DNA of 64,000 nucleotides from positions 6,809 through 70,808 of the forward strand of contig JAGVYA010000040.1 of NCBI GenBank assembly GCA_018303505.1. Reading direction: 5' to 3'. The translations under genes were made by a program, and so were the position numbers. The notes beneath the pieces were generated by a model. That model made no database searches, was not told where the DNA came from, and worked only from the letters and a program-made list of their open reading frames with translations. Source of the stretch: Candidatus Woesearchaeota archaeon. GTDB lineage: Archaea > Nanobdellota > Nanobdellia > Woesearchaeales > GW2011-AR4. Shown one piece after another: positions 1-64,000 of this stretch (position 1 is the stretch's first letter; each line of letters starts with the position of its first letter).

Positions 1-1
1 C

Positions 2-757
2 TATGGCAATCCAGAAAAGCCAGAAACTTTTTATGATTTTTATGAAGGGGTAAGAGGAATTGCGGATGCTGCAAAGAATTTGTATTACAAAGGAACAACT
101 TATGCTGTGCCTGTTGTATCTGGAAATGTGAGCTTCTATAATGAATCCGCTTCCGGCAATGCAATTGATCCATCGCCGATAATTGCATGCATTGGCGTTT
201 TAAAAGATTACAGCAAGGCCATAACAATGAAGCTTAAGAAAGAAAACTCAGCATTGTTTTTAGTTGGAGAAAGAAAAGAAGAGTTTGGAGGCTCGGTTTA
301 TTATGATTTGCACAATGAAATTGGCGCAGTTGTTCCAATAATTGACTTTGAAAAAGAAAGAAACATGGTTTATGCTGTTATTGATGCAATAAGTGCGGGC
401 TTGCTTTTATCATGCCATGACATAAGCGATGGCGGATTGGCAACTACAATTTCTGAAATGATAATGGGAGGAGATGCAGATGGTGAAATTGGAGCAGAAA
501 TTAATCTTGATTTTTCAAATTTAAGAAATGATAAATTATTATTTTCAGAAACAAGCGGGTTTATTTTTGAAGTTGAAGACAAAAATATGCAAAGATTAAC
601 GAATTTATTCAGATTTTATAAGCTGAATTTGATGAAGTTAGGAAAAACAAATGGGAAAAATCTTGCAATAACTAAAAATAATAAGAAAATTATAAATTTA
701 TCAATTTCAAAATTAAAAGAAGCATGGACAAGAGGGTTTGTCGAGGCGTTGGAATAG
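2..757 (+). CDS. purL: Phosphoribosylformylglycinamidine synthase II (PurL), C-terminal part. The 5' end lies outside the window
   Basis: The frame is open from nt 2. The translation GNPEKPETFYDFYEGVRGIADAAKNL...SGNVSFYNESASG matches the PurL AIR-synthase-related C-domain. purQ follows immediately. Confidence 0.8.
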   Translation, partial: YGNPEKPETFYDFYEGVRGIADAAKNLYYKGTTYAVPVVSGNVSFYNESASGNAIDPSPIIACIGVLKDYSKAITMKLKKENSALFLVGERKEEFGGSVYYDLHNEIGAVVPIIDFEKERNMVYAVIDAISAGLLLSCHDISDGGLATTISEMIMGGDADGEIGAEINLDFSNLRNDKLLFSETSGFIFEVEDKNMQRLTNLFRFYKLNLMKLGKTNGKNLAITKNNKKIINLSISKLKEAWTRGFVEALE

Positions 758-760
758 AAA

Positions 761-1573
761 ATGAGAAAACCAAACATTGCAGTCATTTACTTTCCCGGCA
801 ACAATTGTGAAGAAGAATCTCTAAGGGCTGTTCTAGCCACCGGAATGGAAGGCAAAATTGTAAGATGGAATGAAAGAAGAGGAATTGAAAAATACGATGG
901 ATTTATTATTCCAGGAGGCTGGGGATATGAAGACAGGATTAGAGCAGGGGTTATAATGGCAAAGGATCCTGTTTTTGACTTGATAAGAAAAGAGGCAGAA
1001 AATGACAAGCCAGTCTTGGGAATTTGCAACGGCGCGCAAGCTTTGGTTGAATGCGGCATGATACCCGGGCTTAAAGATAATGTTGAAATGGCATTAGCGC
1101 CAAACAAAAATCCTTTTGTGAATGGTTATTACTGCGCATGGGTTTATATTAAAAGTACAGAAGAACAAAATAGGTGCATATTTACAAAATTTATAGAAAA
1201 AAATGAAGTAATCCCAATTCCAATTGCGCATGGCGAAGGCAGGTTTATAACCAAAGACAAGGAGTTGATTTCCAAATTAATCAAAAACAAGCAGATTATT
1301 TTTAGGTACTCAACAAAAGATGGAAAAATAGAGGAAAGCTTTCCAACAAACCCCAATGGAGCGGTTGATAACATTGCTGCAATATGCAACAAAAACGGAA
1401 ATGTGATGGCCATTATGCCTCATCCTGAAAGGGCTTCTTTCATAAGGCAGCTGCCTGATACAACTGAATTAAAGAACAAGTTTGTTGGCAATGCAAAGGC
1501 AATGGAGGATCCTGCGCCTGCAATGCATGTTTTCAAATCAATGAAAAGTTATATCGAGGAGGAGATTTTGTAA
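761..1573 (+). CDS. purQ: Phosphoribosylformylglycinamidine synthase I (glutamine amidotransferase PurQ)
   Basis: Class I GATase fold with the catalytic GICNGAQ motif and a HPER-like C-terminus. It sits 4 nt after purL. Confidence 0.85.
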   Translation: MRKPNIAVIYFPGNNCEEESLRAVLATGMEGKIVRWNERRGIEKYDGFIIPGGWGYEDRIRAGVIMAKDPVFDLIRKEAENDKPVLGICNGAQALVECGMIPGLKDNVEMALAPNKNPFVNGYYCAWVYIKSTEEQNRCIFTKFIEKNEVIPIPIAHGEGRFITKDKELISKLIKNKQIIFRYSTKDGKIEESFPTNPNGAVDNIAAICNKNGNVMAIMPHPERASFIRQLPDTTELKNKFVGNAKAMEDPAPAMHVFKSMKSYIEEEIL

Positions 1574-1574
1574 A

Positions 1575-2600
1575 ATGAAAGCCATAGTTTTACATAACAA
1601 AGGAAATGCAGACCAGCTAAAATTCGAGGAAGTTGAAACTCCAAAAATAAATGATGACAAAGTTCTTGTTAAATTAAAAGCTGCTTCAGTCAACCATCTG
1701 GATGTATGGGTTAGAATGGGGCATTTTCCAGTCAGTTATCCTGTAATTCTAGGATGCGAAGGCGCAGGCGACATTGCTGAAGTTGGAAAAAATGTTCAAG
1801 ATTTTAAGAAAGGAGACAAGGTTGTTGTGCTGCCAAGCATAACATGCGGGCAATGCGAATATTGCTTAACAGGCAATGATAACTTGTGTAAAAATGCAAA
1901 AAGATTGGGAATGACGGTTAATGGCTGTTATTCTGAATATGTTAAAGTTCCGCAACAGAATTTACTTTTAATGAATGATAAGATTAGCTATGAAGAAGCA
2001 GCTTCTGTGCCTGTGACTTTTGGCACTGCATGGCGTGTTTTGATGAGCCTTGCAAAGATAAAGCCGGGAGAAACAGTGCTCATACAAGCAGCTGGCTCTG
2101 GTGTTGGCACTGCTGCAATACAGATAGCAAAATTGGCAGGGGTAAAAGTGATTGCATCAGCAGGAAGTGACGAGAAGCTTGACAGGGCAAAAGAGCTTGG
2201 GGCAGACTTGCTGGTTAACTACTACAGAAACCAGAATTTTGATGAGGAAGTCAAATATTTGACGAATGGCAATGGCGTTGATGCTGTTATCGAGCAGATT
2301 GGAGGAAACATATTGCCAAGAGCTTTGAATTGTTTGAAAAAAGGCGGAAGATTGGTTACGCTTGGCACAACCGCAGGCAATAAGATAGAGATTGATGTGC
2401 AGCATTTTTACAGGAACAATTTAACAATGCTTGGAACATCAGGCATTACCCAAAAAGAAATTAGAGACGTGTTTGAGCTGGTTAAAAATGGGAAACTCAA
2501 GCCAGTAATTGACAGGACATTTTCCTTAAAAGACGCAAGCTTAGCGCATAAGTACATGGAAGAAAGAAAAAATTTTGGAAAGATTATTTTAAAACCTTAA
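1575..2600 (+). CDS. Zinc-type alcohol dehydrogenase / quinone oxidoreductase (MDR superfamily)
   Basis: N-terminal GroES-like region (VNHLDVWVRMG) plus a Rossmann motif AAGSGVGTAAIQIAK. Length is 341 aa. Confidence 0.7.
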   Translation: MKAIVLHNKGNADQLKFEEVETPKINDDKVLVKLKAASVNHLDVWVRMGHFPVSYPVILGCEGAGDIAEVGKNVQDFKKGDKVVVLPSITCGQCEYCLTGNDNLCKNAKRLGMTVNGCYSEYVKVPQQNLLLMNDKISYEEAASVPVTFGTAWRVLMSLAKIKPGETVLIQAAGSGVGTAAIQIAKLAGVKVIASAGSDEKLDRAKELGADLLVNYYRNQNFDEEVKYLTNGNGVDAVIEQIGGNILPRALNCLKKGGRLVTLGTTAGNKIEIDVQHFYRNNLTMLGTSGITQKEIRDVFELVKNGKLKPVIDRTFSLKDASLAHKYMEERKNFGKIILKP

Positions 2601-2729
2601 TGACATGCAATAAGTTATTTTTTAAAATTAATAAAAGTTAATGCGTTATGCAAGAAAAGACAATATTCAAATAAAAAATTAAGTTCACATTAATAGCAAT
2701 ATCACAAAATAAATAATGAAAAAATAAAA

Positions 2730-3188
2730 ATGCCAACAAAAACAGTTGAGATGATTGTAAGCCTGAAAGTGCCTGACACTACTGCAATTACTGCACTACA
2801 AACACTTCAAAAAATTGGATTTAATAAAATCAAAAGCGTTAAAAGAGAGGATGATTACAAATTTTTAATTGAAGGTGATGATAAAAATTTCAAGGATAAG
2901 ATATGCAAGGTGGATATTTTGGTTAATGCTAACAAGCATTCATATGAATTTTCAATATCAAAAGAAAATGATATAAAAATTTTAGTAAAAAATATAAATG
3001 ATGATGTAAGTGGCTTACTATCAACATTAAAAAATCGGCTTGGATTTAAAAATATTAAGAAAGTTGAAAAAGCAATACTGTGGAGCTTAACAATAGAAGC
3101 TGAAGAAAAAGAAGCAAAAGAAATTGCTGATAAAGCTGCAAAAGAATTGCTTGTTAATGAGCATTATCAGGAATATGAGATTTTATAG
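2730..3188 (+). CDS. purS: PurS, tandemly duplicated and fused (two PurS-like halves in one ORF)
   Basis: The product is 152 aa, whereas PurS is usually about 80 aa. Both halves show the PurS pattern. The second half ends ...KELLVNEHYQEYEI, a typical PurS C-terminus. Confidence 0.6.
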   Translation: MPTKTVEMIVSLKVPDTTAITALQTLQKIGFNKIKSVKREDDYKFLIEGDDKNFKDKICKVDILVNANKHSYEFSISKENDIKILVKNINDDVSGLLSTLKNRLGFKNIKKVEKAILWSLTIEAEEKEAKEIADKAAKELLVNEHYQEYEIL

Positions 3189-3196
3189 GTGATTGG

Positions 3197-3964
3197 ATGA
3201 AAAAAGCATTAATAATATTCGGATCAAAAACCGATGAAAAAGTCTATAATGAAATAGCAAAAGTTTTGAAAAAAGAGAAAGTTGATTTTGAGTTAAGAGT
3301 TAGTTCTGCGCATAAGACTCCAAAGGATGTTGAAAAAACTTTGCAGAATGATTACGCAGTTGTAATTGCAGGAGCTGGGTTGGCTGCTCATTTGCCAGGA
3401 GTAGTTGCTGCAAAAGTCATAAGCCCTGTTATTGGAGTGCCTTGCGGAGGCAACTATCAAGGCTTGGATGCTTTGCTTGCAATAGCGCAAATGCCTCCTG
3501 GAATTCCTGTTTTGGCTGTTGGCGTCAATAAAGGCGAGATTGCTGCTCAAAACTGCGCAAAGATGATAAAGAAATACGAAAGCGTGACAATAATTGGAGA
3601 CAAAAATAATGATGCTGCAAAAAAAGCAATAGAAACTTTAAAGAAATTCAATATCATTCCTGTTTTTGACAATAAGCCAAATCCTAAAACAATCAATATA
3701 GAATTCACTTATTTTGACGAGCCCATCGAGAAAAAAGGCGAGCTTGTCATTTACTGCCCGTTGCTTTTGGAAAAAGACGACAAGGCAGGAGCAGCTTTGA
3801 ACTTCCTCAAGCACACAAGCCATGGCCTGTGGGTTGGGTTAAACAATGGAATCAATGCGGCAATTGCTGCTGTCGAGATAATGAACATTGACAATGAATA
3901 CGAGGAATTATTAATAACCTACAGAAGGGAACTGGGGAAAAAGGTTTTGGAATCAAATAAGTGA
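3197..3964 (+). CDS. purE: N5-CAIR mutase PurE with a C-terminal extension of about 95 aa that looks like a degenerate PurE half
   Basis: The N-terminal 160 aa is PurE: SAHKTP...AGAGLAAHLPGVVAA...PVIGVP. The C-terminus (GLWVGLNNGINAAIAAVEI) resembles a second, decayed PurE repeat. Confidence 0.75.
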   Translation: MKKALIIFGSKTDEKVYNEIAKVLKKEKVDFELRVSSAHKTPKDVEKTLQNDYAVVIAGAGLAAHLPGVVAAKVISPVIGVPCGGNYQGLDALLAIAQMPPGIPVLAVGVNKGEIAAQNCAKMIKKYESVTIIGDKNNDAAKKAIETLKKFNIIPVFDNKPNPKTINIEFTYFDEPIEKKGELVIYCPLLLEKDDKAGAALNFLKHTSHGLWVGLNNGINAAIAAVEIMNIDNEYEELLITYRRELGKKVLESNK

Positions 3965-4171
3965 AAATAGTGCAAAAAATTTTTATATTATGATTAAATG
4001 TCAGATTCTATTTATTGGATTTTTTACTTTAACTGTAGGAATATCGTACATAACATTCAAAAAATAATAAAAACCCGGGTTACAGAAACAGGCTATTGAA
4101 CCTCAGGTTGATTCGCACCCATTTAGAAGTAATTTAGATGCAGGTATTTATAAACTTTTCGCCTGGGTAGA

Positions 4172-4271
4172 GCCAGGGTGGCAGAAGCAGGCATTGCGCT
4201 TGCCTCAAAAGCAAGTGGGTTCGCACCCATCTGGGTTCAAAACTTCCTTAGTGGAAGTCCCAGCCCTGGCG
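4172..4271 (+). tRNA. tRNA-Leu(CAA) carrying a 16-nt non-canonical intron in the T-loop (position 59/60)
   Basis: The 7-bp acceptor stem GCCAGGG/CCCTGGC is perfect. D-arm is GCAG-AAGCAGGCA-TTGC. The anticodon arm is CTTGC-CTCAAAA-GCAAG with a perfect 5-bp stem. The 15-nt variable arm TGGGTTCGCACCCAT is typical of Leu. The T-arm reads CTGGG-TTCAAA[ACTTCCTTAGTGGAAG]T-CCCAG; the inserted hairpin interrupts an otherwise canonical TTCAAAT loop. A TATA-like TATTTATAAAC lies about 20 nt upstream. Confidence 0.6.
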
Positions 4272-4320
4272 CCCAATAAACAATCAAAAAACCAAAAAAA
4301 ATTTAAACCACTAAACCAAA

Positions 4321-5289
4321 ATGCTCTCCGACACAATTCTAAAAAACCAATTAAAATACACTTTGGATAAAACCGACTTCAAAATCGGCAAAAAATATGA
4401 AGGCAAGGTTAGGGATAATTACATTCTGGACGGAAAAAGAATAATCATAACAACTGACAGAATATCTGCTTTTGACAGGGTTTTGTGCACGATTCCATTC
4501 AAAGGGCAGGTGCTTAACCAAATTTCAGCTTTCTGGTTTGAAAAAGCAAGTAATATTGTGAAAAACCACGTAATCAGCGTTCCAGACCCGAATGTGATGA
4601 TTGTCAAAGAATGCAAGCCTTATCCTGTTGAAATGGTTGTTAGAGGATATATAACGGGCGTTACAACAACATCTGCCTGGTATAACTATGAGAAGGGCAT
4701 AAGAAATTTCTGCGGCAACATCCTGCCGGAAGGATTGAAGAAAAACCAAAAATTTGACAAGCCAATTATAACTCCTTCAACAAAAGCAGAGCATGGCTTG
4801 CATGACGAATCAATTTCAAGAGAAGAGATAATAAAAAGGGGATTGGTGGATGAAAAGATATACAAAAAAATGGAAAAGGCAGCCCTTGCTTTGTTTGATT
4901 TTGGCACAAAGCTTGTTGCAAAAAATAATCTAATCTTGGTTGATACAAAATATGAGTTTGGCGAGCTTAATGGCGGGCTAGTTTTAATTGACGAGATTCA
5001 CACACCGGATTCCTCAAGATTCTGGATTAAAGATACTTATCAAGAATTATTTTCAAAAGGGCAAGAACCCCAAAAGCTGGATAAGGAATATGTAAGGCAA
5101 TGGCTTGCAAACAAAGGGTTTATTGGGGAAGGTTCAATTCCGAGCATTCCAGATGAAGTGAGGATAGAAACTGCAAAAAGATACATGACAGCTTATGAGA
5201 TGGTGACTGGCAAAGAGTTTAAGGCAGGGAATGAAAATGTATTGGGTAGGATAAGGAATAACTTAGAAAAAAGTGGAATTAAGTTGTAA
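4321..5289 (+). CDS. purC: SAICAR synthetase (PurC)
   Basis: DRISAFDRVL motif, length 322 aa, and purine-cluster context. Confidence 0.85.
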   Translation: MLSDTILKNQLKYTLDKTDFKIGKKYEGKVRDNYILDGKRIIITTDRISAFDRVLCTIPFKGQVLNQISAFWFEKASNIVKNHVISVPDPNVMIVKECKPYPVEMVVRGYITGVTTTSAWYNYEKGIRNFCGNILPEGLKKNQKFDKPIITPSTKAEHGLHDESISREEIIKRGLVDEKIYKKMEKAALALFDFGTKLVAKNNLILVDTKYEFGELNGGLVLIDEIHTPDSSRFWIKDTYQELFSKGQEPQKLDKEYVRQWLANKGFIGEGSIPSIPDEVRIETAKRYMTAYEMVTGKEFKAGNENVLGRIRNNLEKSGIKL

Positions 5290-5391
5290 TTAGAAAAATC
5301 CCAATTATTCACTCTGAATTAGGAATTCATTTAAATAAAATTGAAAAACAATTATAAAAAATATCACTCTAATTTTTAGGAGGCATAAAAA

Positions 5392-6546
5392 TTGATTAAA
5401 AAGATTGCAGTAGCGACGGGTGGTGGAGACTGTGGCGGACTAAATGCAACAATAGAAGCTGTAGTGAAAACAGCAACCAACTGGGGCATTTCAGTTGATA
5501 GCTTTAAAAGAGGATGGGAGGGTTTTATATTTGATATGAGAAGACCTTTGAGACTTTCTGATGTGGAAGGAATTCACTCATTAACCGGCACTCTAGCTCA
5601 AACTTCGAGGACAAATCCTTATAATTTTACAGGTGAATTGGGTGGACGATTTTTTGAAAAGGCAGATGTATCAAGTCACGTGGTGGAAAACATAAAAAGA
5701 GAAGGGATAGATGGAGTAATTATGTGTGGTGGTGATGACACTCTTAGTGTAATCCCGAGGCTTATAGTAGATTATGGGGATTTTATACCTTTTGTCGGAA
5801 TACCAAAAACAATGGATGGCGATTTGCAGGTTTATAGTTTAGGCATTGATACTGCAATTAATAGGGCAAAACATGTACTTGAAGATTTTGTCCCGATATT
5901 GAAGGCTAATGGTAGTATAGGTTTTGTTGAAATTTTTGGTAGGGATGTCGGTAGAGTAACATTTAAAGCTGGTATCTCTGGAGGGGCAGATGTTATACTA
6001 ATACCTGAAATATCTATAGACTTGGAGTATACTCTTGATTTTATTGCAAAAAGATATGAGGAAAGAGCAAGAAATAATGATGGAACTTCCTATGTTTTAG
6101 TTGCAGTTGCGGAAGGAACAGGGCATCCAATAACAAGAAAGAGAGTATACCAGGACAAAAGTAAAGATAGTTTTGGTCATGGAAAATTAGGCGGAATTGG
6201 TGAGGTACTTGCTAAACTAGTTTATGATAGATTAAAAGATGATACTAGAATTAAAATGTATGTAAGAAATTTAGATATAAAAACACAGAGTCCAACATAC
6301 AATGTAAGGGGAGGTGCCACATTATACTCTGATTCATACATAGGTCAAAAATTAGGGGCAGCGGCTGTTCAGTATTTGTTAAATGGCGCAAAATCTGGAA
6401 TGGCTGTTGTAAATTTCGACGAATCAGGACAAGTTCGATTAATGCCTATTCCAGAGTTGGTTAAACCTAGGACAGTTCACATGGAAGTACTAAACTTATT
6501 TGAGAAATCTGGATTGTATTGTTTTGGAAGAAAACCCGGGAGGTGA
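5392..6546 (+). CDS. pfk: 6-phosphofructokinase (PFK-A family, ATP- or PPi-dependent)
   Basis: Motifs GGDCGGLNA, MCGGDDTLSV and IPKTMDGD are diagnostic for PfkA. It uses a TTG start preceded by an AGGAGG Shine-Dalgarno sequence. Confidence 0.8.
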   Translation: MIKKIAVATGGGDCGGLNATIEAVVKTATNWGISVDSFKRGWEGFIFDMRRPLRLSDVEGIHSLTGTLAQTSRTNPYNFTGELGGRFFEKADVSSHVVENIKREGIDGVIMCGGDDTLSVIPRLIVDYGDFIPFVGIPKTMDGDLQVYSLGIDTAINRAKHVLEDFVPILKANGSIGFVEIFGRDVGRVTFKAGISGGADVILIPEISIDLEYTLDFIAKRYEERARNNDGTSYVLVAVAEGTGHPITRKRVYQDKSKDSFGHGKLGGIGEVLAKLVYDRLKDDTRIKMYVRNLDIKTQSPTYNVRGGATLYSDSYIGQKLGAAAVQYLLNGAKSGMAVVNFDESGQVRLMPIPELVKPRTVHMEVLNLFEKSGLYCFGRKPGR

Positions 6547-6592
6547 TCCTTCAAAACCTTTTAATACCACCTTTCTTTTACTGATTTCCTCT

Positions 6593-7332
6593 ATGAACCT
6601 CTCCAAAGAAAAAAGAGTAATGCTTCTTGCTGCAAGAGAAGCTGAAAAAGTTCTAAAAAAATATTACGGCAGAAAGGTAGAAGTCAAAATGCTGATTTGG
6701 AAGCTGACAAGGCAATAAAAAGAACAATAAAAAAATATTTCCCAAATCACAGCATTCTTACGGAAGAAAGCGGTTTTGAGGACAATAACTCAGATTACAA
6801 GTGGGTAATCGACCCAATAGACGGTACGCACAACTTCTTGCGCGGTATCCCTATTTTTGGCACCTCAATTGCCTTGGAATACAAAAATGAAGTAATTCTC
6901 GGGATTCTTAATTTTCCAATGCTAAAGCTAAGGGCAATTGCGGAAAAAAACAGAGGAGCATTTTTGAATGGAAAAAAATTGAAAGTTTCAGCCAAGCGGG
7001 ACATTGACCACTCATTTATACTGATGGAATTTTCTTATGCCAACAGAAAAGAAAAAATAGGGTTCTTGGAAAAATTAATTCATGAAGCTATCGATATAAG
7101 GAATTTTGGCTCTGCTATCTACCATTTATTGCTTATTGCTTGCGGCAAATGCGATGGATTCATAGTCTTGACAACTCAGGAATGGGATGTCGCAGCAGGA
7201 TTTCTGCTTGTTGAAGAAGCTGGTGGGAAAATTACCAACTTACATGGACAAAAATGGGATTTCCACGATACAAGGTATATTATATCAAATGGCAAAATTC
7301 ACAATAAGCTCTTGGAATTTGTCAAAAAATGA
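6593..7332 (+). pseudogene. suhB: Inositol monophosphatase / fructose-1,6-bisphosphatase family (SuhB-like) gene disrupted by a 1-nt deletion frameshift near 6686-6689
   Basis: The N-terminal part (MNLSKEKRVMLLAAREAEKV...GRKVEVK) is in one frame. The rest (ADLEADKAIK...WVIDPIDGTHNF...WDVAAG) is in the -1 frame. Adding one A to the A4 run at 6686-6689 restores a continuous ...VKNADLEADKA... It may also be an intact gene with a homopolymer sequencing error. Confidence 0.65.
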
Positions 7333-8078
7333 AATTAATAATTCTGGGAAGCGGAACAGCAGTTCCTTTATTGGAAAGAAATTGTGCAGGATACCTGTTA
7401 GAGGCAGGCAACAGAAAAATATTGCTTGACACTGGAGCAGGGACTATAAGAAGGTTATTGGAGGTAAAAGCGGATTTGTTTGAGATTGACAATATTTTCT
7501 ACACGCACCTCCATAACGACCACATCAATGATTTAGGTGCCATCATTTGGAGCAATAATTACGGCGGAATAAGGAAAAGGGCGTTAAATATTTACGGACC
7601 TTATGGACTCAAAAAATATTGCAGAGCTCTGATTAAAAAATTATTGAAACCGACAAAATTGCATTTTGATTTTATTATTGAAGAATTGAAAAATTCAGAA
7701 ATAAAAATTGGCAATATAAAGATAAAAACCCAGCAAATTAAACACAGCCCTGCAACTAAAAGCATTGCGTACAGAATTGAGCATGGAAACAAATCTCTAG
7801 TCTACACAGGCGATACAGAATATTGCAGCGAAACAATAAAAATATCAAGAAATGCCGATGTTGTATTAACAGAGTGCTCCTTTCCGGATAGTAAGAAGGT
7901 CGAAGGCCATTTAACTCCCTCCCTTGCCGGGAAAATTGCAAAACAAGCGAATGTTAAAAGGCTGGTATTGACTCATTTTTATCCTGATGTTCTAAAAACA
8001 GGCATCAAAAAAGAAGCTTGTAAGGAGTTTAAAGGAGATATTGTTCTTGCCAAGGACAAAATGGTCTTAAATATTTAA
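7329..8078 (+). CDS. Metallo-beta-lactamase fold hydrolase (RNase Z-like)
   Basis: HLHNDH (HxHxDH) motif and an N-terminal glycine-rich start ILGSGTAVP. Length is 249 aa. Confidence 0.6.
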   Translation: MKLIILGSGTAVPLLERNCAGYLLEAGNRKILLDTGAGTIRRLLEVKADLFEIDNIFYTHLHNDHINDLGAIIWSNNYGGIRKRALNIYGPYGLKKYCRALIKKLLKPTKLHFDFIIEELKNSEIKIGNIKIKTQQIKHSPATKSIAYRIEHGNKSLVYTGDTEYCSETIKISRNADVVLTECSFPDSKKVEGHLTPSLAGKIAKQANVKRLVLTHFYPDVLKTGIKKEACKEFKGDIVLAKDKMVLNI

Positions 8079-8117
8079 TGAACATTCTTTTTTAAAAAAT
8101 AGAAAAGTTTATAAATA

Positions 8118-9008
8118 ATGAACGATTTTTGCATAATGATGGAAATAGGCCAAAACTTAAAAAACAGAATCCTAAGGGCCCAAAAGAACGAGCTCACAGA
8201 GCATATAATTTACAAGAAGCTCTCTGAAATAGCAAGAAATGCAAAAATCAAAAGAATTCTTGAAAAAATCTCGGCCCAAGAGCTTTCCCATTACAATTTC
8301 TGGAAAAATTACTCACATCAAGTCATAGCGCCAAATTATTTCAAGGCGCATTTTTACTGCCTAATTTCAAAATTTCTGGGCTTAAATTTTGGCTTGAGGC
8401 TGATGGAAAGAGGCGAAAAAGCTGCGCAAACAGCTTATGAAGAGCTGAAAAAGATCCATCCTAAAATTAAGAACATCCTGAAAGATGAGCAAAATCATGA
8501 AGACAAACTTTTGGATTTGTTAGGCAAGCAGGAATTGACGTATACGGGCTCTATAATCCTAGGTTTAAACGACGCTTTGGTTGAGTTAACAGGGGCTCTT
8601 GCAGGCTTTACATTGGCGTTTACAGAAACAAGAATTATTGCAATTGCCGGGCTTATAAGCGGCATTGCCGCATCACTTTCAATGGCTGGTTCAGAGTACC
8701 TCTCCACTAAGGAGGAAGGAACAAGAGAACCAATAAAAGCAAGCCTTTACACAGGTGTTGCTTATATTCTTGCGGTTTTTTTATTAATCCTGCCTTATTT
8801 TATCTTTAAAAGTTCTTTACTATCTTTAGCAACAACATTGATTATTGCACTGCTAATCATTTTAATTTTTAACTTTTATATCTCTGTCGCTAAAAATATA
8901 CCTTTTAAAAAAAGATTTTTAGAAATGGCACTCATAAGTTTAGGTGTGATGATAATAAGCTTTTTTATAGGACTATTAGCAAGAAAATTCCTTAATATTG
9001 AAATTTAA
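8118..9008 (+). CDS. VIT1/CCC1-family iron/manganese transporter with an N-terminal ferritin-like domain
   Basis: A soluble N-terminal helical segment is followed by hydrophobic segments with the GLNDALVELTGALAGF motif typical of VIT family proteins. Confidence 0.55.
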   Translation: MNDFCIMMEIGQNLKNRILRAQKNELTEHIIYKKLSEIARNAKIKRILEKISAQELSHYNFWKNYSHQVIAPNYFKAHFYCLISKFLGLNFGLRLMERGEKAAQTAYEELKKIHPKIKNILKDEQNHEDKLLDLLGKQELTYTGSIILGLNDALVELTGALAGFTLAFTETRIIAIAGLISGIAASLSMAGSEYLSTKEEGTREPIKASLYTGVAYILAVFLLILPYFIFKSSLLSLATTLIIALLIILIFNFYISVAKNIPFKKRFLEMALISLGVMIISFFIGLLARKFLNIEI

Positions 9009-9022
9009 ATAATGGTGGGAAA

Positions 9023-10693
9023 ATGAAAGATTTGCCTAATATTTTCACAAAAATAAACGTACAGATACTTGAACTTCTTTCAAGAGAAAAACTGCATATA
9101 AGAGAGATTGCAGGAAGAATAAAATGCTCTCCTGCAAAAGTGCATGCATGCATAAAGGTTTTCAAAAAAAATAACATTGTCAAGGAAGTTAGCGAGAAAA
9201 ACAGGAAAGTTATTGTGTTGAACCTTGAAAATGAGCTGACAAGGCAAATTCTTCAATTAATAAATATAGACAAAAGCATTGAAGGCCCTTATTTAGTGCC
9301 GGAAAAAATAAACTTGTTTGATGCAATAAGCCCGCTTGATTTCAGGTATTATGGAAGAAATAAGAATATATTTGCAAAATTGCAGCCATACCTTTCTGAA
9401 GCAGCTTTTATAAAATATGCCTTGAAGGTTGAATCAGCTCTTACAAGAGTTCTTGCAAAAAACCAAATCTGCTCGAAAAGAATTGCTGATGAGATGGAAA
9501 AGGCATGCAGACAAGTCACTCCAGAGCAAGTCTATGCCGAGGAAGACAGGATAAAGCATAACATAAGAGCGTTGTCAAACTGCATAAGGAATAAGGTAAG
9601 CGAAGAAACAAAGCCATTTGTTCATTTTACAGCTACAAGCTATGACATAATTGCAACTGCTGACGCATTAAGGTACAAGGATTTTACAAATAATGCTCTA
9701 ATTCCAGAATTATTAAAATTCCAGTCAATATTAATTAATCTTGCTCTTAGGGAAAAAGGTGCAATACAGATTGGAAGAACACATGGGCAGCATGCTGAGC
9801 CAATTACATTTGGCTTTGCAATTGCGCAGTATGTAAGCCGTCTCGGAAATTCCATACTAAAAATCAGAAAAGCAGCAAACAATTTAAGGGGAAAAATGGC
9901 AGGCGCTGTAGGAGCTTACAATGCATCCTCATTATTTTTTAATGAGCCTGTTGAGTTTGAGAAAGAAGTCCTAAATGAACTTGGGCTAAAAGCATCTCCA
10001 ATTTCAACGCAGATTGTTGAAGCAGAGTTTTTGGCTGATTACTTAAGCGGCATTATCTCTGCATTTGGAGTATTGGCAAATTTAGCTGATGACATGAGGC
10101 ATCTTCAAAGAAATGAAATTGGCGAAGTTGGGGAATTTTTTGAATCAAAGCAGGTTGGCTCATCAACCATGCCGCAGAAGAGAAATCCAATAAACTTCGA
10201 GAATGTAAAAAGCATGTGGAAAGAATTTATGCCGAGAATGATGACAATTTACATGGACCAAGTATCTGAGCACCAGAGAGACCTGACAAATTCCGCATCA
10301 ATGAGGTTCATCCCGGAAATATTGGCTGGGTTTTACGTTTCTGTTTTAAGGCTGAATAGAGTTATGTCTGAATTGGCTGTTGACAAGGAAAATATGAAGA
10401 AAAATTTTGACATGAATAAAAATATGATTGTTGCAGAGCCGCTTTACATTTTGCTGGCTGCAAACGGGCATCCTGATGCGCATGAATATGTAAGGGAAAT
10501 GACTTTAAAATCGCAATTGAGCAAAATTCCATTAATTTCCTTGGTTAAAAAAGATAAATCAATAAAACAATATTTGAAAAAATTCAATAAAAAGCAATTG
10601 GAAATTCTAAACAATCCTGAAAAATATGTTGGGATTGCCGCAGAAAAAACCGAGATGATATGCAATTATTGGAAGAAAGAGTTGAAAGTATGA
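9023..10693 (+). CDS. purB: Adenylosuccinate lyase (PurB) with an N-terminal winged-helix DNA-binding domain of about 95 aa fused to it
   Basis: Residues about 100-556 are PurB (ISPLDFRYYG..., fumarate-lyase signature GSSTMPQKRNP). Residues 1-90 (ILELLSREKLHIREIAGRIKCSPAKVHACIKVFKKNNIVKEV) form a TrmB/MarR-like wHTH. There is no stop codon between the two parts. Confidence 0.7.
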   Translation: MKDLPNIFTKINVQILELLSREKLHIREIAGRIKCSPAKVHACIKVFKKNNIVKEVSEKNRKVIVLNLENELTRQILQLINIDKSIEGPYLVPEKINLFDAISPLDFRYYGRNKNIFAKLQPYLSEAAFIKYALKVESALTRVLAKNQICSKRIADEMEKACRQVTPEQVYAEEDRIKHNIRALSNCIRNKVSEETKPFVHFTATSYDIIATADALRYKDFTNNALIPELLKFQSILINLALREKGAIQIGRTHGQHAEPITFGFAIAQYVSRLGNSILKIRKAANNLRGKMAGAVGAYNASSLFFNEPVEFEKEVLNELGLKASPISTQIVEAEFLADYLSGIISAFGVLANLADDMRHLQRNEIGEVGEFFESKQVGSSTMPQKRNPINFENVKSMWKEFMPRMMTIYMDQVSEHQRDLTNSASMRFIPEILAGFYVSVLRLNRVMSELAVDKENMKKNFDMNKNMIVAEPLYILLAANGHPDAHEYVREMTLKSQLSKIPLISLVKKDKSIKQYLKKFNKKQLEILNNPEKYVGIAAEKTEMICNYWKKELKV

Positions 10694-10702
10694 TTTATTA
10701 CT

Positions 10703-10823
10703 ATACTCACGGACAAAAAATATTGAACAATTGTTGTCCATTCGTAATATGTCGGAAATTGCAAAAATGTATAATAAATTGTTACAATTTCCGAGCATGC
10801 TCAAAAATCTTTGATTTTTGACA
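10703..10823. repeat. Copy A of a conserved intergenic element of about 125 bp (two hairpins plus the GAGCATGCTC palindrome), upstream of fabI
   Basis: It shares TATACTCAC..., an exact 20-mer TTCGTAATATGTCGGAAATT and an exact 22-mer ATTTCCGAGCATGCTCAAAAAT with copy B at 52022-52160. Both hairpins carry compensatory substitutions between the copies. Confidence 0.7.
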
Positions 10824-10950
10824 AGCAAAAGACATTGATTTGACAATGCTTAAGCTTTCATTCAAATTCCAGCTTCTCAGTAAGATTTATAAAGCAAGAT
10901 TGTTTCTTCGACGTAATATAAAAAAAATAATATTTTGGAGTAATGACAAA

Positions 10951-11724
10951 ATGAGCGTTGCAATTGACCTGAAAGGAAAAAAGGCAATAGTTTTTGGAAT
11001 TGCCAATGACAAGAGCATTGCGTGGCACATAGCAAAAAGGCTGAATGATGCTGGATGCAGGATTGCAGCAGGCTATCAGGAAAGAGTGGAGCAATTATTT
11101 TTGCCTTTGATGAAGGAATTAAACAATCCGGTTTATGCAAAATGCGATGTTGTTGACGATGCCCAAATGGATTCTTTCTTCAAGAAGATTCAAGAAGATT
11201 TTGGAGAATTTGATTTTTTGATTCACAGCATTGCATTTGCCAAAAGAGAGCACTTGCAAGGCAAGTTTATGGATGTTGACAAAAGAGGCTACCAGGTTGC
11301 TCATGAGGTAAGCGCTTATTCCTTGATAGAATTGGCAAGAAGGGCAATGCCCATGCTCAAAAAAAATGGCTCAATAATAGCAATGACTTATCTCGGAAGT
11401 GAGAAAGCTGTGCCTGGCTACAACATAATGGGCGTTGCAAAAGCTGCTCTTGAATCATGTGTTAGGTATTTAGCTTGCGATTTAGGCGAGAAAAAAATAA
11501 GAGTCAATGCCATATCTGCTGGGCCAATTGCAACGCTAGCTGCATCCGGCATTGCAAACTTTCCAGAGATGCTTCTAAACTATGTTGCAAAAGCGCCATT
11601 AAAAAGAAACATTACAGCAGACGAAGTTGCAGACTGCGCATTATTTCTTTGCAGCGACTTGTCAAAGGCAATAACTGGGCAGGTTATTTTTGTGGATGCT
11701 GGATACAATATAATGGGGATTTAA
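10951..11724 (+). CDS. fabI: Enoyl-[acyl-carrier-protein] reductase FabI (SDR family)
   Basis: GIANDKSIAWHIAK glycine motif and the Y-x6-K region MTYLGSEKAVPGYNIMGVAKAALESCVRYLA closely match FabI. Confidence 0.75.
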   Translation: MSVAIDLKGKKAIVFGIANDKSIAWHIAKRLNDAGCRIAAGYQERVEQLFLPLMKELNNPVYAKCDVVDDAQMDSFFKKIQEDFGEFDFLIHSIAFAKREHLQGKFMDVDKRGYQVAHEVSAYSLIELARRAMPMLKKNGSIIAMTYLGSEKAVPGYNIMGVAKAALESCVRYLACDLGEKKIRVNAISAGPIATLAASGIANFPEMLLNYVAKAPLKRNITADEVADCALFLCSDLSKAITGQVIFVDAGYNIMGI

Positions 11725-11773
11725 TTATATTGTAAATAATAGGGATTTAATTATATTGTAAACTTTAGCTAAA

Positions 11774-11786
11774 AACCTTTATAAAC
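11774..11786 (+). promoter_or_regulatory. Archaeal BRE/TATA promoter AACCTTTATAAAC, 22 nt upstream of the purM ATG (leaderless-type)
   Basis: The same 13-mer occurs at 20347-20359 upstream of rpS3Ae at the same spacing. Confidence 0.5.
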
Positions 11787-11807
11787 ACCAATTCTTACTC
11801 TTTTAAT

Positions 11808-12911
11808 ATGAAGCAAAGCTACCAAGAGCGGGAATCAAAAGCTGTTGATGCCATTAAAAAAGCAATTCCTAATTCTTTAAAATCAAATATGCTTCAGCAA
11901 AGCAAAGGCATGTTTGCTGAGCTTTATGAAAATAATGAGGTTTTTCCTAAGCATTACATTGCAACTGCTATTGACAGCGTAGGCACGAAAATAATAATTG
12001 CAGAAGCCATGGAAAAATACGGCACAATTGGCATTGATTGCGTTGCCATGAGTGCAAATGACTTGGCAACTTTAGGCGCAGTTAGCCCTTTTTTGTTTAT
12101 GAATTGCATATTGTGCCAATCTGAAATACAGGAAAAAAGAATAACAGGAGATATAGTGAAAGGAATGTCAAAAGGTTTAGAGCAATGCAATGCTTCAAAT
12201 ATTTTAAAAAATTCAATTAAGATTAATTTTGGAAAAGGAGAAACTGCTTCAGTAGATGAATTATTAAGTTCGCCAAAAAGCGGTTATGCTTTTGATATCA
12301 TTGGTTGTATGGTAGGTTTCATTGAAAAACAAAAATTAAATAGACGAAAAGTAAAAGCTGGACAAAAAATAATTGCATTAAAAAGCTCTGGGACTCATTC
12401 AAACGGCTATACAGATTTAAGGCATTATTTATTGAAAGGGGATTTTGAGACAAGGCAAGAATTCAAGAAAAAATACAAAGGCAGATTTAATTTGGATGAT
12501 AAATTTGATGGTTCAACAATCGGCAAAATTCTGTTGGAGCCAACAAAAATCTATATTCAAACTATGGCAAAAATATCAAAAAATTTTGATGTTGTTGGTA
12601 TAAATAACACTGGTTATGGCTTAAAGAATTTCAATAGAATTAAAGAAAAAGTTGAATTCAGAATTAACACGCCATTAAAACCGCAAGCAGTTTTTAGTTT
12701 GATGCAAAAAGAATCTGGATTTAGTGATGAACAAATGTACAAAACCTTCAACATGGGAATGGGATTTTTTGTGATTTGCAATAAAGAAGATGTTGATGAT
12801 ATTTTGCAGATTGCAAAGGATGGTGGTGTTGTTGGGGAAGTGAGAAATGGTAATGAAACTGTAACTGTTTTGGAGAAGTTTAAGAATAAACTCTCATTTA
12901 GAGGATACTAG
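11808..12911 (+). CDS. purM: AIR synthase family protein (PurM-like)
   Basis: DSVGTKIIIAEAMEKYGTIGIDCVAMSANDL matches the PurM N-domain DGVGTK signature. Purine context supports the call. Confidence 0.65.
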   Translation: MKQSYQERESKAVDAIKKAIPNSLKSNMLQQSKGMFAELYENNEVFPKHYIATAIDSVGTKIIIAEAMEKYGTIGIDCVAMSANDLATLGAVSPFLFMNCILCQSEIQEKRITGDIVKGMSKGLEQCNASNILKNSIKINFGKGETASVDELLSSPKSGYAFDIIGCMVGFIEKQKLNRRKVKAGQKIIALKSSGTHSNGYTDLRHYLLKGDFETRQEFKKKYKGRFNLDDKFDGSTIGKILLEPTKIYIQTMAKISKNFDVVGINNTGYGLKNFNRIKEKVEFRINTPLKPQAVFSLMQKESGFSDEQMYKTFNMGMGFFVICNKEDVDDILQIAKDGGVVGEVRNGNETVTVLEKFKNKLSFRGY

Positions 12912-12946
12912 TGCCTTATCTTGTGCCTCAGAATCATATACGTTGG

Positions 12947-13423
12947 TTAGATATCACCTAGTTTTTCTGCGGCTTTATCCCTTCTGTATGTGTATACTAT
13001 TGCTCCTCCACCAACACCTATAAACGCAGAAATAAAAAAAATCAAACCTTCCGGACTATCTAGTCTGGTGTTAGTTGGATATTGTTCAAGATCACCGTAT
13101 TCTTTTGCAATATCTTCTGCATACGGAAATGATGCTAGCGATTCTCTTTCGTTGGAAAGCTTGCGCAATCTTCTTTCCAATAAATTCCTAACAACTTGGG
13201 GATCTCTATATTTTGTATGTATTGCATTATGGGAATCAACTTCCTTAACTGTTTTTGAAAGCTCTTGTCGAACTTCATGTAGTCTGGCTATTCCAGGATT
13301 AGCATGTCTTATATTGCGAAGCCGAGCTTCATAAAATGACTCACCAATAATAATACCGCCGAGTCCACTTAATCCAAAAACCGCTACTCCTATTAGTGCA
13401 CTTTCAATTCTAGATAATGACAT
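12947..13423 (-). CDS. Membrane protein with two TM segments (N-terminal TM, coiled central segment, C-terminal GxxGG TM); paralogue of the next gene
   Basis: It has hydrophobic ends and a charged Arg/Glu-rich centre. The overlapping plus-strand ORF is Ser/Leu-rich antisense noise. Confidence 0.5.
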   Translation of the reverse strand: MSLSRIESALIGVAVFGLSGLGGIIIGESFYEARLRNIRHANPGIARLHEVRQELSKTVKEVDSHNAIHTKYRDPQVVRNLLERRLRKLSNERESLASFPYAEDIAKEYGDLEQYPTNTRLDSPEGLIFFISAFIGVGGGAIVYTYRRDKAAEKLGDI

Positions 13424-13498
13424 TTTATTGAATACAAGTAAACAAGGTCAATTTAAAAAGATTTGGTATTTCAATCTTGAGAAGTATAATTTAAACAA

Positions 13499-14020
13499 TT
13501 ATTTGGTTGAGTCTTCATCAGTTAAATGAAATTCGATAGTGCCCTCCTTCTTGGCTGGATTGCCTCCCGTAAGTAGCGCTCCTAACAAGCCAACAACAAA
13601 TGCGGCTCCGCTTACCCAAGTAATTTTATCATACATATCCTGTTGTCTAATTACGTTTCTAACTTCAACTCGCGACATTAATACCCTATATTCTCTAGCT
13701 AAATCAAGTTGATTGGTAGAATATTGATAAACTCTATCAGGTGATCCTCTGGCTTCGCCCTTTCTAAATAAATCAGAAATCTCTCTTGTCAATTTAGGAA
13801 TTTCAGCTTCTATTTTTTGCACTCTTCCAAGTACACGATTTGAATCATAAGGGGAGATATATGTGCCATAAACAACACCACCCAGTCCAATAAAACCTGC
13901 GGCTGCAACTGATAGCATAAACTTAGTATACATTCTCTGCCCAATGTTAAGTCCTTCTGCACTTATAGGTTTTTTCTTCCATATTAACCAACTTAGAAAT
14001 AGCAATTCTTTTAAAAACAT
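13499..14020 (-). CDS. Membrane protein with two TM segments; paralogue of 12947-13423
   Basis: Same TM-coil-TM architecture, in tandem on the same strand. Confidence 0.5.
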   Translation of the reverse strand: MFLKELLFLSWLIWKKKPISAEGLNIGQRMYTKFMLSVAAAGFIGLGGVVYGTYISPYDSNRVLGRVQKIEAEIPKLTREISDLFRKGEARGSPDRVYQYSTNQLDLAREYRVLMSRVEVRNVIRQQDMYDKITWVSGAAFVVGLLGALLTGGNPAKKEGTIEFHLTDEDSTK

Positions 14021-14054
14021 TTGCAGTCAATAAAAGAAAAACAAAATTAAGATT

Positions 14055-15056
14055 TCACTCATAACAAAGCACTGTCCTTGCTGTATTCCTTACCTCGACT
14101 GCTGTGGCTTTGAGATTTTCAACAATTTTAGCGATTGCTACTAGATTTGAGTTTGCAGTTTTGCTTTTAGTGCTTGCATGCATGTTTGTATATCTTTCTA
14201 GGAATTTGTCGCAAACTGCAGTTCTATCTTTATTTGTCACTTCTATGCCGATTGCAGCCTTCTTATCCTGATTATAATAGGACTTCATGACTTCATTGTA
14301 AGCCTCGCTTATGTCAGTGTGTATCTTGTCAAGCTCTGCAAGCGTTGCTCTTTCAAAGTTAGCTGTGGACAAGTATCTTGCAATTCTTTTCTGCCTGTCT
14401 GCTATTTTTTCCAGCCTTAAAATAGTGATTATATCGCTATGAAGTTGCCATGAATCTATGCCAAGAGATTTAGCAATACGGGGGTTTTTCATTGCGTTTT
14501 TTAAAACCCTGTAGCCAAGGAAATAAAGCCTGTTCACATCAAAATCCCTGTTGTGTATGCTCTCATAGTTGCAATGCCCCCTATAGCATAATATTGTGTC
14601 TTCCATCATAGCCCTTGTTATTATATCCATCCTTCTTATTATGTTGCTGATGGATATTTCATTGATATTGATTAGGTTTTTCGCAACAATCCTTGTAGAA
14701 GTTTGCTCCATTATCTCCAAGCCAGAAAGATTCCTGATTATATCCTTTATCTTAGGAGCTCCTTTATCATTATTATCAAATAAGATGTTTATTGTGTCAT
14801 AGCCATTTAAATAAGAAGATACAATTTCTGCTTTCAGCATTTCAATATCCTTATTTTTAGAATCTATATCTATCTCTTTAAAATCCAGTTTTTTTTCCTG
14901 CTGGTTTGCGCTTAGAGTCAGCCCAAAGCCATCATCGCTTACAGAAATCAAGTCGCCTTTTTTTAAATTATTTTTTTCAACCCAGCTCTTTGGCATTGAT
15001 ATGATATAAGAGCCTTTACCGAAGCTTATCAATTTTCTGACATCAATATTAACCAC
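14055..15056 (-). CDS. PhoU-family regulator with an N-terminal AbrB/SpoVT-like swapped-hairpin domain
   Basis: The N-terminus VRKLISFGKGSYIISMPKSWVEKNNLKKGDLISV is AbrB/MazE-like. Two helical PhoU-like repeats follow. This matches the archaeal PhoU homologue architecture. Confidence 0.6.
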   Translation of the reverse strand: MVNIDVRKLISFGKGSYIISMPKSWVEKNNLKKGDLISVSDDGFGLTLSANQQEKKLDFKEIDIDSKNKDIEMLKAEIVSSYLNGYDTINILFDNNDKGAPKIKDIIRNLSGLEIMEQTSTRIVAKNLININEISISNIIRRMDIITRAMMEDTILCYRGHCNYESIHNRDFDVNRLYFLGYRVLKNAMKNPRIAKSLGIDSWQLHSDIITILRLEKIADRQKRIARYLSTANFERATLAELDKIHTDISEAYNEVMKSYYNQDKKAAIGIEVTNKDRTAVCDKFLERYTNMHASTKSKTANSNLVAIAKIVENLKATAVEVRNTARTVLCYE

Positions 15057-15404
15057 CCCCTTTTGGGCTAATTTGTTTTGCTTATGTAAAATTAAGGCAT
15101 ATATAAAGATTATTATTAAAAATTATAGATATTGTAGAATATATTGTGATATATAGATAAATTCTTTTTTATATAGTATATATGTTATATAGGTTAATTA
15201 TTTATATAAAAACCCAACATTTGTTGATAAGTGGGGTGATGATGTGCTAAAAAAAAGGCATTACAGCGATGAAGAAAGCGATGACGGCAATAACATCTAT
15301 TCAAAAAATGTCAGGGAATTATTGCTTGATGACGATGAATTAAGCCCAATGGAAGAGGCATTTATGAACGGTTATGAGGATGCCGTATAAAAAGGTGGTG
15401 GGAA

Positions 15405-15545
15405 GTGGCAAGATACGTTTGCATTAACTGCGGGACTTTTATTGTGAAAAGCGCGATAAGCGATCCTTACATGTGCAGGGACTGCGAGAGATTATTGGAA
15501 GGCACTGAAGGCAGGGAGAGGTATAATTATCTCGATAATTATTAA
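15405..15545 (+). CDS. Small zinc-ribbon protein (CxxC-x17-CxxC), about 46 aa, GTG start
   Basis: (V)ARYVCINCGTFIVKSAISDPYMCRDCERLLEGTEGRERYNYLDNY. Its stop overlaps the next ATG as taATGg. Confidence 0.35.
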   Translation: MARYVCINCGTFIVKSAISDPYMCRDCERLLEGTEGRERYNYLDNY

Positions 15546-15850
15546 TGGGGGTAAAAATGAAGCTGCACCAGCAGTTTGACTTGAATCTTAACGCTTTAAA
15601 AATAGATGATTTTAAGGATATACCTAAAGCAATAAATGAAATCCCGGTTTTAGTTGAAAAACTGATTAAGGATTTGCTGGAAGAAGGCTACATTGTTATT
15701 GAATCATCTGCTCGTTATATGGGAATCCCGAAAAGCATAACAGTTGTGAAGGATTTTACAGGCCCTTTTGTCACAAAGTTTTCTGCAAAGGTGCAAAATG
15801 ATTTTAATGCTCTTTCTAATACAATAGGTATTGAGAAATTGTTTGAATAA
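15545..15850 (+). CDS. Hypothetical protein (101 aa)
   Basis: ORF only. Confidence 0.4.
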   Translation: MGVKMKLHQQFDLNLNALKIDDFKDIPKAINEIPVLVEKLIKDLLEEGYIVIESSARYMGIPKSITVVKDFTGPFVTKFSAKVQNDFNALSNTIGIEKLFE

Positions 15851-15924
15851 TAGACGTGTCTAAAACCCTCAAATTCCGCCTTTTTAAGCCGTAAAAAGCC
15901 ATTCTAATTAGGAAAGATACATAA

Positions 15925-16668
15925 TTAATTTATTAACAAAACGTGACCAATTTTTTGTTGATATTCTTTTGCTACTACAATTATAGACCTGTGTATTTCT
16001 TTATCACAAGTAAAAAACCCCATAGTGCCTATATCTTGATTACAAGATAATATCTCAGCAGCTAATAAAATATCTTCGTAATCTTTCTTATTATCAAATA
16101 TCTTATATTTACTTTCTTTAATCTTTTGAATCCACTCTTCATAAGTATCATATTGCTCTATATTCATTACATAAAAACTATGGAAAAAGTGCAAAAATTT
16201 ATTTAAAATTTCTTCCGCTCTTTTTTCTGCTTCCACATTATACTTCTCTCTAAATTCACCAAAAACCCCATTATTTTCAAATAACTCAGGAATAGAATAT
16301 TCTGTTAAGAGTAGATTTATAAAATTTTTAACACCACCTATATTAAAAGTTATTTCTTCAGATTTTTCTTTAATAAATTTTTCAATCTGTTGGTGTATAT
16401 TCGCAGATAGTGCGAGAGTGCTTGGTTTATAAGTTTCTGAGGGAGATTTACTTCTTTTAGTTTTTTCTTCTCTAATAGCAATCTCAATTATTGCACAACA
16501 AGTGGTCAAATAATCTTTGTAAGTGTATATAAAAACATGTTTTACTCTTGCTAATAACACATAATCATTTCTTTTATTTTTAGCCATAAAAAGCCAAACT
16601 TTATTATGAAATAAATCATTAGAATTACCATAAGCAAAAATTGTATTTACGTCGGAAGACAACTTCAT
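15925..16668 (-). CDS. Hypothetical protein; the C-terminal approximately 60 aa resemble the last two strands of a PIN/nuclease fold
   Basis: ORF with DILLAAEIL...FFTCDKEIHRSIIV (T-x-D-k-d motif). The rest is unassigned. Confidence 0.4.
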   Translation of the reverse strand: MKLSSDVNTIFAYGNSNDLFHNKVWLFMAKNKRNDYVLLARVKHVFIYTYKDYLTTCCAIIEIAIREEKTKRSKSPSETYKPSTLALSANIHQQIEKFIKEKSEEITFNIGGVKNFINLLLTEYSIPELFENNGVFGEFREKYNVEAEKRAEEILNKFLHFFHSFYVMNIEQYDTYEEWIQKIKESKYKIFDNKKDYEDILLAAEILSCNQDIGTMGFFTCDKEIHRSIIVVAKEYQQKIGHVLLIN

Positions 16669-16671
16669 TTT

Positions 16672-17373
16672 TCAAACATTATAATTAGGTTTAAATCCCA
16701 GTTGGTATAACACAGATATTCGCTCTGATCCAAGAAGTTTAGCAAAATACTCAAATTTTTTATCTTTAGCTTTATCTAAATGCATAAATATGTATATAAT
16801 CCTTAATAAAAAGTATTCAATTGGAATTCTTGTTTCGTTAAACTTTAAGATAGTGAAAGATGATAACTTAATATCCTTATATTTATTATAAAGTTCTTTT
16901 GATTGTTCTTGTATGTATTTAAACACTAACATTATTTCATTAAGTAATTTAATTTCAGATATAGACATATCAGAAGTTTCATTATATTTAAGTGCATCAT
17001 AAAATTCTTTTGCAAATTTAGAATATTCCAACATAGAATCTACTAAAACTTTCCACCTAATTTCTTGAATATTTTTATTTGTTAGTTCCTCTACGCTACA
17101 TTTTCTTATTAATTCATCTGATATACCAAAAAGTTCATTTAATTTGTCAATATTTTTAAAAAATATCTTGAGATTCCATTGTTCTTCAGGCAGAGTTTTC
17201 ATGAATTCATTTAGCTTTTCAATGTCTATGTTCCTGCGCTTTAACTCATTAAGAACAAGCTTGGCATTAATAGAATGATCTTTCTCAATAAAAAGTTTGT
17301 CTAGATAAGTTCTGACCGTAGACATAAATTCTTCTACCTTACTTGAGAATTGGTCCGAATTAAGAGAATCCAT
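16672..17373 (-). CDS. Hypothetical alpha-helical protein (233 aa), co-oriented partner of 15925-16668
   Basis: ORF with a 4-nt gap to the downstream gene, so operon-like. Confidence 0.4.
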   Translation of the reverse strand: MDSLNSDQFSSKVEEFMSTVRTYLDKLFIEKDHSINAKLVLNELKRRNIDIEKLNEFMKTLPEEQWNLKIFFKNIDKLNELFGISDELIRKCSVEELTNKNIQEIRWKVLVDSMLEYSKFAKEFYDALKYNETSDMSISEIKLLNEIMLVFKYIQEQSKELYNKYKDIKLSSFTILKFNETRIPIEYFLLRIIYIFMHLDKAKDKKFEYFAKLLGSERISVLYQLGFKPNYNV

Positions 17374-18126
17374 GCATACCCCCTACACATTGGAAATACT
17401 TATCGATTTTTAAAGGTATAGGGTTGTAATAGAAAGACCATTTAATAACTTGAATTGATATCATAAGGTAACCTCTTTTCCTATATTTTTATATCTTGAA
17501 GTATTATATTTAAATATATTTCGTTTATTAGTGCTTTTTATCAAATCTCTGGTAAGTCAAATATAAACTCAATTTTTGCATTTGTGAACTACAAACAGTC
17601 ATCTTAAAAGGCTTAAATTCTGCCTTGTCAAAAATCATAGATTTTTGAGCATGTTCAAATTCTGCTGAATTGGTAAGTCTTGTGTAATTACTGCCCTTTA
17701 AAATGGCAGAATTTGCCCATTTTAACCCTTAAAAAGCCATTCTAGGAACGAAAGGTTTATATAGTTAGGCTCTCTAAAAATCATGGGTTTAAATACTATT
17801 TTATCGACTATAAATTTGGGGTTTTAATAATTTTCATATAAACCGAAATTAGACATAAAACTAGATGGATTATGTTGATTAAATAAATTAATGAGTTAAA
17901 ATAAAAAATAAATTAAATTTGCATTAAACAAATTAAAAATTATAAAAAAATAAACGAGAGCGACCTTTAGATTAACAAGTGAATAAGGTGACCCGCTTTT
18001 AATTTTTTTATTGAATACATAGGCGAGGCGTAAATTAATGGCAGACAATTTACGCCGAGCATTAAAATTTGTTGCCGAAGGCAACGGATTGAAGATAAAA
18101 GTAAATTAAATCAAATTAAAAGATAA

Positions 18127-20082
<1,956 letters not shown>

Positions 20083-20120
20083 GGATTTTAGTTATATTTT
20101 TAAAATTAATTTTTCAATCC

Positions 20121-20143
20121 GAAAATTTGCGAAGCAAATTTTC
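20121..20143. terminator. Perfect 10-bp inverted repeat GAAAATTTGC-GAA-GCAAATTTTC, 40 nt after the gyrB stop
   Basis: Palindrome read directly. It could be a terminator hairpin or a protein-binding site. Confidence 0.35.
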
Positions 20144-20345
20144 AATAGATTGTGCTCAGCCTCGCTGTCCGCCACACGCTCGGCTTCGCCGATTTATTCA
20201 TCACAACAATCGCAACGGTTTACTTTCCTCTCCTTGTGAATCTAAAAGTCGTTCTAGTTTTTTATTGAATTTATTTTGTCATAATGAGTTTTTGTTTTAA
20301 TGTATAATTTTTATTGTAGTTATTGATTTTAATTACTCAAAACAT

Positions 20346-20360
20346 AAACCTTTATAAACC
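20346..20360 (+). promoter_or_regulatory. BRE/TATA promoter AAACCTTTATAAACC upstream of rpS3Ae
   Basis: The same motif sits at the same spacing upstream of purM. The archaeal TATA box TTTATAAA lies about 28 nt before the ATG. Confidence 0.5.
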
Positions 20361-20387
20361 ATAATAATTTCCAAAATCTTAATCAAA

Positions 20388-20987
20388 ATGCCAGAACAAG
20401 TTGTAAAATTAAAGAAAAAGCAATGGTATCCTATATTGGCGCCAAAGCAGTTTGACAATGTAGTTATAGGGGAAACTTTAGTGTACGAGCCTAATCAAAT
20501 GCTGGGCAAAACACTAAGCCACAGCTTGATGAACCTGATAAATGACACGAAAAGGCAAAACATCAATATTCATTTTAAAGTTGTTGAGGTTGAGGGCAAT
20601 AATGCGAAAACAAGCATTATTGGCTACCAGATAATCCCCTCTTCTATCAAGAGATTTGTCAGGAGAAACAGCGAGAAGATGGACATGGCATTCACCTGCG
20701 AAACTAGCGATAATGTTTTCTTGAGAGTCAAGCCATTGGTTATCACAAGAGGGGATGTAAAAGGCTCAATTGCCGCAAAACTTAGAAACAATATCGTAAG
20801 CTTTCTTGTTAAAACAATTAAAAAGATGACGTACGATGAGATTATTAATGACTTAATCTCCCGCAAGATGCAGGACATCATGAGGGCAAACTTCAATAAG
20901 ATATATCCATTGAAAGTGTGTGAAATAAGGTATTTGGGCGTTGAAGCAAGAGAAAAACAAGAGGTTAAAGCTGAAGTTAAAGAGTAG
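20388..20987 (+). CDS. rps3ae: Ribosomal protein S3Ae (eS1)
   Basis: The N-terminus KKKQWYPILAPKQF... and a length of 199 aa are characteristic of archaeal S3Ae. Confidence 0.85.
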   Translation: MPEQVVKLKKKQWYPILAPKQFDNVVIGETLVYEPNQMLGKTLSHSLMNLINDTKRQNINIHFKVVEVEGNNAKTSIIGYQIIPSSIKRFVRRNSEKMDMAFTCETSDNVFLRVKPLVITRGDVKGSIAAKLRNNIVSFLVKTIKKMTYDEIINDLISRKMQDIMRANFNKIYPLKVCEIRYLGVEAREKQEVKAEVKE

Positions 20988-21038
20988 AAATAATTTCAGC
21001 TGCAAATTGTTACTATTTTATTCTATATGCAACTAATT

Positions 21039-22007
21039 TTAGCTTTCTGTATTTTGACTTACGACTGGACGCAATATCTCAACAAATTTGTCTCTTAAGC
21101 CTTTTCTAGCAACAATAATAGTTAATGGCTCATTTCTACCTGTGTATTTTTCCAATTGATTTCCATAAATGTCAGATATTTCCAACCCACAACCCAAAGC
21201 AATTGGTATGACGCTTGCAATATCATATGGATACAACATCGCTCCGCTGTCTGGCCAAAGAGCTCTTGGATCAATGTAAGCATCAAACTGATTTCTTAAG
21301 ATATTTAGAATATCAATTGTTGTTGCTCGAGAACCATCGTATACTCTAAAATCTTTTTTAGTTTTATCAGCTTCTAAAATAGCTTGTTCTATTTCGCCCT
21401 TCTTTATTCGCTCTCTGTTTGAATAGCCTACAACCATTATCCTTGTGCTAGTGTCACCACGCTTTTCTTCAAAATCTTTTGGATTAAGCAAAGTTCTATC
21501 ACAAAATGCCATATAACCATCATCAACACGTACACCAGAAAATATATTTCTATTATGCATATCGTAAACTGCACCAATTGTTATCGAGTCCATTCCCTCA
21601 TCCTCACATAGTGCTATAGCCACAGTTCCAACTGGTGAATAGCCAAGTACAGAAGCTTTACTTCTTTTTGTATTGGTTGTTCCGTCTATTTCATCAATTC
21701 TTAAAACCCTTCTTTTATTTTCAAGGCTTTCTTGCGGTTTTTCTGATTCTATGTCTTGTAGTTCATGCAACTCAAAAAGGTATTTTCCTTTAAATCTATT
21801 TTTCTCTGAAAATCTGCTAAAATGCTCCTCTAAAGAACCCATAGTACATTCGTACGCTAATCTATCAATACTAGATTCCTCATGCCCTCTTATATGACCT
21901 ATGTCGTGCACTGGACCTTTGTATTCTAAGATTTTTTCTGCAACATCTCTAACAACCTCTTCTAATGCAAACATGTATTCCATTCTTAAATTTAGTGGGT
22001 GAACCAT
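21039..22007 (-). CDS. Inositol monophosphatase/FBPase (FIG) superfamily phosphatase
   Basis: IDEIDGTTN (DPIDGT-like) and WPDSGAM...DIAS motifs. This is a second IMPase-family gene in the window, and it is GC-richer than its surroundings. Confidence 0.55.
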   Translation of the reverse strand: MVHPLNLRMEYMFALEEVVRDVAEKILEYKGPVHDIGHIRGHEESSIDRLAYECTMGSLEEHFSRFSEKNRFKGKYLFELHELQDIESEKPQESLENKRRVLRIDEIDGTTNTKRSKASVLGYSPVGTVAIALCEDEGMDSITIGAVYDMHNRNIFSGVRVDDGYMAFCDRTLLNPKDFEEKRGDTSTRIMVVGYSNRERIKKGEIEQAILEADKTKKDFRVYDGSRATTIDILNILRNQFDAYIDPRALWPDSGAMLYPYDIASVIPIALGCGLEISDIYGNQLEKYTGRNEPLTIIVARKGLRDKFVEILRPVVSQNTES

Positions 22008-22526
22008 TTTGTCACTTAATTAGTCTATAATGAATTATTACATTGACTCTCTATGGACTATATTTTTATAAATATTTGTAAACTTTATAAATCTTTTTTT
22101 ATTACGGGACTGTTACGTTAATCATGTCTGAGAAAAAAGTGCCGTCTAGGTGGCTTCTTATACCATTTCCCAAATTCTTTTGATGCGGCTTTTGTTCAAA
22201 GATTTAATCTTGGAGGCAGACATGTCCTCTTTAAATTTGCTTTCTCGAGCAGAGGAGATGCTTCAAAGAGCTTCTTTGCCTAAACGCCACTTCGCCAGAC
22301 ATTTCTGGAATAACTATAATAGGGCATACTTGCTTAAATACTTTACGAAAAAGTTAAGGTAACAGTGCCTTTTATTACTATTTAAAAGTCAACATTTTTG
22401 TTACCATTGTTTGGCTCATAACTTTACATAACAATTCCCTGACTTACTATATTTTATTCAGCATCATACTAAAAACTTATAAAATACGCTATTTTTCTTT
22501 TTATTATAGCCCCGCTAAGACGCTTT

Positions 22527-22634
22527 AGCCCCGTAGAGAGTCATGCTCGCGGAATCTAGCGGTCAAGGATAGGGCCCTCTGGAGTAATATTACGTAGAGA
22601 GGCTCTGACGGCAGTTCGAATCTGCCCGGGGCTA
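22527..22634 (+). tRNA. tRNA with two introns, tentatively Gln(CUG); the 5' end could alternatively lie at 22508
   Basis: The 3' half is unambiguous: T-arm GGCAG-TTCGAAT-CTGCC, acceptor 3' strand CGGGGCT pairing with AGCCCCG, discriminator A. Proposed mature parts are D-arm ATCT-AGCGGTCAA-GGAT and anticodon arm GGGCC-CTCTGG|A-GGCTC, with a 17-nt intron at the canonical 37/38 position. A second intron of about 18 nt sits between the acceptor strand and the D-arm. The AGCCCCG acceptor strand is duplicated 19 nt upstream. Confidence 0.5.
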
Positions 22635-22712
22635 TCTTTTTTTAAATATAAGAAAAAACTAATAATTCAATCAAAAATAAAAACCCAATAAAATAAAAAT
22701 CAAAAAATAAAA

Positions 22713-23379
22713 TGAAAAAAATAATAGCCCAAGGTGCAGAAGCAAAATTATTCTTGGAAGATAATAAAATTATCAAAAATAGATTTTTAAAATCATACAG
22801 GATTAAGGAAATTGATGAAAGATTGAGGGGCTTCAGAACAAGGAGAGAAGCGCGAAGATACTGCAAAAATTAGAAGGAATAAATTTTCCAGCTCCAAAAT
22901 TAATCAATAACGATGAAAAAGAAAACTTACTGATTGAAAAGATTGATGGAAAATTAATTAAAGATATTCTTGAAAAAGCCGATTACGGAAAATTATGCGA
23001 AGAAATTGGAAGAAAAATAGCAATTTTGCACAACAACTCAATAATACACGGCGATTTAACAACATCAAATATGATATTAAACAAAGAAACGTCGATAAAT
23101 CGCAAAGCGATTTTCGATCGTGCTCGAAAATCTATGATTTTCGACATTTATTTTATTGACTTTGGGTTGTCGTTTTTTTCTGAAAAAGCTGAGGATAAAG
23201 CTGTTGATTTGCATCTATTAAAAGAAGGGCTTGAATCAAAGCACTACAGAATATGGGAAAAATGTTTTAAGTACGCTCTTGAGGCTTACAAAAAAGAAGC
23301 AAACAAAAGCAGTGAAACATTAAAACGGCTTGAAATTGTTGAAAAAAGGGGGAGATATCGTGCAAGGAAGGGAAGTTAA
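22713..23379 (+). pseudogene. bud32: KEOPS kinase Bud32 (Kae1-associated Ser/Thr kinase) with a 1-nt deletion frameshift near 22855
   Basis: The N-terminal part (MKKIIAQGAEAKLFLED...RTRREAR) is followed by a stop. The -1 frame continues KILQKLEGINFPAPKL...HGDLTTSNMIL...IDFGLS, with the catalytic loop and DFG motif. It may be an intact gene with a sequencing error. Confidence 0.65.
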
Positions 23380-23970
23380 GGCAATTCTGTTTGATATGGA
23401 CGGCGTATTGGTTGATTCTATCGATGCCTGGCGTCATGTATTTAATGATACACTAAAACATTTTGGATTTAAAAAAATTGCGAAAAAAGATTTTATCAAA
23501 GATTTTGGGCGCCGATAGAGCATGATGTTAAAAAGCATTTCAAGGGAAGAACAATAAAAGAGGTTGAAAAAATATACAATTTAAATTTTAAGAAAAGAAA
23601 AAATCATGTAAAATTATTCCCTCAATCAATTTCTGCTTTAAAACAGCTAAAGAAGTACCCAATAAAAATTGGTTTAATAACAAATTCTACACTATTTATT
23701 ACTTCTACAATATTAACTCATTTTAGAATTAAAATATATTTCAAAGTCATAGTCACAATGGATGATGTCAAAAGAAGAAAGCCGGCTCCAGATATGATAC
23801 TGAAGGCTTGTAAAATCCTGAAAGTAAAACCCAAGAATACAATTTTGGTAGGCGACACTAAAAACGATATGATTGCTGGGAAAAGGGCTGGCTGTATTAC
23901 TGTTGGGTATAAGATGATGGGAGATTATAGGATAGATAAACTTTATTCTATAACAAGGTTTTTAAAATAG
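23366..23970 (+). pseudogene. HAD-superfamily phosphatase (HAD-IA type) with a 1-nt deletion frameshift near 23510
   Basis: Motif I LFDMDGVLVDS sits in one frame. Motif II GLITNS and motifs III/IV KRRKPAPD...VGDTKNDMIAGKRAG sit in the -1 frame. A missing C in GGGCGCCG would fuse them. Confidence 0.6.
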
Positions 23971-24238
23971 TCCACTTTTAGTAGTTACAAAATCAAAAGT
24001 TTTAAATATAAGTATGCTTTCCTACTAATTATGAAACGAGTTGATTGTCTTCATATTAAGTAAAATTAGTTCTGATTTAAATAGTTTCAACTCTAAAAAT
24101 TCGATTATTTTAAGATTTGCAGATAGCTGTATAACTATACATCATAATTGCTAAATTCTTTCATTGTTTAATTTAAAGTCTATCATTTGTTTTTACTTTT
24201 ATTAGCAAAATATCAAAATAATATAAAAAATCAAAATG

Positions 24239-24310
24239 GCAGCAGTAGTTTAGTGGTAGAATATACGACTGTGGCTCGTATGGCGCGAGTTCAATTCTCG
24301 CCTGCTACCC
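24239..24310 (+). tRNA. tRNA-His(GUG)
   Basis: G(-1) plus acceptor GCAGCAG/CTGCTAC with one C-A mismatch at 2:71. D-loop AGTGGTA, anticodon arm TACGA-CTGTGGC-TCGTA, T-arm GCGAG-TTCAATT-CTCGC, discriminator C pairing with G-1. No intron. Confidence 0.75.
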
Positions 24311-24336
24311 TATATAAATTTAGGGAGGAATTGAAA

Positions 24337-24933
24337 ATGTTAACTGAGAGAAGATTGCAAATTGGAGTGATGGGTTCAGCACAAGACCTTAACTACAGCA
24401 GAAATTTAGAGGAACTAGCAGAAGAAGTTGGTAGTTGGATAGCTAGAGGAGGTGCAATACTTGTATTTGGAGCAGAAAAAGATTATGATAGTTTATCAAC
24501 AGCTGCTTGTAGAGGCGCAAAGAAAGAAAGAGGACTAACAATTGGTTTTACTTATGGCAGAGGCAAAGATATTTACCAAAAAGACGCAGATATAATTGTA
24601 GTGACTGGTATGGAACGAGGAGGGGGCAGAGAGTTTGTGCTAGCAGCAAGCTGTGACTGCATGATAGCTTTAAGCGGCGGCTCTGGCACATTAAACGAAC
24701 TTGTTGTAGCATACCAATTAGGAATTCCCATGGTAGCTTTAAAAGGTACGGGAGGATGGGCAGAAAAACTTGCTGACCAATATTTTGATGCAAGACAAAG
24801 ACTGAAAGTTATTGGTGCAGACACACCAAAAGAAGCTGTTGAAATAGCATTTGAACAAGGTGGGAAATACATAGCTAAATTTAGATATAAAACATATGTT
24901 AGTCCTGAAAGTGGGTTAACATTTTTGAGATGA
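24337..24933 (+). CDS. LOG/TIGR00725-family Rossmann-fold nucleotide-binding protein
   Basis: GVMGSA and SGGSGTLNEL motifs, with a GGAGG Shine-Dalgarno sequence before the ATG at 24337. The longer ORF from 24187 is rejected because it runs through tRNA-His. Confidence 0.55.
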   Translation: MLTERRLQIGVMGSAQDLNYSRNLEELAEEVGSWIARGGAILVFGAEKDYDSLSTAACRGAKKERGLTIGFTYGRGKDIYQKDADIIVVTGMERGGGREFVLAASCDCMIALSGGSGTLNELVVAYQLGIPMVALKGTGGWAEKLADQYFDARQRLKVIGADTPKEAVEIAFEQGGKYIAKFRYKTYVSPESGLTFLR

Positions 24934-25698
24934 TTGAAAATGTACCGTGAAAATATCTATGATGTTATCAAAGCAACAGGGGAAAGAGTAACAACTTTAG
25001 TTATTCCTAAAAACACAGGACTAAAAGGATATGCTTGGCAAGTTTTGAAAGAAGCAGGACTCGATTTAGGTAATGCAAAACAAATAGACAAAGCTACATT
25101 AAAAGTTGGAGATATAGATATAACTCTATTGTTAAGAAGAGGTGAAGATATACCGCAAATTGTGATGGACGAATTTAGATTAGGAAACATAGTGTTAGGT
25201 GTAACCGGCGATGATTTACTGGATGAATATCGTTTAAGGAATCCTGAAAATACCCTTAAAGTTGAGAACACATATGACTGGTATGACGAAAATGCAAGAT
25301 TCAATAGACCTGCGCTTTCTTTTGTTAATAGGAATGGTGATGTAAATGATATACCTATTGAAGCAAGAGTAGCAGTTAATGGAAAATACGAATATAACGG
25401 GAGATTATATCTTTCAAAGAGCCCTTTATTGAAAGGTAGAAAATTTATATTAACAGTTTATAATGGTGATTTAGAAGATAGAGTTGCAAAAGGGGCAAAT
25501 GACTGTTGCATTGATACAGTTTACACAGGAACTACAATTGACACAATTGATGAATATGGATTAAGGATAGTAGAAATTATAAGGTTTAGCGACCTTGTGG
25601 TTATATCAGCTTTAAGAAAAGATAGTTCAAAATTGCTTGAACTTATGGCAAAAGATATCCCAAGAGGACCCGTAATAGAAAGAAATAAATTTAGTTAA
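24934..25698 (+). CDS. hisG: ATP phosphoribosyltransferase (HisG) homologue
   Basis: The N-terminus LVIPKNTGLKGYAWQVLKEAGLDL and the signature region AKGANDCCIDTVYTGTTI match the HisG PROSITE-type motif. No other his biosynthesis genes are nearby. Confidence 0.6.
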   Translation: MKMYRENIYDVIKATGERVTTLVIPKNTGLKGYAWQVLKEAGLDLGNAKQIDKATLKVGDIDITLLLRRGEDIPQIVMDEFRLGNIVLGVTGDDLLDEYRLRNPENTLKVENTYDWYDENARFNRPALSFVNRNGDVNDIPIEARVAVNGKYEYNGRLYLSKSPLLKGRKFILTVYNGDLEDRVAKGANDCCIDTVYTGTTIDTIDEYGLRIVEIIRFSDLVVISALRKDSSKLLELMAKDIPRGPVIERNKFS

Positions 25699-25724
25699 TT
25701 ATTTAAACAAAATACAAGATGTGA

Positions 25725-27005
25725 TTGGTTATGAACCTTCAAATACCAAAAGGAACACGTGATTTTTCACCAGAAGAGAAAATAGTTATGGATAAGATAG
25801 TCAGCACTCTAAAAGAAGTTTTTGAGCTTTATGGGTATGCGCCTTTAGATACTCCAATTCTTGAAAGATTTGACGTTTTGTCATCAAAATATGCAGGAGG
25901 AGCTGAGATATTAAAGGAAACATTCAAGCTGAAAGACCAAGGCAGCAGAGAGCTTGGCTTAAGATATGATTTAACAGTTCCAATGTGCAGGTATATTGCT
26001 ATGAATCCGACAATTAAGATGCCTTTTAAAAGATATCAAATTGGTGAAGTCTTTAGAGACGGCCCTGTTGCTTCTGGAAGGTACAGGCAGTTCACCCAAT
26101 GCGATGTTGATGTTGTCGGCTCTTCCTCCATGTCAGCTGATGCAGAAATAATTGCTTTGATTTACGTTGCATTCTGCAAATTAAATTTTGAAGTCAATAT
26201 CAAAGTGAACAATAGAAAATTGTTAAATGACATTCTGAATTATTGCGGCATTGAAAAAAGCAAGCAGGAAAATGTTATTTTGTCTATTGATAAACTTGAA
26301 AAGTTAGGTATTAATGTTGTAAAAAATGAATTAAAAGAGCAGAAAATAGATATTGGCAAGATAGACAAAATAATCAACATAATAAACATTAAAGGAAACA
26401 ACAGCGAAAAAATATCTCAATTAAAAAAAATTTTAAAAGATTCCAGAGGATTAAATGAGATTGAGCAATTGTTATCCTATTTAAAAAATCTTAATTTTGA
26501 AGCTGATTTTGATGTTTCTCTTGCAAGAGGGCTTGCTTATTACACAGGCGCTGTTATTGAAACATTTTTGAAAAGCAGCAGCGTTAAAAGCGCAGTATGC
26601 GCAGGCGGCAGATATGACAATATGATTGGAGCTTTCTTGGGCAAAGGAAATTATCCAGCTGTGGGAGTCAGCTTTGGAGTTGACAGAATTTATGATGCAG
26701 TTGTTGAAAAGCAAAAGACAAAACGAAAAACTAACGCTAAAGTTTACATAATTCCAATCAAAACCTTGAATGAGGGCATGAAAATAGCGCAGCAGTTAAG
26801 AGATGCTGGAATTAACACAGACATTGATTTGATGGACAGAGGCCCAAGCAAAAATCTTGAGTATGCAAATTCATTAGGCATTCCTTATGTTGTTTTTGTC
26901 GGAAAAAAAGAATTGCAGGAGAATAAAGTAAAGTTAAGAGATATGAAGATTGGGAAAGAAGAAATGTTTGATATCAATGATATTATTAGGAAATTGAAAA
27001 GTTAG
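25725..27005 (+). CDS. hisS: Histidyl-tRNA synthetase
   Basis: Class II aaRS motifs, the N-terminus IPKGTRDF and an anticodon-binding C-terminus. Length is 426 aa. Confidence 0.85.
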   Translation: MVMNLQIPKGTRDFSPEEKIVMDKIVSTLKEVFELYGYAPLDTPILERFDVLSSKYAGGAEILKETFKLKDQGSRELGLRYDLTVPMCRYIAMNPTIKMPFKRYQIGEVFRDGPVASGRYRQFTQCDVDVVGSSSMSADAEIIALIYVAFCKLNFEVNIKVNNRKLLNDILNYCGIEKSKQENVILSIDKLEKLGINVVKNELKEQKIDIGKIDKIINIINIKGNNSEKISQLKKILKDSRGLNEIEQLLSYLKNLNFEADFDVSLARGLAYYTGAVIETFLKSSSVKSAVCAGGRYDNMIGAFLGKGNYPAVGVSFGVDRIYDAVVEKQKTKRKTNAKVYIIPIKTLNEGMKIAQQLRDAGINTDIDLMDRGPSKNLEYANSLGIPYVVFVGKKELQENKVKLRDMKIGKEEMFDINDIIRKLKS

Positions 27006-27395
27006 TTATTTTATAAATTCTACATTTGGCAATTCATGAAAATGCGAGTCACCTGTAAGAAATCTTGCCTTATTTGCTATAGCAACCATATAACCTATGC
27101 AATCTATGTAGGATATTTTAATTTTTTTTGACCTTAAATTCTTTCTGAAAACCATTGATTTGCTGATAACATTAATGTCAAAATCAATTGCATATACGGA
27201 AAATTTTTTTAAATATAAGTCTGCTACTTCAAGATTAAAATTAGTAAGTAGGAAATAATGCAATTCCGCTAGATTGTATTTAGTTGTTATCAATACTTTA
27301 TCCAAGCAAGGTTCGTAATTTTTATTGCCTTTCACTATTTCTATCATTGCGTAAGTGTCCAAGAAAAAGTCCATTCTAGTCGAACCTGCTTTCAA
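27006..27395 (-). CDS. vapC: PIN-domain toxin VapC
   Basis: Motifs FFLDT, YIDCIGY and LTGDSHF. It overlaps the upstream antitoxin gene. Confidence 0.6.
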   Translation of the reverse strand: MKAGSTRMDFFLDTYAMIEIVKGNKNYEPCLDKVLITTKYNLAELHYFLLTNFNLEVADLYLKKFSVYAIDFDINVISKSMVFRKNLRSKKIKISYIDCIGYMVAIANKARFLTGDSHFHELPNVEFIK

Positions 27396-27609
27396 AAGCC
27401 CTGTCTATGTCTTTCATTATTTCGTCTGTTGATTTTTTAATTTTGCCTTTCAAAGTTCCAAAAACCTCACTTGCAGGACTTGATTTTTTGATTACCAATA
27501 TTTCTACTTCTTCATTTGGGTTTATTTTCTCTTTTTCAAGCTCGCTTTTTGATAGCCTAATACCGAATGAATTACCCCATGGTTGCAGTTTCTTTATAGT
27601 TTTTAGCAT
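27376..27609 (-). CDS. vapB: AbrB/SpoVT/MazE-type antitoxin VapB
   Basis: Swapped-hairpin motif LQPWGNSFGIRLSK. Length is 77 aa. Confidence 0.55.
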   Translation of the reverse strand: MLKTIKKLQPWGNSFGIRLSKSELEKEKINPNEEVEILVIKKSSPASEVFGTLKGKIKKSTDEIMKDIDRAFESRFD

Positions 27610-27661
27610 TTTGTATATACCGTATAATTATACTATATATACTTATATTTAAACTTTTCTG

Positions 27662-28552
27662 TCACATCTTCGTCAAAACAATAACCTCTCCTTCATCATC
27701 AATCAAAATAGAATGCTCTGCTTGGGTTACAATGCCTTTATTAACCTCAACTAGAGGAGGAAATTGATGAATCATGCCAAGCTGGGTTAATTCCCTTAAT
27801 GCAAAGTTTGCCTTTGCTCCAAATTTTCTTGTGAGCCATCTTTTTGCAAATGGCAAGCCTTCATAAGTTTCTATCTCTTTCAAAATCTCTCTTGTTATAG
27901 GGCTTCTTGCTGGCTTTTTATGCTCAAGCATGAACACTGTTGCTAAGCCGCTTTCATGAACAACTCCGGAGCCTGTTGTTGCAAAAGGCTCAACTGCAAA
28001 AGCCATCCCTTTTTTCAAAATTGTTTTATCTCCATTGTCAATATTTGGAATTGTTGGATTTGTATGGATATTGTATAAATCTAATCCGTGCCCTGACAAA
28101 TTTCTTACTGGAGTATATCCATAACTTTTGATTGTGTCATTTATGACTTTGCCAATCTCCCTTAACTCAGTTCCTACATTGACAATTTTTAATGATTCTT
28201 CCAATGCTTTTTGCGCAGCCTTGACTAAATCATTGTATTTTCCAGATAAATCAATTGTATAGGCGTTGTCGCCAATTGCACCATCAACATGGACCCCTAA
28301 ATCTAAGCTTATAACTTGCTCCTCAAAAACAGTTTTATCTTCTTCTTCAGCGCAAAAATGAGCAGCAATATCATTGCATGAAATCTGAACAGGAAAAGCT
28401 GGTTTGCCGCCTAGCTCAAAAATTTTCTTCTCAATTAATTCGGTTGTTTCTAAAAGCGAGTTGCCATGTTTAATCAATGATTTTCCATATTCCAGAACTT
28501 CAGCAGAGATTTTTCCTGCTTTGATGTAGTTTCGCTTGGTTTGCGAGTCCAT
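27662..28552 (-). CDS. map: Methionine aminopeptidase, type 2 (archaeal)
   Basis: Pita-bread fold with metal ligands in the regions DLGVHVDG and HGLDLYNIH. Length is 296 aa. Confidence 0.8.
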   Translation of the reverse strand: MDSQTKRNYIKAGKISAEVLEYGKSLIKHGNSLLETTELIEKKIFELGGKPAFPVQISCNDIAAHFCAEEEDKTVFEEQVISLDLGVHVDGAIGDNAYTIDLSGKYNDLVKAAQKALEESLKIVNVGTELREIGKVINDTIKSYGYTPVRNLSGHGLDLYNIHTNPTIPNIDNGDKTILKKGMAFAVEPFATTGSGVVHESGLATVFMLEHKKPARSPITREILKEIETYEGLPFAKRWLTRKFGAKANFALRELTQLGMIHQFPPLVEVNKGIVTQAEHSILIDDEGEVIVLTKM

Positions 28553-28792
28553 AGACAGAGAAAGAGTTTGAAGATTTTATTTAAAGGTTGTGTAAATCGA
28601 CTTAAGAAGAGATTTTAATATTAACAGCCAATGGAACATCTATCTCTTTTAATTTTTCAGTCCTCTTCTTAAAATTTGATCTTCCTTGAACTCATACGCA
28701 GATACTGCATTAAGCTGCAAAGATTGTTGCTTTCCTAATTGCCAATTTTTATTGTAGTTTTCTGTAAATATAACGAATTTTTTGTTTTGGGT

Positions 28793-30067
28793 TTATTTTA
28801 AAATACTCCAAGTATCTGTCCATTTCTCTGATTTTCCGGAGAGAATATCATATGCTACTTTTACACCACTAGATAACCAAAGCGCAGATGACATTGCCTT
28901 ATACGCTGTAATTTGATGATAGTGTCTTAAAGTTTTAAAAAACTCCTTTGGTGTCTCTTCTGGATTACCACCAAGGGGCATACTTATTAGGGGGGAAGCA
29001 AATGATAGTGCAGTATCCCCTATTAGGAAATATTCTACAAAATCAGGTGAGAAATAATATATAATGGGTAATGAAACGAATGTTGCAGTATACAGTGTAG
29101 ATTCAATAAAACCTGGGAGGATGGTCGAGTAAGCAAGAGCCTTGGCTTTAGAATGTGGTCCAAAAAGGTCTTTTTTATGTAGATAAAGATTTTGCCATGT
29201 ACCGGTATGCCACCTAAAAGATTGTTTAAGTTGAGATTCTAGGGTAGTTACATCTTCTGCACTTACAACAGCATCTTGAACAACTCCTACTTTGTAACCT
29301 TCTTCTTGTAGTCTCCACGTATATGCAGTATCTTCAGTTTTTGTGCCAATTGGGATCTCAATATTTTTTAGTATATCAGACCTGACCATAAATGAAGCTC
29401 CACAAACAACAAACATAGCACGCCTGTATTGTTGTGCAGTCTTCCTAAATTTTCCAAGTTTGTTTACCCATTCCTTTCCATAATGAAAGTATTTAGCCAA
29501 GTAATTGTCTGGCGGAGTAACAAATCCAAAAGATGTTACTGCTGCAACATTCTCATCTGTAAATCCAGAAACTAATTTTTCAAGTACATCAGGAGCTAGT
29601 TTTGTTGACGAATCCTTCAAATAAACATAATATCCTAAATCAACATTTGTATCTCTTACAAGACAATTAATTTTTTCTGCTTTGCCAATCACACCATCTT
29701 TTGACCAATAATATACATTAGGGAATTCTTTACTTAATTTATTGATTATTCTACTGGTGTTATCAATATTTGAATCAGAAATGTATATGTTTTTTATTGG
29801 ATATGTTTGTTTAAACACATCCAGTACTATTTTTTCTATAGTTTTTTCTTCTCCATGAGCACTAATTACAACTGTGACGTCTTTTTTTGGTTTCTTAGAT
29901 ATAAGGGCATCGATAGAATCGCTCTCATTATAAAGTCCAGATACATCCTCAAATTCATTTTTTCTAGAACCTCTTCTAAGCTTATTTTTGGTCCAGTAAT
30001 ACGCAAGAGTTCCAATGTCTATTGACATTGTAATTGGTATTACTAAATATGGCATCCCCACTCCCAT
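28793..30067 (-). CDS. Processive family-2 glycosyltransferase (cellulose/chitin/PNAG-synthase-like) with a QxxRW motif
   Basis: N-terminal TM, GT-A domain, then QSFRWHTG (QxxRW) followed by C-terminal TM segments. Confidence 0.65.
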   Translation of the reverse strand: MGVGMPYLVIPITMSIDIGTLAYYWTKNKLRRGSRKNEFEDVSGLYNESDSIDALISKKPKKDVTVVISAHGEEKTIEKIVLDVFKQTYPIKNIYISDSNIDNTSRIINKLSKEFPNVYYWSKDGVIGKAEKINCLVRDTNVDLGYYVYLKDSSTKLAPDVLEKLVSGFTDENVAAVTSFGFVTPPDNYLAKYFHYGKEWVNKLGKFRKTAQQYRRAMFVVCGASFMVRSDILKNIEIPIGTKTEDTAYTWRLQEEGYKVGVVQDAVVSAEDVTTLESQLKQSFRWHTGTWQNLYLHKKDLFGPHSKAKALAYSTILPGFIESTLYTATFVSLPIIYYFSPDFVEYFLIGDTALSFASPLISMPLGGNPEETPKEFFKTLRHYHQITAYKAMSSALWLSSGVKVAYDILSGKSEKWTDTWSILK

Positions 30068-30223
30068 TTTATTTTACCTCGCTAGTTCTTGTACATTAAC
30101 CAAACCTATGATAATTTATCCCAATACTTAAATTTTTCTATTAATAAGTAGTTACAAAAAAAGAGGATATAAAATACTCGTCTCATAAAATTATTACTTC
30201 ATGTTTTTGTGCATGAATTTACA

Positions 30224-31591
30224 TTAGATAGGCTTTTTACTACTAGTATTCTTATTGATCATTCTGAGGGCATCAAAAGGCGGTTTATTATACCTACTTG
30301 CATTTAAGTACATAACGCTCCTTTTTATTCTGTTTGAATACTCTTGATCTTTTGGTATTCCCAGCAGCTCCTTACCTTTTTTAACAAGATTGTCAAATTT
30401 TTTATTTGAAAAATACTTATATAACTCATTACAGATAACATGAAAAGCGACAGTATCTTCAAAAAGTATTGAATTATATGTTTTATCTTTTTCATTATTA
30501 AAGAGAGAATAATACAATAAATCTGCAATTAATTTGTAAGATTCTTCAATAGAAACATTGCCTTTGTGGATCTTCATAAGGCCTTTAGTAACATCGTCAT
30601 TGACTCTATTTAAGTCGTCGCTTTTGGCAAGGAATAAAGGAATTATATGGGCAATGTAATTTTTTCTTTCATTTAAAGCCCTAACCTCTCTTTTGGCAAT
30701 ATCAGTTATCATGAAATTTTCATCAACAGCAGCATCACCTCTAACGTAAACAGCATATGTCAAATCATAATTGGATAAATCTCTTCTGTCCTTGATAGAC
30801 TTTAGAGAAGCCAAGCTTAAAATTATGTTGTTATGTGGGTCAAAGATACCTTTACTACTATTATATCTGGGATTAAAATAAGGGTTTTTGGGGTCTTTGA
30901 CCATTCTTAATGTTTTTTCTAAAGAATTAATATTAATTTGCCCCAATCCAAAATCAGTTAATTGTGGATTGATGTCAATAGGAATCATCGAAGATTCAAG
31001 TATAAAAAATCTAGTTGCAAATTCAGGATCAATACTGTAATAATTGCTTTCCTTTTCGATAAGTGATTTTAAAGGTATTAACCTTGCTAAAGTAATGTTC
31101 TCCCAAGGAGTAAGTTCTCTTATCCGATAATCTTTAAACTGCACTATTTCTTCTAAAGTTAAAATTTTTCTATGTGACACTCTCTCTTTTGCATTTGCAA
31201 TTTGTAAAGTCTCGTCTTGATAATCAATTTCAATAATGTCTTTAGGTATTTGAATAGGTATAACTATCTCTGGTTTTTCCACAAGAGTTGGATTTTCTGG
31301 TTGCTTTTTTTGGTAAACATAATTGATTACTTTTACATATTCTTCCTTCATTTGCTTTGTCATCTCTGGAATTGTATAAGTAAGAACAGAAGGAGAAGCT
31401 ACTATTAAAATTCCTGTGAGAACTGCAACAGAAGATCCTAAATATCTTCTAATTCGATGTCCTTTTGGATTTTTATGGCTATTTAGAGTATCGTTTAGTC
31501 TAAATGCTGATGAATTGGATTTTTTATCATCTCTGTTAAAAAAATCTTTTGGATCCATATTCGCCGAATATAATTTATAATACCTTGCCAA
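30224..31591 (-). CDS. Membrane-anchored protein with an SLT/lysozyme-like (lytic transglycosylase) domain
   Basis: N-terminal TM anchor and an ES...GLGQI motif (FILESSMIPIDINPQLTDFGLGQININ) that resembles the SLT catalytic E-S and GLMQ motifs. Confidence 0.4.
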   Translation of the reverse strand: MARYYKLYSANMDPKDFFNRDDKKSNSSAFRLNDTLNSHKNPKGHRIRRYLGSSVAVLTGILIVASPSVLTYTIPEMTKQMKEEYVKVINYVYQKKQPENPTLVEKPEIVIPIQIPKDIIEIDYQDETLQIANAKERVSHRKILTLEEIVQFKDYRIRELTPWENITLARLIPLKSLIEKESNYYSIDPEFATRFFILESSMIPIDINPQLTDFGLGQININSLEKTLRMVKDPKNPYFNPRYNSSKGIFDPHNNIILSLASLKSIKDRRDLSNYDLTYAVYVRGDAAVDENFMITDIAKREVRALNERKNYIAHIIPLFLAKSDDLNRVNDDVTKGLMKIHKGNVSIEESYKLIADLLYYSLFNNEKDKTYNSILFEDTVAFHVICNELYKYFSNKKFDNLVKKGKELLGIPKDQEYSNRIKRSVMYLNASRYNKPPFDALRMINKNTSSKKPI

Positions 31592-31604
31592 TAAAATACG
31601 TAAA

Positions 31605-34600
31605 CTAACTTACTATTACCCCGCACATCTCTACCGCATCGGTTGAGGTCCACGCCCATCCGCATGTTTCTAATATAATGGTGTCGGCCAAGAAGTTATC
31701 ATTAAACTTCTTTGTTAAAATACATGTGTTATCAGGTCCGGCATACACAAGCTTTTGTTCCGCAGTTGCATTGTTTTTTAACCACATCCTGTTCCAGCAT
31801 ATATCATAGTCCCCAAATATGGTAAAATTTTTAACCATTATTAATTTAGGGTAAGATAATGTTATATTAGCTTTTACGTTCCAATTAGTAGGGTTCCACG
31901 ATTTTTGGGTGCCACTCCAGATTGAGCACTCAATGTCCGCGTCAGGGGCACCAGTAGCATATATTGGCTCAGACCCGGTATTGCTTGATGTAGCATTTGC
32001 TGAAATAGCAAAATTACATAAATTAATAAATGTTTCAATAGTACATAGATTACTGCATCCATCCCCATTTACGAGGTTACCGTCATCACATTGCTCACCT
32101 GATTCAAGAATCGAGTTGCCACATTCTGGTAAGGGAGCACCTTTTACCACACGAATGTTCCTAACCCCTGAGGGATTAACATTAAACCTTATTGAGGAAC
32201 CATCTCTTTTAAAAGAAGTTACAACATTATCAATCTCAACTTTCTGCACGTTGCTTGAATTTACAAAAACTTTTATAGATATATTTTGGTTGAATAGCAG
32301 AGAACTTAAATTCCCAACTAAATTAAATGTAATTTCTGAATCTGTTTCTACCAAGTTTTGTATTTTTGCATTTTGTCTCTCTTTAATGTATTTCGCAACC
32401 TTACCAACAGGTGCAACCCACAAATCCTTAGTGGCAAGATAATCTATAGAGCCATTATCTTGGCATTCGTTGTGGAATACGAAGTTTACCCACTTATGCC
32501 GAGTTTCTGCATCATCTGCAGACATAAAATAGCTTGGTGGCTCTAGTGTCCTATCATGATAACCTGGCGTATTTAAACTTTTGATGTTCATAAAATCAGC
32601 AGGGTCTTTATCTTCCAACTGGTTGATATGATATCCGCGGGCTGAAACATAATATTCGCTTGTTATTGTTTTCATTTCTTCGTTATTGATGCCACAAGGC
32701 CATGCAAATGATGAAAGATCTTCTCGTGGCATTGGAATATTAGTTAAAATATCATTTATATTTGATCCCAGCTCTTGCCTTAATGTTGGCTCATTCATTA
32801 CCAAGCAGGAATGTGATTGTGTATGTCCTCCTATTTCATGTTTTTCAGCATATATGTCTCTCCAAAGATTCCATTTTGCTTCGTCAAAAGAACTAGTTTC
32901 AGAGAGGTAATAAGTTCCCTTGAATCCTTTTTGGTTTAGTTTATCTCTACAGGAAGAAAAACTATCGTCTATCGAAACAGATGCTGCTCCTCTATGGCAA
33001 TCCTGCCAGTCGCAAATCACTGCAATTGTAGGCACTATAGTCACGGGGTGCCTTAGATTATAAATTTCTGCAGGCTTTAAGAATTTAATTCTTGAATCAT
33101 TCTTGGCCATCAACAATGTTGTTGTGTATATGTTCCATTTTTGTTGATTTACTATTGGCTGAATTTCTGACATCATAAAATCCTGCTGATGGCTCATTAA
33201 AGAAACAACTTTGGTGCCATTTATGTAAAGCATGTCGCTGTCATTAAAAGCAATTATCTCTTCTATTACCTGCTCTGGTTGTTTAAAAGCCTCCCCAGGA
33301 CCAGGCTGTCCACTAATTGTAAGACTTACTGAGTATTGTATTACATCGTAATCGGGCAATGGATTAATGTGACCATATTCACTTACATATTGGTCAAAAT
33401 AAACCTTAAATCCAAGATCGTGGGTTGCATCCCTTATAGTCTCAGTAAACCTTCCAAGAAGTTGATTGTACGAAACAGGAGATGTTACATTAGAATAACC
33501 TATTTTTTCCAACTCGGTTATATATTTATTTTGCCATTCTTGAATTACCGATTTAACCTGAGAGTAAGACATCATGTCAAGTGGTGTTCCGTTGCTTGAA
33601 CTTTCACCTTTGAGTATAAGCTCAACATTTTTACTAGAGTACATATTTCCAATGATTTGATTGAATTCATTGTTGTCCATGGTGCCAGGATAAAAACTTA
33701 ACCCAATGGGTATGTTATTATCGTCATGCCATTGTCTTAACTGGTCGTAAAAGAAGAACCAGTCTGGATCAATACTGCCATCGATATCGCCAACATAGGG
33801 CACGAGGTATACCGACACATTTGAAGTTGTTGTATTTGTTGGTAATTCTTGACTATCTTGAACTGGCGTATACTCAAAACTGAAATACATGTCCTTACTA
33901 TCGTATTTTGTAGTTTTTGTAAAATTATTATTTGATATTAGCATATATGAATTAGCACCGTCATAAGAATAGTAATCAATTAATTTTCCATCTGAGAAAG
34001 TATCAGTACCTCCAAAAGTTTTCCAATTATTAACTAAATTTCCGCAACCTCGTGGACATTCCAGTATTAAATTGTAAAAAGTATTATTTGATATTATTAC
34101 ATTTCGATTTAATGTACAATTCCCAATTTCTGGTTTTGTTATATTTTTTAGTTGGCAGCTCCCTAAAACTTCATTTGATGTTGTATTCCTAATTTGTGCA
34201 TATAGAAATCCCTGTCCAGTTCCTTTCACAGGGCTATATTTTATAGATACTGCACTTATATTTAATTTTCCAATTAAACTCCTAAACCTCTGTCCCTGTC
34301 TATTGTAAATATCTATGAAATGCCCGCTAGTAAAAATTTCACCTTGTTCTGGTAAACCCTTCCATTCACTACTTACATTAATAGCAAACTTTAATCTTTC
34401 TGAACTCACTGAAGGTGCCTTAAAATTACCTCTAACACCTCTTTCTCTTCTAAATGATGTATCTTTTATACCACTTGGTGTATAGAACTCGTTATCTCCT
34501 GTTGTGTCCATAACTGCCACTCCTAAAGAGATGTATTTTGAACTGCTACAACTGTCACAGTACCAACAAAAATGGTAAACTGTTCCTTGGTTTATAGTTA

Positions 34601-34994
34601 TTAATGGCACACTTATATTTAGATCAGATACACCATAATTAATCGTTTTATTAATAAATGTTAACCATGTTCCGCTTGGATTTCCTCCATTATCTGCCAT
34701 AAACCCTATTGTAATTTTGGGAAAACCTTTCCTACCTTTTAAATTAAAAGAAATAGCTGTAACATCTCCAGTTTTTGTTGAGTTAAATCTTTGACACTCG
34801 TATTCCATATTAACATCTAATTTTGTATTGTACGATGATGATACTGATGAAAATTGCCCAAATGTGGCTCCCTTTACATAAGCAATATTAATAACTAAAA
34901 TTAAAATAAATATCAATAACAATTTTAATTTCTTATTCAATTTACCTCCAATTGTTTCCGCACATAATGGCAAACTCTTAATTTCTTGAATCAT
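31605..34994 (-). CDS. Giant secreted protein (1129 aa) with a CE4 polysaccharide-deacetylase-like domain and a C-terminal Cys-rich repeat (CGNGxxExGEQCDDGN...DGCS)
   Basis: Signal peptide or TM at the N-terminus, many N-x-T sequons, NodB-like SIDDS...GGHTQSH motifs, and the repeat ECGNSILESGEQCDDGNLVNGDGCSNLC. Confidence 0.55.
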   Translation of the reverse strand: MIQEIKSLPLCAETIGGKLNKKLKLLLIFILILVINIAYVKGATFGQFSSVSSSYNTKLDVNMEYECQRFNSTKTGDVTAISFNLKGRKGFPKITIGFMADNGGNPSGTWLTFINKTINYGVSDLNISVPLITINQGTVYHFCWYCDSCSSSKYISLGVAVMDTTGDNEFYTPSGIKDTSFRRERGVRGNFKAPSVSSERLKFAINVSSEWKGLPEQGEIFTSGHFIDIYNRQGQRFRSLIGKLNISAVSIKYSPVKGTGQGFLYAQIRNTTSNEVLGSCQLKNITKPEIGNCTLNRNVIISNNTFYNLILECPRGCGNLVNNWKTFGGTDTFSDGKLIDYYSYDGANSYMLISNNNFTKTTKYDSKDMYFSFEYTPVQDSQELPTNTTTSNVSVYLVPYVGDIDGSIDPDWFFFYDQLRQWHDDNNIPIGLSFYPGTMDNNEFNQIIGNMYSSKNVELILKGESSSNGTPLDMMSYSQVKSVIQEWQNKYITELEKIGYSNVTSPVSYNQLLGRFTETIRDATHDLGFKVYFDQYVSEYGHINPLPDYDVIQYSVSLTISGQPGPGEAFKQPEQVIEEIIAFNDSDMLYINGTKVVSLMSHQQDFMMSEIQPIVNQQKWNIYTTTLLMAKNDSRIKFLKPAEIYNLRHPVTIVPTIAVICDWQDCHRGAASVSIDDSFSSCRDKLNQKGFKGTYYLSETSSFDEAKWNLWRDIYAEKHEIGGHTQSHSCLVMNEPTLRQELGSNINDILTNIPMPREDLSSFAWPCGINNEEMKTITSEYYVSARGYHINQLEDKDPADFMNIKSLNTPGYHDRTLEPPSYFMSADDAETRHKWVNFVFHNECQDNGSIDYLATKDLWVAPVGKVAKYIKERQNAKIQNLVETDSEITFNLVGNLSSLLFNQNISIKVFVNSSNVQKVEIDNVVTSFKRDGSSIRFNVNPSGVRNIRVVKGAPLPECGNSILESGEQCDDGNLVNGDGCSNLCTIETFINLCNFAISANATSSNTGSEPIYATGAPDADIECSIWSGTQKSWNPTNWNVKANITLSYPKLIMVKNFTIFGDYDICWNRMWLKNNATAEQKLVYAGPDNTCILTKKFNDNFLADTIILETCGWAWTSTDAVEMCGVIVS

Positions 34995-35012
34995 TTTATT
35001 TATTTGTATATA

Positions 35013-35110
35013 TTATTTGTGTATATATTACCCATTATTCGTGTTTGTTATTAGCTATTTATTATTTGTGTATATATTACCCATTATTCGTGTTTGTTAT
35101 TAGCTATTTT
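35013..35110. repeat. Perfect tandem direct repeat, 2 x 49 bp, in the intergenic region upstream of the giant-protein gene
   Basis: TTATTTGTGTATATATTACCCATTATTCGTGTTTGTTATTAGCTATTTA occurs twice back to back, with a partial third copy before it. Confidence 0.8.
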
Positions 35111-35112
35111 GT

Positions 35113-36627
35113 TTAGTTACTAGCTAAGAATGCTTTAGCAACAAATTTCGCATCCTCTTTATTTAATAGTGGGTATATCGGTAAAGATAAGGCGTATTTA
35201 TGGGCTAAGTCTGTATTCATTATACTTTCGTTTAAACATAGTAATTGATGTAATGGTTTGTAAATCGGTTTTTTAGCTTCAACCCCAAACAATTTTAATT
35301 TATTCGCAACACGCTCTGGGTCATCTACTAAAACAATGTATCTATAAAATAAATTATTTTCATCAAATCTTCTGAGAAACATATTTTGATGGGCGGTATC
35401 TTGCAATACCTGTCTGTAAAATGCCGCTATTTCTCTTCGCTTTTTTATGAATTCAGGCAATCTTTTAAATTGTTGAATTCCCAAATAAGCATGCAAATCA
35501 TCCATCTGAAAGCTATGCCCTAAAATAAATTTATCACTTTCGTCTGTTGTCATAAGTTTTTTTGCTTTTTGGTAGGTATCTTCATTTTTTGTTACTAATG
35601 CTCCACCCCTCCCTGTTGTTAATAGTTTGGTGGCATAAAAAGACAAGATTGCCATCTCACCCATTGCACCTATTTTTCTACCATCATAGTCAGCACCAAA
35701 ACATTGTGCACAATCCTCTATTACTGGTGTACTGTATTGTCTTAATTGATCAAAGTCTTTTATTGGGATCCCAAACATATGCGCTGCAATTATTGCTTTT
35801 GTATTTTTTGAAATTTTTTCTTCTAAACCTTTTTTAGAAATATTAAAGTCGTCATGGTTTATATCAGCAAATATCGGCTTAGCACCTGTATGGATAACTG
35901 ATTGTAACACAGACATACACATATAAGGAGGAACAATTACCTCGTCCCCTTCTTTCACACCTAACGCCTTCAAACCTAAGAGTAATGCATTTGAACCGCT
36001 ATTTGTTAAAATAACCTTGCTTCCTAGATAATCTTCCAATGTCTGTTCAAAGGAAGTAACCATAGAGCCATCAGCAAGTCTTCCTCCTTTAAGTAAGTCT
36101 TCAATACCCTGCCTGTATTCTACGTCTAAAGTTGGTTTTGAATGTTTTATTGTTGAAGTCGCTGTTTTAAGCGCTTTAAAGAAATCGTACCTGTTAATTC
36201 TATCATCACCCATCGTATGCCCTACGATATGATAACCAGCTTCTGTATACATCTTGTTAGCGGTATTATTTGGAATTTGGGATTTGAAATGTATTCCGCT
36301 TAAACCTAAATCAGCACATTTCTTTTCAAATTCCGTCAACAGTTTCTTACCTATTCCCATTCCTCTATAATTTTTATCAACAACCACTTTTCCAAAATAA
36401 GCAACGCCTGGATTGCTTTCAAAACCTATAGAATAACCAACTATTTCATCTCTCCTCATTGCCAAAAAACTCAAGTCCCATTTATTATTAATTTCCCTTA
36501 AAAAATTTTCATCTGTCCAAGGTCTTTCACCTATACCTACCCAATTATGTTCTAAAGCTAATATTCCTTCAAGTTTTGAAATCATTGTTTCCCTGTTTAA
36601 TTGTAATATCTTAACTTCTTCTGTCAT
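35113..36627 (-). CDS. Bifunctional GNAT N-acetyltransferase / DegT-DnrJ-EryC1 PLP-dependent sugar aminotransferase
   Basis: The N-terminus has the GNAT motif VVVDKNYRGMGIGKKLL. The C-terminus has DegT motifs (TNSGSNALLLGLKAL, FYATKLLTTGRGGALV). Length is 504 aa. Confidence 0.65.
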   Translation of the reverse strand: MTEEVKILQLNRETMISKLEGILALEHNWVGIGERPWTDENFLREINNKWDLSFLAMRRDEIVGYSIGFESNPGVAYFGKVVVDKNYRGMGIGKKLLTEFEKKCADLGLSGIHFKSQIPNNTANKMYTEAGYHIVGHTMGDDRINRYDFFKALKTATSTIKHSKPTLDVEYRQGIEDLLKGGRLADGSMVTSFEQTLEDYLGSKVILTNSGSNALLLGLKALGVKEGDEVIVPPYMCMSVLQSVIHTGAKPIFADINHDDFNISKKGLEEKISKNTKAIIAAHMFGIPIKDFDQLRQYSTPVIEDCAQCFGADYDGRKIGAMGEMAILSFYATKLLTTGRGGALVTKNEDTYQKAKKLMTTDESDKFILGHSFQMDDLHAYLGIQQFKRLPEFIKKRREIAAFYRQVLQDTAHQNMFLRRFDENNLFYRYIVLVDDPERVANKLKLFGVEAKKPIYKPLHQLLCLNESIMNTDLAHKYALSLPIYPLLNKEDAKFVAKAFLASN

Positions 36628-36655
36628 TTTTTCCTCAAACGATTATTACACGTAT

Positions 36656-37423
36656 TTATTCTGGTTTTGGTAAAATAGTACCCATATTCAAAATAAAATC
36701 AATAGAACACATATAAGGTAAAAAATCCGGATGATGTAGTTGTTTATAAACAGGATGATTAAATTCTTGGAATTTAATGGAAATTCCTTTTTTTTCAAAG
36801 GGGTCAGGCACCAAATAGCTTTTTCCCCCATCACCGCTTAAATAAACAACATTGCTGATATTTTTTTCTATTGCAACTGCTTCGCACAATGAAGCTAGGT
36901 TTATAGACCCTTTGCACTCAGACTCCTTATCCATTTCAATATCATGTTTATTAATAAACTCGCTAGATGTAACTATTTCAGTTCCTAATTTAAAAACTTG
37001 TTTGATATAGTTAATAAAACGCATATTATAGTCTCTCAAAGATTCACATGGGTCTCTAAATAACTGCTCGAGTTCTGGATGAAATTCATTAAAATACTGT
37101 GCTTTATCATAGAACAAATGTATATCTCTAAGCATATCTTCATACCAGTACAATTTTCCTTTAACTTTTGTATCTAATTTTATGCGAACATCTTTTATAT
37201 CATCGAGGCTTTCATAAACTGGAATTGTAAGCCATTTTGAATTTGGAGTCCCATCATCGGTGACACCAGGTATCTTTATTCTGTTTCTGTGATGAAAATC
37301 CCTCTTTACAAACTGCACATCGTCTCTTATTAAGAAAACATCTGCTCTTGACATTTTATCAGTAAAACCAATGTAGGGCAAGAAATTTGGCTGATGTGCT
37401 GCAATAACCAACTTTTCAGTCAT
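36656..37423 (-). CDS. WbqC-family protein (polysaccharide biosynthesis)
   Basis: The N-terminus IAAHQPNFLPYIGFTDKMSRADVFLIRDDVQF matches the WbqC family pattern. Confidence 0.55.
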   Translation of the reverse strand: MTEKLVIAAHQPNFLPYIGFTDKMSRADVFLIRDDVQFVKRDFHHRNRIKIPGVTDDGTPNSKWLTIPVYESLDDIKDVRIKLDTKVKGKLYWYEDMLRDIHLFYDKAQYFNEFHPELEQLFRDPCESLRDYNMRFINYIKQVFKLGTEIVTSSEFINKHDIEMDKESECKGSINLASLCEAVAIEKNISNVVYLSGDGGKSYLVPDPFEKKGISIKFQEFNHPVYKQLHHPDFLPYMCSIDFILNMGTILPKPE

Positions 37424-37429
37424 TTTTAA

Positions 37430-38056
37430 TCAGCCTCTGATATAGTGGTTTGAAATGAATGGCTCAGCATAACTTATAATGGAGTTGTCGCCATTTATTA
37501 GACTGCCAAAGAAAATAGCAGTAGCCCTGATATAATCTGGATGTATTTTCTGAGACTGACTTTTATGGGCACTAATCGCTTCGATTTTTTTTTCTAACAT
37601 TTCCCCATTTCCCATAACAAAAATATTTGGTAAGAATTCTTTTTTTGGAAATGAACCTCTATAAAGAAGAACTTGAGGTACCTTTTTGAAAGCTGCCATT
37701 GAAGCCTCTGCAACAGCAACATGGTCCTGATGAGTATCATGATCAGCATGAGTCATAACCAAATAAGGATTTACTTTTGAGGAGATATTTTTAAGGTCGT
37801 CTATAATTTGCACCATTTCAGGAAAACTAGTGTCTTTATATGATAAGAAAATCAAATCATCTATGCCTAAAATCTTTGCAGCATGTTCTGCCTCTTTTTG
37901 CCTTGTAGTTGGACTACCCCTACTTTCACCAGAAGAACAAACAACAGAAATAACTTTGTTACCTTTTTCTTTCTCACTCAGGATACTCATTCCTGCACCA
38001 ATTTCATAGTCATCTGGGTGAGCCCCAACAACTAAAACTGTTTTATCATCCTCCAT
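37430..38056 (-). CDS. PIG-L/LmbE-family N-acetylglucosaminyl deacetylase
   Basis: VVGAHPDDYEIG motif and a later HxDH region. Length is 208 aa. Confidence 0.65.
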   Translation of the reverse strand: MEDDKTVLVVGAHPDDYEIGAGMSILSEKEKGNKVISVVCSSGESRGSPTTRQKEAEHAAKILGIDDLIFLSYKDTSFPEMVQIIDDLKNISSKVNPYLVMTHADHDTHQDHVAVAEASMAAFKKVPQVLLYRGSFPKKEFLPNIFVMGNGEMLEKKIEAISAHKSQSQKIHPDYIRATAIFFGSLINGDNSIISYAEPFISNHYIRG

Positions 38057-38160
38057 TTTATCCTTTTTTAAAGGTTAAATTTGAGTTAAATATAGTCGAT
38101 CAAAAGGTTTAACGGCTTAATTTAATCCAAACAAATTATATTGTTCTTTCTTAGAGTGTT

Positions 38161-39036
38161 CTAAAAACCTTTCCAAATTCCTATAACGAATCTCACAAAA
38201 TCGCCTTTTGCACCCTCTGGAGAATCTCTATTACCCGCTTCAATTCTGCTGTAAAAAGGTATACCTCCAATGTTTAATGTTGCTTCTGCACCTCCTGCAT
38301 ATTCGCTATATCGATTCCAAGGTCGATTATTGGAATCAGTAGAAATCTTTGCTCTAACAGATGGAGCGTCCAAGGCAAATGAGGCATATTCGTTGTCAAA
38401 TTTAATTAATCTCAAACCAACTTGGCCTTCTAATTTCGCTAACACACTTTTTTCTAAACTATGATGGCTAACTTCACCATTTCCTTGCACAACCGGAGTT
38501 AATGGAAAAGTTTTTGATTTTGTTAAGTCTGGACCAAAAAATCTGTGCCAAAACTCTGCATAAGCTCTGTAGAAATTGCCACTAGCTTCATCATTATATT
38601 TATTTTCTCTGTAGCCTGCTTCTAAGCCAGCAGCGAGTATACCTTTGTATCTTGCTTGAATTCCAATCGCTGCTTCAGTATAATTATTCCAGGGATGCTC
38701 TCTTCCTTTTCCATCATCTTTTATTTTTCCTCTTATTAAAGGGGCAATTATTGAATAATCATCTTTTTGTAAGAGGGTATAACCCGAAGAAGCTGCCAAT
38801 TCGCTTGTTGTTTCATCAATACCTCCTGTAAGCACTTCATGCTGCGCATTTACATGGCCTGTTAGTCTGTTTGTTAAATCCAAAGCTTGTGCTTTAGTTG
38901 GACTTGTCACACAAAATGTTGTTGCCAACGCTAATCCAGTAACACCCCCCCCTATTTTCTTTAACACATTTCGTATATAATTTTGTCTAGTATGTATATC
39001 ATTTATACCAACACCCACATGTGTTTTATTGTTCAT
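38161..39036 (-). CDS. Secreted hypothetical protein (signal peptide ending AQA), GC-richer than neighbours
   Basis: ORF with an N-terminal hydrophobic segment and an AQA-like cleavage site. Confidence 0.4.
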   Translation of the reverse strand: MNNKTHVGVGINDIHTRQNYIRNVLKKIGGGVTGLALATTFCVTSPTKAQALDLTNRLTGHVNAQHEVLTGGIDETTSELAASSGYTLLQKDDYSIIAPLIRGKIKDDGKGREHPWNNYTEAAIGIQARYKGILAAGLEAGYRENKYNDEASGNFYRAYAEFWHRFFGPDLTKSKTFPLTPVVQGNGEVSHHSLEKSVLAKLEGQVGLRLIKFDNEYASFALDAPSVRAKISTDSNNRPWNRYSEYAGGAEATLNIGGIPFYSRIEAGNRDSPEGAKGDFVRFVIGIWKGF

Positions 39037-39474
39037 ATTTAACCCCCCGTTCTTTAGTTTATTACTTTAAAATGATAAAGGAATTATCATTATATTTAAA
39101 AAATTATCGTTTTTTTTAGGCTTGCGTGGATATTAACCATTTATCCTGTTAAAGTAAGCTAATCTTCTCCTGTTATGCAAGATTATCCTAGCAGTTACAT
39201 GGGCTAAAATAGAAGAAATCCTTCTTTTTGTTATCATTCCGTACTTTGTCTTGAAGCTCGAGTGGAAACTTTCAGAGTGGCTTCTTATGTGATATTCTGT
39301 AAGCCATGACATAACATCAACAAATAAATCCATGTATATGGATTTCCACGCAACGCCAACCTCTCCTTAAATAGTAATTGTTGCAGTAAATTGATATCAT
39401 ATTAAAAGAGAGGGTTAAGGAACATAAACTGCGAGAAGCAAACAACAGCCCCAAGAAATTAAGTGGAGAGAGTC

Positions 39475-41367
39475 TTACTTCACCCTTACAGTCTCCAAAT
39501 TCCTTGGAGCAACTGTCTCTATTCTAAATCCCTTGTGTATAGAGCTTGCTAAATCCAAACATCTTGAGTTCTCTCCATGATTAATTATGACTTTTTTAGG
39601 CCTTGGCTCGCATTTTGCAACAAAGTTCATCAACTGGTTTCTTGAGGAATGCCCGGAAAAGCCTTCAACAGTATGCACATGCATCTTAATCTGGAGCATT
39701 TCCTGCTTGCCGCCGTCTGAAAATGTAAATTCCCTTTCCCCCTGCTGTATCCTTCTTCCCATTGAGCCTTCGCCTTGATAATTTACAAAACCGATTGAAT
39801 TCTTCGGGTTGTCGCAAAGGTGCTTTAGGTATTCAACTGAAGGGCCTCCTGTAAGCATTCCGGATGTTGCTAAAATCACGCAAGATCCTGTATTCTCAAT
39901 AACATCCATTCTTTCCTTTTGAGAGCCAACTCTCTTGAAAATTTCATGCAAAAACGGATTTTGGTCTTTGTGGAAGATCAGCTTTCTGACTGAATTGTTA
40001 AGATATTCCGGATAAGCCGTGTGTATTGCAGTAACATCCCAAACCATTCCATCTATGTAGACTGGGACAGGAGCCATCCTTCCTTCCCTTGCCATTTGCT
40101 CGATTGCAAGCATGACCTCTTGCGCTCTTCCAACTCCCAATGTCGGTATCAAAACTTTGCCATTCCTTTCAACTGTTTCTTTTATTACATTCATTAACTC
40201 CTCATCAGTTTCCTGCCTGTGAGGCATGATATTATCTTTGCCCCCATACGTTGCCTCAAGCATTAAAGTTTCCAGTCTTGGAAACATTGTAACAGCCGGC
40301 TCAAGCAGCAATGTTCTTCCATACTTCTGGTCGCCGGAATACAAAATATTATGCAGCCCATTTCCAACATGCAAGTGAACCATAGCACTGCCTAGTATAT
40401 GCCCTGCATTGTACATTGTCATTCTTACATCTGGGGTGATATCGCTGACTTCATCATACTCAAGTGTTATGGTGTGTTTTACCATTTCTTTAATTTCTTC
40501 TGATGTGAATATGGGGTCAGTGCCGTCTGCTCTTTGTATTTTTATGTAATCAAGCAATAGCAAAGCAGCAACGTCTCTTGATGGCTCTGTGCAATAAACC
40601 GGCCCTTTATAGCCGTATTTAAACAGATAGGGTATAAAGCCGCAATGATCAATATGCGCATGACTTAAGATAACAGCATCCAATTCGCTAATATTAAATT
40701 CCGGCGCATCAAGATAAGGGTATGGCTTGTCATCTGACGCAACATTAATCCCGCAATCCAGTAAAACTCTTGATTCAGGGGTCTGCAAAAATATGCAGCT
40801 TCTTCCAACTTGCCTTCCACTTCCCAAGTATGTAAGCCTTATCCATTCATGTTTCTTTTCCCTTCGCCAGCCGTCATAAATCCTATGGCCTACTTTATCC
40901 AAAAATTTTCTTCTGTAATCGCTGTGCTGGTAAAGAACAGCCCTTATGTTTTCAATTAACTTTGACCTTATTGCAGGCTTTCTCCTTATCAACGGCACCC
41001 ATAATGTCTGCACCCTTATATCCCTTAAGGTTGCTCCTTGCTTGCCTATTGCCAGTCCGGGCTTGTCAGCTTCGACTATTACTCTGCTTCTCTGCGGGTC
41101 AAAAATAACCTGGTCAACTCCTGCTTCTTCGGGGATTATGGAGCGTATTAATCTTTCAGCCTCTTCTGCATCCATTGTAATGCTTGGGTCTGGCCTTAAC
41201 TCAACTCTTTTTTTAATATTGTCAACTATCCTTTTTATAATTCCGTTATTGTTCAAGAAAAAGTCCTTGTCCTTTGTGTACAGGACTATGTTAGCGCCTT
41301 CAAAATTTACATCACTTATCTTATTTTCAGGAAGATTCTTCAGAATTTCCTTAATAATGTCTCCCAT
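39475..41367 (-). CDS. aCPSF1 / FttA: KH-domain beta-CASP metallo-beta-lactamase ribonuclease (archaeal transcription termination factor)
   Basis: Two N-terminal KH domains and an MBL HxHxDH motif (LSHAHIDHCG). Length is 630 aa. Confidence 0.85.
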   Translation of the reverse strand: MGDIIKEILKNLPENKISDVNFEGANIVLYTKDKDFFLNNNGIIKRIVDNIKKRVELRPDPSITMDAEEAERLIRSIIPEEAGVDQVIFDPQRSRVIVEADKPGLAIGKQGATLRDIRVQTLWVPLIRRKPAIRSKLIENIRAVLYQHSDYRRKFLDKVGHRIYDGWRREKKHEWIRLTYLGSGRQVGRSCIFLQTPESRVLLDCGINVASDDKPYPYLDAPEFNISELDAVILSHAHIDHCGFIPYLFKYGYKGPVYCTEPSRDVAALLLLDYIKIQRADGTDPIFTSEEIKEMVKHTITLEYDEVSDITPDVRMTMYNAGHILGSAMVHLHVGNGLHNILYSGDQKYGRTLLLEPAVTMFPRLETLMLEATYGGKDNIMPHRQETDEELMNVIKETVERNGKVLIPTLGVGRAQEVMLAIEQMAREGRMAPVPVYIDGMVWDVTAIHTAYPEYLNNSVRKLIFHKDQNPFLHEIFKRVGSQKERMDVIENTGSCVILATSGMLTGGPSVEYLKHLCDNPKNSIGFVNYQGEGSMGRRIQQGEREFTFSDGGKQEMLQIKMHVHTVEGFSGHSSRNQLMNFVAKCEPRPKKVIINHGENSRCLDLASSIHKGFRIETVAPRNLETVRVK

Positions 41368-41486
41368 TGTTTAGAAATTTATTTAGTTTATTTTTGAGAT
41401 TATTTTTAAATTGATAATTTATTTAATGAATCCTTATAAAATCCGAAAATTATTGAAAAATTTTATTGAATACTTTTATAGAAAAG

Positions 41487-42125
41487 TTATACTTCAATCT
41501 TCAGCTCAAATTCTTTGGAAAATACTTTTTTAACGCCGTCTTTTGTAATGGTGATGATGTCTATTCCATTGCCGGATGCTATATCTCTTTGCACAGCTGC
41601 ATTTATGCTCTTTGCAGCAAGCTTCACACCTTCGTCAATGCTCAAGCCTTTCTTGTACAGTGTTTCCAAAACGCCGAATACCATTACAGAGCCAGAGCCA
41701 GAAGAAATGTAATCGTCAACTTCAACAATTGAGCCGTCAGGGCTCAAATCATAAAGATGAAAGCCGCTTGAATCTTTGCCGCCTACAATGAAATGGGAAA
41801 TGCCCGGTATTAAGCTTAGTTTTCTTATATTGCTGTAGACAAAGTTTGCCAGCAAATTTGCTGCCTCTTTTACGTTTGTTTCTCTGCCTGTCCTTATATC
41901 TTTTAATTTTAGCTCTGCCTTTAAATATTTCGTCAATAACTGCACATCAGAAACAGTTCCTGCCACTGTAACAGCTATATTGTCTGTTACTGATATTATT
42001 TTGTCAAACTTTTTCCATGCTATTAAATATCCGGAAGTTGCCCTTTTGTCTGCAGCTAACACTAAGCCATCTTTGCAAACTAATCCTAAAGTTGTTGTGC
42101 CTGTTTTCAAATCTCTGTTATCCAT
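41487..42125 (-). CDS. psmB: Proteasome beta subunit
   Basis: A propeptide followed by TTTLGLVCKDGLVLAADKRATSG. Length is 212 aa. Confidence 0.85.
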   Translation of the reverse strand: MDNRDLKTGTTTLGLVCKDGLVLAADKRATSGYLIAWKKFDKIISVTDNIAVTVAGTVSDVQLLTKYLKAELKLKDIRTGRETNVKEAANLLANFVYSNIRKLSLIPGISHFIVGGKDSSGFHLYDLSPDGSIVEVDDYISSGSGSVMVFGVLETLYKKGLSIDEGVKLAAKSINAAVQRDIASGNGIDIITITKDGVKKVFSKEFELKIEV

Positions 42126-42515
42126 TTTAAAACCGGAAGAATTTCTTATATGTTTAAGATATTGAGCTTGTATTTAAATGTTGCGGAATCGAAAGCTGAA
42201 AATTAAAGTTTTAAATTAATCTTTGTGGGAAAAAACAGCAAGATATCTTTGTTCTGGGTGTTGTCTTATTTGATCCAAAGCATTTTGTTTTAATCCCTGA
42301 GCCCTGCAATAGGGTATTGTTCCAAGCGAAGCATCAATAAAATATCCGCTTTGGCCTCCAATTTGGTCAGGATAAAACCCATGATTGATTAATGCTTTTT
42401 GCTCAATTGGTGTTAGTAGTGATTTTGGAACCCAGCCAAGTACCAAATCATGTACGCCTGGTTCTCTATTCCAGGTTCAGGAAGTTGATTTATACTTATT
42501 TTTTCCATTTCTTTT

Positions 42516-43286
42516 CTACTTCAAACTTTCCTCAAACAAAACATTTACAGCATTCACAAAGAAAGGGCTGCTTACCCATATTGCAACTTCGTAATCCGGC
42601 GCTACATTGACGTTTGAAACCATGAACAGCATTTCCTTGCTGTCTACACTTACAAAACTTGAATTTGCATTGTATTCAACGTGCTCGATATTTTGCAGCT
42701 TCTTGACAAGAGGCTTATTTTGAGCGGTGTAAAGCCTTGCTTTTATTCCCTTTTTTGAAAAGCTCGGCATGAAATTTTTCAATAATTTTACATTCCTTTC
42801 AGCATGCTCTTGAGTTGACACAATAACAACGCTTGACTTTGATTTTGACAACATATCCTTTACGTACCTGTTAATGCTTGTCCTTCCTACAACTGATTTT
42901 GATATGCTTGAGATATCGATATGCTGCACCCCGGTCTTGTGCAATAACTCCAATTCCTTGAACTCTTCAGTTTCTTTTATGCTTTCAAACTGCGCTGTCA
43001 ATTCATCTGCCTCTTCCTTAATGTTTTTTTTGACTCTGTTAAGTATTACATCAGGCTCAACAGCAAGATATTTTATAGGCTTTCCAATCTTCATAATGAT
43101 AAATCCTTTTTTCTCCAATGATTCAAGAACATCATAGCACCTGCTTCTAGGAACTCCAGAAATATCAGCAAGCTCGCCTGCGGAAGCTATGCCCCTGCTA
43201 AGCAAAGCAGTCCATATCTTAACTTCATAAATATTCAATCTAAAGTGTTTCCTCAAATCCTGCAAAAATTGTTTTTCCTGCTGCAT
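42516..43286 (-). CDS. TrmB-family transcriptional regulator
   Basis: N-terminal wHTH (IYEVKIWTALLSRGIASAGELADISGVPRSRCYDVLESLEKKGF) plus a C-terminal effector domain. Confidence 0.7.
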   Translation of the reverse strand: MQQEKQFLQDLRKHFRLNIYEVKIWTALLSRGIASAGELADISGVPRSRCYDVLESLEKKGFIIMKIGKPIKYLAVEPDVILNRVKKNIKEEADELTAQFESIKETEEFKELELLHKTGVQHIDISSISKSVVGRTSINRYVKDMLSKSKSSVVIVSTQEHAERNVKLLKNFMPSFSKKGIKARLYTAQNKPLVKKLQNIEHVEYNANSSFVSVDSKEMLFMVSNVNVAPDYEVAIWVSSPFFVNAVNVLFEESLK

Positions 43287-43406
43287 TATTGATTAGAAGT
43301 ATTAATTACCTCTATTTAAAGGTTTCTATTATGTAACTACTTTAAAGGGGTTATACTAAAACTTATAGTAATATAATTAATTTTGAAAAAACAATAAGAA
43401 AAAAAT

Positions 43407-44471
43407 TTATCCCCTTCTCCTGAACAAACTTATCACAAGAACAATTCCAACAATTACTGCAACAACCTCTGCAATTATAATTCCTGTTACAAATGCATTG
43501 CTTTTCAAAAAACTTTCTTGAGTTACAGTTGCCCCTGCTGGTGTTTCCTCCACAACTGTTGTTGTGGTTCTGCCTGTTGTTGGTGTTATTACTGCAACTT
43601 CTTCGTCTTCTTCTGTAGTGCTTTCTGTTGTTTCCTTTTTTAATGTTGCGCAATCACTTACTGTCAAGGTTACTGTTTCCTCAGCTTTTTTCCTGTCATT
43701 GTCGTACAATGCCCTTAGAATTATTGGATAACTTCCTGCTTCAGCATCACTAGGAACATTAAAGGTATAAACTTTTGAAAACCTGCTTTCGTCTTCGTTC
43801 GGCTCAGCATCTAAATCGCCAACATCATCTTTCAAATCAATGCCGAAGTCAGAGTTTAATACATGAAAAGTTACATCCTCTTCATCTTCGCTGCCAATGT
43901 TTATTGCTGTTACGCCAACCTGCACATTCTTCCTGTTGCATGAAACCTCAGCTGGGCTCAATGTTTTTCTTGTTATCTTAAGCAAATGGTTTTCTTTCTC
44001 TACCTCAAGCCTTAATCTCATGTCAGCGTCATGGTCTGTTCCATTTTCATCCTCACCTTCAGCATGTATTGTAACATCAAATGTGTCTTCATCTATCTCT
44101 ATAGGCAGCTGGAACTTCAAAGTCACTTTTTTGTCTCTTCCAGCTTTTAAATCAAAATCAGAAGATTCCTCATCCAAGTCATCACCATCATCTACCTCCT
44201 CAATTGTTATTTCAATCGATATATCTTCTATATCTAAATCTTCTGCATCTGTAAAGTTGTTCTTAACCTCAACCCTGAACTCAACTGTATCACCTGGCTC
44301 TGCTTCGTCATCAATTGTGTCACCATCATTTAGGTTCTTTGATGTTTTGCTGCCTACCTTTACATCAACATCAGAAAAGCTTAATCTTGGAGTTGCAGCA
44401 TAAGCTATGCCTGCCAAAAATACAAATACAATAAAGCTTAATAAAAATACCCTTAAACTTATCTTAACCAT
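43407..44471 (-). CDS. Acidic cell-surface protein with an N-terminal signal peptide and a C-terminal TM anchor (RRRG tail)
   Basis: Signal peptide, Asp/Glu-rich repeats, a Thr-rich linker and a C-terminal hydrophobic helix. Confidence 0.5.
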   Translation of the reverse strand: MVKISLRVFLLSFIVFVFLAGIAYAATPRLSFSDVDVKVGSKTSKNLNDGDTIDDEAEPGDTVEFRVEVKNNFTDAEDLDIEDISIEITIEEVDDGDDLDEESSDFDLKAGRDKKVTLKFQLPIEIDEDTFDVTIHAEGEDENGTDHDADMRLRLEVEKENHLLKITRKTLSPAEVSCNRKNVQVGVTAINIGSEDEEDVTFHVLNSDFGIDLKDDVGDLDAEPNEDESRFSKVYTFNVPSDAEAGSYPIILRALYDNDRKKAEETVTLTVSDCATLKKETTESTTEEDEEVAVITPTTGRTTTTVVEETPAGATVTQESFLKSNAFVTGIIIAEVVAVIVGIVLVISLFRRRG

Positions 44472-44584
44472 TTTACCTATGCAAAAAGCCCCTACTATTT
44501 AAATTTTTTGCTATTTTCTAATAGTAACGTTAGAAGGATATGAGATTTAGGGCAAGCAATAAAAACAAAGCTTAACGTGCCCAT

Positions 44585-45217
44585 ATGAACTATTTTTCAA
44601 ATCAGCAGAAAGTTTATAAATCTTCTTCTAATTTTATTTTTATGGTTGGCAATATCCCGAATTTCACAAAAATTGATATCTTAAGATGCTTTCTAAGGTT
44701 CAATAAAAATATCGGAAGACAGGAACTTGCAAAAGAACTTGAGATTGGAGAAGGCACTGTAAGGACGATACTTGAAATGCTGAAATCCAGAAAACTGCTT
44801 GATTCAACAAAAAAGGGGCATTTTTTGAGCAGAAAGGGGGAAGAAATGTTAAATCAAATTAATAATGTTGTGAAAATTACGAAAAACATAGCAAGCAAAA
44901 ATCTCTACCCTGATTTTAAGAAAATTGGAGTATTGTTAGAATATGGCTCCAGCTTAAAAGAGTTGTATAAACTGAGGGACATAGCAGTGAAACATGGCGC
45001 TGATGGAGCCCTGATCTTAAAATTTGATAAAAAGCTTTATGCACCAGAGTCCGATTTTGGGCAGGACTACAAAGAACTGGAAAAATTATTTAATTTTAAG
45101 AATGATGACGTGCTGGTTATTGCTTTTTCAAATGAAAAAAGAAAAGCGGAAAATGGAGCTCTTGCGATTGCAATGGAACTGAATGAAACATTAAAAAAGT
45201 TTATAAGCGAATTTTGA
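44585..45217 (+). CDS. Winged-helix domain protein (putative regulator), hypothetical
   Basis: GRQELAKELEIGEGTVRTILEMLKSRKLL resembles a MarR-type HTH. The rest is unassigned. Confidence 0.4.
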   Translation: MNYFSNQQKVYKSSSNFIFMVGNIPNFTKIDILRCFLRFNKNIGRQELAKELEIGEGTVRTILEMLKSRKLLDSTKKGHFLSRKGEEMLNQINNVVKITKNIASKNLYPDFKKIGVLLEYGSSLKELYKLRDIAVKHGADGALILKFDKKLYAPESDFGQDYKELEKLFNFKNDDVLVIAFSNEKRKAENGALAIAMELNETLKKFISEF

Positions 45218-45229
45218 AAAAGAGTTAAT

Positions 45230-46117
45230 ATGCTGATTATAAGCTGTTCGCATGGGAAGCATTTAGGCTATTTAATAGCGGGAAGATTGCATAAAAAATA
45301 TTCTAATTTAATAGTTAATAAGTTTCCGGACCATGAATTGCGCATCAGGTTTGAGGTTGACTTAAAAAATAAGAATGTTGTTTTAGTGCAATCCTTTTAT
45401 GGAAATGTTAGCGATTGCATTATTGAAATAATCTTAGCAGCTAAAACAGCTAAAGAATTAGGAGCAAGAAGAGTGATGCTAATTGCTCCTTATTTTCCTT
45501 ATATGCGGCAGGACAAAAGATTTCATAAAGGCGAAGCTGTGAGCCAACATATAATCGCAGACTTGATTGACAAGTATTTTGATGCTGTTTATTTAATGGA
45601 CCCGCATTTGCACAGAAAAAACAAACTGGAAAATGTGTTTAAAATAAAATCGAAAAAATTAACTGCTAATTCTTTGATTGCGGATTATATCAAAAAACAC
45701 ATAAAAAATCCTGTGATTATTGGCCCTGATGAAGAGAGCTATAAATGGGCAAAAAATGTTGCTGAAATGCTTAATGTTGAATCAGGAATATTAAAGAAAA
45801 AAAGGTATTCTCCCTATCATGTTGAAGTGAAATTGAACAAAAAGATTGATTTAAAAGATAAAAATGTCGTTATTGTTGACGACATTGTAAGCACAGGCCA
45901 TACAATCTTGGAGACAGCAAAAATTCTTAAAAAATTAGGCGCAAAAAATATTTATTGCATTTGTGCACATGGAATTTTTGTTAATGACGCTTTTAAAAAA
46001 TTGAATAAAGCAGGAGTTAAAGTTGTTTCTACTAATACAATACCAAATAAGGCGGCTAAGATTGAGGTGAGTGGTGTGATTGCTAGCTCTTTGAAACAGT
46101 TTTTACTTAACCGCTAA
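45230..46117 (+). CDS. prs: Ribose-phosphate pyrophosphokinase (PRPP synthetase)
   Basis: PRPP-binding loop VVIVDDIVSTGHTILETAK. Length is 295 aa. Confidence 0.8.
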   Translation: MLIISCSHGKHLGYLIAGRLHKKYSNLIVNKFPDHELRIRFEVDLKNKNVVLVQSFYGNVSDCIIEIILAAKTAKELGARRVMLIAPYFPYMRQDKRFHKGEAVSQHIIADLIDKYFDAVYLMDPHLHRKNKLENVFKIKSKKLTANSLIADYIKKHIKNPVIIGPDEESYKWAKNVAEMLNVESGILKKKRYSPYHVEVKLNKKIDLKDKNVVIVDDIVSTGHTILETAKILKKLGAKNIYCICAHGIFVNDAFKKLNKAGVKVVSTNTIPNKAAKIEVSGVIASSLKQFLLNR

Positions 46118-46174
46118 ACTGAAAAAATTTATAAAAACAGCAAGATTAGCTCTTAGATATAAGACAATTCATTA

Positions 46175-46492
46175 TTGAAATGGGGTGGTTATACTTATAA
46201 AATGTTACGAATGTATTCATTGCGTATGTCTGATTCTATAAGAATCAATGGTCCTTGTGTTAATATTGAAGTCATTGTACGAGAAATCAGCAAAAATAGA
46301 AAGGATAGGACAGGACAAATAGAAGTTCTAGGCAGCCCATTTATAGCGGAAGGTTCATACATTGGGGTGTCAAAGCATAAAGAAATTGCATTAGCGCCCG
46401 GTATTAGTGTAAAAGTTGCTGATAGGACGTCTTCTAATAATTATCTTAGGTTATATTTTGAGAATATTTCCCCAGGTTATGCTATTAAATAA
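46175..46492 (+). CDS. Hypothetical protein
   Basis: ORF only. Confidence 0.3.
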   Translation: MKWGGYTYKMLRMYSLRMSDSIRINGPCVNIEVIVREISKNRKDRTGQIEVLGSPFIAEGSYIGVSKHKEIALAPGISVKVADRTSSNNYLRLYFENISPGYAIK

Positions 46493-46531
46493 CATTACAA
46501 TAAATGATGCCAGTAAATAAATAAGAATATT

Positions 46532-48022
46532 TTAGTACCCCTTCCCAAACACTGCCCAGAATTTAGCTTCTTTTCCGCATTGAACACAATTTCCTTTTGC
46601 AGCTTTCTGCTCAAATGGAATGCATCTGCAGGTTGCTCCCTCTGTTTTGTTTTTTATAGAACTTTCACATTCATCGTGTCCACAGAATAATGCTTTAGCC
46701 ATTTTTTTGCTTTTTATAACATTTACAAAATCATTAAAGTTATGCACTTCAACAGTGCTTTTGGTTAAATATTCTTTTGCTTTTTTGAATAGATTATCCT
46801 GTATCTCATTCAATGTTTGCTCAACTTTTTTTTCCAAATCTTTTGTTTTGATTGTGGTTTTTTCATTATTGTCCCTTCTGGCTAAAACAAGCTGCTCAGC
46901 CTCAACATCTTTTGGGCCAATCTCTATCCTTAATGGCACTCCTTTTAGCTCCCATTCATTGAATTTCCAGCCCGGTGTGTAGCCGTCCCTGTCGTCAAGC
47001 TCAACACTATAATTTTTGGCTTTTAATTTTTTGACTATTTCCTTGGCTTTTGCAATAATATTCTCCTTATTTTCCTTGAAGACAATCGGCACAATAACAA
47101 TATGCACTGGGGCTATTTTTGGGGGCAAAACCAATCCTTTGTCATCCCCATGGGCCATGACAATAGCCCCTATTGTTCTCGTGCTTAACCCCCAGGATGT
47201 CTGCCATACATATTTCTCTTTTTCATCCTTATCCAAGAATTTTATGTCAAATACTTTTGCGAAATTCTGCCCAAGCAAATGGCTTGTGCCCATCTGCAAT
47301 GCCTTGCCATCAGGCATAAATGCTTCAACTGTTGTTGTGTAGTCAGCGCCAGCAAACTTTTCCTTGTCAGTTTTTTTGCCTGCAATGACTGGGATTGCCA
47401 TGAAATTTTCAATCAAATCAACGTATTCAAACAGCTGCTGCATTACTTCTCTTTCAGCGTCTTCTCTTGTTGCATGCGCTGTATGGCCTTCCTGCCATAA
47501 AAATTCTCTTGTTCTTAAGAAAGGCTTTGCGTGCTTGAACTCCCACCTTACAACAGAATTCCACTGGTTTAAAAGCAATGGCAAGTCTCTCCAAGATCTA
47601 ATCCATTTTGCATAGCTTTCATACATAATTGTTTCTGATGTAGGCCTTATGGCTAATTTTTCATTTAATTCTGTGTCACCAGCTTTTGTAACCCATGCGA
47701 CTTCTGGATTAAATCCTTTAACATGCTCTGCTTCTTTCTTTAGCAAGCTTTCCGGTATGAACATAGGAAAATAGCAGTTTTTGTGCCCTGACCTTTTTAT
47801 TTTATCGTCAAAAATTTTCTGGATTTTCTCCCAGATTGAATAAGAATTTGGCTTGAAGATAATGCAGCCTGATACAGAAGAGTAATCAATCATGTCTGCC
47901 TTTAAGACTATCTGGTTGTACCACTCGTTAAAGCCTTCTGATTTTTTTACCGATAAGCCAGCGACTTGTGAGCGAGTTTCGCTTCGCTCACTCGCATTCG
48001 ACTGTTCTTCTTTTTGTTCCAT
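46532..48022 (-). CDS. proS: Prolyl-tRNA synthetase, archaeal/eukaryal type, with an N-terminal extension of about 28 aa encoded by a GC-rich hairpin-forming segment
   Basis: Class II motifs and the C-terminal zinc-binding CGHDECES...C. The canonical start region ...EGFNEWYNQIV is preceded by MEQKEEQSNASERSETRSQVAGLSVKKS. Confidence 0.85.
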   Translation of the reverse strand: MEQKEEQSNASERSETRSQVAGLSVKKSEGFNEWYNQIVLKADMIDYSSVSGCIIFKPNSYSIWEKIQKIFDDKIKRSGHKNCYFPMFIPESLLKKEAEHVKGFNPEVAWVTKAGDTELNEKLAIRPTSETIMYESYAKWIRSWRDLPLLLNQWNSVVRWEFKHAKPFLRTREFLWQEGHTAHATREDAEREVMQQLFEYVDLIENFMAIPVIAGKKTDKEKFAGADYTTTVEAFMPDGKALQMGTSHLLGQNFAKVFDIKFLDKDEKEKYVWQTSWGLSTRTIGAIVMAHGDDKGLVLPPKIAPVHIVIVPIVFKENKENIIAKAKEIVKKLKAKNYSVELDDRDGYTPGWKFNEWELKGVPLRIEIGPKDVEAEQLVLARRDNNEKTTIKTKDLEKKVEQTLNEIQDNLFKKAKEYLTKSTVEVHNFNDFVNVIKSKKMAKALFCGHDECESSIKNKTEGATCRCIPFEQKAAKGNCVQCGKEAKFWAVFGKGY

Positions 48023-48075
48023 TGTATTTTAGACTCTTTATTTGCTTATATAAAGATTTTGGTTATTAATAAAAA

Positions 48076-48279
48076 TGGGGCTGCGAAGATTCGAACTCCG
48101 GCCACGAGGCTTCTCATAACTGCGAACGAAGTGAGCACTCGAGACTTTATGTCTCGCAAAGACTTGAAAACCTTGCGTTTTCAAGTTCCCAAAAATGCCA
48201 AAGGCATTTTTTAGGACGTCAACTGATTTCGCGGTTGCCCGAACCCCGGATACTGCCAACTATACTACAGCCCCAATCT
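48076..48279 (-). tRNA. tRNA-Pro(CGG) with an intron of about 130 nt at the canonical 37/38 position
   Basis: On the minus strand: acceptor GGGGCTG/CAGCCCC (7/7), canonical D-arm GTAT-AGTTGGCA-GTAT, anticodon stem CGGGG/CCTCG, loop TTCGGG|G, variable loop TGGC, T-arm CGGAG-TTCGAAT-CTTCG, discriminator A. The spliced product is 72 nt. The intron contains at least three clean hairpins (AATGCC-TTT-GGCATT, GAAAAC-GCAAG-GTTTTC, GAGAC-ATAAA-GTCTC). Confidence 0.7.
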
Positions 48280-48320
48280 TTGTGTTTAATCGCGATATTT
48301 AAACATTTTCAAGAAAAATT

Positions 48321-50531
48321 TTATTTAACTTGTATTATTCCGGAATATCCCAAGCCTTCAACTTTGTATTTGTTAGTTGTTGAATTGAGAGTACATTTGT
48401 AGAATCTTTTTGTGCTCCTGCCATTGCATCTAATTTTAAATTCCATTCTTTTATTGCATTTACTGCTTATGTTGCTTATTGACGGAATATTGTCATCTTT
48501 AATACAAAGTTTGTTTAGCGAAACATTAATCTTATCAACATACAAAGTTTTTCTCGTTCCTTCTGGCATTCTCAAGCCTCTGACAAAAAATGAGCCTTTT
48601 TGATTTGGCAATTGCTTATCAATTGTCAAATTTGTTAAATTCAACACATTCTTGGAAAAATTAAAATCAAATTCGATTATTGTCAAGTTTGCATCAAAAA
48701 ATCTAACTCTAAAACTTTCATTAAAAAACCTTGATAAATCACTTGAATTTCCAATAAATATTGTAAGATTAATTGTTGATGTATTTACAGATTTTTCATT
48801 GCCGATTAGCTTATCAATAATGTCATTAATTCCATCGTTATCTATATCATTTTCCGAAGCATTAAGAATGGTTATTTTGAAGACAAGAGAGTCACTAAGA
48901 AATCCGTCTGAAACAATGGCTTCTAAAACATATTCGCCACTGTCATTTGTTGTTGTATTCCATTGAAAAACATTAAAGCTATTTGAAAATTTTGAAAAGT
49001 TAATTGAAAAAGACAGTTCATCTTCATTTGGATCAGAGGCTGAAAGGTTTATTATTATCTTAGCTGTCTCGTTTATTGTAATATTATTAATTGGCTCTAA
49101 AGTTGGCTTTTTATTTAATTTTATTATAAGCCTTTCAGCATTATTGCTTTCGTTTAGCTCTTCTACAAAATCGTTTAAGTCAGCAATGGCTGTTATTTCA
49201 AAGTCAGAGAAATTAGTAAAATTAAATTTGTGGACTATTTGTGAGTTGACATTCAATAAATTGGATTTGTTTGTTTTTGTGAATGTGTTATTATCAAAAA
49301 TTTCTGCAAAAACATTGAATGCGTGCTTATTTCCTGTGTTTTTTATAATGACTTCAATTGATACATTGTTAATTCCATAATGATATTCGCCAGAAGCTGA
49401 AATATTAACAATCAAATCAGGCAAATTTGGCTTGTTAAAATCATTAAAATTATAGTTTCCAGTTATATAAGCATTATTTATTAAGTCCACTAAATTTCCA
49501 TTTTCAAAAAGTTTGGTATATTTCACAATAAAAGGCCCATTGAGCTTTTTGCCATATATCTTTGAGCCATTAATTAAAATTGAAAGGTTATTATCTCCAA
49601 ATGCTAAGAAAAAGGTTGTATTTTTTATCTCAACAATATTGTCGAATAAATCGTACAATCCTAGCAATATATTGTAATGATTGTCATTAAATATTTTGGC
49701 ATTTGCATTAATCTGAAGCAAATTGAACTCGTCGTCATTGTCTGTATCAATTCCTGTGTCTGAGAATTCGGATAAATAAGCTGTTTCGGCAAAATCCCTG
49801 AAATCGTAGAATGAAATCACTGCATTTATTTTGATTACCTTTTTGCCAATTTTTACAGAAGAAATATTAAAATTTCCAATATAGTGCGTTCTTTTTATTG
49901 TTTCATTGTCAAAATTAAATATTAAGTCTTGAATTGAATTTGTTATTGTTTTGTTTTCCTTAATAGAAATTATTGAATTGTTATAAGCTAAAAACAATAT
50001 TGTTTCAAAAGTTCCATTAATATACGAGTTTATAGTTACATTTACTTTTAACATTTTATCAACCTTTGAATCCTTGATGCTTAATATTTCAAATCCTTTT
50101 TCATAATTTGTGTATTCTTGTGTCAAGATATTGTCTTTTCTATATTTTAGACTGAAGCTCGAATTGTAAATTTTTACTGAGTAATTGAACTGATTTTGTG
50201 ATAAAAGTATGGTATTGAGCATTATATTCAATTTATTTATTCCGGCATTTAAAGTAACATTTGTTTCATTTGTTAAGATTCCATTTTTATCTAACAGATT
50301 AATTACAAAAATAAAAATGTCATCTGCATTGTTTGTTGTCAACTCAAAAACTAAAGTGTCGTTAATGCCATTGCTGTTTTTGTCAATCATGAAGTCTTTG
50401 AACTCAGTCACATTCATTTGCGGCGATGTTGCTGAGAAAGAGTATCTTGCTATTAAATCTTTAATCGAGAGGGAGTAAGCTACTGGAATTAGAAATAAAA
50501 CAACTAAAAATATTACCACCCCTTTGCTCAT
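48321..50531 (-). CDS. Large Asn-rich secreted or cell-surface protein (736 aa)
   Basis: Signal peptide, many N-x-S/T sequons and repeated beta-rich segments. Confidence 0.5.
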   Translation of the reverse strand: MSKGVVIFLVVLFLIPVAYSLSIKDLIARYSFSATSPQMNVTEFKDFMIDKNSNGINDTLVFELTTNNADDIFIFVINLLDKNGILTNETNVTLNAGINKLNIMLNTILLSQNQFNYSVKIYNSSFSLKYRKDNILTQEYTNYEKGFEILSIKDSKVDKMLKVNVTINSYINGTFETILFLAYNNSIISIKENKTITNSIQDLIFNFDNETIKRTHYIGNFNISSVKIGKKVIKINAVISFYDFRDFAETAYLSEFSDTGIDTDNDDEFNLLQINANAKIFNDNHYNILLGLYDLFDNIVEIKNTTFFLAFGDNNLSILINGSKIYGKKLNGPFIVKYTKLFENGNLVDLINNAYITGNYNFNDFNKPNLPDLIVNISASGEYHYGINNVSIEVIIKNTGNKHAFNVFAEIFDNNTFTKTNKSNLLNVNSQIVHKFNFTNFSDFEITAIADLNDFVEELNESNNAERLIIKLNKKPTLEPINNITINETAKIIINLSASDPNEDELSFSINFSKFSNSFNVFQWNTTTNDSGEYVLEAIVSDGFLSDSLVFKITILNASENDIDNDGINDIIDKLIGNEKSVNTSTINLTIFIGNSSDLSRFFNESFRVRFFDANLTIIEFDFNFSKNVLNLTNLTIDKQLPNQKGSFFVRGLRMPEGTRKTLYVDKINVSLNKLCIKDDNIPSISNISSKCNKRMEFKIRCNGRSTKRFYKCTLNSTTNKYKVEGLGYSGIIQVK

Positions 50532-50642
50532 TTTTAGGGCGAAATAACACGATTTTAAAAAGGTTTCTTTATGACATGTTAGCTAAACGAAATTTTTATA
50601 AAAGCATGGCAATTCTCACATAGATTTTATATTATTAATTGG

Positions 50643-51998
50643 GTGTACTTCATGAAAAAAGAGTTTTATATAAGTGCGATTTTATTTGTCTTTTGCTTTG
50701 CATTAATTTCTGTCGTATATGCTGATTCTTCAGGTCCAAATAACCCTGCTGCAGCAATTGATGACGCCAGCATTGGCACAGAAGTTTGGAATGACCCAGA
50801 AAATGTAACATCCTCTGACGATTTAAAAGCAGCTGTAAGGGTCGATGATTTTGAAATTTCACATTATATCAAAGCAACTGATTTTGGATTTTCAATTCCA
50901 TCTGATGCGATAATTAAAGGTGTTATTGTTGAGATAGAAAGAAGAGTAAGCTCAAATACGTCAGGCAGCATTGTCAAGGATGCTTCTGTGAAATTAGTAA
51001 AAGAAGGTGTTATTTCTGGCGAAGATAGAGCAACTGGTACAAGTTATACGAATGTGGATATTGTTAAAACTCATGGCTCTGCAAGCGATTTGTGGGGATT
51101 GAATTTAAGTTTTGCTGACATGAATGACGAGGGCTTTGGAGCAGCTGTTGCTGTTACAAAAGCAAATGATGCTGGCGGCTCGCGAGAAGCAAGAATTGAT
51201 AATATAAGGATTACAGTTCATTTTAGTATTCCAGAAGAAGCCAATGCAACAATAACTTTGCTCAAGCAAGTTGTAAATGACAATGATGGAACTGCTGAAG
51301 CCGATGATTTCGAATTGGAGATTGATGGCATTGATGTAGAGCAAGGTGTTCCGATTGAGATTAGTGCCAATGAAAGTCATTTTATCGATGAAGAGAATGT
51401 TGAGGGTTATGTGTTTGCAAATATTACAGGAGATGAAAAGTGCCCAGATAGCTTAGGCGAAAATTTTACTTTAGACGAAGGCGAGAATATAACTTGCATA
51501 ATAACAAATGATGATGCTATTGTGGAAAGTGATCTAAGGGAAATCAAAATGAATATTCTTGGTGATTTAATAGAACTGCGGAATAATGCAAGTGCAGAGC
51601 ATGACCAAAGAAGATTGGGCATGGCAATTAGAAGCTTAAACAAGTCGCTTCAACCCGAATTCTGGATTGATTCCTTGCATTTAAGCGAGCATGGCGAAGA
51701 GGCATTCAAAAAAGAAAGGAAGGCTGTCAAGGAGCTGCAAAACACGATGAAGTCAAAGAAAAGCTTATTGTCTGATGCTCAATTGGAGGATTTCATTAAC
51801 AGGATTCTGGATGTTGATCGCAATCTGGCTTTGATTGCCATTGAGGATGCTGAAGAAGCTGAAGGAGAAGAGAAGTTCATAAAAAAGGCAAATTACCAAA
51901 TTGAGCTGGGAGATGAAGCAGAGTCAGAAGGCAGATTCAGGGGAGCGGTTAATCATTATCTGCAGGCATGGGAGTTTGCTGTGAAGGCGGTGGAGTGA
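50643..51998 (+). CDS. Secreted hypothetical protein (451 aa)
   Basis: ORF with a signal peptide MKKEFYISAILFVFCFALISVVYA and an acidic C-terminal helical region. Confidence 0.45.
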   Translation: MYFMKKEFYISAILFVFCFALISVVYADSSGPNNPAAAIDDASIGTEVWNDPENVTSSDDLKAAVRVDDFEISHYIKATDFGFSIPSDAIIKGVIVEIERRVSSNTSGSIVKDASVKLVKEGVISGEDRATGTSYTNVDIVKTHGSASDLWGLNLSFADMNDEGFGAAVAVTKANDAGGSREARIDNIRITVHFSIPEEANATITLLKQVVNDNDGTAEADDFELEIDGIDVEQGVPIEISANESHFIDEENVEGYVFANITGDEKCPDSLGENFTLDEGENITCIITNDDAIVESDLREIKMNILGDLIELRNNASAEHDQRRLGMAIRSLNKSLQPEFWIDSLHLSEHGEEAFKKERKAVKELQNTMKSKKSLLSDAQLEDFINRILDVDRNLALIAIEDAEEAEGEEKFIKKANYQIELGDEAESEGRFRGAVNHYLQAWEFAVKAVE

Positions 51999-52021
51999 AT
52001 GATATAAGTTGATTTTTAATT

Positions 52022-52160
52022 TATACTCACCCACAAAAATTATTGGGTATTGTTATGGGTTCGTAATATGTCGGAAATTTTTATTATTCATTAATTTTGC
52101 AAAAATTTCCGAGCATGCTCAAAAATTCCATCATGTATTCGTAAATTGGAATTTTTGACA
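52022..52160. repeat. Copy B of the conserved intergenic element, upstream of polB, followed by the odd palindrome TTGACAGTCAA
   Basis: See copy A at 10703-10823. Exact 20-mer and 22-mer matches, plus covarying hairpins. Confidence 0.7.
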
Positions 52161-52362
52161 GTCAACAACAAAAATACATTAAACCTAATTACTTTGTTGG
52201 TTGACTATATTGATTTGCTTAAGGAAAATAATGTTTACTTGAATATTGAGAAGGAGGATGTCGAGCAGGCGCTTGATACAGCTAGAAAAGTAATTTGAAT
52301 TCACATTGATTTTTCTTCAACTTACCAACACTTTTATATACCAAAAAAGCTTCTCGTGCATT

Positions 52363-54822
52363 ATGGCTGAGAAAATAGAGTTTTTTCCTTTGGATGCAAC
52401 TTATAAAATAGATAATGGAAAGGCAGTCATATATTTATACGGAAGAACATCTGATGGCAGGCAGATTTCCATTCTTGACAGCAACTTTGAGCCTTATTTT
52501 TATGTCATTCCAAAAGACGGCATTGACATAAGCGAAAAGCTTGAAAAAATAAGAATAGAGAATGTTAATGATGTTTCTTTTGTAGCAAAAACAGAAACTG
52601 TAATTAAAAAATTTCTCGGAAAGGAGGTTTTTGCAATAAAGGTTTATACTAACCTGCCGAGCAGCGTACCTGTCATCAAGGATGTAATAAAAGAATGGGA
52701 AGCTATTGAGTCAGTGCATGAGTATGACATTCCCTTTGTCAGGAGGTATTTGATAGATAAAAACATAACGCCATTAATCCTGCATCAAGCAATTGGCGAA
52801 TTTGCAAACCAGAAATCAAGGGTTGCTGTTTTTAAAGCAGACAATATAGAGCAGGTTAGCAGCGATACATTGCATAATCCAAAAGTTTTGGCATTTGACA
52901 TCGAAACATACAGTCCCTTTGACCTTGCCATTGATGCTGAGAAAAATCCAATAATAATGCTTTCTTTCTATGGGGAGAATTTCAAAAAGGCTTTTGTATG
53001 GAAAAGATTCAAAACTGATATTGATTACATAGAATTTGTTGACAGCGAGTCAGAATTAATCGAGAAATTCAAGGAAGTCATTGAAAGCTACAAGCCTGAT
53101 ATCTTAACAGGCTACTTCTCTGATGGATTTGATTTGCCATATATAAAAACAAGGGCTGACAAGTACAAGATTAAGCTTGACATCGGCTTGGACTATTCTG
53201 AATTAAAAGTTAAAAGTACTCGCGAAACGACAGTTACGATAAATGGCATAACTCATCTTGACATATTCAAATTCATAAAAAAAGTGATAGGCGGAGTCCT
53301 GGAGACATATTCTTATGACTTAAATGCCGTAGCTTCTGAACTGCTTGGTGAGAAAAAACACGATGTTTCACTGGCAGATCTTACAAATACGTGGGACAAT
53401 AATCACGAAAATCTTGAAAAGTTTTGCGAATATAACCTGCACGACTCGCTCCTGACTTACAATCTGGCAGTAAAAATGCTTCCCACTATAATAGAGATGG
53501 TTAAAATAGTGGGCATACCTATTTACGATGTTAACAGGATGGGATTCTCGCAGCTTGTTGAATGGTACATAATGAAGCAGGCCCCTCAATTTAATGAAAT
53601 TGCCCCTAACAAGCCAAGTTATGATGAAGTGCAGCAGCGCAGGCTCAACACATACAAGGGTGCTTTTGTTTATGAGCCCAAGCCTGGCTTCTATAAGGAT
53701 ATTGTTGTTTTCGACTTCAGGAGCCTGTATCCAACAATTCTAAGCTCGCATAACATAGGAACTGATACAATTAATTGCGCTTGTTGTGAAGACATAGCAA
53801 AAGCCACACCCGGAGATGAAAGTGAGAAGCATTGGTTTTGCGCCAAAAGAAAGGGATTTATCCCTACATTAATAGAAGACTTGATTTCAAGAAGAATAAG
53901 GATAAAAGAAATAATAAAGCAGGAGAATGATGAAAAGTTTGCATTTCTTGATGCTCGTCAAAATAGCTTGAAATTACTGGCAAACTCATTTTATGGCTAC
54001 TTGGGTTTTTTTGGAGCAAGATGGTATTCTATCGGATGCGCAAGAAGCATAACTGCATGGGGCAGGTTTTACATTCATAAAGTAATTGACAAGGCACAAA
54101 AAGAAGGATTTTTTGTCTTATATAGTGATACAGATAGCGTTTTCTTGACACTTGACGGAAAATCAGAAAATGAAGCCAAAATATTTGCAGAGTCAATTAA
54201 TTCGGAACTGCCCGGGATTATGGAGCTTGAATACGAGGGATTTTATCCAAGCGGAATTTTTGTATCTGCAAAATTAAGCCCATTTGGAGCAAAGAAAAAA
54301 TATGCCTTGATGTCCCAGCAAGGTACTTTAAAGATTAAAGGTTTTGAAACAGTAAGACGCAACTGGTCCTTGATTGCCAAAGATGTGCAGGAAAAAGTTT
54401 TGGAAATAATACTGAGGGAGAATGACACAAAAAAAGCGCTTGAGTATGCCAAGAACGTAATCAGTGATTTAAGAAACAAGAAAATACCGATTGAAATGGT
54501 TGTGATTCGTACACAATTGCAAAAAGATATTTTGGATTACGCTGCCAAAGGCCCTCATGTTGCAGTAGCCCAAAAGCTAAAGAACAAAGGCAGGTCTATC
54601 GGGCCTGGCTCAATAATAAAATATGTTGTAACTCAAGGAAACGATATGATAAGGAATCGCTCCAAGCTGCCTGAAGATGTCAAGGAAGGGGAATACGATG
54701 CGGATTACTACATCAACAACCAGGTAATTCCATCTGTTGAGAGAATTTTTAATGTTTTAGGATATAAAAAAGAAGACTTGCTTGAGCAAAAAGAGCAGAC
54801 AAAACTGGAAGGGTTTTTTTAA
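52363..54822 (+). CDS. polB: Family-B DNA polymerase (PolB)
   Basis: Exonuclease motifs (FDIETY), polymerase motif A (DFRSLYPTI), motif B (KLLANSFYGYLG) and motif C (YSDTDSVF). The ATG at 52363 lies 22 nt downstream of the TATA-like TTTTATATA. An alternative upstream TTG/ATG at 52306 is possible. Confidence 0.85.
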   Translation: MAEKIEFFPLDATYKIDNGKAVIYLYGRTSDGRQISILDSNFEPYFYVIPKDGIDISEKLEKIRIENVNDVSFVAKTETVIKKFLGKEVFAIKVYTNLPSSVPVIKDVIKEWEAIESVHEYDIPFVRRYLIDKNITPLILHQAIGEFANQKSRVAVFKADNIEQVSSDTLHNPKVLAFDIETYSPFDLAIDAEKNPIIMLSFYGENFKKAFVWKRFKTDIDYIEFVDSESELIEKFKEVIESYKPDILTGYFSDGFDLPYIKTRADKYKIKLDIGLDYSELKVKSTRETTVTINGITHLDIFKFIKKVIGGVLETYSYDLNAVASELLGEKKHDVSLADLTNTWDNNHENLEKFCEYNLHDSLLTYNLAVKMLPTIIEMVKIVGIPIYDVNRMGFSQLVEWYIMKQAPQFNEIAPNKPSYDEVQQRRLNTYKGAFVYEPKPGFYKDIVVFDFRSLYPTILSSHNIGTDTINCACCEDIAKATPGDESEKHWFCAKRKGFIPTLIEDLISRRIRIKEIIKQENDEKFAFLDARQNSLKLLANSFYGYLGFFGARWYSIGCARSITAWGRFYIHKVIDKAQKEGFFVLYSDTDSVFLTLDGKSENEAKIFAESINSELPGIMELEYEGFYPSGIFVSAKLSPFGAKKKYALMSQQGTLKIKGFETVRRNWSLIAKDVQEKVLEIILRENDTKKALEYAKNVISDLRNKKIPIEMVVIRTQLQKDILDYAAKGPHVAVAQKLKNKGRSIGPGSIIKYVVTQGNDMIRNRSKLPEDVKEGEYDADYYINNQVIPSVERIFNVLGYKKEDLLEQKEQTKLEGFF

Positions 54823-54885
54823 ATAAGTGCTATTGCATGTTTAAAATAGAAGAGTTTAAAAAACTTATAATAATACTCTATAAAA

Positions 54886-55170
54886 ATGTACGAATTAATA
54901 CCAAGGGAAGTAAGGCAGCAATATGGTGGAAGAGCAGAAAGAGTACCTAAACAATTAAATTCTACAGATGCGCCTATAGACCTAAATGTATTACCCTATA
55001 ACGTAAAAGAGTTATTATTTAGGGACATGAGCTTAGGAGATAGGCTAGTAACAGAAGAAATAGCTAAAAATGTAAAAAGACGATCTATGGATTTAAGTAA
55101 ATTAGCCGAGCAGGAATTTATAGAAATGTTAAGAAGATTGCCGCCACAGCAATCGGTGGATATTTTCTAA
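54886..55170 (+). CDS. Hypothetical protein (94 aa), GC-richer
   Basis: ORF only. Confidence 0.3.
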   Translation: MYELIPREVRQQYGGRAERVPKQLNSTDAPIDLNVLPYNVKELLFRDMSLGDRLVTEEIAKNVKRRSMDLSKLAEQEFIEMLRRLPPQQSVDIF

Positions 55171-55272
55171 ACAGTGTATATTTAAAAAATCAACAAATAT
55201 ATATCATAATTCTATAATAGCTAAATTTCCATACTAAAAATTTAAATAATAAACTGAAATTCAATAATTAAA

Positions 55273-58200
55273 ATGCTCCAAAACTACGAACCAACTAAGC
55301 AAGAGCCAGAAATACTTGAATTTTGGAAAAAGCATAATATTTATGAGAAGGCCAAGGAAAAGAATAAAGGCAAAAAAAAGTTCTATTTCTTAGATGGGCC
55401 GCCGTATACCTCTGGAAAGGTTCACCTCGGCACAGCGTGGAACAAAGCGCTAAAAGATTCTGTATTAAGGTACAAAAGAATGCAGGGCTTTGATGTTTGG
55501 GACAGGGCTGGCTATGACATGCATGGAATGCCGACAGAGCAGGCTGTTGAAAAGAATCTTGGCTTGAAGCACAAAGATGAGATTCCAGTTTATGGAGTTG
55601 CAAATTTTGTAAATGCATGCAGGGAATTTGCAATAACCAACATGCTTTCAATGAATGAAGATTTCAAAAGGATAGGTACATGGATGGATTTTGACAATGC
55701 TTACCAATCCATACAGAATACTTTTATGGAAGGCGAGTGGTGGCTTATAAAAAAAGCATATGAAAATGATAGATTATATGAAGGGGAGAAAACAATGCAC
55801 TGGTGCGCGTCATGCGCAACATCATTGGCAAAGCATGAGCTTGAGTATGAAAACATAAGCGATGATTCTATTTTCGTAAAATTTCCAGTCAAAAACAAGC
55901 AGGATGAATTCTTAATCATATGGACAACAACTCCATGGACAATCCCATTCAACTTAGGAGTCATGGCTAATCCTAACTTTGATTATGTAAGGGCAAAAGT
56001 TGGCGATGAGATATGGATTGTTGCAAAAGCATTGGCATCAAGCTTGATAAGCGGAGTTGCTGAAAAGCAATTTTCAATTCTGGAAGAGTTTAAAGGTGAC
56101 AAGCTAGTTGGGCTAGAGTATGTGCATCCATTTGAAAATGAAACTCCTCAATTTAGGGACTTAAAGCAAAAACACCCAAAAGTTCATACTGTTGTTTTGA
56201 GCGAAGAATATGTTGACACAAGCGCAGGCTCTGGATTGGTGCATATGGCTCCCGGCTGTGGACCAGAGGACTATGAAGTTGGGCATAGAAATAATGTTCC
56301 TCCATTCAATACCTTAACAGAAAGGGGGGTTTTTGATGAAACAAGCAGTATTTTCAAGGGTTTGACTGCAAAAAAAGATGACAAGTGGATAACGGAGGAA
56401 ATAAAGAAAAAAGGGCTTCTCGTTGCAGAAACAAAAATAGAGCATGACTATGCGCATTGCTGGCGCTGCAAGAATCCTGTCATTTACAGGACAACAACAC
56501 AATGGTTCTTCAAAATTGAAGACTTGAAAGACAAGATGAGGGAATTAAACAAAAGCATAAAATGGATTCCTGATTTTGCAGGCTCCAGGAATTTTGACAA
56601 TTGGCTTGCTAATTTGAGGGACAATGGAATCACAAGGCAAAGATACTGGGGCACCCCATTGCCTGTTTGGAAATGCAATCAATGCAATGATTTTGTAGTT
56701 GTTGGCTCTGTTGAGGAACTAAAGAATCTTGCAGGCAGAATTCCAGATGATTTGCACAAGCCATGGATCGATGAAGTCAAAATAAAATGCAAATGCGGCG
56801 GCATCAAAGAAAGAACTCCTGACATTTTGGATGTGTGGATAGATGCCGGCTCTGCATCATGGAACTGCCTGGATTTTCCAAAAAGAAAAGACCTGTTTGA
56901 AAAGCTTTATCCCGCTGATTTCATTTTAGAAGGCATAGACCAAATCAGAGGCTGGTTTAATCTTTTGTTTGTTGCTTCAATGGTTGCCATGGATAATGTG
57001 TCATTCAGGGCAGTTTATATGCATGGCTTCATTAATGATGCCCAGGGAAGAAAGATGAGCAAATCTCTTGGCAATTACATTCTGCCGCAAGAAGTTGTGA
57101 TGGATTACGGCGCTGACACATTGAGGTATTACATGATTGGAGGCACAGCTCCAGGAGTTGACATCAACTATAACTTTGATGATATGAAGGTCAAGCATAA
57201 AAATTTGATGGTGCTCTGGAACTTGCATAAATATTTAATAGACATGGCCAAAAATCTTAAAGCAAATCCTATTGATTTAAAGCTGGAAAAAAGCAAGCTT
57301 GACATCGAAGAGCTCTATATATTGTCCAAGCTTAATTCAGCAATAAGCAATGTAACTGAATTATTCGATGACTACAAGCTAAATGAAATTCCCTGGCAAG
57401 TTGAAGAATTGTTTTTAGAGTTAAGCAGGACTTACATCCAATCAACAAGAGAAAAGGCATCAATGGGAAGCGAGGAAGATAAAAAGATTGTTTTATACGC
57501 TGTTTATAATGTTTTATTGGAATCATTAAAATTGTTTGCGCCGATTGCGCCCTTTATAGCAGAAATGATACACCAGAACTTGAGGCATGAATTCAAGCTA
57601 AAAGAAGCCAGCATTCATTTGTCTGACTGGCCAAAATATAATGAGGATTTAATTGATAAAAACTTAGAAGAGTCAATGCAAATTGTAAGTGAAGTCATAC
57701 AGGGCGCTCTTGCTGTAAGGGAAAAAATGCATCTTGGTGTCAGGTGGCCTGTAAAGGAAATTGTTATAGCTGTAAAGGATAAGAATATAGCGAGCGCTGT
57801 TGAAAAACTAAGGGAAGTAATAAAAAAGCAAGTAAATGCAAAAGAGGTAAAAATTATTGAGTCAATGCCAAATGTCAAGGTAAAGATAAAGGCTGATTAC
57901 TCAAAAATAGGGCCCAAGTTTGGCGATAAAGCTCCTAAGATAATCGCCAAGCTTACAATTGACAGCCCTGAAACTGTATTGAAGCACATACAGGAAAATG
58001 GAAAGTATTCTTTTAATGCTGATGGAGAAACTATGGACATTGTAAAAGAGGATTTATTTGTTACAAGAGATGTCCCTATGCCTTATGAAGAAGGCATTTT
58101 CAAGCAGGGTCTAATTTATCTAAACAAGGAAATGACAGATGAATTGGAATCAGAAGGCTTTGCAAGGGAGATAATGAGAAGAGTACAGGCTTTAAGGAAA

Positions 58201-58416
58201 AAAGCTGGATTGCAGAAATCCGACAATATATCCTTATTTATTAAGACTGATGAAGAGTTAAAAGAGATGCTTAAGGTATGGAATTTGGTGATTAAAGAGA
58301 AAGTTGGTGCTTCGCAATTCAGGATTTCAGAGCTTGAGCCGAGCAAAAAGCATGCTTTTGTAAGCAATGAAAAGGTAAAAGGCAAGGAATTTGAAATACA
58401 TTTGGAGAAGGTATAG
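55273..58416 (+). CDS. ileS: Isoleucyl-tRNA synthetase
   Basis: HIGH-type motif (PYTSGKVHLGTAWN), KMSKS motif, editing domain and zinc-binding motifs. Length is 1047 aa. Confidence 0.9.
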   Translation: MLQNYEPTKQEPEILEFWKKHNIYEKAKEKNKGKKKFYFLDGPPYTSGKVHLGTAWNKALKDSVLRYKRMQGFDVWDRAGYDMHGMPTEQAVEKNLGLKHKDEIPVYGVANFVNACREFAITNMLSMNEDFKRIGTWMDFDNAYQSIQNTFMEGEWWLIKKAYENDRLYEGEKTMHWCASCATSLAKHELEYENISDDSIFVKFPVKNKQDEFLIIWTTTPWTIPFNLGVMANPNFDYVRAKVGDEIWIVAKALASSLISGVAEKQFSILEEFKGDKLVGLEYVHPFENETPQFRDLKQKHPKVHTVVLSEEYVDTSAGSGLVHMAPGCGPEDYEVGHRNNVPPFNTLTERGVFDETSSIFKGLTAKKDDKWITEEIKKKGLLVAETKIEHDYAHCWRCKNPVIYRTTTQWFFKIEDLKDKMRELNKSIKWIPDFAGSRNFDNWLANLRDNGITRQRYWGTPLPVWKCNQCNDFVVVGSVEELKNLAGRIPDDLHKPWIDEVKIKCKCGGIKERTPDILDVWIDAGSASWNCLDFPKRKDLFEKLYPADFILEGIDQIRGWFNLLFVASMVAMDNVSFRAVYMHGFINDAQGRKMSKSLGNYILPQEVVMDYGADTLRYYMIGGTAPGVDINYNFDDMKVKHKNLMVLWNLHKYLIDMAKNLKANPIDLKLEKSKLDIEELYILSKLNSAISNVTELFDDYKLNEIPWQVEELFLELSRTYIQSTREKASMGSEEDKKIVLYAVYNVLLESLKLFAPIAPFIAEMIHQNLRHEFKLKEASIHLSDWPKYNEDLIDKNLEESMQIVSEVIQGALAVREKMHLGVRWPVKEIVIAVKDKNIASAVEKLREVIKKQVNAKEVKIIESMPNVKVKIKADYSKIGPKFGDKAPKIIAKLTIDSPETVLKHIQENGKYSFNADGETMDIVKEDLFVTRDVPMPYEEGIFKQGLIYLNKEMTDELESEGFAREIMRRVQALRKKAGLQKSDNISLFIKTDEELKEMLKVWNLVIKEKVGASQFRISELEPSKKHAFVSNEKVKGKEFEIHLEKV

Positions 58417-58420
58417 AAAA

Positions 58421-58819
58421 CTAATAACTTTCAACCTTAATTCCTTTTATTCTTTGGAAATGTTCTTTATCTCGAGTTATAATTTTATTGCAATTGTTGG
58501 ACAACATTGCCCCTGCAATTAAGCAGTCATGAGTTTCTATTTCTACGCCTTTTTTAACCAAATCGCTAGCTATTTGTGATGCTCTAACTGAAGAATCATA
58601 ATCAAGATTTAATATATTCAAATTACTTATAAATTTCATTAAACCTTCTAATTCGTTGTCATAACTTGCTTGCTTTTTTCTTAGTACACCAAATAATATT
58701 TCAAATATGTTCACAGTTGTTGTTGCAAGTTGCTCATTCTTTACTTTATCGCAAGCTTCAATAGCTTCTGGTTTATTCTTAAGAAAATCGATAACAAGTG
58801 TGCTGTCCAAGCAAATCAC
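58421..58819 (-). CDS. vapC: PIN-domain toxin VapC
   Basis: Motifs ICLDSTLVIDFL, HDCLIAGA and ITRDKEHF. It overlaps the upstream gene by 4 nt. Confidence 0.6.
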   Translation of the reverse strand: MICLDSTLVIDFLKNKPEAIEACDKVKNEQLATTTVNIFEILFGVLRKKQASYDNELEGLMKFISNLNILNLDYDSSVRASQIASDLVKKGVEIETHDCLIAGAMLSNNCNKIITRDKEHFQRIKGIKVESY

Positions 58820-59058
58820 AAACCCTCAATCCTCCTGAGCAAGGACTTATAAGAATTTTTTCTGAGTTGTCTTATGGACTTTTTCATCTCTTCAACTTCC
58901 TTATCATTTAAATGAGCCCATAAACCTGCGCATTCCATTATATTACCTTTTTTAGGCACAAGTCTTCTAAGTTCTTCGGAGAAGCTTTCATTAGGCTTCT
59001 TATTTCTAACTAAAATTTCATGTACATCATCCATTATAGATATTGTTTTTGTTCCCAT
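58816..59058 (-). CDS. vapB: VapB-type antitoxin (ribbon-helix-helix-like)
   Basis: The N-terminus TKTISIMDDVHEIL is typical of archaeal RHH antitoxins. Confidence 0.5.
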   Translation of the reverse strand: MGTKTISIMDDVHEILVRNKKPNESFSEELRRLVPKKGNIMECAGLWAHLNDKEVEEMKKSIRQLRKNSYKSLLRRIEGL

Positions 59059-59147
59059 CTGTGTATGTGTATGTGTACATATATTTAAAACTTTCGATTT
59101 TGTAGATCTTTACAGAAAACTATTTATACAACCAAACTCTAAAGCTA

Positions 59148-59666
59148 TTGGGTGATATAATGGTTGACGCAAACCTTCTTGTAACGCATGAACCTTCGCA
59201 TGCAGGAAGCGCTAAAGAGAACGTGGAAAATGCATTAAAAGCCATAAAGCAAAAAGCAAAATTTCTAAAATCCGATAGTGAGGGGGTTTTTAAGCTAAGG
59301 GTTGGGAATGCAAAGAAGATAGTCAAGAGTTTAAGCAAGCTGAAAGGCAAAAAAGCAATGTTTGAGCATACATTCCACTGGATTCCAATTGAGAAATGGA
59401 CAGCTGCAAATGTCAAGGCAATGCAAAAAGAAATAAAAAAGCTGCAGAAAGGCATAAAGAAAACTGAAAAATGGAAGATGGACCTGCACAAAAGGCATTT
59501 TGAAATGTCCTTAACAGAATTGATAATGAAATTGACAGAAGTTGTGGACAAGCCAAAGGTTGATTTGGATAATCCGCAGAAAATTATAGCAGTGCAGATT
59601 ATGGGCAAGAAGGCGGGATTGGCGCTGCTGAACAAGGACGAGATGATGACTGCAGCACATGACTAA
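59148..59666 (+). CDS. Lys-rich hypothetical protein
   Basis: The plus-strand ORF is chosen because the overlapping minus ORF is Phe/Ser-rich antisense noise. Confidence 0.4.
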   Translation: MGDIMVDANLLVTHEPSHAGSAKENVENALKAIKQKAKFLKSDSEGVFKLRVGNAKKIVKSLSKLKGKKAMFEHTFHWIPIEKWTAANVKAMQKEIKKLQKGIKKTEKWKMDLHKRHFEMSLTELIMKLTEVVDKPKVDLDNPQKIIAVQIMGKKAGLALLNKDEMMTAAHD

Positions 59667-59714
59667 ATTTAATCAAAACTTATATATACTTCTTATTTCT
59701 TAAAATCTTTTATC

Positions 59715-60182
59715 GTGGCTAAACAGAAAACCATATCAAAAGACATTCCTCTGGCAGAAATTACTTTGAGAAGGTACGAAAAGCCAGCAAACTTAAGCGA
59801 AAGGGAATTAGTAAGAAAGCTTTGCCTGTCTATTGGATTGCTGCAGCCAGGCGATTCTAGGGATGTTGTTGTAGATGTCCTTAATGTTTTGATTAAGGCA
59901 AAAAAAGAGCAAAAAAGCTGGACAAGCGATGAAATCTGCAGTCTTGTAATTGAAGAAAGAAAAAAATTAAAATTGCCAATGCTTGGCATTGCATCCTCAA
60001 ATATAAGAAGGCAATTGAAGAGATTAAAAGATTCATTACTTGTTGAAAAAAGGCTTAACGCTTACAGAATAACAGAGCATGATAATTTGAATCAAATCTT
60101 TGAAGACAAAATTGAGAAAATGTTGCTGCCAAGCATTAATTCTAGGATCAAGGAATATTTGAAGAGGATTGACGAATTGTAA
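59715..60182 (+). CDS. Hypothetical protein (155 aa)
   Basis: ORF only. Confidence 0.35.
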   Translation: MAKQKTISKDIPLAEITLRRYEKPANLSERELVRKLCLSIGLLQPGDSRDVVVDVLNVLIKAKKEQKSWTSDEICSLVIEERKKLKLPMLGIASSNIRRQLKRLKDSLLVEKRLNAYRITEHDNLNQIFEDKIEKMLLPSINSRIKEYLKRIDEL

Positions 60183-60212
60183 AAATTTAAATATAACTTA
60201 AATTTTCTGTTT

Positions 60213-60779
60213 TTGATGGATTTAGCATGGGGTGATGAAAGGACAAAGCAATTCGTTACCAATGTAGGCCTGATTACAAGCAATGGGCCTTATGGCAACA
60301 ATATAATGGCTTGTGAATGGACCCACCATGTTTCTTATGAACCTGGATTAATTGTAGTTTGTATAAGGCCAACTGATGCAACTCATGATAATATTGCGAA
60401 GACAAAAGAATTCGGAATTAGCTTGTGCGCTTCTGACCAAAATTTAATTTCAAGTATTTCTGGAGGCAATTCCGGGAAAAGTGTTGATAAGATTAAGGCT
60501 TTAAAAGAACTTGGCTTTAAATTTTTCAAGGGCAAAAAAACAAATGTATTATTAGTTGAAGGTGCTGCAGTGAATGCCGAGTGCAAATTAGTTAAAGAAA
60601 TTACACTTGGTGATCATACAACTTTTGTAGGAGAAGTGGTTGAAGCATATTCTGTTAAAGGCAAAGAACCGCTTGTCTATCATGGCCAAAGATATTGGAA
60701 GCTTGGCCCAAACATTCCAAAACCGCCACAAAATGAATTGGATAGAATAAGTAGAGTTATTGAAAGATATAAGAAGTGA
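60213..60779 (+). CDS. Flavin reductase-like (FMN-binding split-barrel) protein
   Basis: NVGLITSNGPYGNNIMACEWTHHVSYEPGLIVVCIRP resembles the flavin reductase-like domain. Confidence 0.5.
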   Translation: MMDLAWGDERTKQFVTNVGLITSNGPYGNNIMACEWTHHVSYEPGLIVVCIRPTDATHDNIAKTKEFGISLCASDQNLISSISGGNSGKSVDKIKALKELGFKFFKGKKTNVLLVEGAAVNAECKLVKEITLGDHTTFVGEVVEAYSVKGKEPLVYHGQRYWKLGPNIPKPPQNELDRISRVIERYKK

Positions 60780-60927
60780 TTTTATTTTAATAAATTAAAA
60801 TTTCATATTTTATGCTCGTCTAAAAAACGAAATATTTAAATACATGCTCAATTTTGTATTCGATAAATAAGACGGGGGTTGTTTGACATCGTCTTAACAA
60901 TGAAAAACAGAGGGAGGTAAATCTAAA

Positions 60928-61176
60928 ATGGCAGAAAAAGTAGCAAAAGTTGGGGTAAAAAAACAAGCAGGCTACCTTTATTTTGTGGATAAGAAAGGAA
61001 ATGTAGCCAGAGCCAAGATGTCAAGAGGCGGCAGAAAGAAAGGCAAAGCCAAGGTTGAATTTGTGGCTAAAGCCGGTGTAAAGAAAAAGTCCGGTTACTT
61101 GTACTTTATTGACAAGCACGGCGATATATCAGCGGCAAAGATGGCACGCGGCGGAAGAAAGAAGAGAAGAAGATAA
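60928..61176 (+). CDS. Small basic protein made of two tandem repeats of about 33 aa
   Basis: KVGVKKQAGYLYFVDKKGNVARAKMSRGGRKK and KAGVKKKSGYLYFIDKHGDISAAKMARGGRKK. A GGAGG Shine-Dalgarno sequence lies upstream. Confidence 0.5.
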   Translation: MAEKVAKVGVKKQAGYLYFVDKKGNVARAKMSRGGRKKGKAKVEFVAKAGVKKKSGYLYFIDKHGDISAAKMARGGRKKRRR

Positions 61177-61194
61177 ATTCTTTTTTTATTTTTT

Positions 61195-62115
61195 TTATTT
61201 TCTATTTTTATATTCTATAGCTAATAATTTCTTTAAGGAATAAATTGCAACTTTAATTTGCCTGTCATTAGGCTCTTTTGTAGTGATTTTTTGAAGCCAT
61301 AAGCCGGGCATTGAAACCAATTTAAACAAAAAATTTTCCTGTTTTTTGTCGCTGATTTTCAATATTTCATATGAAATGCCTGCAATCGCAGGAATCAGCA
61401 GAATCCTAACTGGAAATAAAATGCTCCGTCTGGCCCAAGCATTCAAGCTCAAAAATTGGGGATAATAATAAATAACCAGAGACGGCAATATCGAAAAAAC
61501 AAAAATGCTGATTACAAACACAATCAACAAGAAAGACGTTCCGCATCTTGGATGCAGGGTGGTGAATTTTTTAACATTTGCAGTGCTAAGCTTTTTGCCT
61601 TTTTCATAGCAATGGATCGCTTTATGCTCAGCTCCATGGTATTGAAATAATACATTTACATCCTTCATAAATGATATCGCTGCAATATAGATTAAAAAAA
61701 TTAGAATTCTTATAACGCCATCGACGAAGTTGAACAGCATTGGCTTTTCTTCCTCAGCAAATCCCAATAGATTTGTTAAAAAATAAGGCAGTGCTATGAA
61801 GAATGATATTGCAAATACGGCAGAAAGGGTTATTGCTAAAATAATATCCTTTCTTCCCATTTTTTCTTCCTTAGGAGCTGCTTGCTGAGCAGACCACATT
61901 ATTGATTTCATTCCAATAACTAACATCTCTATAAGATTAACAAATCCGCGAATAAAGGGCCATTTCAAGAAATCATATTTTTTCTTTGGAATTGCAGCTT
62001 TTTTCACTACAATTCCTTTGTTCTTTCTCACAGCCACAACATATTTGCTAGGGCCCCTAATCATTACTCCTTCAATTACTGCTTGACCGCCTACGTTGAG
62101 TTTTTTATAAGCCAT
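61195..62115 (-). CDS. DUF1385 (YqhQ-like) membrane-associated metal-dependent hydrolase
   Basis: GGQAVIEGVMIRGP and HGAEHKAIHCYE motifs. Confidence 0.6.
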   Translation of the reverse strand: MAYKKLNVGGQAVIEGVMIRGPSKYVVAVRKNKGIVVKKAAIPKKKYDFLKWPFIRGFVNLIEMLVIGMKSIMWSAQQAAPKEEKMGRKDIILAITLSAVFAISFFIALPYFLTNLLGFAEEEKPMLFNFVDGVIRILIFLIYIAAISFMKDVNVLFQYHGAEHKAIHCYEKGKKLSTANVKKFTTLHPRCGTSFLLIVFVISIFVFSILPSLVIYYYPQFLSLNAWARRSILFPVRILLIPAIAGISYEILKISDKKQENFLFKLVSMPGLWLQKITTKEPNDRQIKVAIYSLKKLLAIEYKNRK

Positions 62116-62148
62116 ATTAGATCTTTTTGTAGTTTATCGGATAATAAA

Positions 62149-62646
62149 TCAAATATCCCAAGCTTTGCTGTCGTCAACTACTAAAATGATGTCGTGTTTT
62201 GGTACGTATAAAATACACTGACTTGGGGAACTTCCATCATTAAACATTAATTGATAATGGGCATGCGGAAAATTGCGCCTGAAAACTTCAAGCACTGTCC
62301 GTCTAAGTTCTATTTCAAATTCTTTTGTCTTAGTTTTATGGTCCAGAGATAAAGCTTTCCTTATATTTGTTCCAGCTATTATGATTTCAAGATTGCCACT
62401 TTGTCCGCCATACTCACTTATAGCTGGTGAAAGCTCTTCCCTGAGCTTTTGCTGAATCTTTTTTAAAGCATCCTCCCCTCCTCCGTTATCAAAATGTCCT
62501 ATATAACCTTCTTTTCTTGTGGTATGATGGATTACATATGATGTGCAATACGTCGCCTCTGGAGAGATTCCTACATCATAGCCTTTAACTTTTGCTATAC
62601 TTGCCCTAGAAGGTATACCATTATAGACATTAATAAGATTCTCCAT
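62149..62646 (-). CDS. Hypothetical protein
   Basis: ORF only. Confidence 0.35.
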   Translation of the reverse strand: MENLINVYNGIPSRASIAKVKGYDVGISPEATYCTSYVIHHTTRKEGYIGHFDNGGGEDALKKIQQKLREELSPAISEYGGQSGNLEIIIAGTNIRKALSLDHKTKTKEFEIELRRTVLEVFRRNFPHAHYQLMFNDGSSPSQCILYVPKHDIILVVDDSKAWDI

Positions 62647-62731
62647 TTCTTCTCGAAATTAAGGGGCTTTTATAAAATTTACTACATCCTCTCCAAAACC
62701 TTTATATCTATTCAATTATTGTCCTTTAATT

Positions 62732-63184
62732 ATGAAATGCCCTTACTGCAACTATGAGGAAACACAAGTAATTGACACGAGAGAAACTGAAAACCTAGAA
62801 GCCACTAGGAGAAGAAGGGAGTGCTTGAAGTGCAACAAAAGATTCACAACTTATGAAAGGGTTGAGGGAGCTGAGATTATTGTTGTCAAAAAAGACGGCG
62901 GAAGAGAACGCTTTGAAAGGCAAAAACTGCTTAATGGCATCTTAAAGGCTTGCGAAAAAAGAAATATAAGTCTTGAAAAGATTGAAAAGCTTGTTGACGA
63001 AGTGGAGTCAGACTTGAGAAAAAGGGATTCTGTTGAAGTTGAAAGCAAAATAATTGGAGAAATAGCAATGAAAAAGCTCAAAACCTTGGATAAAGTTGCT
63101 TACATAAGATTTGCTTCTGTTTACAGGGAGTTTGAAGACTTGGAAAGGTTTGAAGAAGAACTGGAGAAGTTGCAGAAAAAATGA
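62732..63184 (+). CDS. nrdR: Transcriptional repressor NrdR (zinc ribbon + ATP-cone)
   Basis: MKCPYCNYEETQVIDTR...CLKCNKRFTTYERVE is the NrdR signature N-terminus. Length is 150 aa. Confidence 0.8.
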   Translation: MKCPYCNYEETQVIDTRETENLEATRRRRECLKCNKRFTTYERVEGAEIIVVKKDGGRERFERQKLLNGILKACEKRNISLEKIEKLVDEVESDLRKRDSVEVESKIIGEIAMKKLKTLDKVAYIRFASVYREFEDLERFEEELEKLQKK

Positions 63185-63741
63185 TCATCGGCCTCACAGG
63201 CAAAAACGCTTCCGGCAAAGGGGAAGCTGCAAATTACCTTAAATCAAAAGGATTTGTTTATTACTCGCTTTCTGATGTAATTAGGGAAGAAGCAACAAAA
63301 AGAGGAATTGGGCATTCAAGGGATAACTTGATTAATTTGGGAAATGAGTTAAGAAAAAAATTTGGCCCAGATTATTTAGCAAAGCAGATTAACATTAAAA
63401 TAAAGCAACAGCTAAAAAAGAAAAAAAACTTTGTGATTGACAGCATAAGAAGCCCGCATGAAGCAAAAGAACTGATTAAAAACAAAGGATTTATCCTTGT
63501 TGGAGTTGACGCTCCGATTGAATTGAGGTTTAAAAGGCTGCTTGAAAGAAACAGGTTGGGAGATGCGAAAACATTGGAGGAATTCAAACAACAGGAGCAA
63601 AGAGAAAATTTAAAAAGCGACACCAATCAACAACTTGATACCACATTCAGTATGGCTGAAAAGATTATTTTAAATGAAAGCTCACTAAAGGAATTGCATA
63701 AAAAGATTGATAATTTGTTAAAGGAAGTTGGGGGTAAATAA
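63181..63741 (+). CDS. P-loop kinase (dephospho-CoA kinase / nucleoside-monophosphate kinase-like)
   Basis: Walker A region GLTGKNASGKGEAA. Its start overlaps the nrdR stop (ATGA). Confidence 0.45.
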   Translation: MIIGLTGKNASGKGEAANYLKSKGFVYYSLSDVIREEATKRGIGHSRDNLINLGNELRKKFGPDYLAKQINIKIKQQLKKKKNFVIDSIRSPHEAKELIKNKGFILVGVDAPIELRFKRLLERNRLGDAKTLEEFKQQEQRENLKSDTNQQLDTTFSMAEKIILNESSLKELHKKIDNLLKEVGGK

Positions 63742-63790
63742 AAAATCCATAGAAATTAGATAAAATCAATACTCCTTCGGCAAATTTTAC

Positions 63791-63910
63791 TCGCGGCTGG
63801 TAGCTAAGCGAGCGAAAGCGAGCTTTCGCATTCCACTGCCGCGACATACATTTTAAAGATGTATAGCGAGCTGGGTTAATGCCCAGCGAGAGTAGATTTG
63901 CGAAGCATAT
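63791..63910. ncRNA. Candidate structured RNA or regulatory element: a GC-rich triple-hairpin segment in an AT-rich intergenic region
   Basis: The outer stem TCGCGGC/GCCGCGA encloses GCGAAAG-CGAG-CTTTCGC. It is followed by ATACAT-TTTAAAG-ATGTAT and GCTGGG-TTAATG-CCCAGC. The hexamer AGCGAG recurs four times. Confidence 0.3.
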
Positions 63911-63946
63911 TAAATAAAATCAAAATAATATAGAAAATAAATAAAA

Positions 63947-64000
63947 ATGACAAGAGTAAATTGGGAACCATATTTTATGAACATTGCCAAGCAGGTTGCA
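63947..64000 (+). CDS. dCMP/cytidine deaminase-family protein, N-terminal fragment; the 3' end lies outside the window
   Basis: MTRVNWEPYFMNIAKQVA matches the dCMP deaminase N-terminus (xxWDEYFMxIAxLVA). Confidence 0.45.
   Translation, partial: MTRVNWEPYFMNIAKQVA

Follow-up and report, generated by a model that had tools for sequence, protein, structure and literature searches.

A two-hairpin palindromic repeat dispersed in small Woesearchaeota genomes and nested with a second repeat family

Two look-alike intergenic stretches of a Woesearchaeota contig, A before fabI and B before polB, raise the question of what kind of element occurs twice with different bases in its stems and the same pairing. 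The window, that is the whole 64-kb stretch of DNA analysed here, had been described in an earlier note as holding two copies of an element of about 125 bp, taken to be either a small ncRNA family or a cis-regulatory module common to fabI and polB. Stretches A and B are copies of a two-hairpin repeat that is dispersed in small Woesearchaeota genomes. Considered as a whole, each is probably a composite of two nested palindromic repeat families populating the genomes of Woesearchaeota (DPANN), in which the inner repeat, or core, behaves as a non-autonomous insertion element. In our best reading the element belongs to the class of mobile or formerly mobile palindromes, and is RPE-, REP- or MITE-like.

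Architecture of the copies in the window

Both copies are present at 10.70 kb and 52.02 kb, as the earlier note had reported, and are 77% identical. The same start, TATACTCAC, opens each of them, and the shared 20-mer TTCGTAATATGTCGGAAATT (10741-10760 and 52060-52079) and 22-mer ATTTCCGAGCATGCTCAAAAAT (10787-10808 and 52105-52126) occur exactly twice each, against 0.00-0.03 matches with up to three mismatches expected from dinucleotide shuffles. The length of about 125 bp had to be revised upwards, since a third hairpin, TCAAAAAT..ATTTTTGA, and a fourth one followed by TATA are parts of the element, copy B extending over 52022-52209. The number of copies also grew, as a covariance model (R1) found four of them in the window, A, B, C and D.

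The core comprises 57-120 nt in two hairpins, TGTC-GGAAAT..ATTTCC-GAGCATGCTC-AAAAAT..ATTTTT-GACA, and its ends are 5'-TG..CA-3'. The hairpin type TC-RR-AAAT..ATTT-YY-GA is used twice with GCATGC in between, so that the whole core is approximately its own reverse complement. Its terminal inverted repeats, conserved in 72 copies, are TGTCGGAAAT and ATTTTTGACA, the former agreeing with the reverse complement of the latter at 8/10 positions, or 10/10 if G.T is counted. The outer repeat around the core in A and B has the form TATACTCAC-hairpin...hairpin-TATA, and the core is placed between its hairpins 1 and 4. A T5 run follows a hairpin on both strands. The features of the window are as follows.

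10703-10749, plus strand: left module of the outer repeat in copy A, with TATACTCAC, hairpin 1 (ACGGACAA..TTGTCC) and the linker TTCGTAATA, which ends in the ATA target
10750-10823, plus strand: core of copy A, 74 nt (R1 86.3 bits, E 3.5e-19), its final two bases being CA
10750-10753, plus strand: start of the copy A core, TGTC
10752-10761 and 10785-10794, plus strand: arms of hairpin 2 of copy A
10795-10800, plus strand: GCATGC of copy A
10801-10821, plus strand: hairpin 3 of copy A, TCAAAAATC-TTT-GATTTTTGA
10824-10840, plus strand: remnant of hairpin 4 of copy A, AGCAAAAGACATTGATT
17620-17725, minus strand: copy C, a divergent full-length core (R1 40.2 bits, E 1.7e-07)
18022-18061, plus strand: empty core target site in a conserved hairpin, GGCGAGG-CGTAAATTAA/TGGCAGACA-ATTTACG-CCGAGCA
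23090-23146, plus strand: copy D, a minimal core of 57 nt, CGTCGATAAATCGCAAAGCGATTTTCGATCGTGCTCGAAAATCTATGATTTTCGACA (R1 42 bits)
52022-52068, plus strand: left module of copy B, with TATACTCAC, hairpin 1 (CCCACAA..TTATGGG) and TTCGTAATA
52069-52160, plus strand: core of copy B, 92 nt, with long hairpins 2 and 3 (R1 94.6 bits, E 2.7e-21)
52161-52205, plus strand: hairpin 4 of copy B, GTCAACAACAAA..TTTGTTGGTTGAC (fold -9.6 kcal/mol)
52206-52209, plus strand: closing TATA of copy B

The left module of copy A is present in nine other places or genomes, and an equivalent of hairpin 4 of copy B in six other copies of the composite. The rest of hairpin 4 and the closing TATA are absent from copy A owing to a 38-nt deletion; near-identical strains L002 and L005 do not have this deletion and carry GCAAAAGACA..TGTCTTTTGC-TATA there, and strain L001 shows a 23-nt duplication at the same hairpin 4 site. 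The core of copy B is identical across six strain contigs, and hairpin 1 of this copy has a single C.A mismatch (plus strand). A weaker match at 17643-17663, formerly regarded as a partial copy, is real but not partial, as it belongs to the complete, divergent minus-strand copy C, whose hairpin 3 is intact (TCAAAAATC-TAT-GATTTTTGA) and whose hairpin 2 has a different, fully paired stem of 10 bp (CAAATTCTGC..GCAGAATTTG).

Pairing constraint, spread and genomic context

The compensating changes that had been noticed in two copies hold when about 100 copies are aligned, and covariation across copies bears out that the hairpins are under pairing constraint. In hairpin 2, 99.3% of the cells were paired over 72 copies, with two-sided changes in 9/10 pairs, a level reached by 0/500 shuffles and far from the 28-56% pairing of slid controls. 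Over 10 copies of hairpin 1 the corresponding figures were 95% paired and two-sided changes in 5/8 pairs, which again 0/500 shuffles reached. Conservation of 23 bases of hairpin 3 does not count as evidence, because they served as the search pattern and are invariant by construction. Folding of copies A and B was also better than that of shuffled sequence on both strands (z -3.6 to -6.0).

Strong covariation and favourable folding, together with the position of both window copies upstream of same-strand genes, speak for a structured small ncRNA family, or for a module, either a cis-regulatory RNA or a promoter, that acts on fabI and polB. We nevertheless consider this explanation very improbable. 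Among 107 copies, hairpin 2 contained 981 Watson-Crick pairs, 22 G.T and 13 A.C. Stem pairs are about 94% Watson-Crick, and the excess of G.T over A.C is not clear enough to single out either strand as an RNA, which points to a DNA palindrome rather than RNA. Rfam searches of the window, both copies and 18 related loci, at gathering and permissive thresholds, returned only tRNAs and noise. What we take by inspection to be the TATA boxes of fabI and polB (10883-10890 and 52333-52341) lie downstream of the elements, and in other genomes no locus with the composite carries purB, fabI, polB or the genes next to them. The orientation of copies relative to neighbouring genes is unbiased (23 same versus 33 opposite), the contexts are unrelated, and several copies lie in frame within conserved protein-coding genes. 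Hence the proposal of a two-copy ncRNA family or shared regulatory module does not stand, the core occurring in at least 54 genomes beside unrelated housekeeping genes. The reading of TTGACA as a sigma-70 promoter was likewise rejected, given the archaeal host and a promoter scan at shuffle level (3 found versus 2.3 expected).

The search for further copies in the genome and its relatives, which the earlier note had called for, yielded at least 114 loci, and the window itself has four copies. The exact 23-base pattern was found in at least 114 stretches in at least 54 archaeal species genomes, and nearly all carriers among the matches listed are labelled Woesearchaeota or Nanoarchaeota. Covariance and HMM searches added roughly 16-25 copies in 0.7 Mb of flanking sequence, and the sampled density is of the order of 20-60 core copies per Mb. 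Over 130 copies the context comprised 56 between co-directional genes, 16 convergent, 13 divergent and 17 inside ORFs, and further core copies sit in loops of other hairpins. Neighbours are unrelated housekeeping genes, none of which recurs among the 114 loci listed. Core lengths across the family are distributed 34:24:30 modulo 3. In L003 and L126 the contigs stop at or inside the element, as expected of a repeat.

Several other identities were rejected. The two copies are not att sites of an integrated element spanning 10.8-52 kb, since the interval holds gyrB, a ribosomal protein gene and tRNA genes and the copies share only 77% identity. A virus or plasmid origin is without support, as viral, phage and plasmid collections gave a single chance match, in a G+C-rich coding region, and the 23-base pattern found no match in 2.9 million viral contigs. 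An integron attC site was discarded because the alignment contains no R''/R' core motifs (RYYYAAC / GTTRRRY) and housekeeping genes rather than gene cassettes adjoin the element.

Target choice, nesting and copies inside genes

Comparison of filled and empty orthologous sites located the insertion immediately 3' of A-N-A, with no duplication of the target in any filled/empty pair. The preference is one-sided: over 72 copies the 5' flank has A at -3 in 58 and A at -1 in 57, and the 3' flank is unconserved. Flanking direct repeats of 3 nt occurred in 0/72 copies, of 2 nt in 5/72 and of 4 nt in 1/72, and three empty sites end in AAA or ATA. The GGCGAGG hairpin locus illustrates this arrangement. 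It is empty in the window, where the insertion point lies between 18038 and 18039, and in L035; it is occupied in L028 and L033, by a core of 55 nt, and in L007, by one of 96 nt, and no target duplication distinguishes filled from empty versions among these five.

The core often lodges in the single-stranded loop of another palindrome, which results in nesting, and insertion after the ACA end of another copy gives tandems, with the junction GACA/TGTC. In L026 the outer composite is coreless between its hairpins, and an inversely oriented core occupies the loop of hairpin 4. Neighbouring copies have the same orientation in 16 cases and the opposite in 8 (12:8 without tandems), a ratio too weak to back the strand bias expected of single-strand transposition.

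The core behaves as a non-autonomous insertion element, whose mobilisation may use a trans-acting single-strand 'peel-and-paste' enzyme, HUH, IS200/IS605 or RAYT-like. This is the mechanism that best fits the hairpin ends, the one-sided target, the lack of duplication and the resemblance of the right end (ACA) to the target. Complementarity of both arms would be required in DNA and give rise to the 'compensatory' stem changes, either because mobilisation may involve recognition or formation of the hairpin in single-stranded DNA or because mismatches between the arms may be repaired. The stem changes would accordingly not stem from selection on a folded regulatory RNA. As for the enzyme itself, all-against-all clustering of 1,404 ORFs from the 114 loci listed, each of up to 8 kb, gave no recurrent family, transposase-like or otherwise. 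No IS200-type Y1/HUH protein emerged when some 850 kb, representing a minor fraction of each genome, was scanned with a crude HUH..Y motif.

The core also enters genes. Seven in-frame hosts were found, namely Bud32, carA, carB, a PrmC-like NPPY methylase, a CapA-like protein and two others, and in 7/7 the length of the copy is divisible by 3 and a single, stop-free frame is used; in essential genes only lengths of 57 or 93 nt occur. These copies are evidently translated as an extra surface loop of 19 or 31 residues (MS.NR.AISEHAQKS.IFD). Copy D itself is in frame in the gene for the KEOPS kinase Bud32, where it encodes TSINRKAIFDRARKSMIFD. Residues 83-100 of the Bud32 query remained unmatched to PDB 8unk_B and 2vwb_A, the alignment to Methanocaldococcus jannaschii Bud32 breaking exactly at copy D, and orthologues of 202-203 aa do not have this stretch. 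Bud32 orthologues are mostly empty, and P0172/L127 has the same 57-nt element at a different codon. In carA, a 17-residue gap appears against human CPS1. The 19-residue peptide, searched as a tandem profile against the protein database, matched only small spurious ORFs under the E-value.

Presence within protein genes and within hairpin loops of conserved non-coding loci could also be explained by a small intron cut out of RNA, be it a bulge-helix-bulge intron of the archaeal type, a substrate of the tRNA splicing endonuclease, or some other RNA that excises itself. In keeping with this, a 91-nt copy interrupts a HicA-like gene, whose frame, by inspection, is restored when exactly TGTC..GACA is taken out. 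Yet the 7/7 well-supported in-gene copies, divisible by 3 (chance of about (1/3)^7 for length alone), stop-free and in one frame, carry the signature of translation and not of splicing. By inspection, the bulge-helix-bulge motif (3-nt bulge, 4-bp helix, 3-nt bulge) can be drawn at no carA, carB, Bud32 or HicA junction. The majority of copies are intergenic and no ribozyme family matched, all of which makes an intron hardly credible.

Conservation, and relation to known repeat families

Only 14/80 copies have their closest relative within the same genome, which indicates that the majority are old. Identity at orthologous loci is 0.83-0.99 in the core and 0.70-0.86 in the flanks, and such a difference, which is not that of plain junk DNA, requires selection, gene conversion among the copies or hot spots of recurrent insertion. 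Among near-identical strains of the organism the core shows no difference in presence or absence, and only hairpin 4 varies. In the same set of strains, homologues of the surface protein of variant L004 lie on short contigs.

This conservation is one ground for an alternative in which the element spread as a repeat and is now kept by the host as a functional module, being for example a DNA or RNA site of a putative Woesearchaeales-specific binding protein, with a role in DNA uptake, in organising the chromosome or in stabilising or processing RNA, or else a bidirectional hairpin plus T5 terminator. Its sequence is nearly invariant in at least 54 species, with genomes from about 34 to 52% G+C according to isolate names, the orthologous cores exceed their flanks in identity, the hairpins are still paired in the old, diverged in-gene copy D, and both strands have T5 downstream of a hairpin. 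However, copies lie in divergent intergenic regions and in essential genes, where neither a terminator nor a binding platform would be of evident use; a function limited to termination is weakened by the 13 copies in divergent regions and the 17 inside ORFs. Orientation is unbiased, many sites are empty in close relatives with no visible replacement, no partner protein was found, and recurrent insertion or conversion between copies could equally give the conservation, so that we regard this alternative as unlikely. A bolder version, which is doubtful too, takes the excess of core over flank conservation at orthologous loci as a sign of something more than selfish DNA. The core would be an order-wide, sequence-constrained two-hairpin module kept by selection. 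It may serve a new Woesearchaeales protein as its putative recognition site, or a new, transposase-poor insertion system as a substrate, with single-stranded loops as targets and the same sites re-seeded again and again. In both cases it would routinely supply new surface loops to essential proteins of these minimal-genome archaea.

The evidence taken together points to a repeat that is dispersed, nested and insertion-polymorphic, well conserved and not decaying. Woesearchaeota and other DPANN archaea have genomes of about 1 Mb that are thought to be poor in mobile elements. The family described here shows that Woesearchaeota genomes are nonetheless seeded with nested palindromic repeats, which break assemblies, differ between strains and add loops of 19-31 residues to enzymes that are essential, among them Bud32/KEOPS and carbamoyl-phosphate synthetase. 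With the covariance model and consensus these repeats can be masked, which should prevent their false calling as ncRNAs, riboswitches or regulatory motifs in later scans, and the strong conservation across species provides a lead towards a putative mobilising or binding protein.

Palindromic elements with the same in-frame behaviour in housekeeping genes are the RPEs of Rickettsia (PMC10969869). Like them, the Woesearchaeota element is a short palindromic repeat of reduced genomes, both intergenic and in frame in unrelated housekeeping genes, which adds a conserved peptide and does not destroy the host protein, and in both cases there are several families, mostly of old copies, with no known transposase. 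The likeness is one of functional class and not of homology group, the hosts belonging to different domains of life, across which sequence homology is not expected; the pattern that made RPEs notable is now seen, independently, in a reduced archaeal lineage. The Woesearchaeota element differs in being shorter (57-120 nt versus about 100-150), in its two-hairpin pseudo-dyad, one-sided A-N-A target and frequent nesting in hairpins, and in being almost unchanged across an order-level group. Within archaea, the MJRE repeats of Methanocaldococcus jannaschii, reportedly described by Suyama, Lathe and Bork in 2005 for that single species, are said to have low identity between copies. Compared by description only, both are archaeal palindromic families, mostly extragenic with a few frame-keeping copies in genes, but the Woesearchaeota core hardly varies among at least 54 species and is often part of a nested composite.

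With REP/REPIN-RAYT systems and IS200/IS605-derived PATEs the element shares hairpins at both ends, the absence of target duplication, one conserved flank, paired inverted hairpins, clusters or tandem arrays and stems kept as DNA palindromes. Unlike REP and PATE, it had no Y1/HUH transposase or RAYT in the 114 loci listed or the roughly 850 kb scanned, and the feet of its hairpins are only 2 nt from the ends, farther in IS608. REPs are extragenic by definition, whereas the Woesearchaeota element also enters genes.

A decaying MITE had been ruled out in the earlier note. The evidence leads in the opposite direction, to a MITE-, REP- or RPE-like repeat, though not a decaying one. In common with MITEs such as Correia/CREE, ERIC and Sulfolobus SM, the element is a short non-coding sequence present in many copies, bounded by terminal inverted repeats (here TGTCRRAAAT / ATTTYYGACA) with 5'-TG..CA-3' ends, and is at times co-transcribed or translated with host genes. 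It departs from classical MITEs in its lack of a 3-nt target duplication (0/72) and of a known parent IS, and in an interspecies conservation much above the usual. In a census of MITEs a Woesearchaea genome was singled out, with 105 MITEs per Mb (PMC11602168).

Extent of the two intergenic copies

The two intergenic stretches of the earlier note were confirmed together with the neighbouring genes named there: copy A follows an adenylosuccinate-lyase gene and precedes one for enoyl-ACP reductase (fabI), and copy B precedes a family-B DNA polymerase gene. The 20-mer and the 22-mer common to A and B are found nowhere else in the window (shuffle expectation 0.00–0.03 at ≤3 mismatches), and both copies fold better than shuffled sequence on both strands (z −3.6 to −6.0). 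Both are present as described, but the element is longer, running beyond the noted end into a fourth hairpin and a TATA. Near-identical strain contigs, retrieved via the purB product, show in copy A a third hairpin (TCAAAAATC-TTT-GATTTTTGA), then a fourth (GCAAAAGACA..TGTCTTTTGC), then TATA. Copy B, identical across six strain contigs, has an equivalent fourth hairpin, unrelated in sequence to that of A, plus TATA. These data give the order of the full composite as TATACTCAC, hairpin 1, TTCGTAATA, hairpin 2, GCATGC, hairpin 3, CA, hairpin 4, TATA, with a length of ~190–200 nt.

Hairpin 4 of copy A varies between strains, being intact in contigs L002 (11800-11860) and L005, shortened by a 38-nt deletion in the window (10824-10840) and enlarged by a 23-nt internal duplication in L001 (11800-11850). 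Another contig, L004 (6850-8582, JGI 3300009031), departs from all other strains right past the TATA of composite A (compared with the window from 10840 onward) and continues with two secreted/surface-protein genes without counterpart in the window, stopping before the other junction; at this boundary of the element a cassette may have inserted, or the DNA may have been rearranged. Just beyond the composites, TTGA-NNN-TGCTTAAG is common to A (TTGACAATGCTTAAGC, 10841-10856) and B (TTGATTTGCTTAAGG, 52210-52224) and absent from the composite copies of other genomes; the outer repeat may extend further in this genome alone, or the match may be accidental.

A family of palindromic cores

An exact pattern taken from hairpin 3, CATGCTCAAAAAT-N(3-33)-ATTTTTGACA, scanned over one genome per species, matched at least 114 stretches. 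The matches listed include 54 archaeal genomes, and their record titles are nearly all Woesearchaeota, Nanoarchaeota or Nanoarchaeia, with some titled 'uncultured Methanosarcinales'; two bacterial matches among those listed, missing the rest of the element, are apparently due to chance. Neither this pattern nor a second one from hairpin 2 matched any of 2.9 million viral contigs, and phage and plasmid collections gave no match. Alignment of the matches yielded a universal core, (A)TGTC-GGAAAT[variable]ATTTCC-GAG-CATG-CTC-AAAAAT[variable]ATTTTT-GACA, which unites hairpin 2, the GAGCATGCTC palindrome and what had been called a downstream TTTTTGACA motif. The motif consists of the 3' arm of hairpin 3 together with the element's terminus. 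The core, in which two TC-RR-AAAT..ATTT-YY-GA hairpins flank GCATGC, is nearly identical to its reverse complement; it ranges from a minimal 54–57 nt to ~120 nt, the extra sequence lying in the loops. A covariance model built on it recovered ~125 distinct copies in 692 kb from 100 related loci, ~25 of them missed by the pattern, and four in the window, with filters off.

Core-model matches in the window
Copy B, before polB: 94.6 bits
Copy A, before fabI: 86.3 bits
Copy D, 23084-23152, inside bud32: 42 bits
Copy C, 17620-17725, minus strand: 40 bits

The weak partial copy reported previously is real and lies inside copy C, but it belongs to a complete core, whose hairpin 2 differs in sequence and still pairs perfectly. 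Copy C is adjoined, in the 780-nt gap before gyrB, by the second copy of a 52-nt intergenic repeat (15872-15923 and 17710-17761, 75% identical, ..TAAAAAGCCATTCTA..). The window also holds two tandem 49-nt units (35007-35104, 98% identical with one mismatch) just upstream of a minus-strand gene of 1129 residues (31605-34994).

The compensatory changes claimed for A and B hold across the family. In 72 copies hairpin 2 is 99.3% paired, with both-side changes in nine of ten pairs (e.g. G-C 47 versus A-T 22); none of 500 shuffles reached the observed value and slid controls paired at 28–56%. Since this selection was biased toward paired stems, pairs were recounted on 107 copies from a sequence-only HMM, giving 981 Watson-Crick, 22 G.T, 13 A.C and 26 other. 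Hairpin 1 of the outer composite (10 copies from nine genomes) is 95% paired with five of eight pairs doubly changed, and hairpin 4 is strong in every copy despite its sequence differences. The two-copy feature is thus true and non-random, its covariation genuine. As the Watson-Crick stems are near-perfect and G.T is not in excess over A.C, no RNA strand is singled out, and the stems fit a palindrome maintained in DNA.

Genomic contexts of 130 copies
Gene pair in the same direction: 56 (core along the genes in 23, against them in 33)
Convergent gene pair: 16
Divergent gene pair: 13
Within an ORF: 17
Contig edge: 28

The adjoining genes have varied housekeeping functions, with no recurrent family and no transposase among them, and no composite of another genome stands beside purB, fabI or polB; an ncRNA or regulator specific to fabI and polB is not borne out. 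Two contigs terminate at or within the core, as assemblers do at repeats.

Insertion, nesting and in-frame copies

The element is a dispersed, nested and insertion-polymorphic palindrome whose ends are 5'-TG..CA-3'; its A-N-A target lies on one side only and is not duplicated. Preceding TGTC, A occupies position −3 in 58 and position −1 in 57 of 72 copies, which show neither 3' flank conservation nor target duplication; empty sites end in AAA or ATA. One hairpin locus, GGCGAGG..GAT[G/A]|TGGCA..CCGAGCA, has no core in the window (18022-18061) or in the related locus L035; L028 and L033 carry one of 55 nt there, and L007 one of 96 nt. These differing forms are consistent with recurrent insertion or with remodelling at a later time. 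The outer composite of L026 has hairpins 1 and 4 without a core between them (..TTCCTAATA|AGCAAAG..), and the core sits instead in the hairpin 4 loop, in reverse orientation. This arrangement and the filled and empty sites show that the core is an element in its own right, sitting within a second repeat family; window copies A and B are such nested composites. Tandem cores join as GACA|TGTC, each following the ACA end of the preceding copy.

Head-to-tail arrays of two or three cores with overlapping terminal bases occur in L040 (5309-5477), L055 (3571-3687) and L032 (2845-2969), their hairpins alternating with the CATG-centred palindromic linkers GAGCATGCTC and GACATGTC. The core target upstream of gyrB belongs to a hairpin-rich non-coding locus (18022-18100, GGCGAGG..CCGAGCA..GGATTGAAG), kept in L007, L028, L033 and L035 and with no Rfam match, which may be a new small RNA.

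Copy D, of 57 nt, lies in frame within the gene of the KEOPS kinase Bud32. Alignment to the solved M. jannaschii Bud32 equates window residues 2-82 with chain 51-130 and 101-172 with 130-201, a break that marks the 18 residues TSINRKAIFDRARKSMIF as inserted sequence separating the catalytic loop from the DFG motif. Homologues of the window Bud32 are labelled 'Candidatus Woesearchaeota archaeon' in their source records, which makes the organism a DPANN archaeon. Woesearchaeota Bud32 proteins mostly have 202–203 residues and no insertion; the window type has 221. In the orthologue P0172 the 57-nt element is again present, but at another codon, after KDILE, and several orthologues bear a second, unrelated palindromic insert at the window's site (SNASELRS.RTRSQLT, from TGTCGAATGCGAGTGAGC...); these insertions are independent events. 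Likewise, carA shows a 17-residue gap relative to human CPS1 exactly at the peptide MSANRSAISEHAQKSKIFD, and further carriers are carB, a PrmC-like NPPY methylase, a CapA-like protein and two unnamed proteins. All seven of these copies are stop-free, of a length divisible by three (57 or 93 nt), and in one frame and orientation; family-wide, lengths modulo three are distributed 34:24:30. A 91-nt copy breaks the frame of a HicA-like toxin gene, which by inspection is restored by excising exactly TGTC..GACA. The stem arms remain complementary as DNA, and genes tolerate only translatable copies. Selection has thus screened the in-gene copies for translatability, which argues for inserts that are translated rather than spliced.

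Many Bud32 orthologues (e.g. loci L128, 470-540, and L127, 620-740) carry this second palindromic family, which is richer in G+C (TGTCGAATGCGAGTGAGC..GCTCACAATTGAC), in frame at the site of the window's insert, and a similar sequence lies within the hairpin 2 loop of the L073 core. Besides its 57-nt insert, the window bud32 (22712-23379) has GCGCGAAG at ~22846-22850 instead of the GCGAAG expected from the 99%-identical database protein P0073. The two additional bases, CG, cause a frameshift after ~47 codons, indicating either a pseudogene or a sequence/assembly error.

Age, proposed mobilisation and relation to known elements

The nearest relative lies in the same genome for 14 of 80 copies, and mean best identity is 0.75 within and 0.85 between genomes, so that subfamilies are older than species, as in Rickettsia palindromic elements (RPEs). 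A few paralogue pairs, 93–95% identical, suggest some later activity. At orthologous loci, core identity is 0.83–0.99 and that of 250-nt flanks 0.70–0.86, with an alignment noise floor of ~0.70–0.75. Of all the results, only this surplus of conservation is left unexplained if the element is plain junk DNA; selection, conversion between copies or repeated hot-spot insertion could each produce it.

An HUH-type enzyme (of IS200/IS605 or RAYT-like type) may mobilise the core in trans through hairpins of single-stranded DNA; this would account for the preference for other palindromes' loops and for the likeness between the right end (ACA) and the target. A crude motif scan of ~850 kb for the enzyme was negative, and neighbouring copies share or differ in orientation at 16:8, a ratio that is not decisive.

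No account of the core family was found in the literature searched, nor of its nested arrangement or in-frame copies. RPEs insert in frame into unrelated metabolic genes, encode a conserved peptide and form several families (PMC10969869). The core resembles them in behaviour, with in-frame copies in unrelated genes, a conserved peptide and several families. The behaviour of the MJRE repeats of M. jannaschii also matches, and REP/REPIN and IS200/IS605-derived elements are nearest in anatomy. The core probably works like an RPE or REP-type element, a likeness of behaviour, no homology to a named family having been found. It differs from a classical MITE in lacking target duplication; in a prokaryotic MITE census, a Woesearchaea genome is among the densest archaeal ones, with 105 per Mb (PMC11602168). 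This kind of element is already known; what merits a specialist's attention is the parallel with Rickettsia in a further lineage of reduced genomes, the gain of loops by Bud32 and carbamoyl-phosphate synthetase, and the cross-species conservation, which is unusually strong.

Follow-up and report, generated by a model that had tools for sequence, protein, structure and literature searches.

An AT-rich two-gene insertion upstream of gyrB in a Woesearchaeota archaeon encodes a predicted PIN-fold protein and an orphan helical partner

A segment of 1838 bp (15907-17744) in the window, the whole 64-kb stretch of Woesearchaeota (DPANN) DNA that was analysed, is best explained as horizontally acquired DNA inserted just upstream of the gyrB promoter. 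It carries two genes, A and B, of a previously undescribed family, and the insertion itself is an ordinary kind of event. Taken as a whole, we consider it probable that A and B form a toxin-antitoxin-like cassette which entered by homology-driven integration (features are listed in Table 1). Gene A (25.9% GC) and gene B (26.3% GC) are the two lowest in GC of the 51 ORFs in the window (mean 35.4%, sd 3.5), and the island is its lowest-GC 1.8-kb stretch, in agreement with an earlier sequence-only reading, which had described the region as poorer in GC than its flanks. The longest ORF of the 780-bp spacer ahead of gyrB is at most 62 aa. Rfam reported no non-coding RNA in the spacer at gathering threshold; in E-value mode the sole match, to a C/D snoRNA model, scored 20 bits where the cutoff is 44 bits. 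No tRNA gene was found near the insertion site. The similarity between the filler (17374-17603) and the extra spacer of one related locus (L020) was attributed to chance, since 64 of 500 shuffles scored equal or higher, and a scan of the region for sigma-70 promoters and terminators was uninformative, the host being an archaeon.

Table 1. Features of the occupied site and its native flanks (window coordinates)
Feature	Position	Strand	Remark
p101, conserved small gene, left native flank	15545..15850	+	Neighbour of gyrB/PhoU in related loci
Left copy of native gyrB-upstream element, uninterrupted "short type"	15860..15906	+	3' end is the perfect 15-mer 15892-15906
Left end of island	15907..15924	.	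Weak likeness to the BRE/TATA region that natively follows the element
Gene B, divergent PIN/VapC-fold putative nuclease, 247 aa	15925..16668	-	Helical insert of ~120 aa (residues ~40-160)
Gene A, orphan all-helical protein, 233 aa	16672..17373	-	Always immediately upstream of B
Archaeal TATA-like promoter of the cassette (ACCTTTAAAAATCG)	17404..17417	-	~37 nt upstream of A ATG; read from sequence
Non-coding filler within island	17425..17602	.	No significant similarity to fetched loci or elsewhere in the window
Right copy of element, first half (CTTAAAAGGCTTAAATTCTGCC)	17603..17624	+	17/21 positions as in 15860-15880
Nested palindromic mini-element, 94 nt, splitting the right copy	17625..17718	.	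Hairpin CAAAAATCATAGATTTTTG at 17629-17647
Right copy of element, second half	17719..17744	+	23/26 positions as in 15881-15906; 3' end is the perfect 15-mer 17730-17744
Native BRE/TATA-like box GGAACGAAAGGTTTATATAG, right native flank	17745..17764	+	Follows the element; conserved in all aligned relatives
gyrB, right native flank	18154..20082	+	Pfam HATPase_c, DNA_gyraseB, Toprim; synteny with relatives

The insertion is documented by sites that lack it. At least 11 related Woesearchaeota species have the gene order S3Ae-gyrB-p101-PhoU with one repeat copy and without the gene pair. In 14 related loci p101 adjoins PhoU, with gyrB directly beside p101 in at least 11 of them, and none of the 14 encodes A or B. 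The p101-gyrB spacers of the relatives hold a single copy, which ends in AAATTCTGCCnTTTTAAGCCTTAAAAAGCCATTCTA and is followed by GGAACGAAAGGTTTATATAG. Within the species, one contig (L044) matches over 710 nt at 99.7% identity, after which CATTCTA leads straight into GGAACGAAA, an empty site in which p101, one repeat copy and the gyrB promoter are joined directly. L044 and four further contigs (L015, L016, L042, L043) come from groundwater metagenomes, among them SAMN03842443 and SAMN03842431. This same-species empty site comes from a single contig of 719 nt, ending 9 nt beyond the junction; its element differs from both copies in the window, and it is therefore not an assembly jump. An exact look-up of gyrB found no long island-free contig. 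In the occupied site, the 3' end of p101 and the gyrB promoter stay intact. The sequence-only reading had taken the cassette for an insertion and proposed the search for empty sites as its check, and the single-copy sites in relatives and in the same-species contig bear it out. Two observations had been named as counting against an insertion, namely relatives with the same two genes in a conserved context without repeats, and a 15-mer that is merely a common word. Both were looked for and neither was found: allowing up to two mismatches, the 15-mer occurs once per relative locus, always upstream of gyrB, in the 248 kb searched. A candidate second insertion site beside ribosomal proteins (L008) was treated as a chimera, only 396 nt matching the window and the contig having 1.2x coverage. 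The apparent flanking repeats of extra ORF-bearing segments in two loci (L035, L030) were not significant.

The 15-mer in question, TAAAAAGCCATTCTA, is perfect at both ends of the island (15892-15906 and 17730-17744) and has no other exact copy in the 64-kb window, so that the direct repeat reported before around two co-oriented minus-strand genes is present exactly where it had been placed. The repeat pair extends to 52 nt at 75% identity (15872-15923 vs 17710-17761), and local alignment of the two flanks gave z = 8.9 against shuffles. Around the 15-nt core, 14/20 positions agree upstream and 10/17 downstream; the imperfect similarity had been put at about 20 bp, but the duplicated segment is longer and comprises a whole native element of ~47 nt. 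This element (15860-15906) recurs on the right in split form (17603-17624 and 17719-17744). Its left copy matches the single copies of three relatives (L021, L033, L027) and of the same-species contig L044 base for base as far as CATTCTA, and then diverges. In another relative (L022), where the island is absent, the native spacer begins collinearly with the first half of the right copy, and the mini-element, whose inverted ends lie at 17604-17632 vs 17697-17725, is homologous to and collinear with that same spacer (BLAST E = 8e-9). Hairpins related to that of the mini-element were also seen at 10786-10825, 23113-23146 and ~52100-52140 of the window. Copies of AAATTCTGC(C) occur at 17615, 17657 and 17705 (the last on the minus strand); the three spacer half-sites noted previously are all present, but as parts of the composite structure of native element and mini-element rather than as independent sites. 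Identity to the relatives is 88-98% from 17717 on. The GGAACGAAAGGTTTATATAG box may act as a promoter, to judge from the archaeal consensus. The left end of the island agrees with the right flank at 10/17 positions and, weakly, with ATAACGAAAGGTTTATATA of L022 at 12/18, which might hint at a resemblance to the native BRE/TATA region. The two repeats represent diverged alleles of one conserved native element (at least 47 nt), and the mini-element interrupts one of the two.

Genes A and B were found as a unit throughout. In the window, 3 nt separate the A stop codon from the B ATG (a trivial correction of the 4 nt given earlier), elsewhere the spacing ranges from -11 to +4 nt, and no locus examined, not even the most distant, has the two genes apart. 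A BRE/TATA-like box is predicted 35-45 nt upstream of A in every pair-bearing locus, and a putative GGGGGT ribosome-binding site follows the ACCTTTAAAAATCG box of the window. The distribution of the pair is sporadic. Nine other loci carry it, the GC content of the pair is below that of the rest of the contig in all nine, and its neighbourhood is different in every one. Repeats flanking the pair are absent from all eight loci whose flanks are usable; the ninth (L003), with 249 nt of upstream flank, is uninformative on this point. The neighbours are housekeeping genes in the window and in most other loci. What had been called a candidate defence island is here a lone insertion among such genes. 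Only L010, a distant copy, has Fic, RHH-PIN_2, ParE, HD and DUF2283 genes around it. The comparison with defence-system models that had been suggested gave no match, the PADLOC-DB 2.0 models returning zero families for A and zero for B (E <= 1), and neither protein matched PHROGs or NCBIfam. A viral origin of the cassette was considered and rejected, with no relative of B in IMG/VR viral contigs and no PHROG match.

Gene B had been singled out for a PIN-like T-x-D-K-E motif, which is indeed present (FFTCDKE, residues 218-224). Its AF2 model (pLDDT 81.6; strands 2-4, 35-38, 164-167, 217-220 and 243-245) has the three-layer alpha/beta/alpha architecture of the PIN fold, with a parallel beta-sheet core of ~130 residues, and on this model B is a PIN-fold protein. 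No variation was seen among 10 sequences at D6 (SDVN), at D196 and D199, which open helix 197-212, or at D222 (TCDK), which follows strand 217-220; E198 is nearly invariant. Placed by predicted secondary structure and not by superposition, the invariant acids fall at the PIN-defining positions, after strand S1, at the N-terminus of helix H4 and after strand S4. The PIN motifs are all kept in the most distant pair (L040). In VapC-like PIN proteins, the fourth acidic residue is a Glu in the helical insert after S2; candidates for it in B are positions 62 and 67 (E/D62 and E/D67, acidic in 10/10 sequences) and the invariant E141 and E148. B and 10 homologues matched no Pfam, NCBIfam or PDB-sequence entry and no PIN HMM (PF01850 and relatives), while the two canonical PIN genes of the window do match PF01850. 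Two attempts to link B to PIN proteins by sequence were discarded: a PDB-sequence profile search gave only a sub-threshold match (E 0.09) of the insert to SCAF8 CID domains, and hhalign of B against the window's own PIN protein aligned the T-x-D motif alone. Three classes of B frameshift alleles occur in same-species contigs from several samples, from which B might perhaps be toxic or dispensable. For gene A, the AF2 model (pLDDT 75) has a conserved four-helix C-terminal domain and fold matches to generic helical bundles only. A matched no domain family, a DNA-binding domain was not detected, and its family has 20 representatives in 1.84 billion proteins.

Given the PIN fold of B, a toxin- or effector-type cargo is a reasonable reading. 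This part of the earlier proposal stands, though PADLOC has no match and the function is one that we infer. The cargo would be a self-contained operon, A followed by B under its own TATA-type promoter, and the pair would act in the manner of a VapBC-type toxin-antitoxin or an abortive-infection module. For B, a metal-dependent ribonuclease activity is proposed, with D6, D199 (or D196/E198), D222 and one acid of the insert as putative catalytic residues; this activity would be toxic to the cell and neutralised by A, the presumed cognate inhibitor or regulator. Modules of this kind are maintained because their loss is costly or because they block viruses. It is doubtful, though conceivable, that the pair is instead a dedicated anti-virus defence or RNA-processing system, with A as sensor or scaffold and B as an effector nuclease activated on infection. 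The size of A (233 aa) and its four-helix C-terminal domain, unlike short labile antitoxins, would suit such a system, as would the large conserved cap-like insert in B, the company of the L010 copy and a sporadic, AT-rich distribution that is typical of defence genes. However, PADLOC is silent, the neighbours are housekeeping genes in the window and most other loci, and PHROGs and IMG/VR gave no viral or anti-defence association. Only tentatively can one go further and suppose that A-B is an unrecognised two-component anti-virus or conflict system, to date seen only in DPANN archaea and different from a conventional VapBC, in which A senses or gates a capped PIN nuclease B, and that the cassette might spread into conserved promoter-upstream elements without a recombinase of its own.

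As for the route of entry, no integrase or transposase family was recorded in the ~10 kb to the left and right, nor among 30 additional window ORFs, for those ORFs that have Pfam data, and homology-driven (Campbell-type) integration appears to fit best. On this view, a "long type" version of the gyrB-upstream element, already diverged, would have come in with the foreign DNA and recombined with the "short type" version on the chromosome. A Campbell-type single crossover of this kind, resolved within the 15 nt that the two versions share, would place one copy at either end of the insert, with the 3' end of p101 and the gyrB promoter undamaged. Such a route would require a circular or otherwise recombinogenic donor with a copy of the target; no donor was found. 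As the other pair-bearing loci lack flanking repeats, the cassette does not enter by this route in general. It is also conceivable that an integrase encoded outside the 64-kb window acted in trans. The sequence-only reading had assumed cargo brought in by an integrase or transposase that was later lost. On an integrase model of this kind, a larger integrative element encoding a tyrosine or serine integrase would have inserted by site-specific recombination at a 15-bp att core and then decayed to a two-gene addiction module between attL and attR. A 15-nt core that is perfect, bordered left and right by imperfect similarity, is the pattern expected of attL/attR, the empty sites hold one copy and the neighbour-gene signals are preserved, as in archaeal integrative elements with att duplications, and the island contains ~290 nt of unassigned non-coding DNA. 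Toxin-antitoxin modules are also typical survivors of decayed elements, and a cargo of that type would fit. By site-specific recombination, the excised circle would join CCCATTTTAACCCTTAAAAAGCCATTCTA to ATTAGGAAAGATAC. Yet no integrase was recorded within ~10 kb or in the 30 additional window ORFs, the island is only 1.8 kb, its target is not a tRNA gene, and the repeats are two native regulatory-region alleles rather than an element-specific attP. Moreover, the right "arm" is a native long-type spacer that is present in the island-free L022, att-like repeats occur in 0/8 other loci with usable flanks, and nothing related to B is found in IMG/VR viral contigs, so that we regard this model as unlikely. 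Direct repeats around a small cargo without a mobility gene could also be read as a target-site duplication, as had been suggested, left by a transposase that mobilised a non-autonomous element in trans. This is very improbable: the duplication spans at least 47 nt, its copies are diverged native alleles and not the product of a staggered cut, and the nested mini-element in one of them is native at the same place in L022. Unlike an IS element or transposon, the island has no terminal inverted repeats and no transposase was found in the window, and other copies of the pair have no flanking repeats. Equally hard to credit is that the pair was ancestral at the locus and was deleted in all relatives, the repeats stemming from an unrelated local duplication. 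Recombination between two direct repeats would indeed delete the pair cleanly and give the observed empty site, but at least 11 species would need independent or early loss of a pair whose GC content is 9 points below that of the host, whose family is extremely rare, and whose homologues have unrelated surroundings in other DPANN archaea.

DPANN archaea live in dependence on host cells and have very small genomes; to our knowledge, their conflict and defence systems are almost unstudied. Here a foreign cassette is seen cleanly in nature, one population having both occupied and apparently empty alleles, and the locus adds a PIN subfamily that sequence models fail to detect and a partner without known relatives. 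If A-B is a toxin-antitoxin or defence module, it would represent a new architecture in the PIN toxin repertoire and a test case of how small cassettes enter archaeal chromosomes without a recombinase of their own. If it is only a selfish addiction module, the case would be an ordinary event documented in detail.

Compared with VapBC and FitAB, B shares the invariant Asp residues after S1, at the H4 N-terminus and after S4, and the module is likewise a two-gene operon with the partner upstream at 3 nt, a tightly coupled unit that is sporadic, horizontally mobile and AT-rich. However, B escapes the PIN HMMs and has about twice the usual length, with its helical insert placed after S2. A VapB antitoxin is small (~70-100 aa) with an N-terminal DNA-binding domain, whereas A is all-helical and 3x longer than a typical VapB, and none of the DNA-binding domains AbrB, RHH, HTH or PhD was detected in it. 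In some PIN-like domains strand S2 is followed by a long helical insert, as in DUF4935 (PF16289) and other families of the VapC group (Matelska et al., 2017, PMC5499597). The insert of B is predicted at the same position, a likeness of architecture only, and none of 10 B-family members matched PF16289 or any other Pfam family (E <= 1). B also resembles PcrIIC1 (8wmm_G), the PIN-like partner of CbCas9, but in fold only, with 14% identity, and the window shows no Cas9 or CRISPR context.

A foreign, self-promoted operon of two genes, A (a helical protein) and B (a PIN-fold protein), sits upstream of the gyrB promoter, with one of two alleles of a native element on each side. By its gene content the window is ordinary chromosome, with genes for purine-synthesis enzymes, phosphofructokinase, FttA, a proteasome subunit, ProRS, PolB and IleRS, and S3Ae, gyrB, an AbrB-PhoU protein and an AIRS-family enzyme lie around the A-B island. 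Protein A has the same sequence as NCBI J4448_05030 from a Candidatus Woesearchaeota archaeon. The sequence-only reading had described a 15-bp repeat bracketing two co-oriented minus-strand genes, and this was borne out: the 15-mer TAAAAAGCCATTCTA has exact matches in the 64-kb window only at 15892-15906 and 17730-17744. Taken over 52 nt, the two repeats are 75% identical, and the flanks of the gene pair aligned to each other with z = 8.9 against shuffled flanks. The ORFs are spaced by 3 nt, not by 4 as first counted. The region is indeed AT-richer than its surroundings: A (25.9% GC) and B (26.3%) are the bottom two among 51 ORFs (mean 35.4%, sd 3.5), and no other 1.8-kb stretch of the window has a GC content as low as that of the island. 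The AAATTCTGC(C) half-sites described in the spacer are also real and clustered (Table).

Scanning species-representative genomes with the PhoU-like neighbour gave 18 related loci. tblastn revealed the gene order S3Ae-gyrB-p101-PhoU-AIRS in these relatives (p101 being the conserved small gene left of the insertion site), with gyrB directly adjoining p101 in at least 11 of the 18, and neither A nor B was encoded in any of these loci. Their p101-gyrB spacers carry one copy of a strongly conserved ...AAAACCCTnAAATTCTGCCnTTTTAAGCCTTAAAAAGCCATTCTA|GGAACGAAAGGTTTATATAG..., whose GGAACGAAAGGTTTATATAG part is an archaeal BRE/TATA-like box. The synteny comparison proposed earlier thus recovered empty sites, with a single block copy and no A or B. 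In the window, the left copy tracks the sequence of the relatives as far as CATTCTA, beginning at the p101 stop codon, and then departs; the right copy matches them at 88-98% identity from about 17717 on. Allowing up to 2 mismatches, the 15-mer was found once per locus in 11 relatives, always upstream of gyrB (248 kb, 18 relatives); it is a locus-specific element, and its being a common genomic word, the other concern raised beforehand, was ruled out. Furthermore, an exact look-up of the p101 protein found a 719-nt contig (L044) from a different sample within the same aquifer project, which matches 15197-15906 at 99.7% identity and goes on to read GGAACGAAA, the window sequence at 17745. L044, a single contig that ends 9 nt past the junction, represents an empty site within the species. 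Its element (…TTTTTACGCCTTAAAAAG…) is unlike either window copy, a difference that speaks against an assembly jump from one copy to the other. All long contigs with the exact gyrB contain the island.

The right-hand repeat is a composite of three parts, two half-copies separated by a nested palindromic mini-element, and 17603-17744 is collinear with the whole native p101-to-promoter spacer of the relative L022, which lacks the island (BLAST E = 8e-9). The left copy is of the uninterrupted short type, as in L044 and the relatives L021, L033 and L027. Thus at least 47 nt of the native element lie on both sides of the island as two diverged alleles, identical to each other over 15 nt at the end nearer the promoter; the 18 nt that follow the left core bear a weak resemblance to the promoter box.

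Coordinates of features in the window and in other loci
Feature	Contig	Position	Remark
Gene A	window	16672-17373 (-)	233-aa ORF
Gene B	window	15925-16668 (-)	247-aa ORF
Right copy, first half	window	17603-17624	17/21 positions match 15860-15880
Nested palindromic mini-element	window	17625-17718	94 nt; inverted ends, hairpin CAAAAATCATAGATTTTTG
Right copy, second half	window	17719-17744	23/26 positions match 15881-15906
AAATTCTGC(C) copies	window	17615; 17657; 17705(-)
Palindromic mini-element family	window	10786-10825; 23113-23146; ~52100-52140; 17625-17661
Conserved ~110-nt block	window	17745-17850	also in L020-L035
Canonical PIN-domain genes	window	27006-27395 (-); 58421-58819 (-)	PF01850, E 1e-6 and 4e-14; GC 29-31%
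ORF with CARDB domain	window	48321-50531 (-)	736 aa; 28% GC
Two small membrane-like genes	window	12947-14020	158 and 173 aa
gyrB interruption	L024; L025; L035	2769-3950; 6581-7807; 3878-5092
Extra spacer segments	L030; L035	6414-7147; 6452-7232	~360-430 nt
GC-rich hairpin inserts	L021; L035; L022	~5700-5740;; ~300-470	window orientation
Pair neighbourhood	L010	3643-20303	RHH_12 and PIN_2, two Fic, ParE toxin, HD, DUF2283, deaminase
Pair neighbourhood			helicase, Dus, CSD genes
Pair neighbourhood			DoxX, esterase, methyltransferase
Pair neighbourhood			glycogen-phosphorylase-like gene
Pair neighbourhood			DsbA
Pair neighbourhood			Hef, TraB genes
B allele	L015		29-nt tandem duplication just after D222 motif
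B allele	L042		1-nt insertion at ~residue 206
B alleles	L016; L043		29-nt duplication plus 1-nt insertion
Segment absent from window	L048	518-550	33 nt
Segment identical to window	L008	2305-2700	396 nt; window 16376-16771

The most economical reading is that homology-driven recombination between element copies brought the island in: the copy on the incoming DNA would have recombined with the chromosomal one, through a Campbell-type single crossover or through homology-anchored integration, with the exchange resolved inside the identical 15 nt. The sequence-only reading had likened the repeats to target-site duplications around cargo inserted by an integrase or transposase since lost. A transposon-type duplication did not hold: a staggered transposase cut does not yield diverged alleles of a native element spanning at least 47 nt, and terminal inverted repeats are absent from the island. 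Alternatively, an integrase acting in trans might have carried out site-specific recombination, or the island might be a decayed integrase-borne element; the families recorded within ~10 kb and for 30 further window ORFs include no integrase or transposase, and none of the eight other pair-bearing loci with usable flanks has flanking repeats (the ninth, L003, has too little upstream sequence). That the pair is ancestral and was lost in other lineages is very unlikely, given the empty sites and the low GC of A and B. As an event the insertion is ordinary biology, here recorded unusually cleanly. Whichever route was taken, the duplication keeps the p101 3' region intact as well as an element-plus-promoter unit ahead of gyrB, which may explain why insertion is tolerated at this position.

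The A-B pair is inherited together and moves between genomes. B directly follows A in every locus examined, and even beside the most distant A relative the neighbour gene matches the B profile (hhalign probability 99.8%). A BRE/TATA-like box lies 35-45 nt upstream of A in each copy. The neighbourhoods of the pair all differ between loci (Table), and its GC is below that of its own contig in 9/9 other loci, by 2.5 to 14.8 points. On the 318-kb Nanoarchaeota scaffold L010, the stretch holding the pair is dense in conflict-type genes. The families are small (26 clusters for B among 5.8 billion sequences, 20 representatives for A among 1.84 billion), and the only names attached to them are hypothetical proteins of Woesearchaeota or Nanoarchaeota archaea. 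The module is known from metagenomic contigs only, and its few named members are DPANN archaea. We found no relative in IMG/VR and no match for A or B in Pfam, NCBIfam, PHROGs or PADLOC; 10 B homologues and 8 distant A relatives likewise gave no consistent Pfam match.

In its structural model B adopts a PIN fold and it keeps the catalytic Asp residues, so the earlier PIN-like guess holds at the fold level. D6 (SDVN), D196, D199 and D222 (T-C-D-K-E) at PIN-defining positions are invariant and E198 nearly so, and a ~120-aa helical insert after S2 bears conserved acidic residues (E/D62, E/D67, E141, E148), which are candidates for the fourth catalytic residue. By sequence B matches no curated PIN family, whereas the two canonical PIN genes of the window do, indicating that the genome also has ordinary VapC-like genes. 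The model of A (pLDDT 75) has disordered residues 1-35 and four long helices bundled at the C terminus, and its fold matches are generic or designed helical bundles only. We infer that B would be a metal-dependent ribonuclease restrained by A, the two acting as an addiction or abortive-infection module; a sensor-effector defence system is a less likely alternative. The pair would work like VapBC/FitAB, but it does not belong there, as B matches no PIN HMM and A is not a small DNA-binding antitoxin. It is best filed among the PIN toxin-type two-gene modules, as a variant.

Disrupted B alleles occur among same-species contigs (Table) alongside intact ones. Such null alleles would be expected if B were costly or dispensable, and may hint, weakly and indirectly, at a toxin role. 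Another same-species contig, L048, matches the window across the left junction to 15971 and then has 33 nt absent from it, being either another B-disrupting allele or a chimera. The 3.2-kb contig L008 (1.2x coverage) carries its window-identical segment beside the ribosomal protein genes S19 and L22, with no window match in the remainder, and is most likely an assembly chimera.

Several smaller observations concern the gyrB region and the rest of the window. Intergenic palindromic mini-elements share the core (T)GTCAAAAATC-nnn-GATTTTTGAGCATG(C/T)TC, some with GGAAATT / AATTTCC arms, and in both the window and L022 a copy sits nested within the gyrB-upstream element; they may be REP/MITE-like elements or regulator binding sites. 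Between the BRE/TATA-like box and gyrB there is a strongly conserved non-coding block (...CTAAAAA...TTTATCGACGAnAAA...GGTTTTAATnnTTTTCATA...AATTAGnCATAAAACTA), leading directly into the gyrB ATG in L026 and L027. It has no Rfam match and could be a leader or second promoter. Extra segments between p101 and the conserved element in L030 and L035, at least the latter bearing an ORF, indicate that the p101-gyrB spacer is a recurrent insertion site; no flanking repeats were detectable around them. GC-rich hairpin-forming inserts (…GTGCGAGAACGCTC…GCTCGC…) in the otherwise AT-rich gyrB-upstream region of three relatives, in L022 inside the mini-element, may be a small GC-rich mobile repeat. In three relatives gyrB is split near residue 430-450 by ~1.2 kb, with the flanking parts in frame, by what looks like an intein, absent from the window gyrB. 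The CARDB ORF, the second lowest-GC stretch of the window, may likewise encode a surface protein that was acquired or is evolving fast. No relative has a counterpart of the two membrane-like genes that lie in the PhoU-AIRS interval, and this interval varies from 7 nt to ~6 kb (L033) across relatives, making it a second variable spot beside the studied site.

Follow-up and report, generated by a model that had tools for sequence, protein, structure and literature searches.

Known systems for amino-sugar polymers and conjugates

The combination of a GT2 glycosyltransferase with a CE4 deacetylase is familiar from the bacterial poly-N-acetylglucosamine (PNAG) systems PgaC/PgaB and IcaA/IcaB. Because the NodC/NodB and chitin synthase/chitin deacetylase systems share this hallmark, the pair does not define PNAG synthesis, as an earlier note on the present locus had held. 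The product of NodC is short oligomers. Mycothiol and bacillithiol follow another plan, in which glycosylation precedes de-N-acetylation, amino-acid ligation and N-acetylation; BshA and MshA are soluble GT4 enzymes, and BshC is putatively the Cys ligase of the bacillithiol pathway. The logic of the BSH and MSH pathways has been described, and BshC is without demonstrated in vitro activity (PMC4360819). PgaB is a circularly permuted CE4 enzyme according to a title cited in PMC10967932. A Woesearchaeota GT2 has previously been drawn alongside PgaC and BcsA (PMC10086821), and a Streptomyces operon combines WbqC and LmbE with a paralogue of ProRS (PMC10404621).

Organization and conservation of the locus

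The window, i.e. the whole 64,000-nucleotide stretch of DNA analyzed here, is archaeal: its GT2 matches a Ca. Woesearchaeota protein at 100% identity, and the flanks carry an M24 methionine aminopeptidase, HisRS and PolB among other housekeeping genes of this kind. Seven minus-strand ORFs were recovered with exactly the coordinates and lengths (424, 455, 1129, 504, 255, 208 and 291 aa) of the earlier note, and the gaps between them (6-156 nt) are operon-like. Six of its seven domain calls hold and the other, SLT, is weak, with motifs kept. The locus end given there (38056) excludes the seventh gene it lists (38161..39036, minus strand). This gene encodes a 291-aa accessory neighbour with an internal duplication (PWN[NR]Y[TS]E...) and no family match in Pfam or NCBIfam. 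Its description as secreted is doubtful, the hydrophobic N-terminus lying under the hydropathy threshold. The only homologue (25% identity) adjoins PIG-L and an SLT-like gene at locus L032, and the place of this protein in the system is uncertain.

Around GT2 homologues in a species-level genome collection, the cassette was found at 27 loci, all in DPANN archaea save two probably mis-binned contigs, with neighbourhoods also in Aenigmatarchaeota, Pacearchaeota and others. Six families travel together (PIG-L, WbqC, GNAT, DegT, the synthase-like membrane GT2 and the secreted CE4 and ModA protein), and the set spans Aenigmatarchaeota, Woesearchaeota, Pacearchaeota and Nanoarchaeia. The same set stands beside GT2 homologues of about 27 further DPANN genomes, far more often than chance would allow, and the gene cluster is confirmed as real and as shared by many of these tiny symbiotic archaea. 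By phmmer co-occurrence the CE4/ModA protein is present in every locus with sufficient contig reach, and PIG-L and WbqC are both present in 20 loci. Cassette members are also fused to one another, as GNAT-DegT, GT2-GNAT and CE4-FamX.

We propose, with a probability of about 0.5, that the cassette is specific to DPANN archaea and directs synthesis, on a synthase-dependent plan, of an amino-sugar polymer at the cell surface or outside the cell. Some features of the gene content count against this reading: PIG-L and WbqC are both absent from loci L023 and L030 despite ample flanks, and no UDP-GlcNAc synthesis genes were found in the 64-kb window.

The membrane glycosyltransferase

The GT2 gene (28793..30067, minus strand; Pfam Glyco_tranf_2_3, 4e-16) encodes a membrane protein with one N-terminal and two or three C-terminal hydrophobic helices and, in an AF2 model (pLDDT 89.9), a minimal cellulose-synthase-like fold. 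It carries the motifs TED (aa 244-246) and QSFRW (aa 282-286). In a 27-sequence family alignment D98, D152, T244-E245-D246 and Q282-x-x-R285-W286 are invariant or nearly so, and the polar residues E322, D351 and K390 are kept in the helical C-terminal part. Both the catalytic motifs and the modelled fold are those of the cellulose/hyaluronan/chitin/NodC/PgaC synthase superfamily. The protein had been called a processive GT2 with QxxRW; the motif and the synthase-like branch are upheld, processivity itself being putative, and the enzyme, whose model matches hyaluronan, cellulose and chitin synthases, is not of the Dol-P glycosyltransferase type. Its best NCBIfam matches (PgaC_IcaA, XrtG-associated GT and NodC) are all far under their cut-offs.

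The top Foldseek matches to the model were hyaluronan synthases, PcManGT, BcsA, CesA and Chs1 (TMq 0.55-0.62; TMq and TMt are TM-scores normalised by query and target length). PcManGT, a non-processive archaeal mannosyltransferase, ranked second with the best TMt (0.67); that it fits as well as the synthases, processivity not being readable from sequence, speaks against the polymer reading, as do the degenerate DxD motif ('DSS', at D152) and, for a long polymer, a NodC-like hydropathy profile of few, weakly hydrophobic helices. A non-processive GT2 would make a short oligosaccharide or lipid-linked glycan, as NodC or PcManGT would, to which PIG-L, WbqC and GNAT would add a NodB/NodA-like deacetylate-then-re-acylate decoration, the product being a surface glycoconjugate or diffusible host-interaction signal that the secreted CE4 protein and glycanases process further. 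The small size of the enzyme (only 424 aa, without the strong helices of PgaC), a relationship to NodC at least as close as to PgaC, and a cytoplasmic deacetylase beside a putative ligase, which suits modification of a cytoplasm-facing product, all agree with this. We nevertheless consider it rather unlikely: a big anchored extracellular CE4 protein and GH18-/SLT-like enzymes are tightly linked to the GT2, and endo-acting glycanases and polymer deacetylases better suit a long extracellular chain. The conserved polar residues of the C-terminal helices fit a channel, though a lipid-acceptor site fits too.

The secreted deacetylase protein and its putative neighbouring glycanases

An ORF of 1129 aa (31605..34994; this and all its parts on the minus strand) encodes a secreted or anchored protein whose modules were delimited by alignment with homologues. 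An extracellular site is suggested by the hydrophobic stretch near the N-terminus (aa 25-43) and by 25 N-x-S/T sequons and as many Cys. The N-terminal variable region (aa 41-385; 33840..34874) is not conserved in homologues, with no Pfam match at E<=10 and no phmmer match in related loci. It is followed by a conserved new domain, ModA (aa 386-655; 33030..33839), which had no match in Pfam or, at sequence level, in PDB; only 69 representatives occur among 1.84 billion proteins, mostly alongside CE4 and DUF4215, and at loci L017, L031 and L034 ModA is a separate gene (phmmer co-occurrence). ModA is a distant relative of DUF2334: in protein P0139 a second ModA-like region scores above the Pfam threshold for DUF2334 and is also recognized by the ModA profile (hmmsearch 5.5e-9; hhalign 97.6%). 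In ModA the H-x-x-x-H site is replaced, reading IELILKG here and IELIQKGY in the family consensus, versus IEIGQHGYSH.

The CE4 (NodB-homology) domain (aa 656-870; 32385..33029) was correctly recognized from the outset, Pfam Polysacc_deac_1 matching aa 684-780 at 1.4e-5, above the gathering score. Its key residues are D676/D677, H724/H728, A-W-P-C-G (764-768), R786, D827 and H841, in canonical, non-permuted order; among 23 aligned sequences D676, H724, R786 and H841 are invariant and D677, H728 and D827 at least 90% conserved, so that both catalytic residues (Asp and His) and the Asp-His-His metal site are retained. The best PDB profile matches are Bacillus polysaccharide and peptidoglycan GlcNAc deacetylases (about 2-5e-8), with DD and HxxxH aligned. 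Because the active site is intact and an N-terminal anchor is present, the domain should act extracellularly. C-terminal to it lie a region conserved in the alignment, with phmmer matches in 11 loci (aa 871-950; 32145..32384), presumed to be a beta-sandwich, and the expected DUF4215-like cysteine-rich acidic repeat (aa 956-988; 32031..32129), matched by Pfam DUF4215 (1.4e-7, aa 956-984), NCBIfam myxo_disulf_rpt (3.7e-14) and, in PDB, the equivalent repeat of pappalysins. The Cys-containing C-terminal domain (aa 990-1129; 31608..32027) has conserved motifs and no significant Pfam match, is present in one to four copies in homologous giant proteins (phmmer), and may bind carbohydrate or the cell surface.

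Between this gene and the GT2 lies that of a membrane-anchored, SLT-like (GH23-like) putative glycan-cleaving protein (30224..31591, minus strand; TM segment aa 51-69). The SLT assignment falls just short in Pfam (E 3.5e-4; 20.6 bits against a cut-off of 21.3), yet the ES, GLGQ, DPxxNI and AYxxG motifs align with E. coli Slt70 residues 481-601, the catalytic-domain stretch with the 'ES' motif, and are kept in the single homologue found (L032, 32% identity). Like the 291-aa gene, this one is accessory, known beyond the window from one other locus only. It occupies the position next to the GT2 that is held by the GH18-like FamX in 13 loci and by FamY in seven. The FamX profile matches GH18 enzymes (YdhD 1.4e-4, SleL 6e-4, chitinases) with the D-x-E motif aligned; profile comparisons gave FamY no family assignment. 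That both the GH18-like and the SLT-like assignments lie under curated thresholds weighs against the proposal. GH18-like and GH23-like families act on beta-1,4 HexNAc linkages and are not known to act on beta-1,6 ones, and a chain-trimming enzyme of either kind in this slot hints at a beta-1,4 HexNAc (chitin- or chitosan-like) polymer rather than beta-1,6 PNAG.

The same proteins might instead be weapons or scavenging tools against host or neighbour peptidoglycan or chitin (CE4, ModA and the SLT-/GH18-like enzymes), with the cytoplasmic enzymes handling the released amino sugars in a mainly degradative locus. The nearest solved relatives of CE4 are consistent with such a role, as are the closeness of FamX to spore-cortex peptidoglycan hydrolases (YdhD, SleL) and the peptidoglycan lytic transglycosylase fold of SLT; furthermore, PIG-L-family deacetylases function in archaeal chitin catabolism, and DPANN archaea are host-dependent. 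The anchor gene, however, is a synthase-like GT2, present in every locus and fused to GNAT in four cases, transporters, kinases and deaminases are not among the conserved members of the cassette, and DegT and WbqC are found in bacterial biosynthetic sugar clusters, all of which makes a degradative role quite improbable.

Cytoplasmic amino-sugar enzymes

The amino-sugar tailoring genes are real by Pfam. A GNAT domain (aa 34-139) is fused to a DegT PLP aminotransferase (aa 168-499, 1e-79) in one protein (35113..36627, minus strand), whose best NCBIfam matches, PseC and LegC-family, are under cut-offs. All PDB relatives of the DegT domain are sugar or inosose aminotransferases, the best being annotated as glutamine--scyllo-inositol transaminase. 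The same fusion occurs in L004, L018-20, L024, L025 and L028; elsewhere the domains are separate genes or GNAT is fused to GT2 (L027, L032, L034 and P0009). No SDR 4,6-dehydratase/dehydrogenase homologue that could supply DegT with a keto-sugar was found in the 64-kb window or any locus flank, which also counts against the proposed cassette.

The WbqC-family protein (36656..37423, minus strand; Pfam WbqC 2e-50) had no PDB match at sequence level and a Rossmann-like predicted fold (AF2 pLDDT 91.7). Its sole near-significant Foldseek PDB match was BshC (4wbd; E 1.2e-3, probability 1.00, TMq 0.51), followed by class I aaRS and pantothenate synthetase at E > 0.07; this resemblance of the modelled fold to BshC, which sequence comparison does not back, suggests deacetylate-then-reacylate chemistry. 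The PIG-L/LmbE-family zinc de-N-acetylase (37430..38056, minus strand; Pfam PIG-L 1.4e-27; AHPDD and HxDH motifs) has BshB1 as best NCBIfam match (83.7 bits, cut-off 182.5). Its gene is always directly upstream of WbqC in archaeal loci carrying both. Among bacteria, Bacillus thuringiensis plasmids carry DegT-GNAT-WbqC-PIG-L as one uninterrupted block, and gene clusters for pseudaminic acid and nonulosonic acid include PIG-L and WbqC.

Synthesis of a soluble small molecule after the manner of mycothiol or bacillithiol, with the secreted protein unrelated, would account for the BshB1 and BshC resemblances and the inositol-related annotation of DegT, and GNAT could act as MshD (PMC4360819). This is very doubtful, given that the glycosyltransferase is a synthase-type membrane GT2, not a soluble GT4 like BshA or MshA, that all scores are far under equivalog cut-offs, and that the secreted CE4/ModA protein is as tightly linked as the other parts, fused or adjacent in every lineage.

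Proposed function

Most likely, the product is a surface polymer of N-acetyl-hexosamine that the enzymes of the cluster synthesise, trim and de-acetylate. Using a nucleotide sugar on the cytoplasmic side, GT2 would build a HexNAc chain, the unit probably being GlcNAc or one of its derivatives, and thread it across the membrane. There the anchored CE4 domain would strip some N-acetyl groups, rendering the polymer cationic, while ModA, lacking the His-His metal site, would probably bind the chain or process it otherwise, and the SLT-like enzyme, or its GH18-like counterpart in most other loci, would trim or release chains. The cytoplasmic quartet may tailor the sugar: DegT and then GNAT would place an acetamido group on a keto-sugar, and PIG-L would remove an N-acetyl group before WbqC re-acylates the free amine. 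That GNAT is fused to DegT in some loci and to GT2 in others argues for consecutive steps coupled to the synthase.

Comparison with PNAG and other systems

The order PIG-L, then WbqC, can be likened to BshB/BshC and MshB/MshC/MshD. In hhalign comparisons the GT2 is equally distant from PgaC (E 1e-14, 22% identity, 98.4% probability) and NodC (E 4e-16, 26% identity, 98% probability). It reaches 61.7 bits where the PgaC_IcaA cut-off is 422, and the label PNAG-like of the earlier note cannot stand for the Pga/Ica family or a beta-1,6 polymer. The CE4 domain has no real similarity to PgaB (probability 5.5%), whose motifs are circularly permuted; ModA did not match the second domain of PgaB, nor the 291-aa protein PgaA, and no counterparts of PgaD, PgaA or GH153, and no conserved PgaD/IcaD-like small membrane protein, were found in the cassette. 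A true orthologue of PgaC/PgaB or IcaA/IcaB making partially deacetylated beta-1,6-GlcNAc is thus extremely unlikely, even with PgaC_IcaA as nominal top match, the PgaC alignment, a linked secreted CE4 and the published drawing beside PgaC and BcsA, for NodC aligns slightly better and the associated glycanases are of beta-1,4-acting families. The cassette most likely works like the bacterial PNAG or chitosan systems while standing outside the PNAG (Pga/Ica) family.

Gene content and conservation of the cluster

The seven minus-strand ORFs of the cluster lie exactly where the earlier note had placed them, with intergenic gaps of 6-156 nt, and Pfam bore out its domain assignments for five of them: a GT2 glycosyltransferase (28793-30067), a 1129-aa protein (31605-34994; the giant protein below) with a NodB-type deacetylase domain (CE4; Polysacc_deac_1) and DUF4215, a GNAT-DegT fusion (35113-36627), WbqC (36656-37423) and PIG-L (37430-38056). 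The other two genes encode an SLT-like protein (30224-31591) and a 291-aa protein (38161-39036). The archaeal origin of the genome is likewise upheld by the GT2, which is 100% identical to a protein named by NCBI as Candidatus Woesearchaeota, on an 81.7-kb contig.

Genes flanking the cluster have housekeeping functions (MetAP, HisRS, ProRS, IleRS, PolB, GyrB and purine synthesis), and the GC content of the cluster is that of the remaining window. A separate stretch at 16001-18000 has a GC content of 0.264 compared to about 0.35 elsewhere and contains minus-strand ORFs at 15925-16668 and 16672-17373. A listed ORF of 248 aa (24187-24933) overlaps tRNA-His (24239-24310), and because of this overlap at least its 5' part is probably non-coding.

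Near homologues of the GT2 are few (36 with E <= 1.5e-67, the following match being at 1e-6) and all carry a DPANN label, with the same neighbours surrounding them on Aenigmatarchaeota and Pacearchaeota contigs. A scan with one genome per species gave 27 cassette loci, all of them DPANN except two contigs, L031 (CAYUKJ010000065.1) and L034 (JABXJW010000119.1), which are binned as 'Methanosarcinales' and 'Desulfobacterales', carry a full DPANN cassette and are probably mis-binned DPANN.

The window proteins and their domains were used as phmmer queries against all ORFs of the related loci. The GT2, GNAT, DegT and the secreted protein with CE4, ModA (a domain described below) and Cys domain were found in every locus with a long enough contig. 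PIG-L and WbqC occur together in 20 loci, adjoining each time, and are both absent from L023 and L030 despite ample flanks. The minimal cassette, in L004, consists of five genes: PIG-L, WbqC, GNAT-DegT, a 750-aa CE4 protein and GT2. Gene fusions tie the parts of the cassette together, with GNAT-DegT fused in the window and seven other loci, GT2-GNAT in L027, L032, L034 and the homologous protein P0009, and CE4 fused in L034 to FamX, a family described below. The SLT-like and 291-aa genes recur only in L032 and are therefore regarded as accessory.

A tyrosine recombinase (Phage_int_SAM_4 and Phage_integrase) of about 270 aa in its two complete copies is encoded a few kb from the cassette in three lineages (L001:5702-6520, L004:3273-4079 and L034:10288-10779). 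It may point to mobility, or it may be a housekeeping gene of the XerA type whose synteny is conserved.

A description of the cassette was not found in the literature on WbqC, on DPANN archaea and deacetylases, on archaeal PNAG or on PcManGT; the nearest match is a figure in which one Woesearchaeota GT2 stands beside PgaC and BcsA (PMC10086821).

A synthase-type GT2

In an alignment of 27 GT2 sequences, D98, D152, T244-E245-D246 and Q282/R285/W286 vary little or not at all, and several polar residues are conserved in the C-terminal helices, while the DxD motif is degenerate (DSS). These motifs place the protein in the synthase-type superfamily of BcsA, HAS, Chs, NodC and PgaC. The AF2 model (pLDDT 89.9) predicts a cellulose-synthase-like fold in which QxxRW is followed by interface and transmembrane helices (276-302, 309-331, 341-365 and 383-409). 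Among PDB structures, Foldseek ranked hyaluronan synthases, PcManGT, BcsA, plant CesA and yeast Chs1 highest for this model (TMq about 0.55-0.62; TMq and TMt are TM-scores normalised by query and target length, respectively), with E-values of 1e-15 to 1e-9 for HAS, BcsA, CesA and Chs1. Direct PDB sequence searches with GT2, as with WbqC, gave nothing useful; the GT2 profile matched BcsA over positions 43-331, through the QxxRW region.

The earlier note had considered that the GT2 might cluster with dolichyl-phosphate glycosyltransferases of the AglD/AglJ type. This alternative is disfavoured because fold, motif and profile matches point to a synthase-type GT2: QxxRW and TED are present, the Dol-P-mannose synthase DPMS (5mlz) matches the N-terminal nucleotide-binding part only (2.7e-6) and ranks behind BcsA, and the NCBIfam matches include no Dol-P GT family.

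At the ortholog level, assignment to PgaC/IcaA or to NodC fails. The NCBIfam matches are PgaC_IcaA with 61.7 bits (TIGR03937, an equivalog with a cut-off of 422.3) and NodC with 32 bits (cut-off 550), and hhalign matched both equally well, with E 1e-14 and 22% identity with E. coli PgaC and E 4e-16 and 26% identity with S. meliloti NodC. The hydropathy profile, with a single helix at the N-terminus and two or three modest ones at the C-terminus, is NodC-like rather than PgaC-like. Judged by fold, hhalign and hydropathy, NodC and PcManGT are as close to the GT2 as the processive synthases are; the product of NodC is short oligomers, and PcManGT is non-processive. The GT2 of the Aenigmatarchaeota locus L003 (L003:8072-9874) is called at 600 aa, with an N-terminus about 180-200 aa longer than in other members, which could reflect an additional domain or a wrongly called start.

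The giant protein and its deacetylase domain

The modules of the giant protein, their borders set by alignment alone, are a variable N-terminal region (aa 41-385), ModA (aa 386-655), CE4 (aa 656-870), a conserved post-CE4 region (aa 871-950), the DUF4215 repeat (aa 956-988) and a C-terminal Cys domain (aa 990-1129), and in alignments its homologues show these modules shuffled. An extracellular location fits the protein's sequence, because it combines 25 sequons and 25 Cys residues with a hydrophobic N-terminus. The Cys domain (window 31608-32027) is a repeated module, present in 1-4 copies in homologues (e.g. L015 and L003), with the motifs WSG..SW.P..WN ... GDYD.C ... CGW.W...DAV..CG and no family match. 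About 9 kb past the cassette, the 736-aa product of 48321-50531, which has a CARDB domain, is likely another cell-surface protein.

The earlier note had made its reading of the CE4 domain depend on an Asp-His-His triad, and an alignment of 23 sequences contains the catalytic Asp, the Asp-His-His site and the catalytic His: D676, H724, R786 and H841 do not vary, and D677, H728 and D827 reach at least 90% conservation. The motifs follow the canonical order (DD 676/677, HxxxH 724/728, xPxG 766/768, H841). The Arg of motif 3 is out of its usual place, but the invariant R786 follows. In profile comparisons DD, which is TFDD in solved enzymes, and HxxxH align, at about 2-5e-8, with Bacillus polysaccharide and peptidoglycan GlcNAc deacetylases. 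The NodB ORF used for comparison was without its N-terminus, and the HxxxH region alone aligned.

ModA has neither a Pfam match nor a PDB sequence match. It is rare: 1.84 billion proteins include only 69 representatives, most of which also carry CE4 and DUF4215 on the same chain. Comparisons with the neighbouring CE4, with PgaB and with one bacterial DUF2334 protein revealed no relationship. In P0139, one of the homologues, however, a second ModA-like region both passes the Pfam cut-off for DUF2334 and matches the ModA profile; from this double match, a transitive link via P0139 only, we conclude that ModA is probably a divergent DUF2334-type domain. In place of the H-x-x-x-H site it has IELILKG in the window and IELIQKGY in the family consensus, compared to IEIGQHGYSH.

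A slot for putative glycan-cleaving enzymes

Synthase-dependent polysaccharide operons usually hold differing glycan-cleaving enzymes in one slot. In the window, the SLT-like gene sits between the giant protein and GT2. It scores 20.6 bits against Pfam SLT, where the gathering score is 21.3, and hhalign gave a probability of 4%, but its ES, GLGQ, DPxxNI and AYxxG-like motifs align with the Slt70 catalytic domain and are kept in the homologue in L032.

The corresponding position elsewhere is taken by FamX, one of two families found by clustering unassigned ORFs within cassettes. FamX proteins, of about 300 aa with an N-terminal membrane anchor, adjoin GT2 in 12 loci (L017-L020, L022-L026 and L028-L030; e.g. 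L018:7005-7928) and are fused to CE4 in L034 (L034:3589-5721), making 13 loci; the family is absent from the window. The FamX profile hits GH18 structures (YdhD 1.4e-4, SleL 6e-4 and chitinases), with GFDGxxVDIE on the GH18 catalytic stretch, and one member matches Pfam Glyco_hydro_18 at 3.5e-5. GH18 and GH23 enzymes cut beta-1,4 bonds beside GlcNAc or MurNAc. Since they act on such bonds, the GH18-like and SLT-like proteins in this slot are a hint, short of proof, against a beta-1,6-linked PNAG.

The second family, FamY, is found in seven loci with an Aenigmatarchaeota-type gene order, mostly after DegT (L001:14503-15246, L003:11386-12489, L008:4467-5237, L009:10751-11521 and L012:5239-6036) and elsewhere in the cluster in L010 (L010:2574-3482) and L027 (L027:16833-17732). 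It is a conserved anchored protein with a C-terminal domain of about 190 aa and the motifs LHYDY, AVNPP and IDVYVG. As a candidate 3D/MltA-like lytic transglycosylase it was rejected, having no similarity in Pfam or the PDB or to E. coli MltA by hhalign.

The cytoplasmic amino-sugar enzymes

The DegT domain is that of a typical sugar aminotransferase, according to its NCBIfam match and PDB relatives. All four families of the cytoplasmic module are also found together in bacteria: plasmid NZ_CP022346 of the Bacillus thuringiensis group carries a dehydrogenase, DegT, SDR, DegT, GNAT, WbqC and PIG-L in this order. PIG-L and WbqC, in some cases with DegT, lie inside pseudaminic- and nonulosonic-acid (Pse/NeuB) clusters of bacteria, and WbqC adjoins DegT on two other bacterial contigs. 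Using bacterial queries, jackhmmer found no match to SDR dehydratase, 2-epimerase, NeuB or CMP-transferase among the ORFs of the window or of the DPANN loci, the sole match being a marginal one to PglD, also used as a query, in L025. No dehydratase or dehydrogenase that might feed DegT thus turned up in the window or the locus flanks.

For the AF2 model of WbqC (pLDDT 91.7), the only Foldseek match in the PDB near significance is BshC (E 1.2e-3, TMq 0.51), followed by class I aaRS and pantothenate synthetase; the PDB sequence search gave no sequence-level support for the likeness to BshC. PIG-L has BshB1 as its best NCBIfam match (83.7 bits; cut-off 182.5). In the bacillithiol and mycothiol pathways, a deacetylase is followed by a ligase and then a GNAT (PMC4360819). 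The BshC-like fold predicted for WbqC and the match of PIG-L to BshB1 suggest that PIG-L, WbqC and GNAT may use a similar deacetylase-ligase-GNAT chemistry.

A Streptomyces operon combines a ProRS paralogue, GT4, WbqC and LmbE (PMC10404621). The ProRS gene of the window (46532-48022), about 9 kb from WbqC, looks like an ordinary housekeeping enzyme, and the parallel is probably a coincidence.

The 291-aa protein has no family match, its sole homologue being in L032. It contains an internal duplication (EHPWNNYTEAAIG... and NRPWNRYSEYAGG...), its signal-peptide end ('AQA') looks bacterial, and its C-terminal residue is Phe. It was also considered as a PgaA-like porin, and this was rejected as it has no similarity to PgaA.

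A proposed DPANN-specific polymer cassette

The locus is best described as a putative cassette, specific to DPANN archaea, for a synthase-dependent amino-sugar polymer. We liken it to the plan of PNAG, chitosan and Nod systems because a GT2 synthase, a CE4 deacetylase and a glycanase occur in it together; whatever is said here of function, apart from the identity of domains and synteny, is what we infer. New are the fixed link to the DegT/GNAT/WbqC/PIG-L module, the GT2-GNAT fusions, the ModA domain and the interchangeable putative glycanases. The cassette, conserved in four or more DPANN lineages, predicts an amino-sugar polymer that is de-acetylated (cationic).

A bolder proposal, which we hold to be improbable, is that DPANN have their own wall-like or tethering polymer. 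A minimal synthase would make a chitin/chitosan-like HexNAc glycan, which would then undergo BshB-like deacetylation of some amino groups, their re-acylation, possibly with amino acids, by the BshC-like WbqC, capping by GNAT, and external remodelling by CE4 and the GH18-like or lytic-transglycosylase-like enzymes, in a logic analogous to that of murein and pseudomurein. If true, this would be an independent archaeal 'aminoacyl-glycan' and would give the first reaction type for WbqC and, by extension, BshC.

DPANN archaea are abundant and depend on hosts, and most of them are uncultured. For questions of their envelope make-up and host attachment, the cassette offers a molecular target, stainable or open to enzymatic attack, for studies of attachment and biofilms. 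It is also a compact setting in which to study WbqC, the DUF2334-like ModA and two further domain families.

Comparison with known systems

The chitin/chitosan machinery and Nod factor synthesis share several features with the cassette: the same GT2 superfamily, with NodC matched by hhalign (E 4e-16, 26% identity) and Chs1 a fold match, a CE4 with canonical motifs and a GH18-like partner in 13 loci. In Nod synthesis deacetylation precedes N-acylation, a logic that also resembles the step proposed from PIG-L to WbqC. In contrast to Nod, the GT2 remains far from the NodC equivalog (32 vs. 550 bits), the cytoplasmic deacetylase is PIG-L and not CE4, there is no NodA homologue, and CE4 is placed extracellularly, inside a giant multidomain protein.

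The earlier note had read the locus as PNAG-like, and the resemblance to E. coli PgaABCD and staphylococcal IcaADBC lies in a membrane GT2 with TED and QxxRW beside a secreted CE4 de-N-acetylase. As in PgaB, a second barrel-like domain accompanies the deacetylase in the secreted protein, and L034 has its CE4 fused to a GH-like domain. The family identity did not hold up, as synthase, deacetylase type and partner proteins all differ from Pga/Ica. The GT2 is not an orthologue of PgaC/IcaA (61.7 vs. 422 bits), and the canonical CE4 motif order contrasts with the circularly permuted one of PgaB, a permutation named in the title of Nishiyama 2013, cited in PMC10967932. The hhalign probability of CE4 to PgaB is 5.5%, and the second domain is DUF2334-like instead of GH153, with no match between ModA and PgaB. 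No PgaD/IcaD-like small membrane protein is conserved among the unassigned ORFs of 90 aa or more in the cassettes, although a shorter one may have escaped this search, and the cassette has neither a PgaA counterpart nor a c-di-GMP element, whereas its four-gene cytoplasmic tailoring module is lacking in Pga and Ica. By the sequence tests run, the cassette is not a Pga/Ica member, and annotating a GT2 next to a CE4 as 'PNAG' calls for ortholog-level tests first.

PcManGT of Pyrobaculum calidifontis (PDB 6yv7), which we take to be a non-processive mannosyltransferase tied to N-glycan synthesis, resembles the GT2 in size and cellulose-synthase-like fold. It was second in the fold search (TMt 0.67) and is the top PDB profile match for the N-terminal half, covering only nucleotide-binding positions 41-159. 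The cassette GT2 differs in its context of CE4, glycanases and amino-sugar enzymes.

A pathway of the bacillithiol (BshA/B/C) or mycothiol (MshA/B/C/D) type shares the logic of a GT, an LmbE/PIG-L deacetylase, a ligase and a GNAT, but appears not to be encoded, the cassette GT being a membrane GT2 and not a GT4, no equivalog cut-off being reached and WbqC resembling BshC at the fold level only.

The cytoplasmic quartet has its closest counterpart in the plasmid module of Bacillus thuringiensis/cereus/mycoides, where the same four families are contiguous (DegT-GNAT-WbqC-PIG-L on NZ_CP022346). Bacterial sugar clusters possess their own SDR dehydratase/dehydrogenase, and often NeuB and a CMP-transferase, none of which is within reach of the DPANN cassette; the DPANN quartet is linked instead with a synthase-like GT2 and with a secreted CE4.
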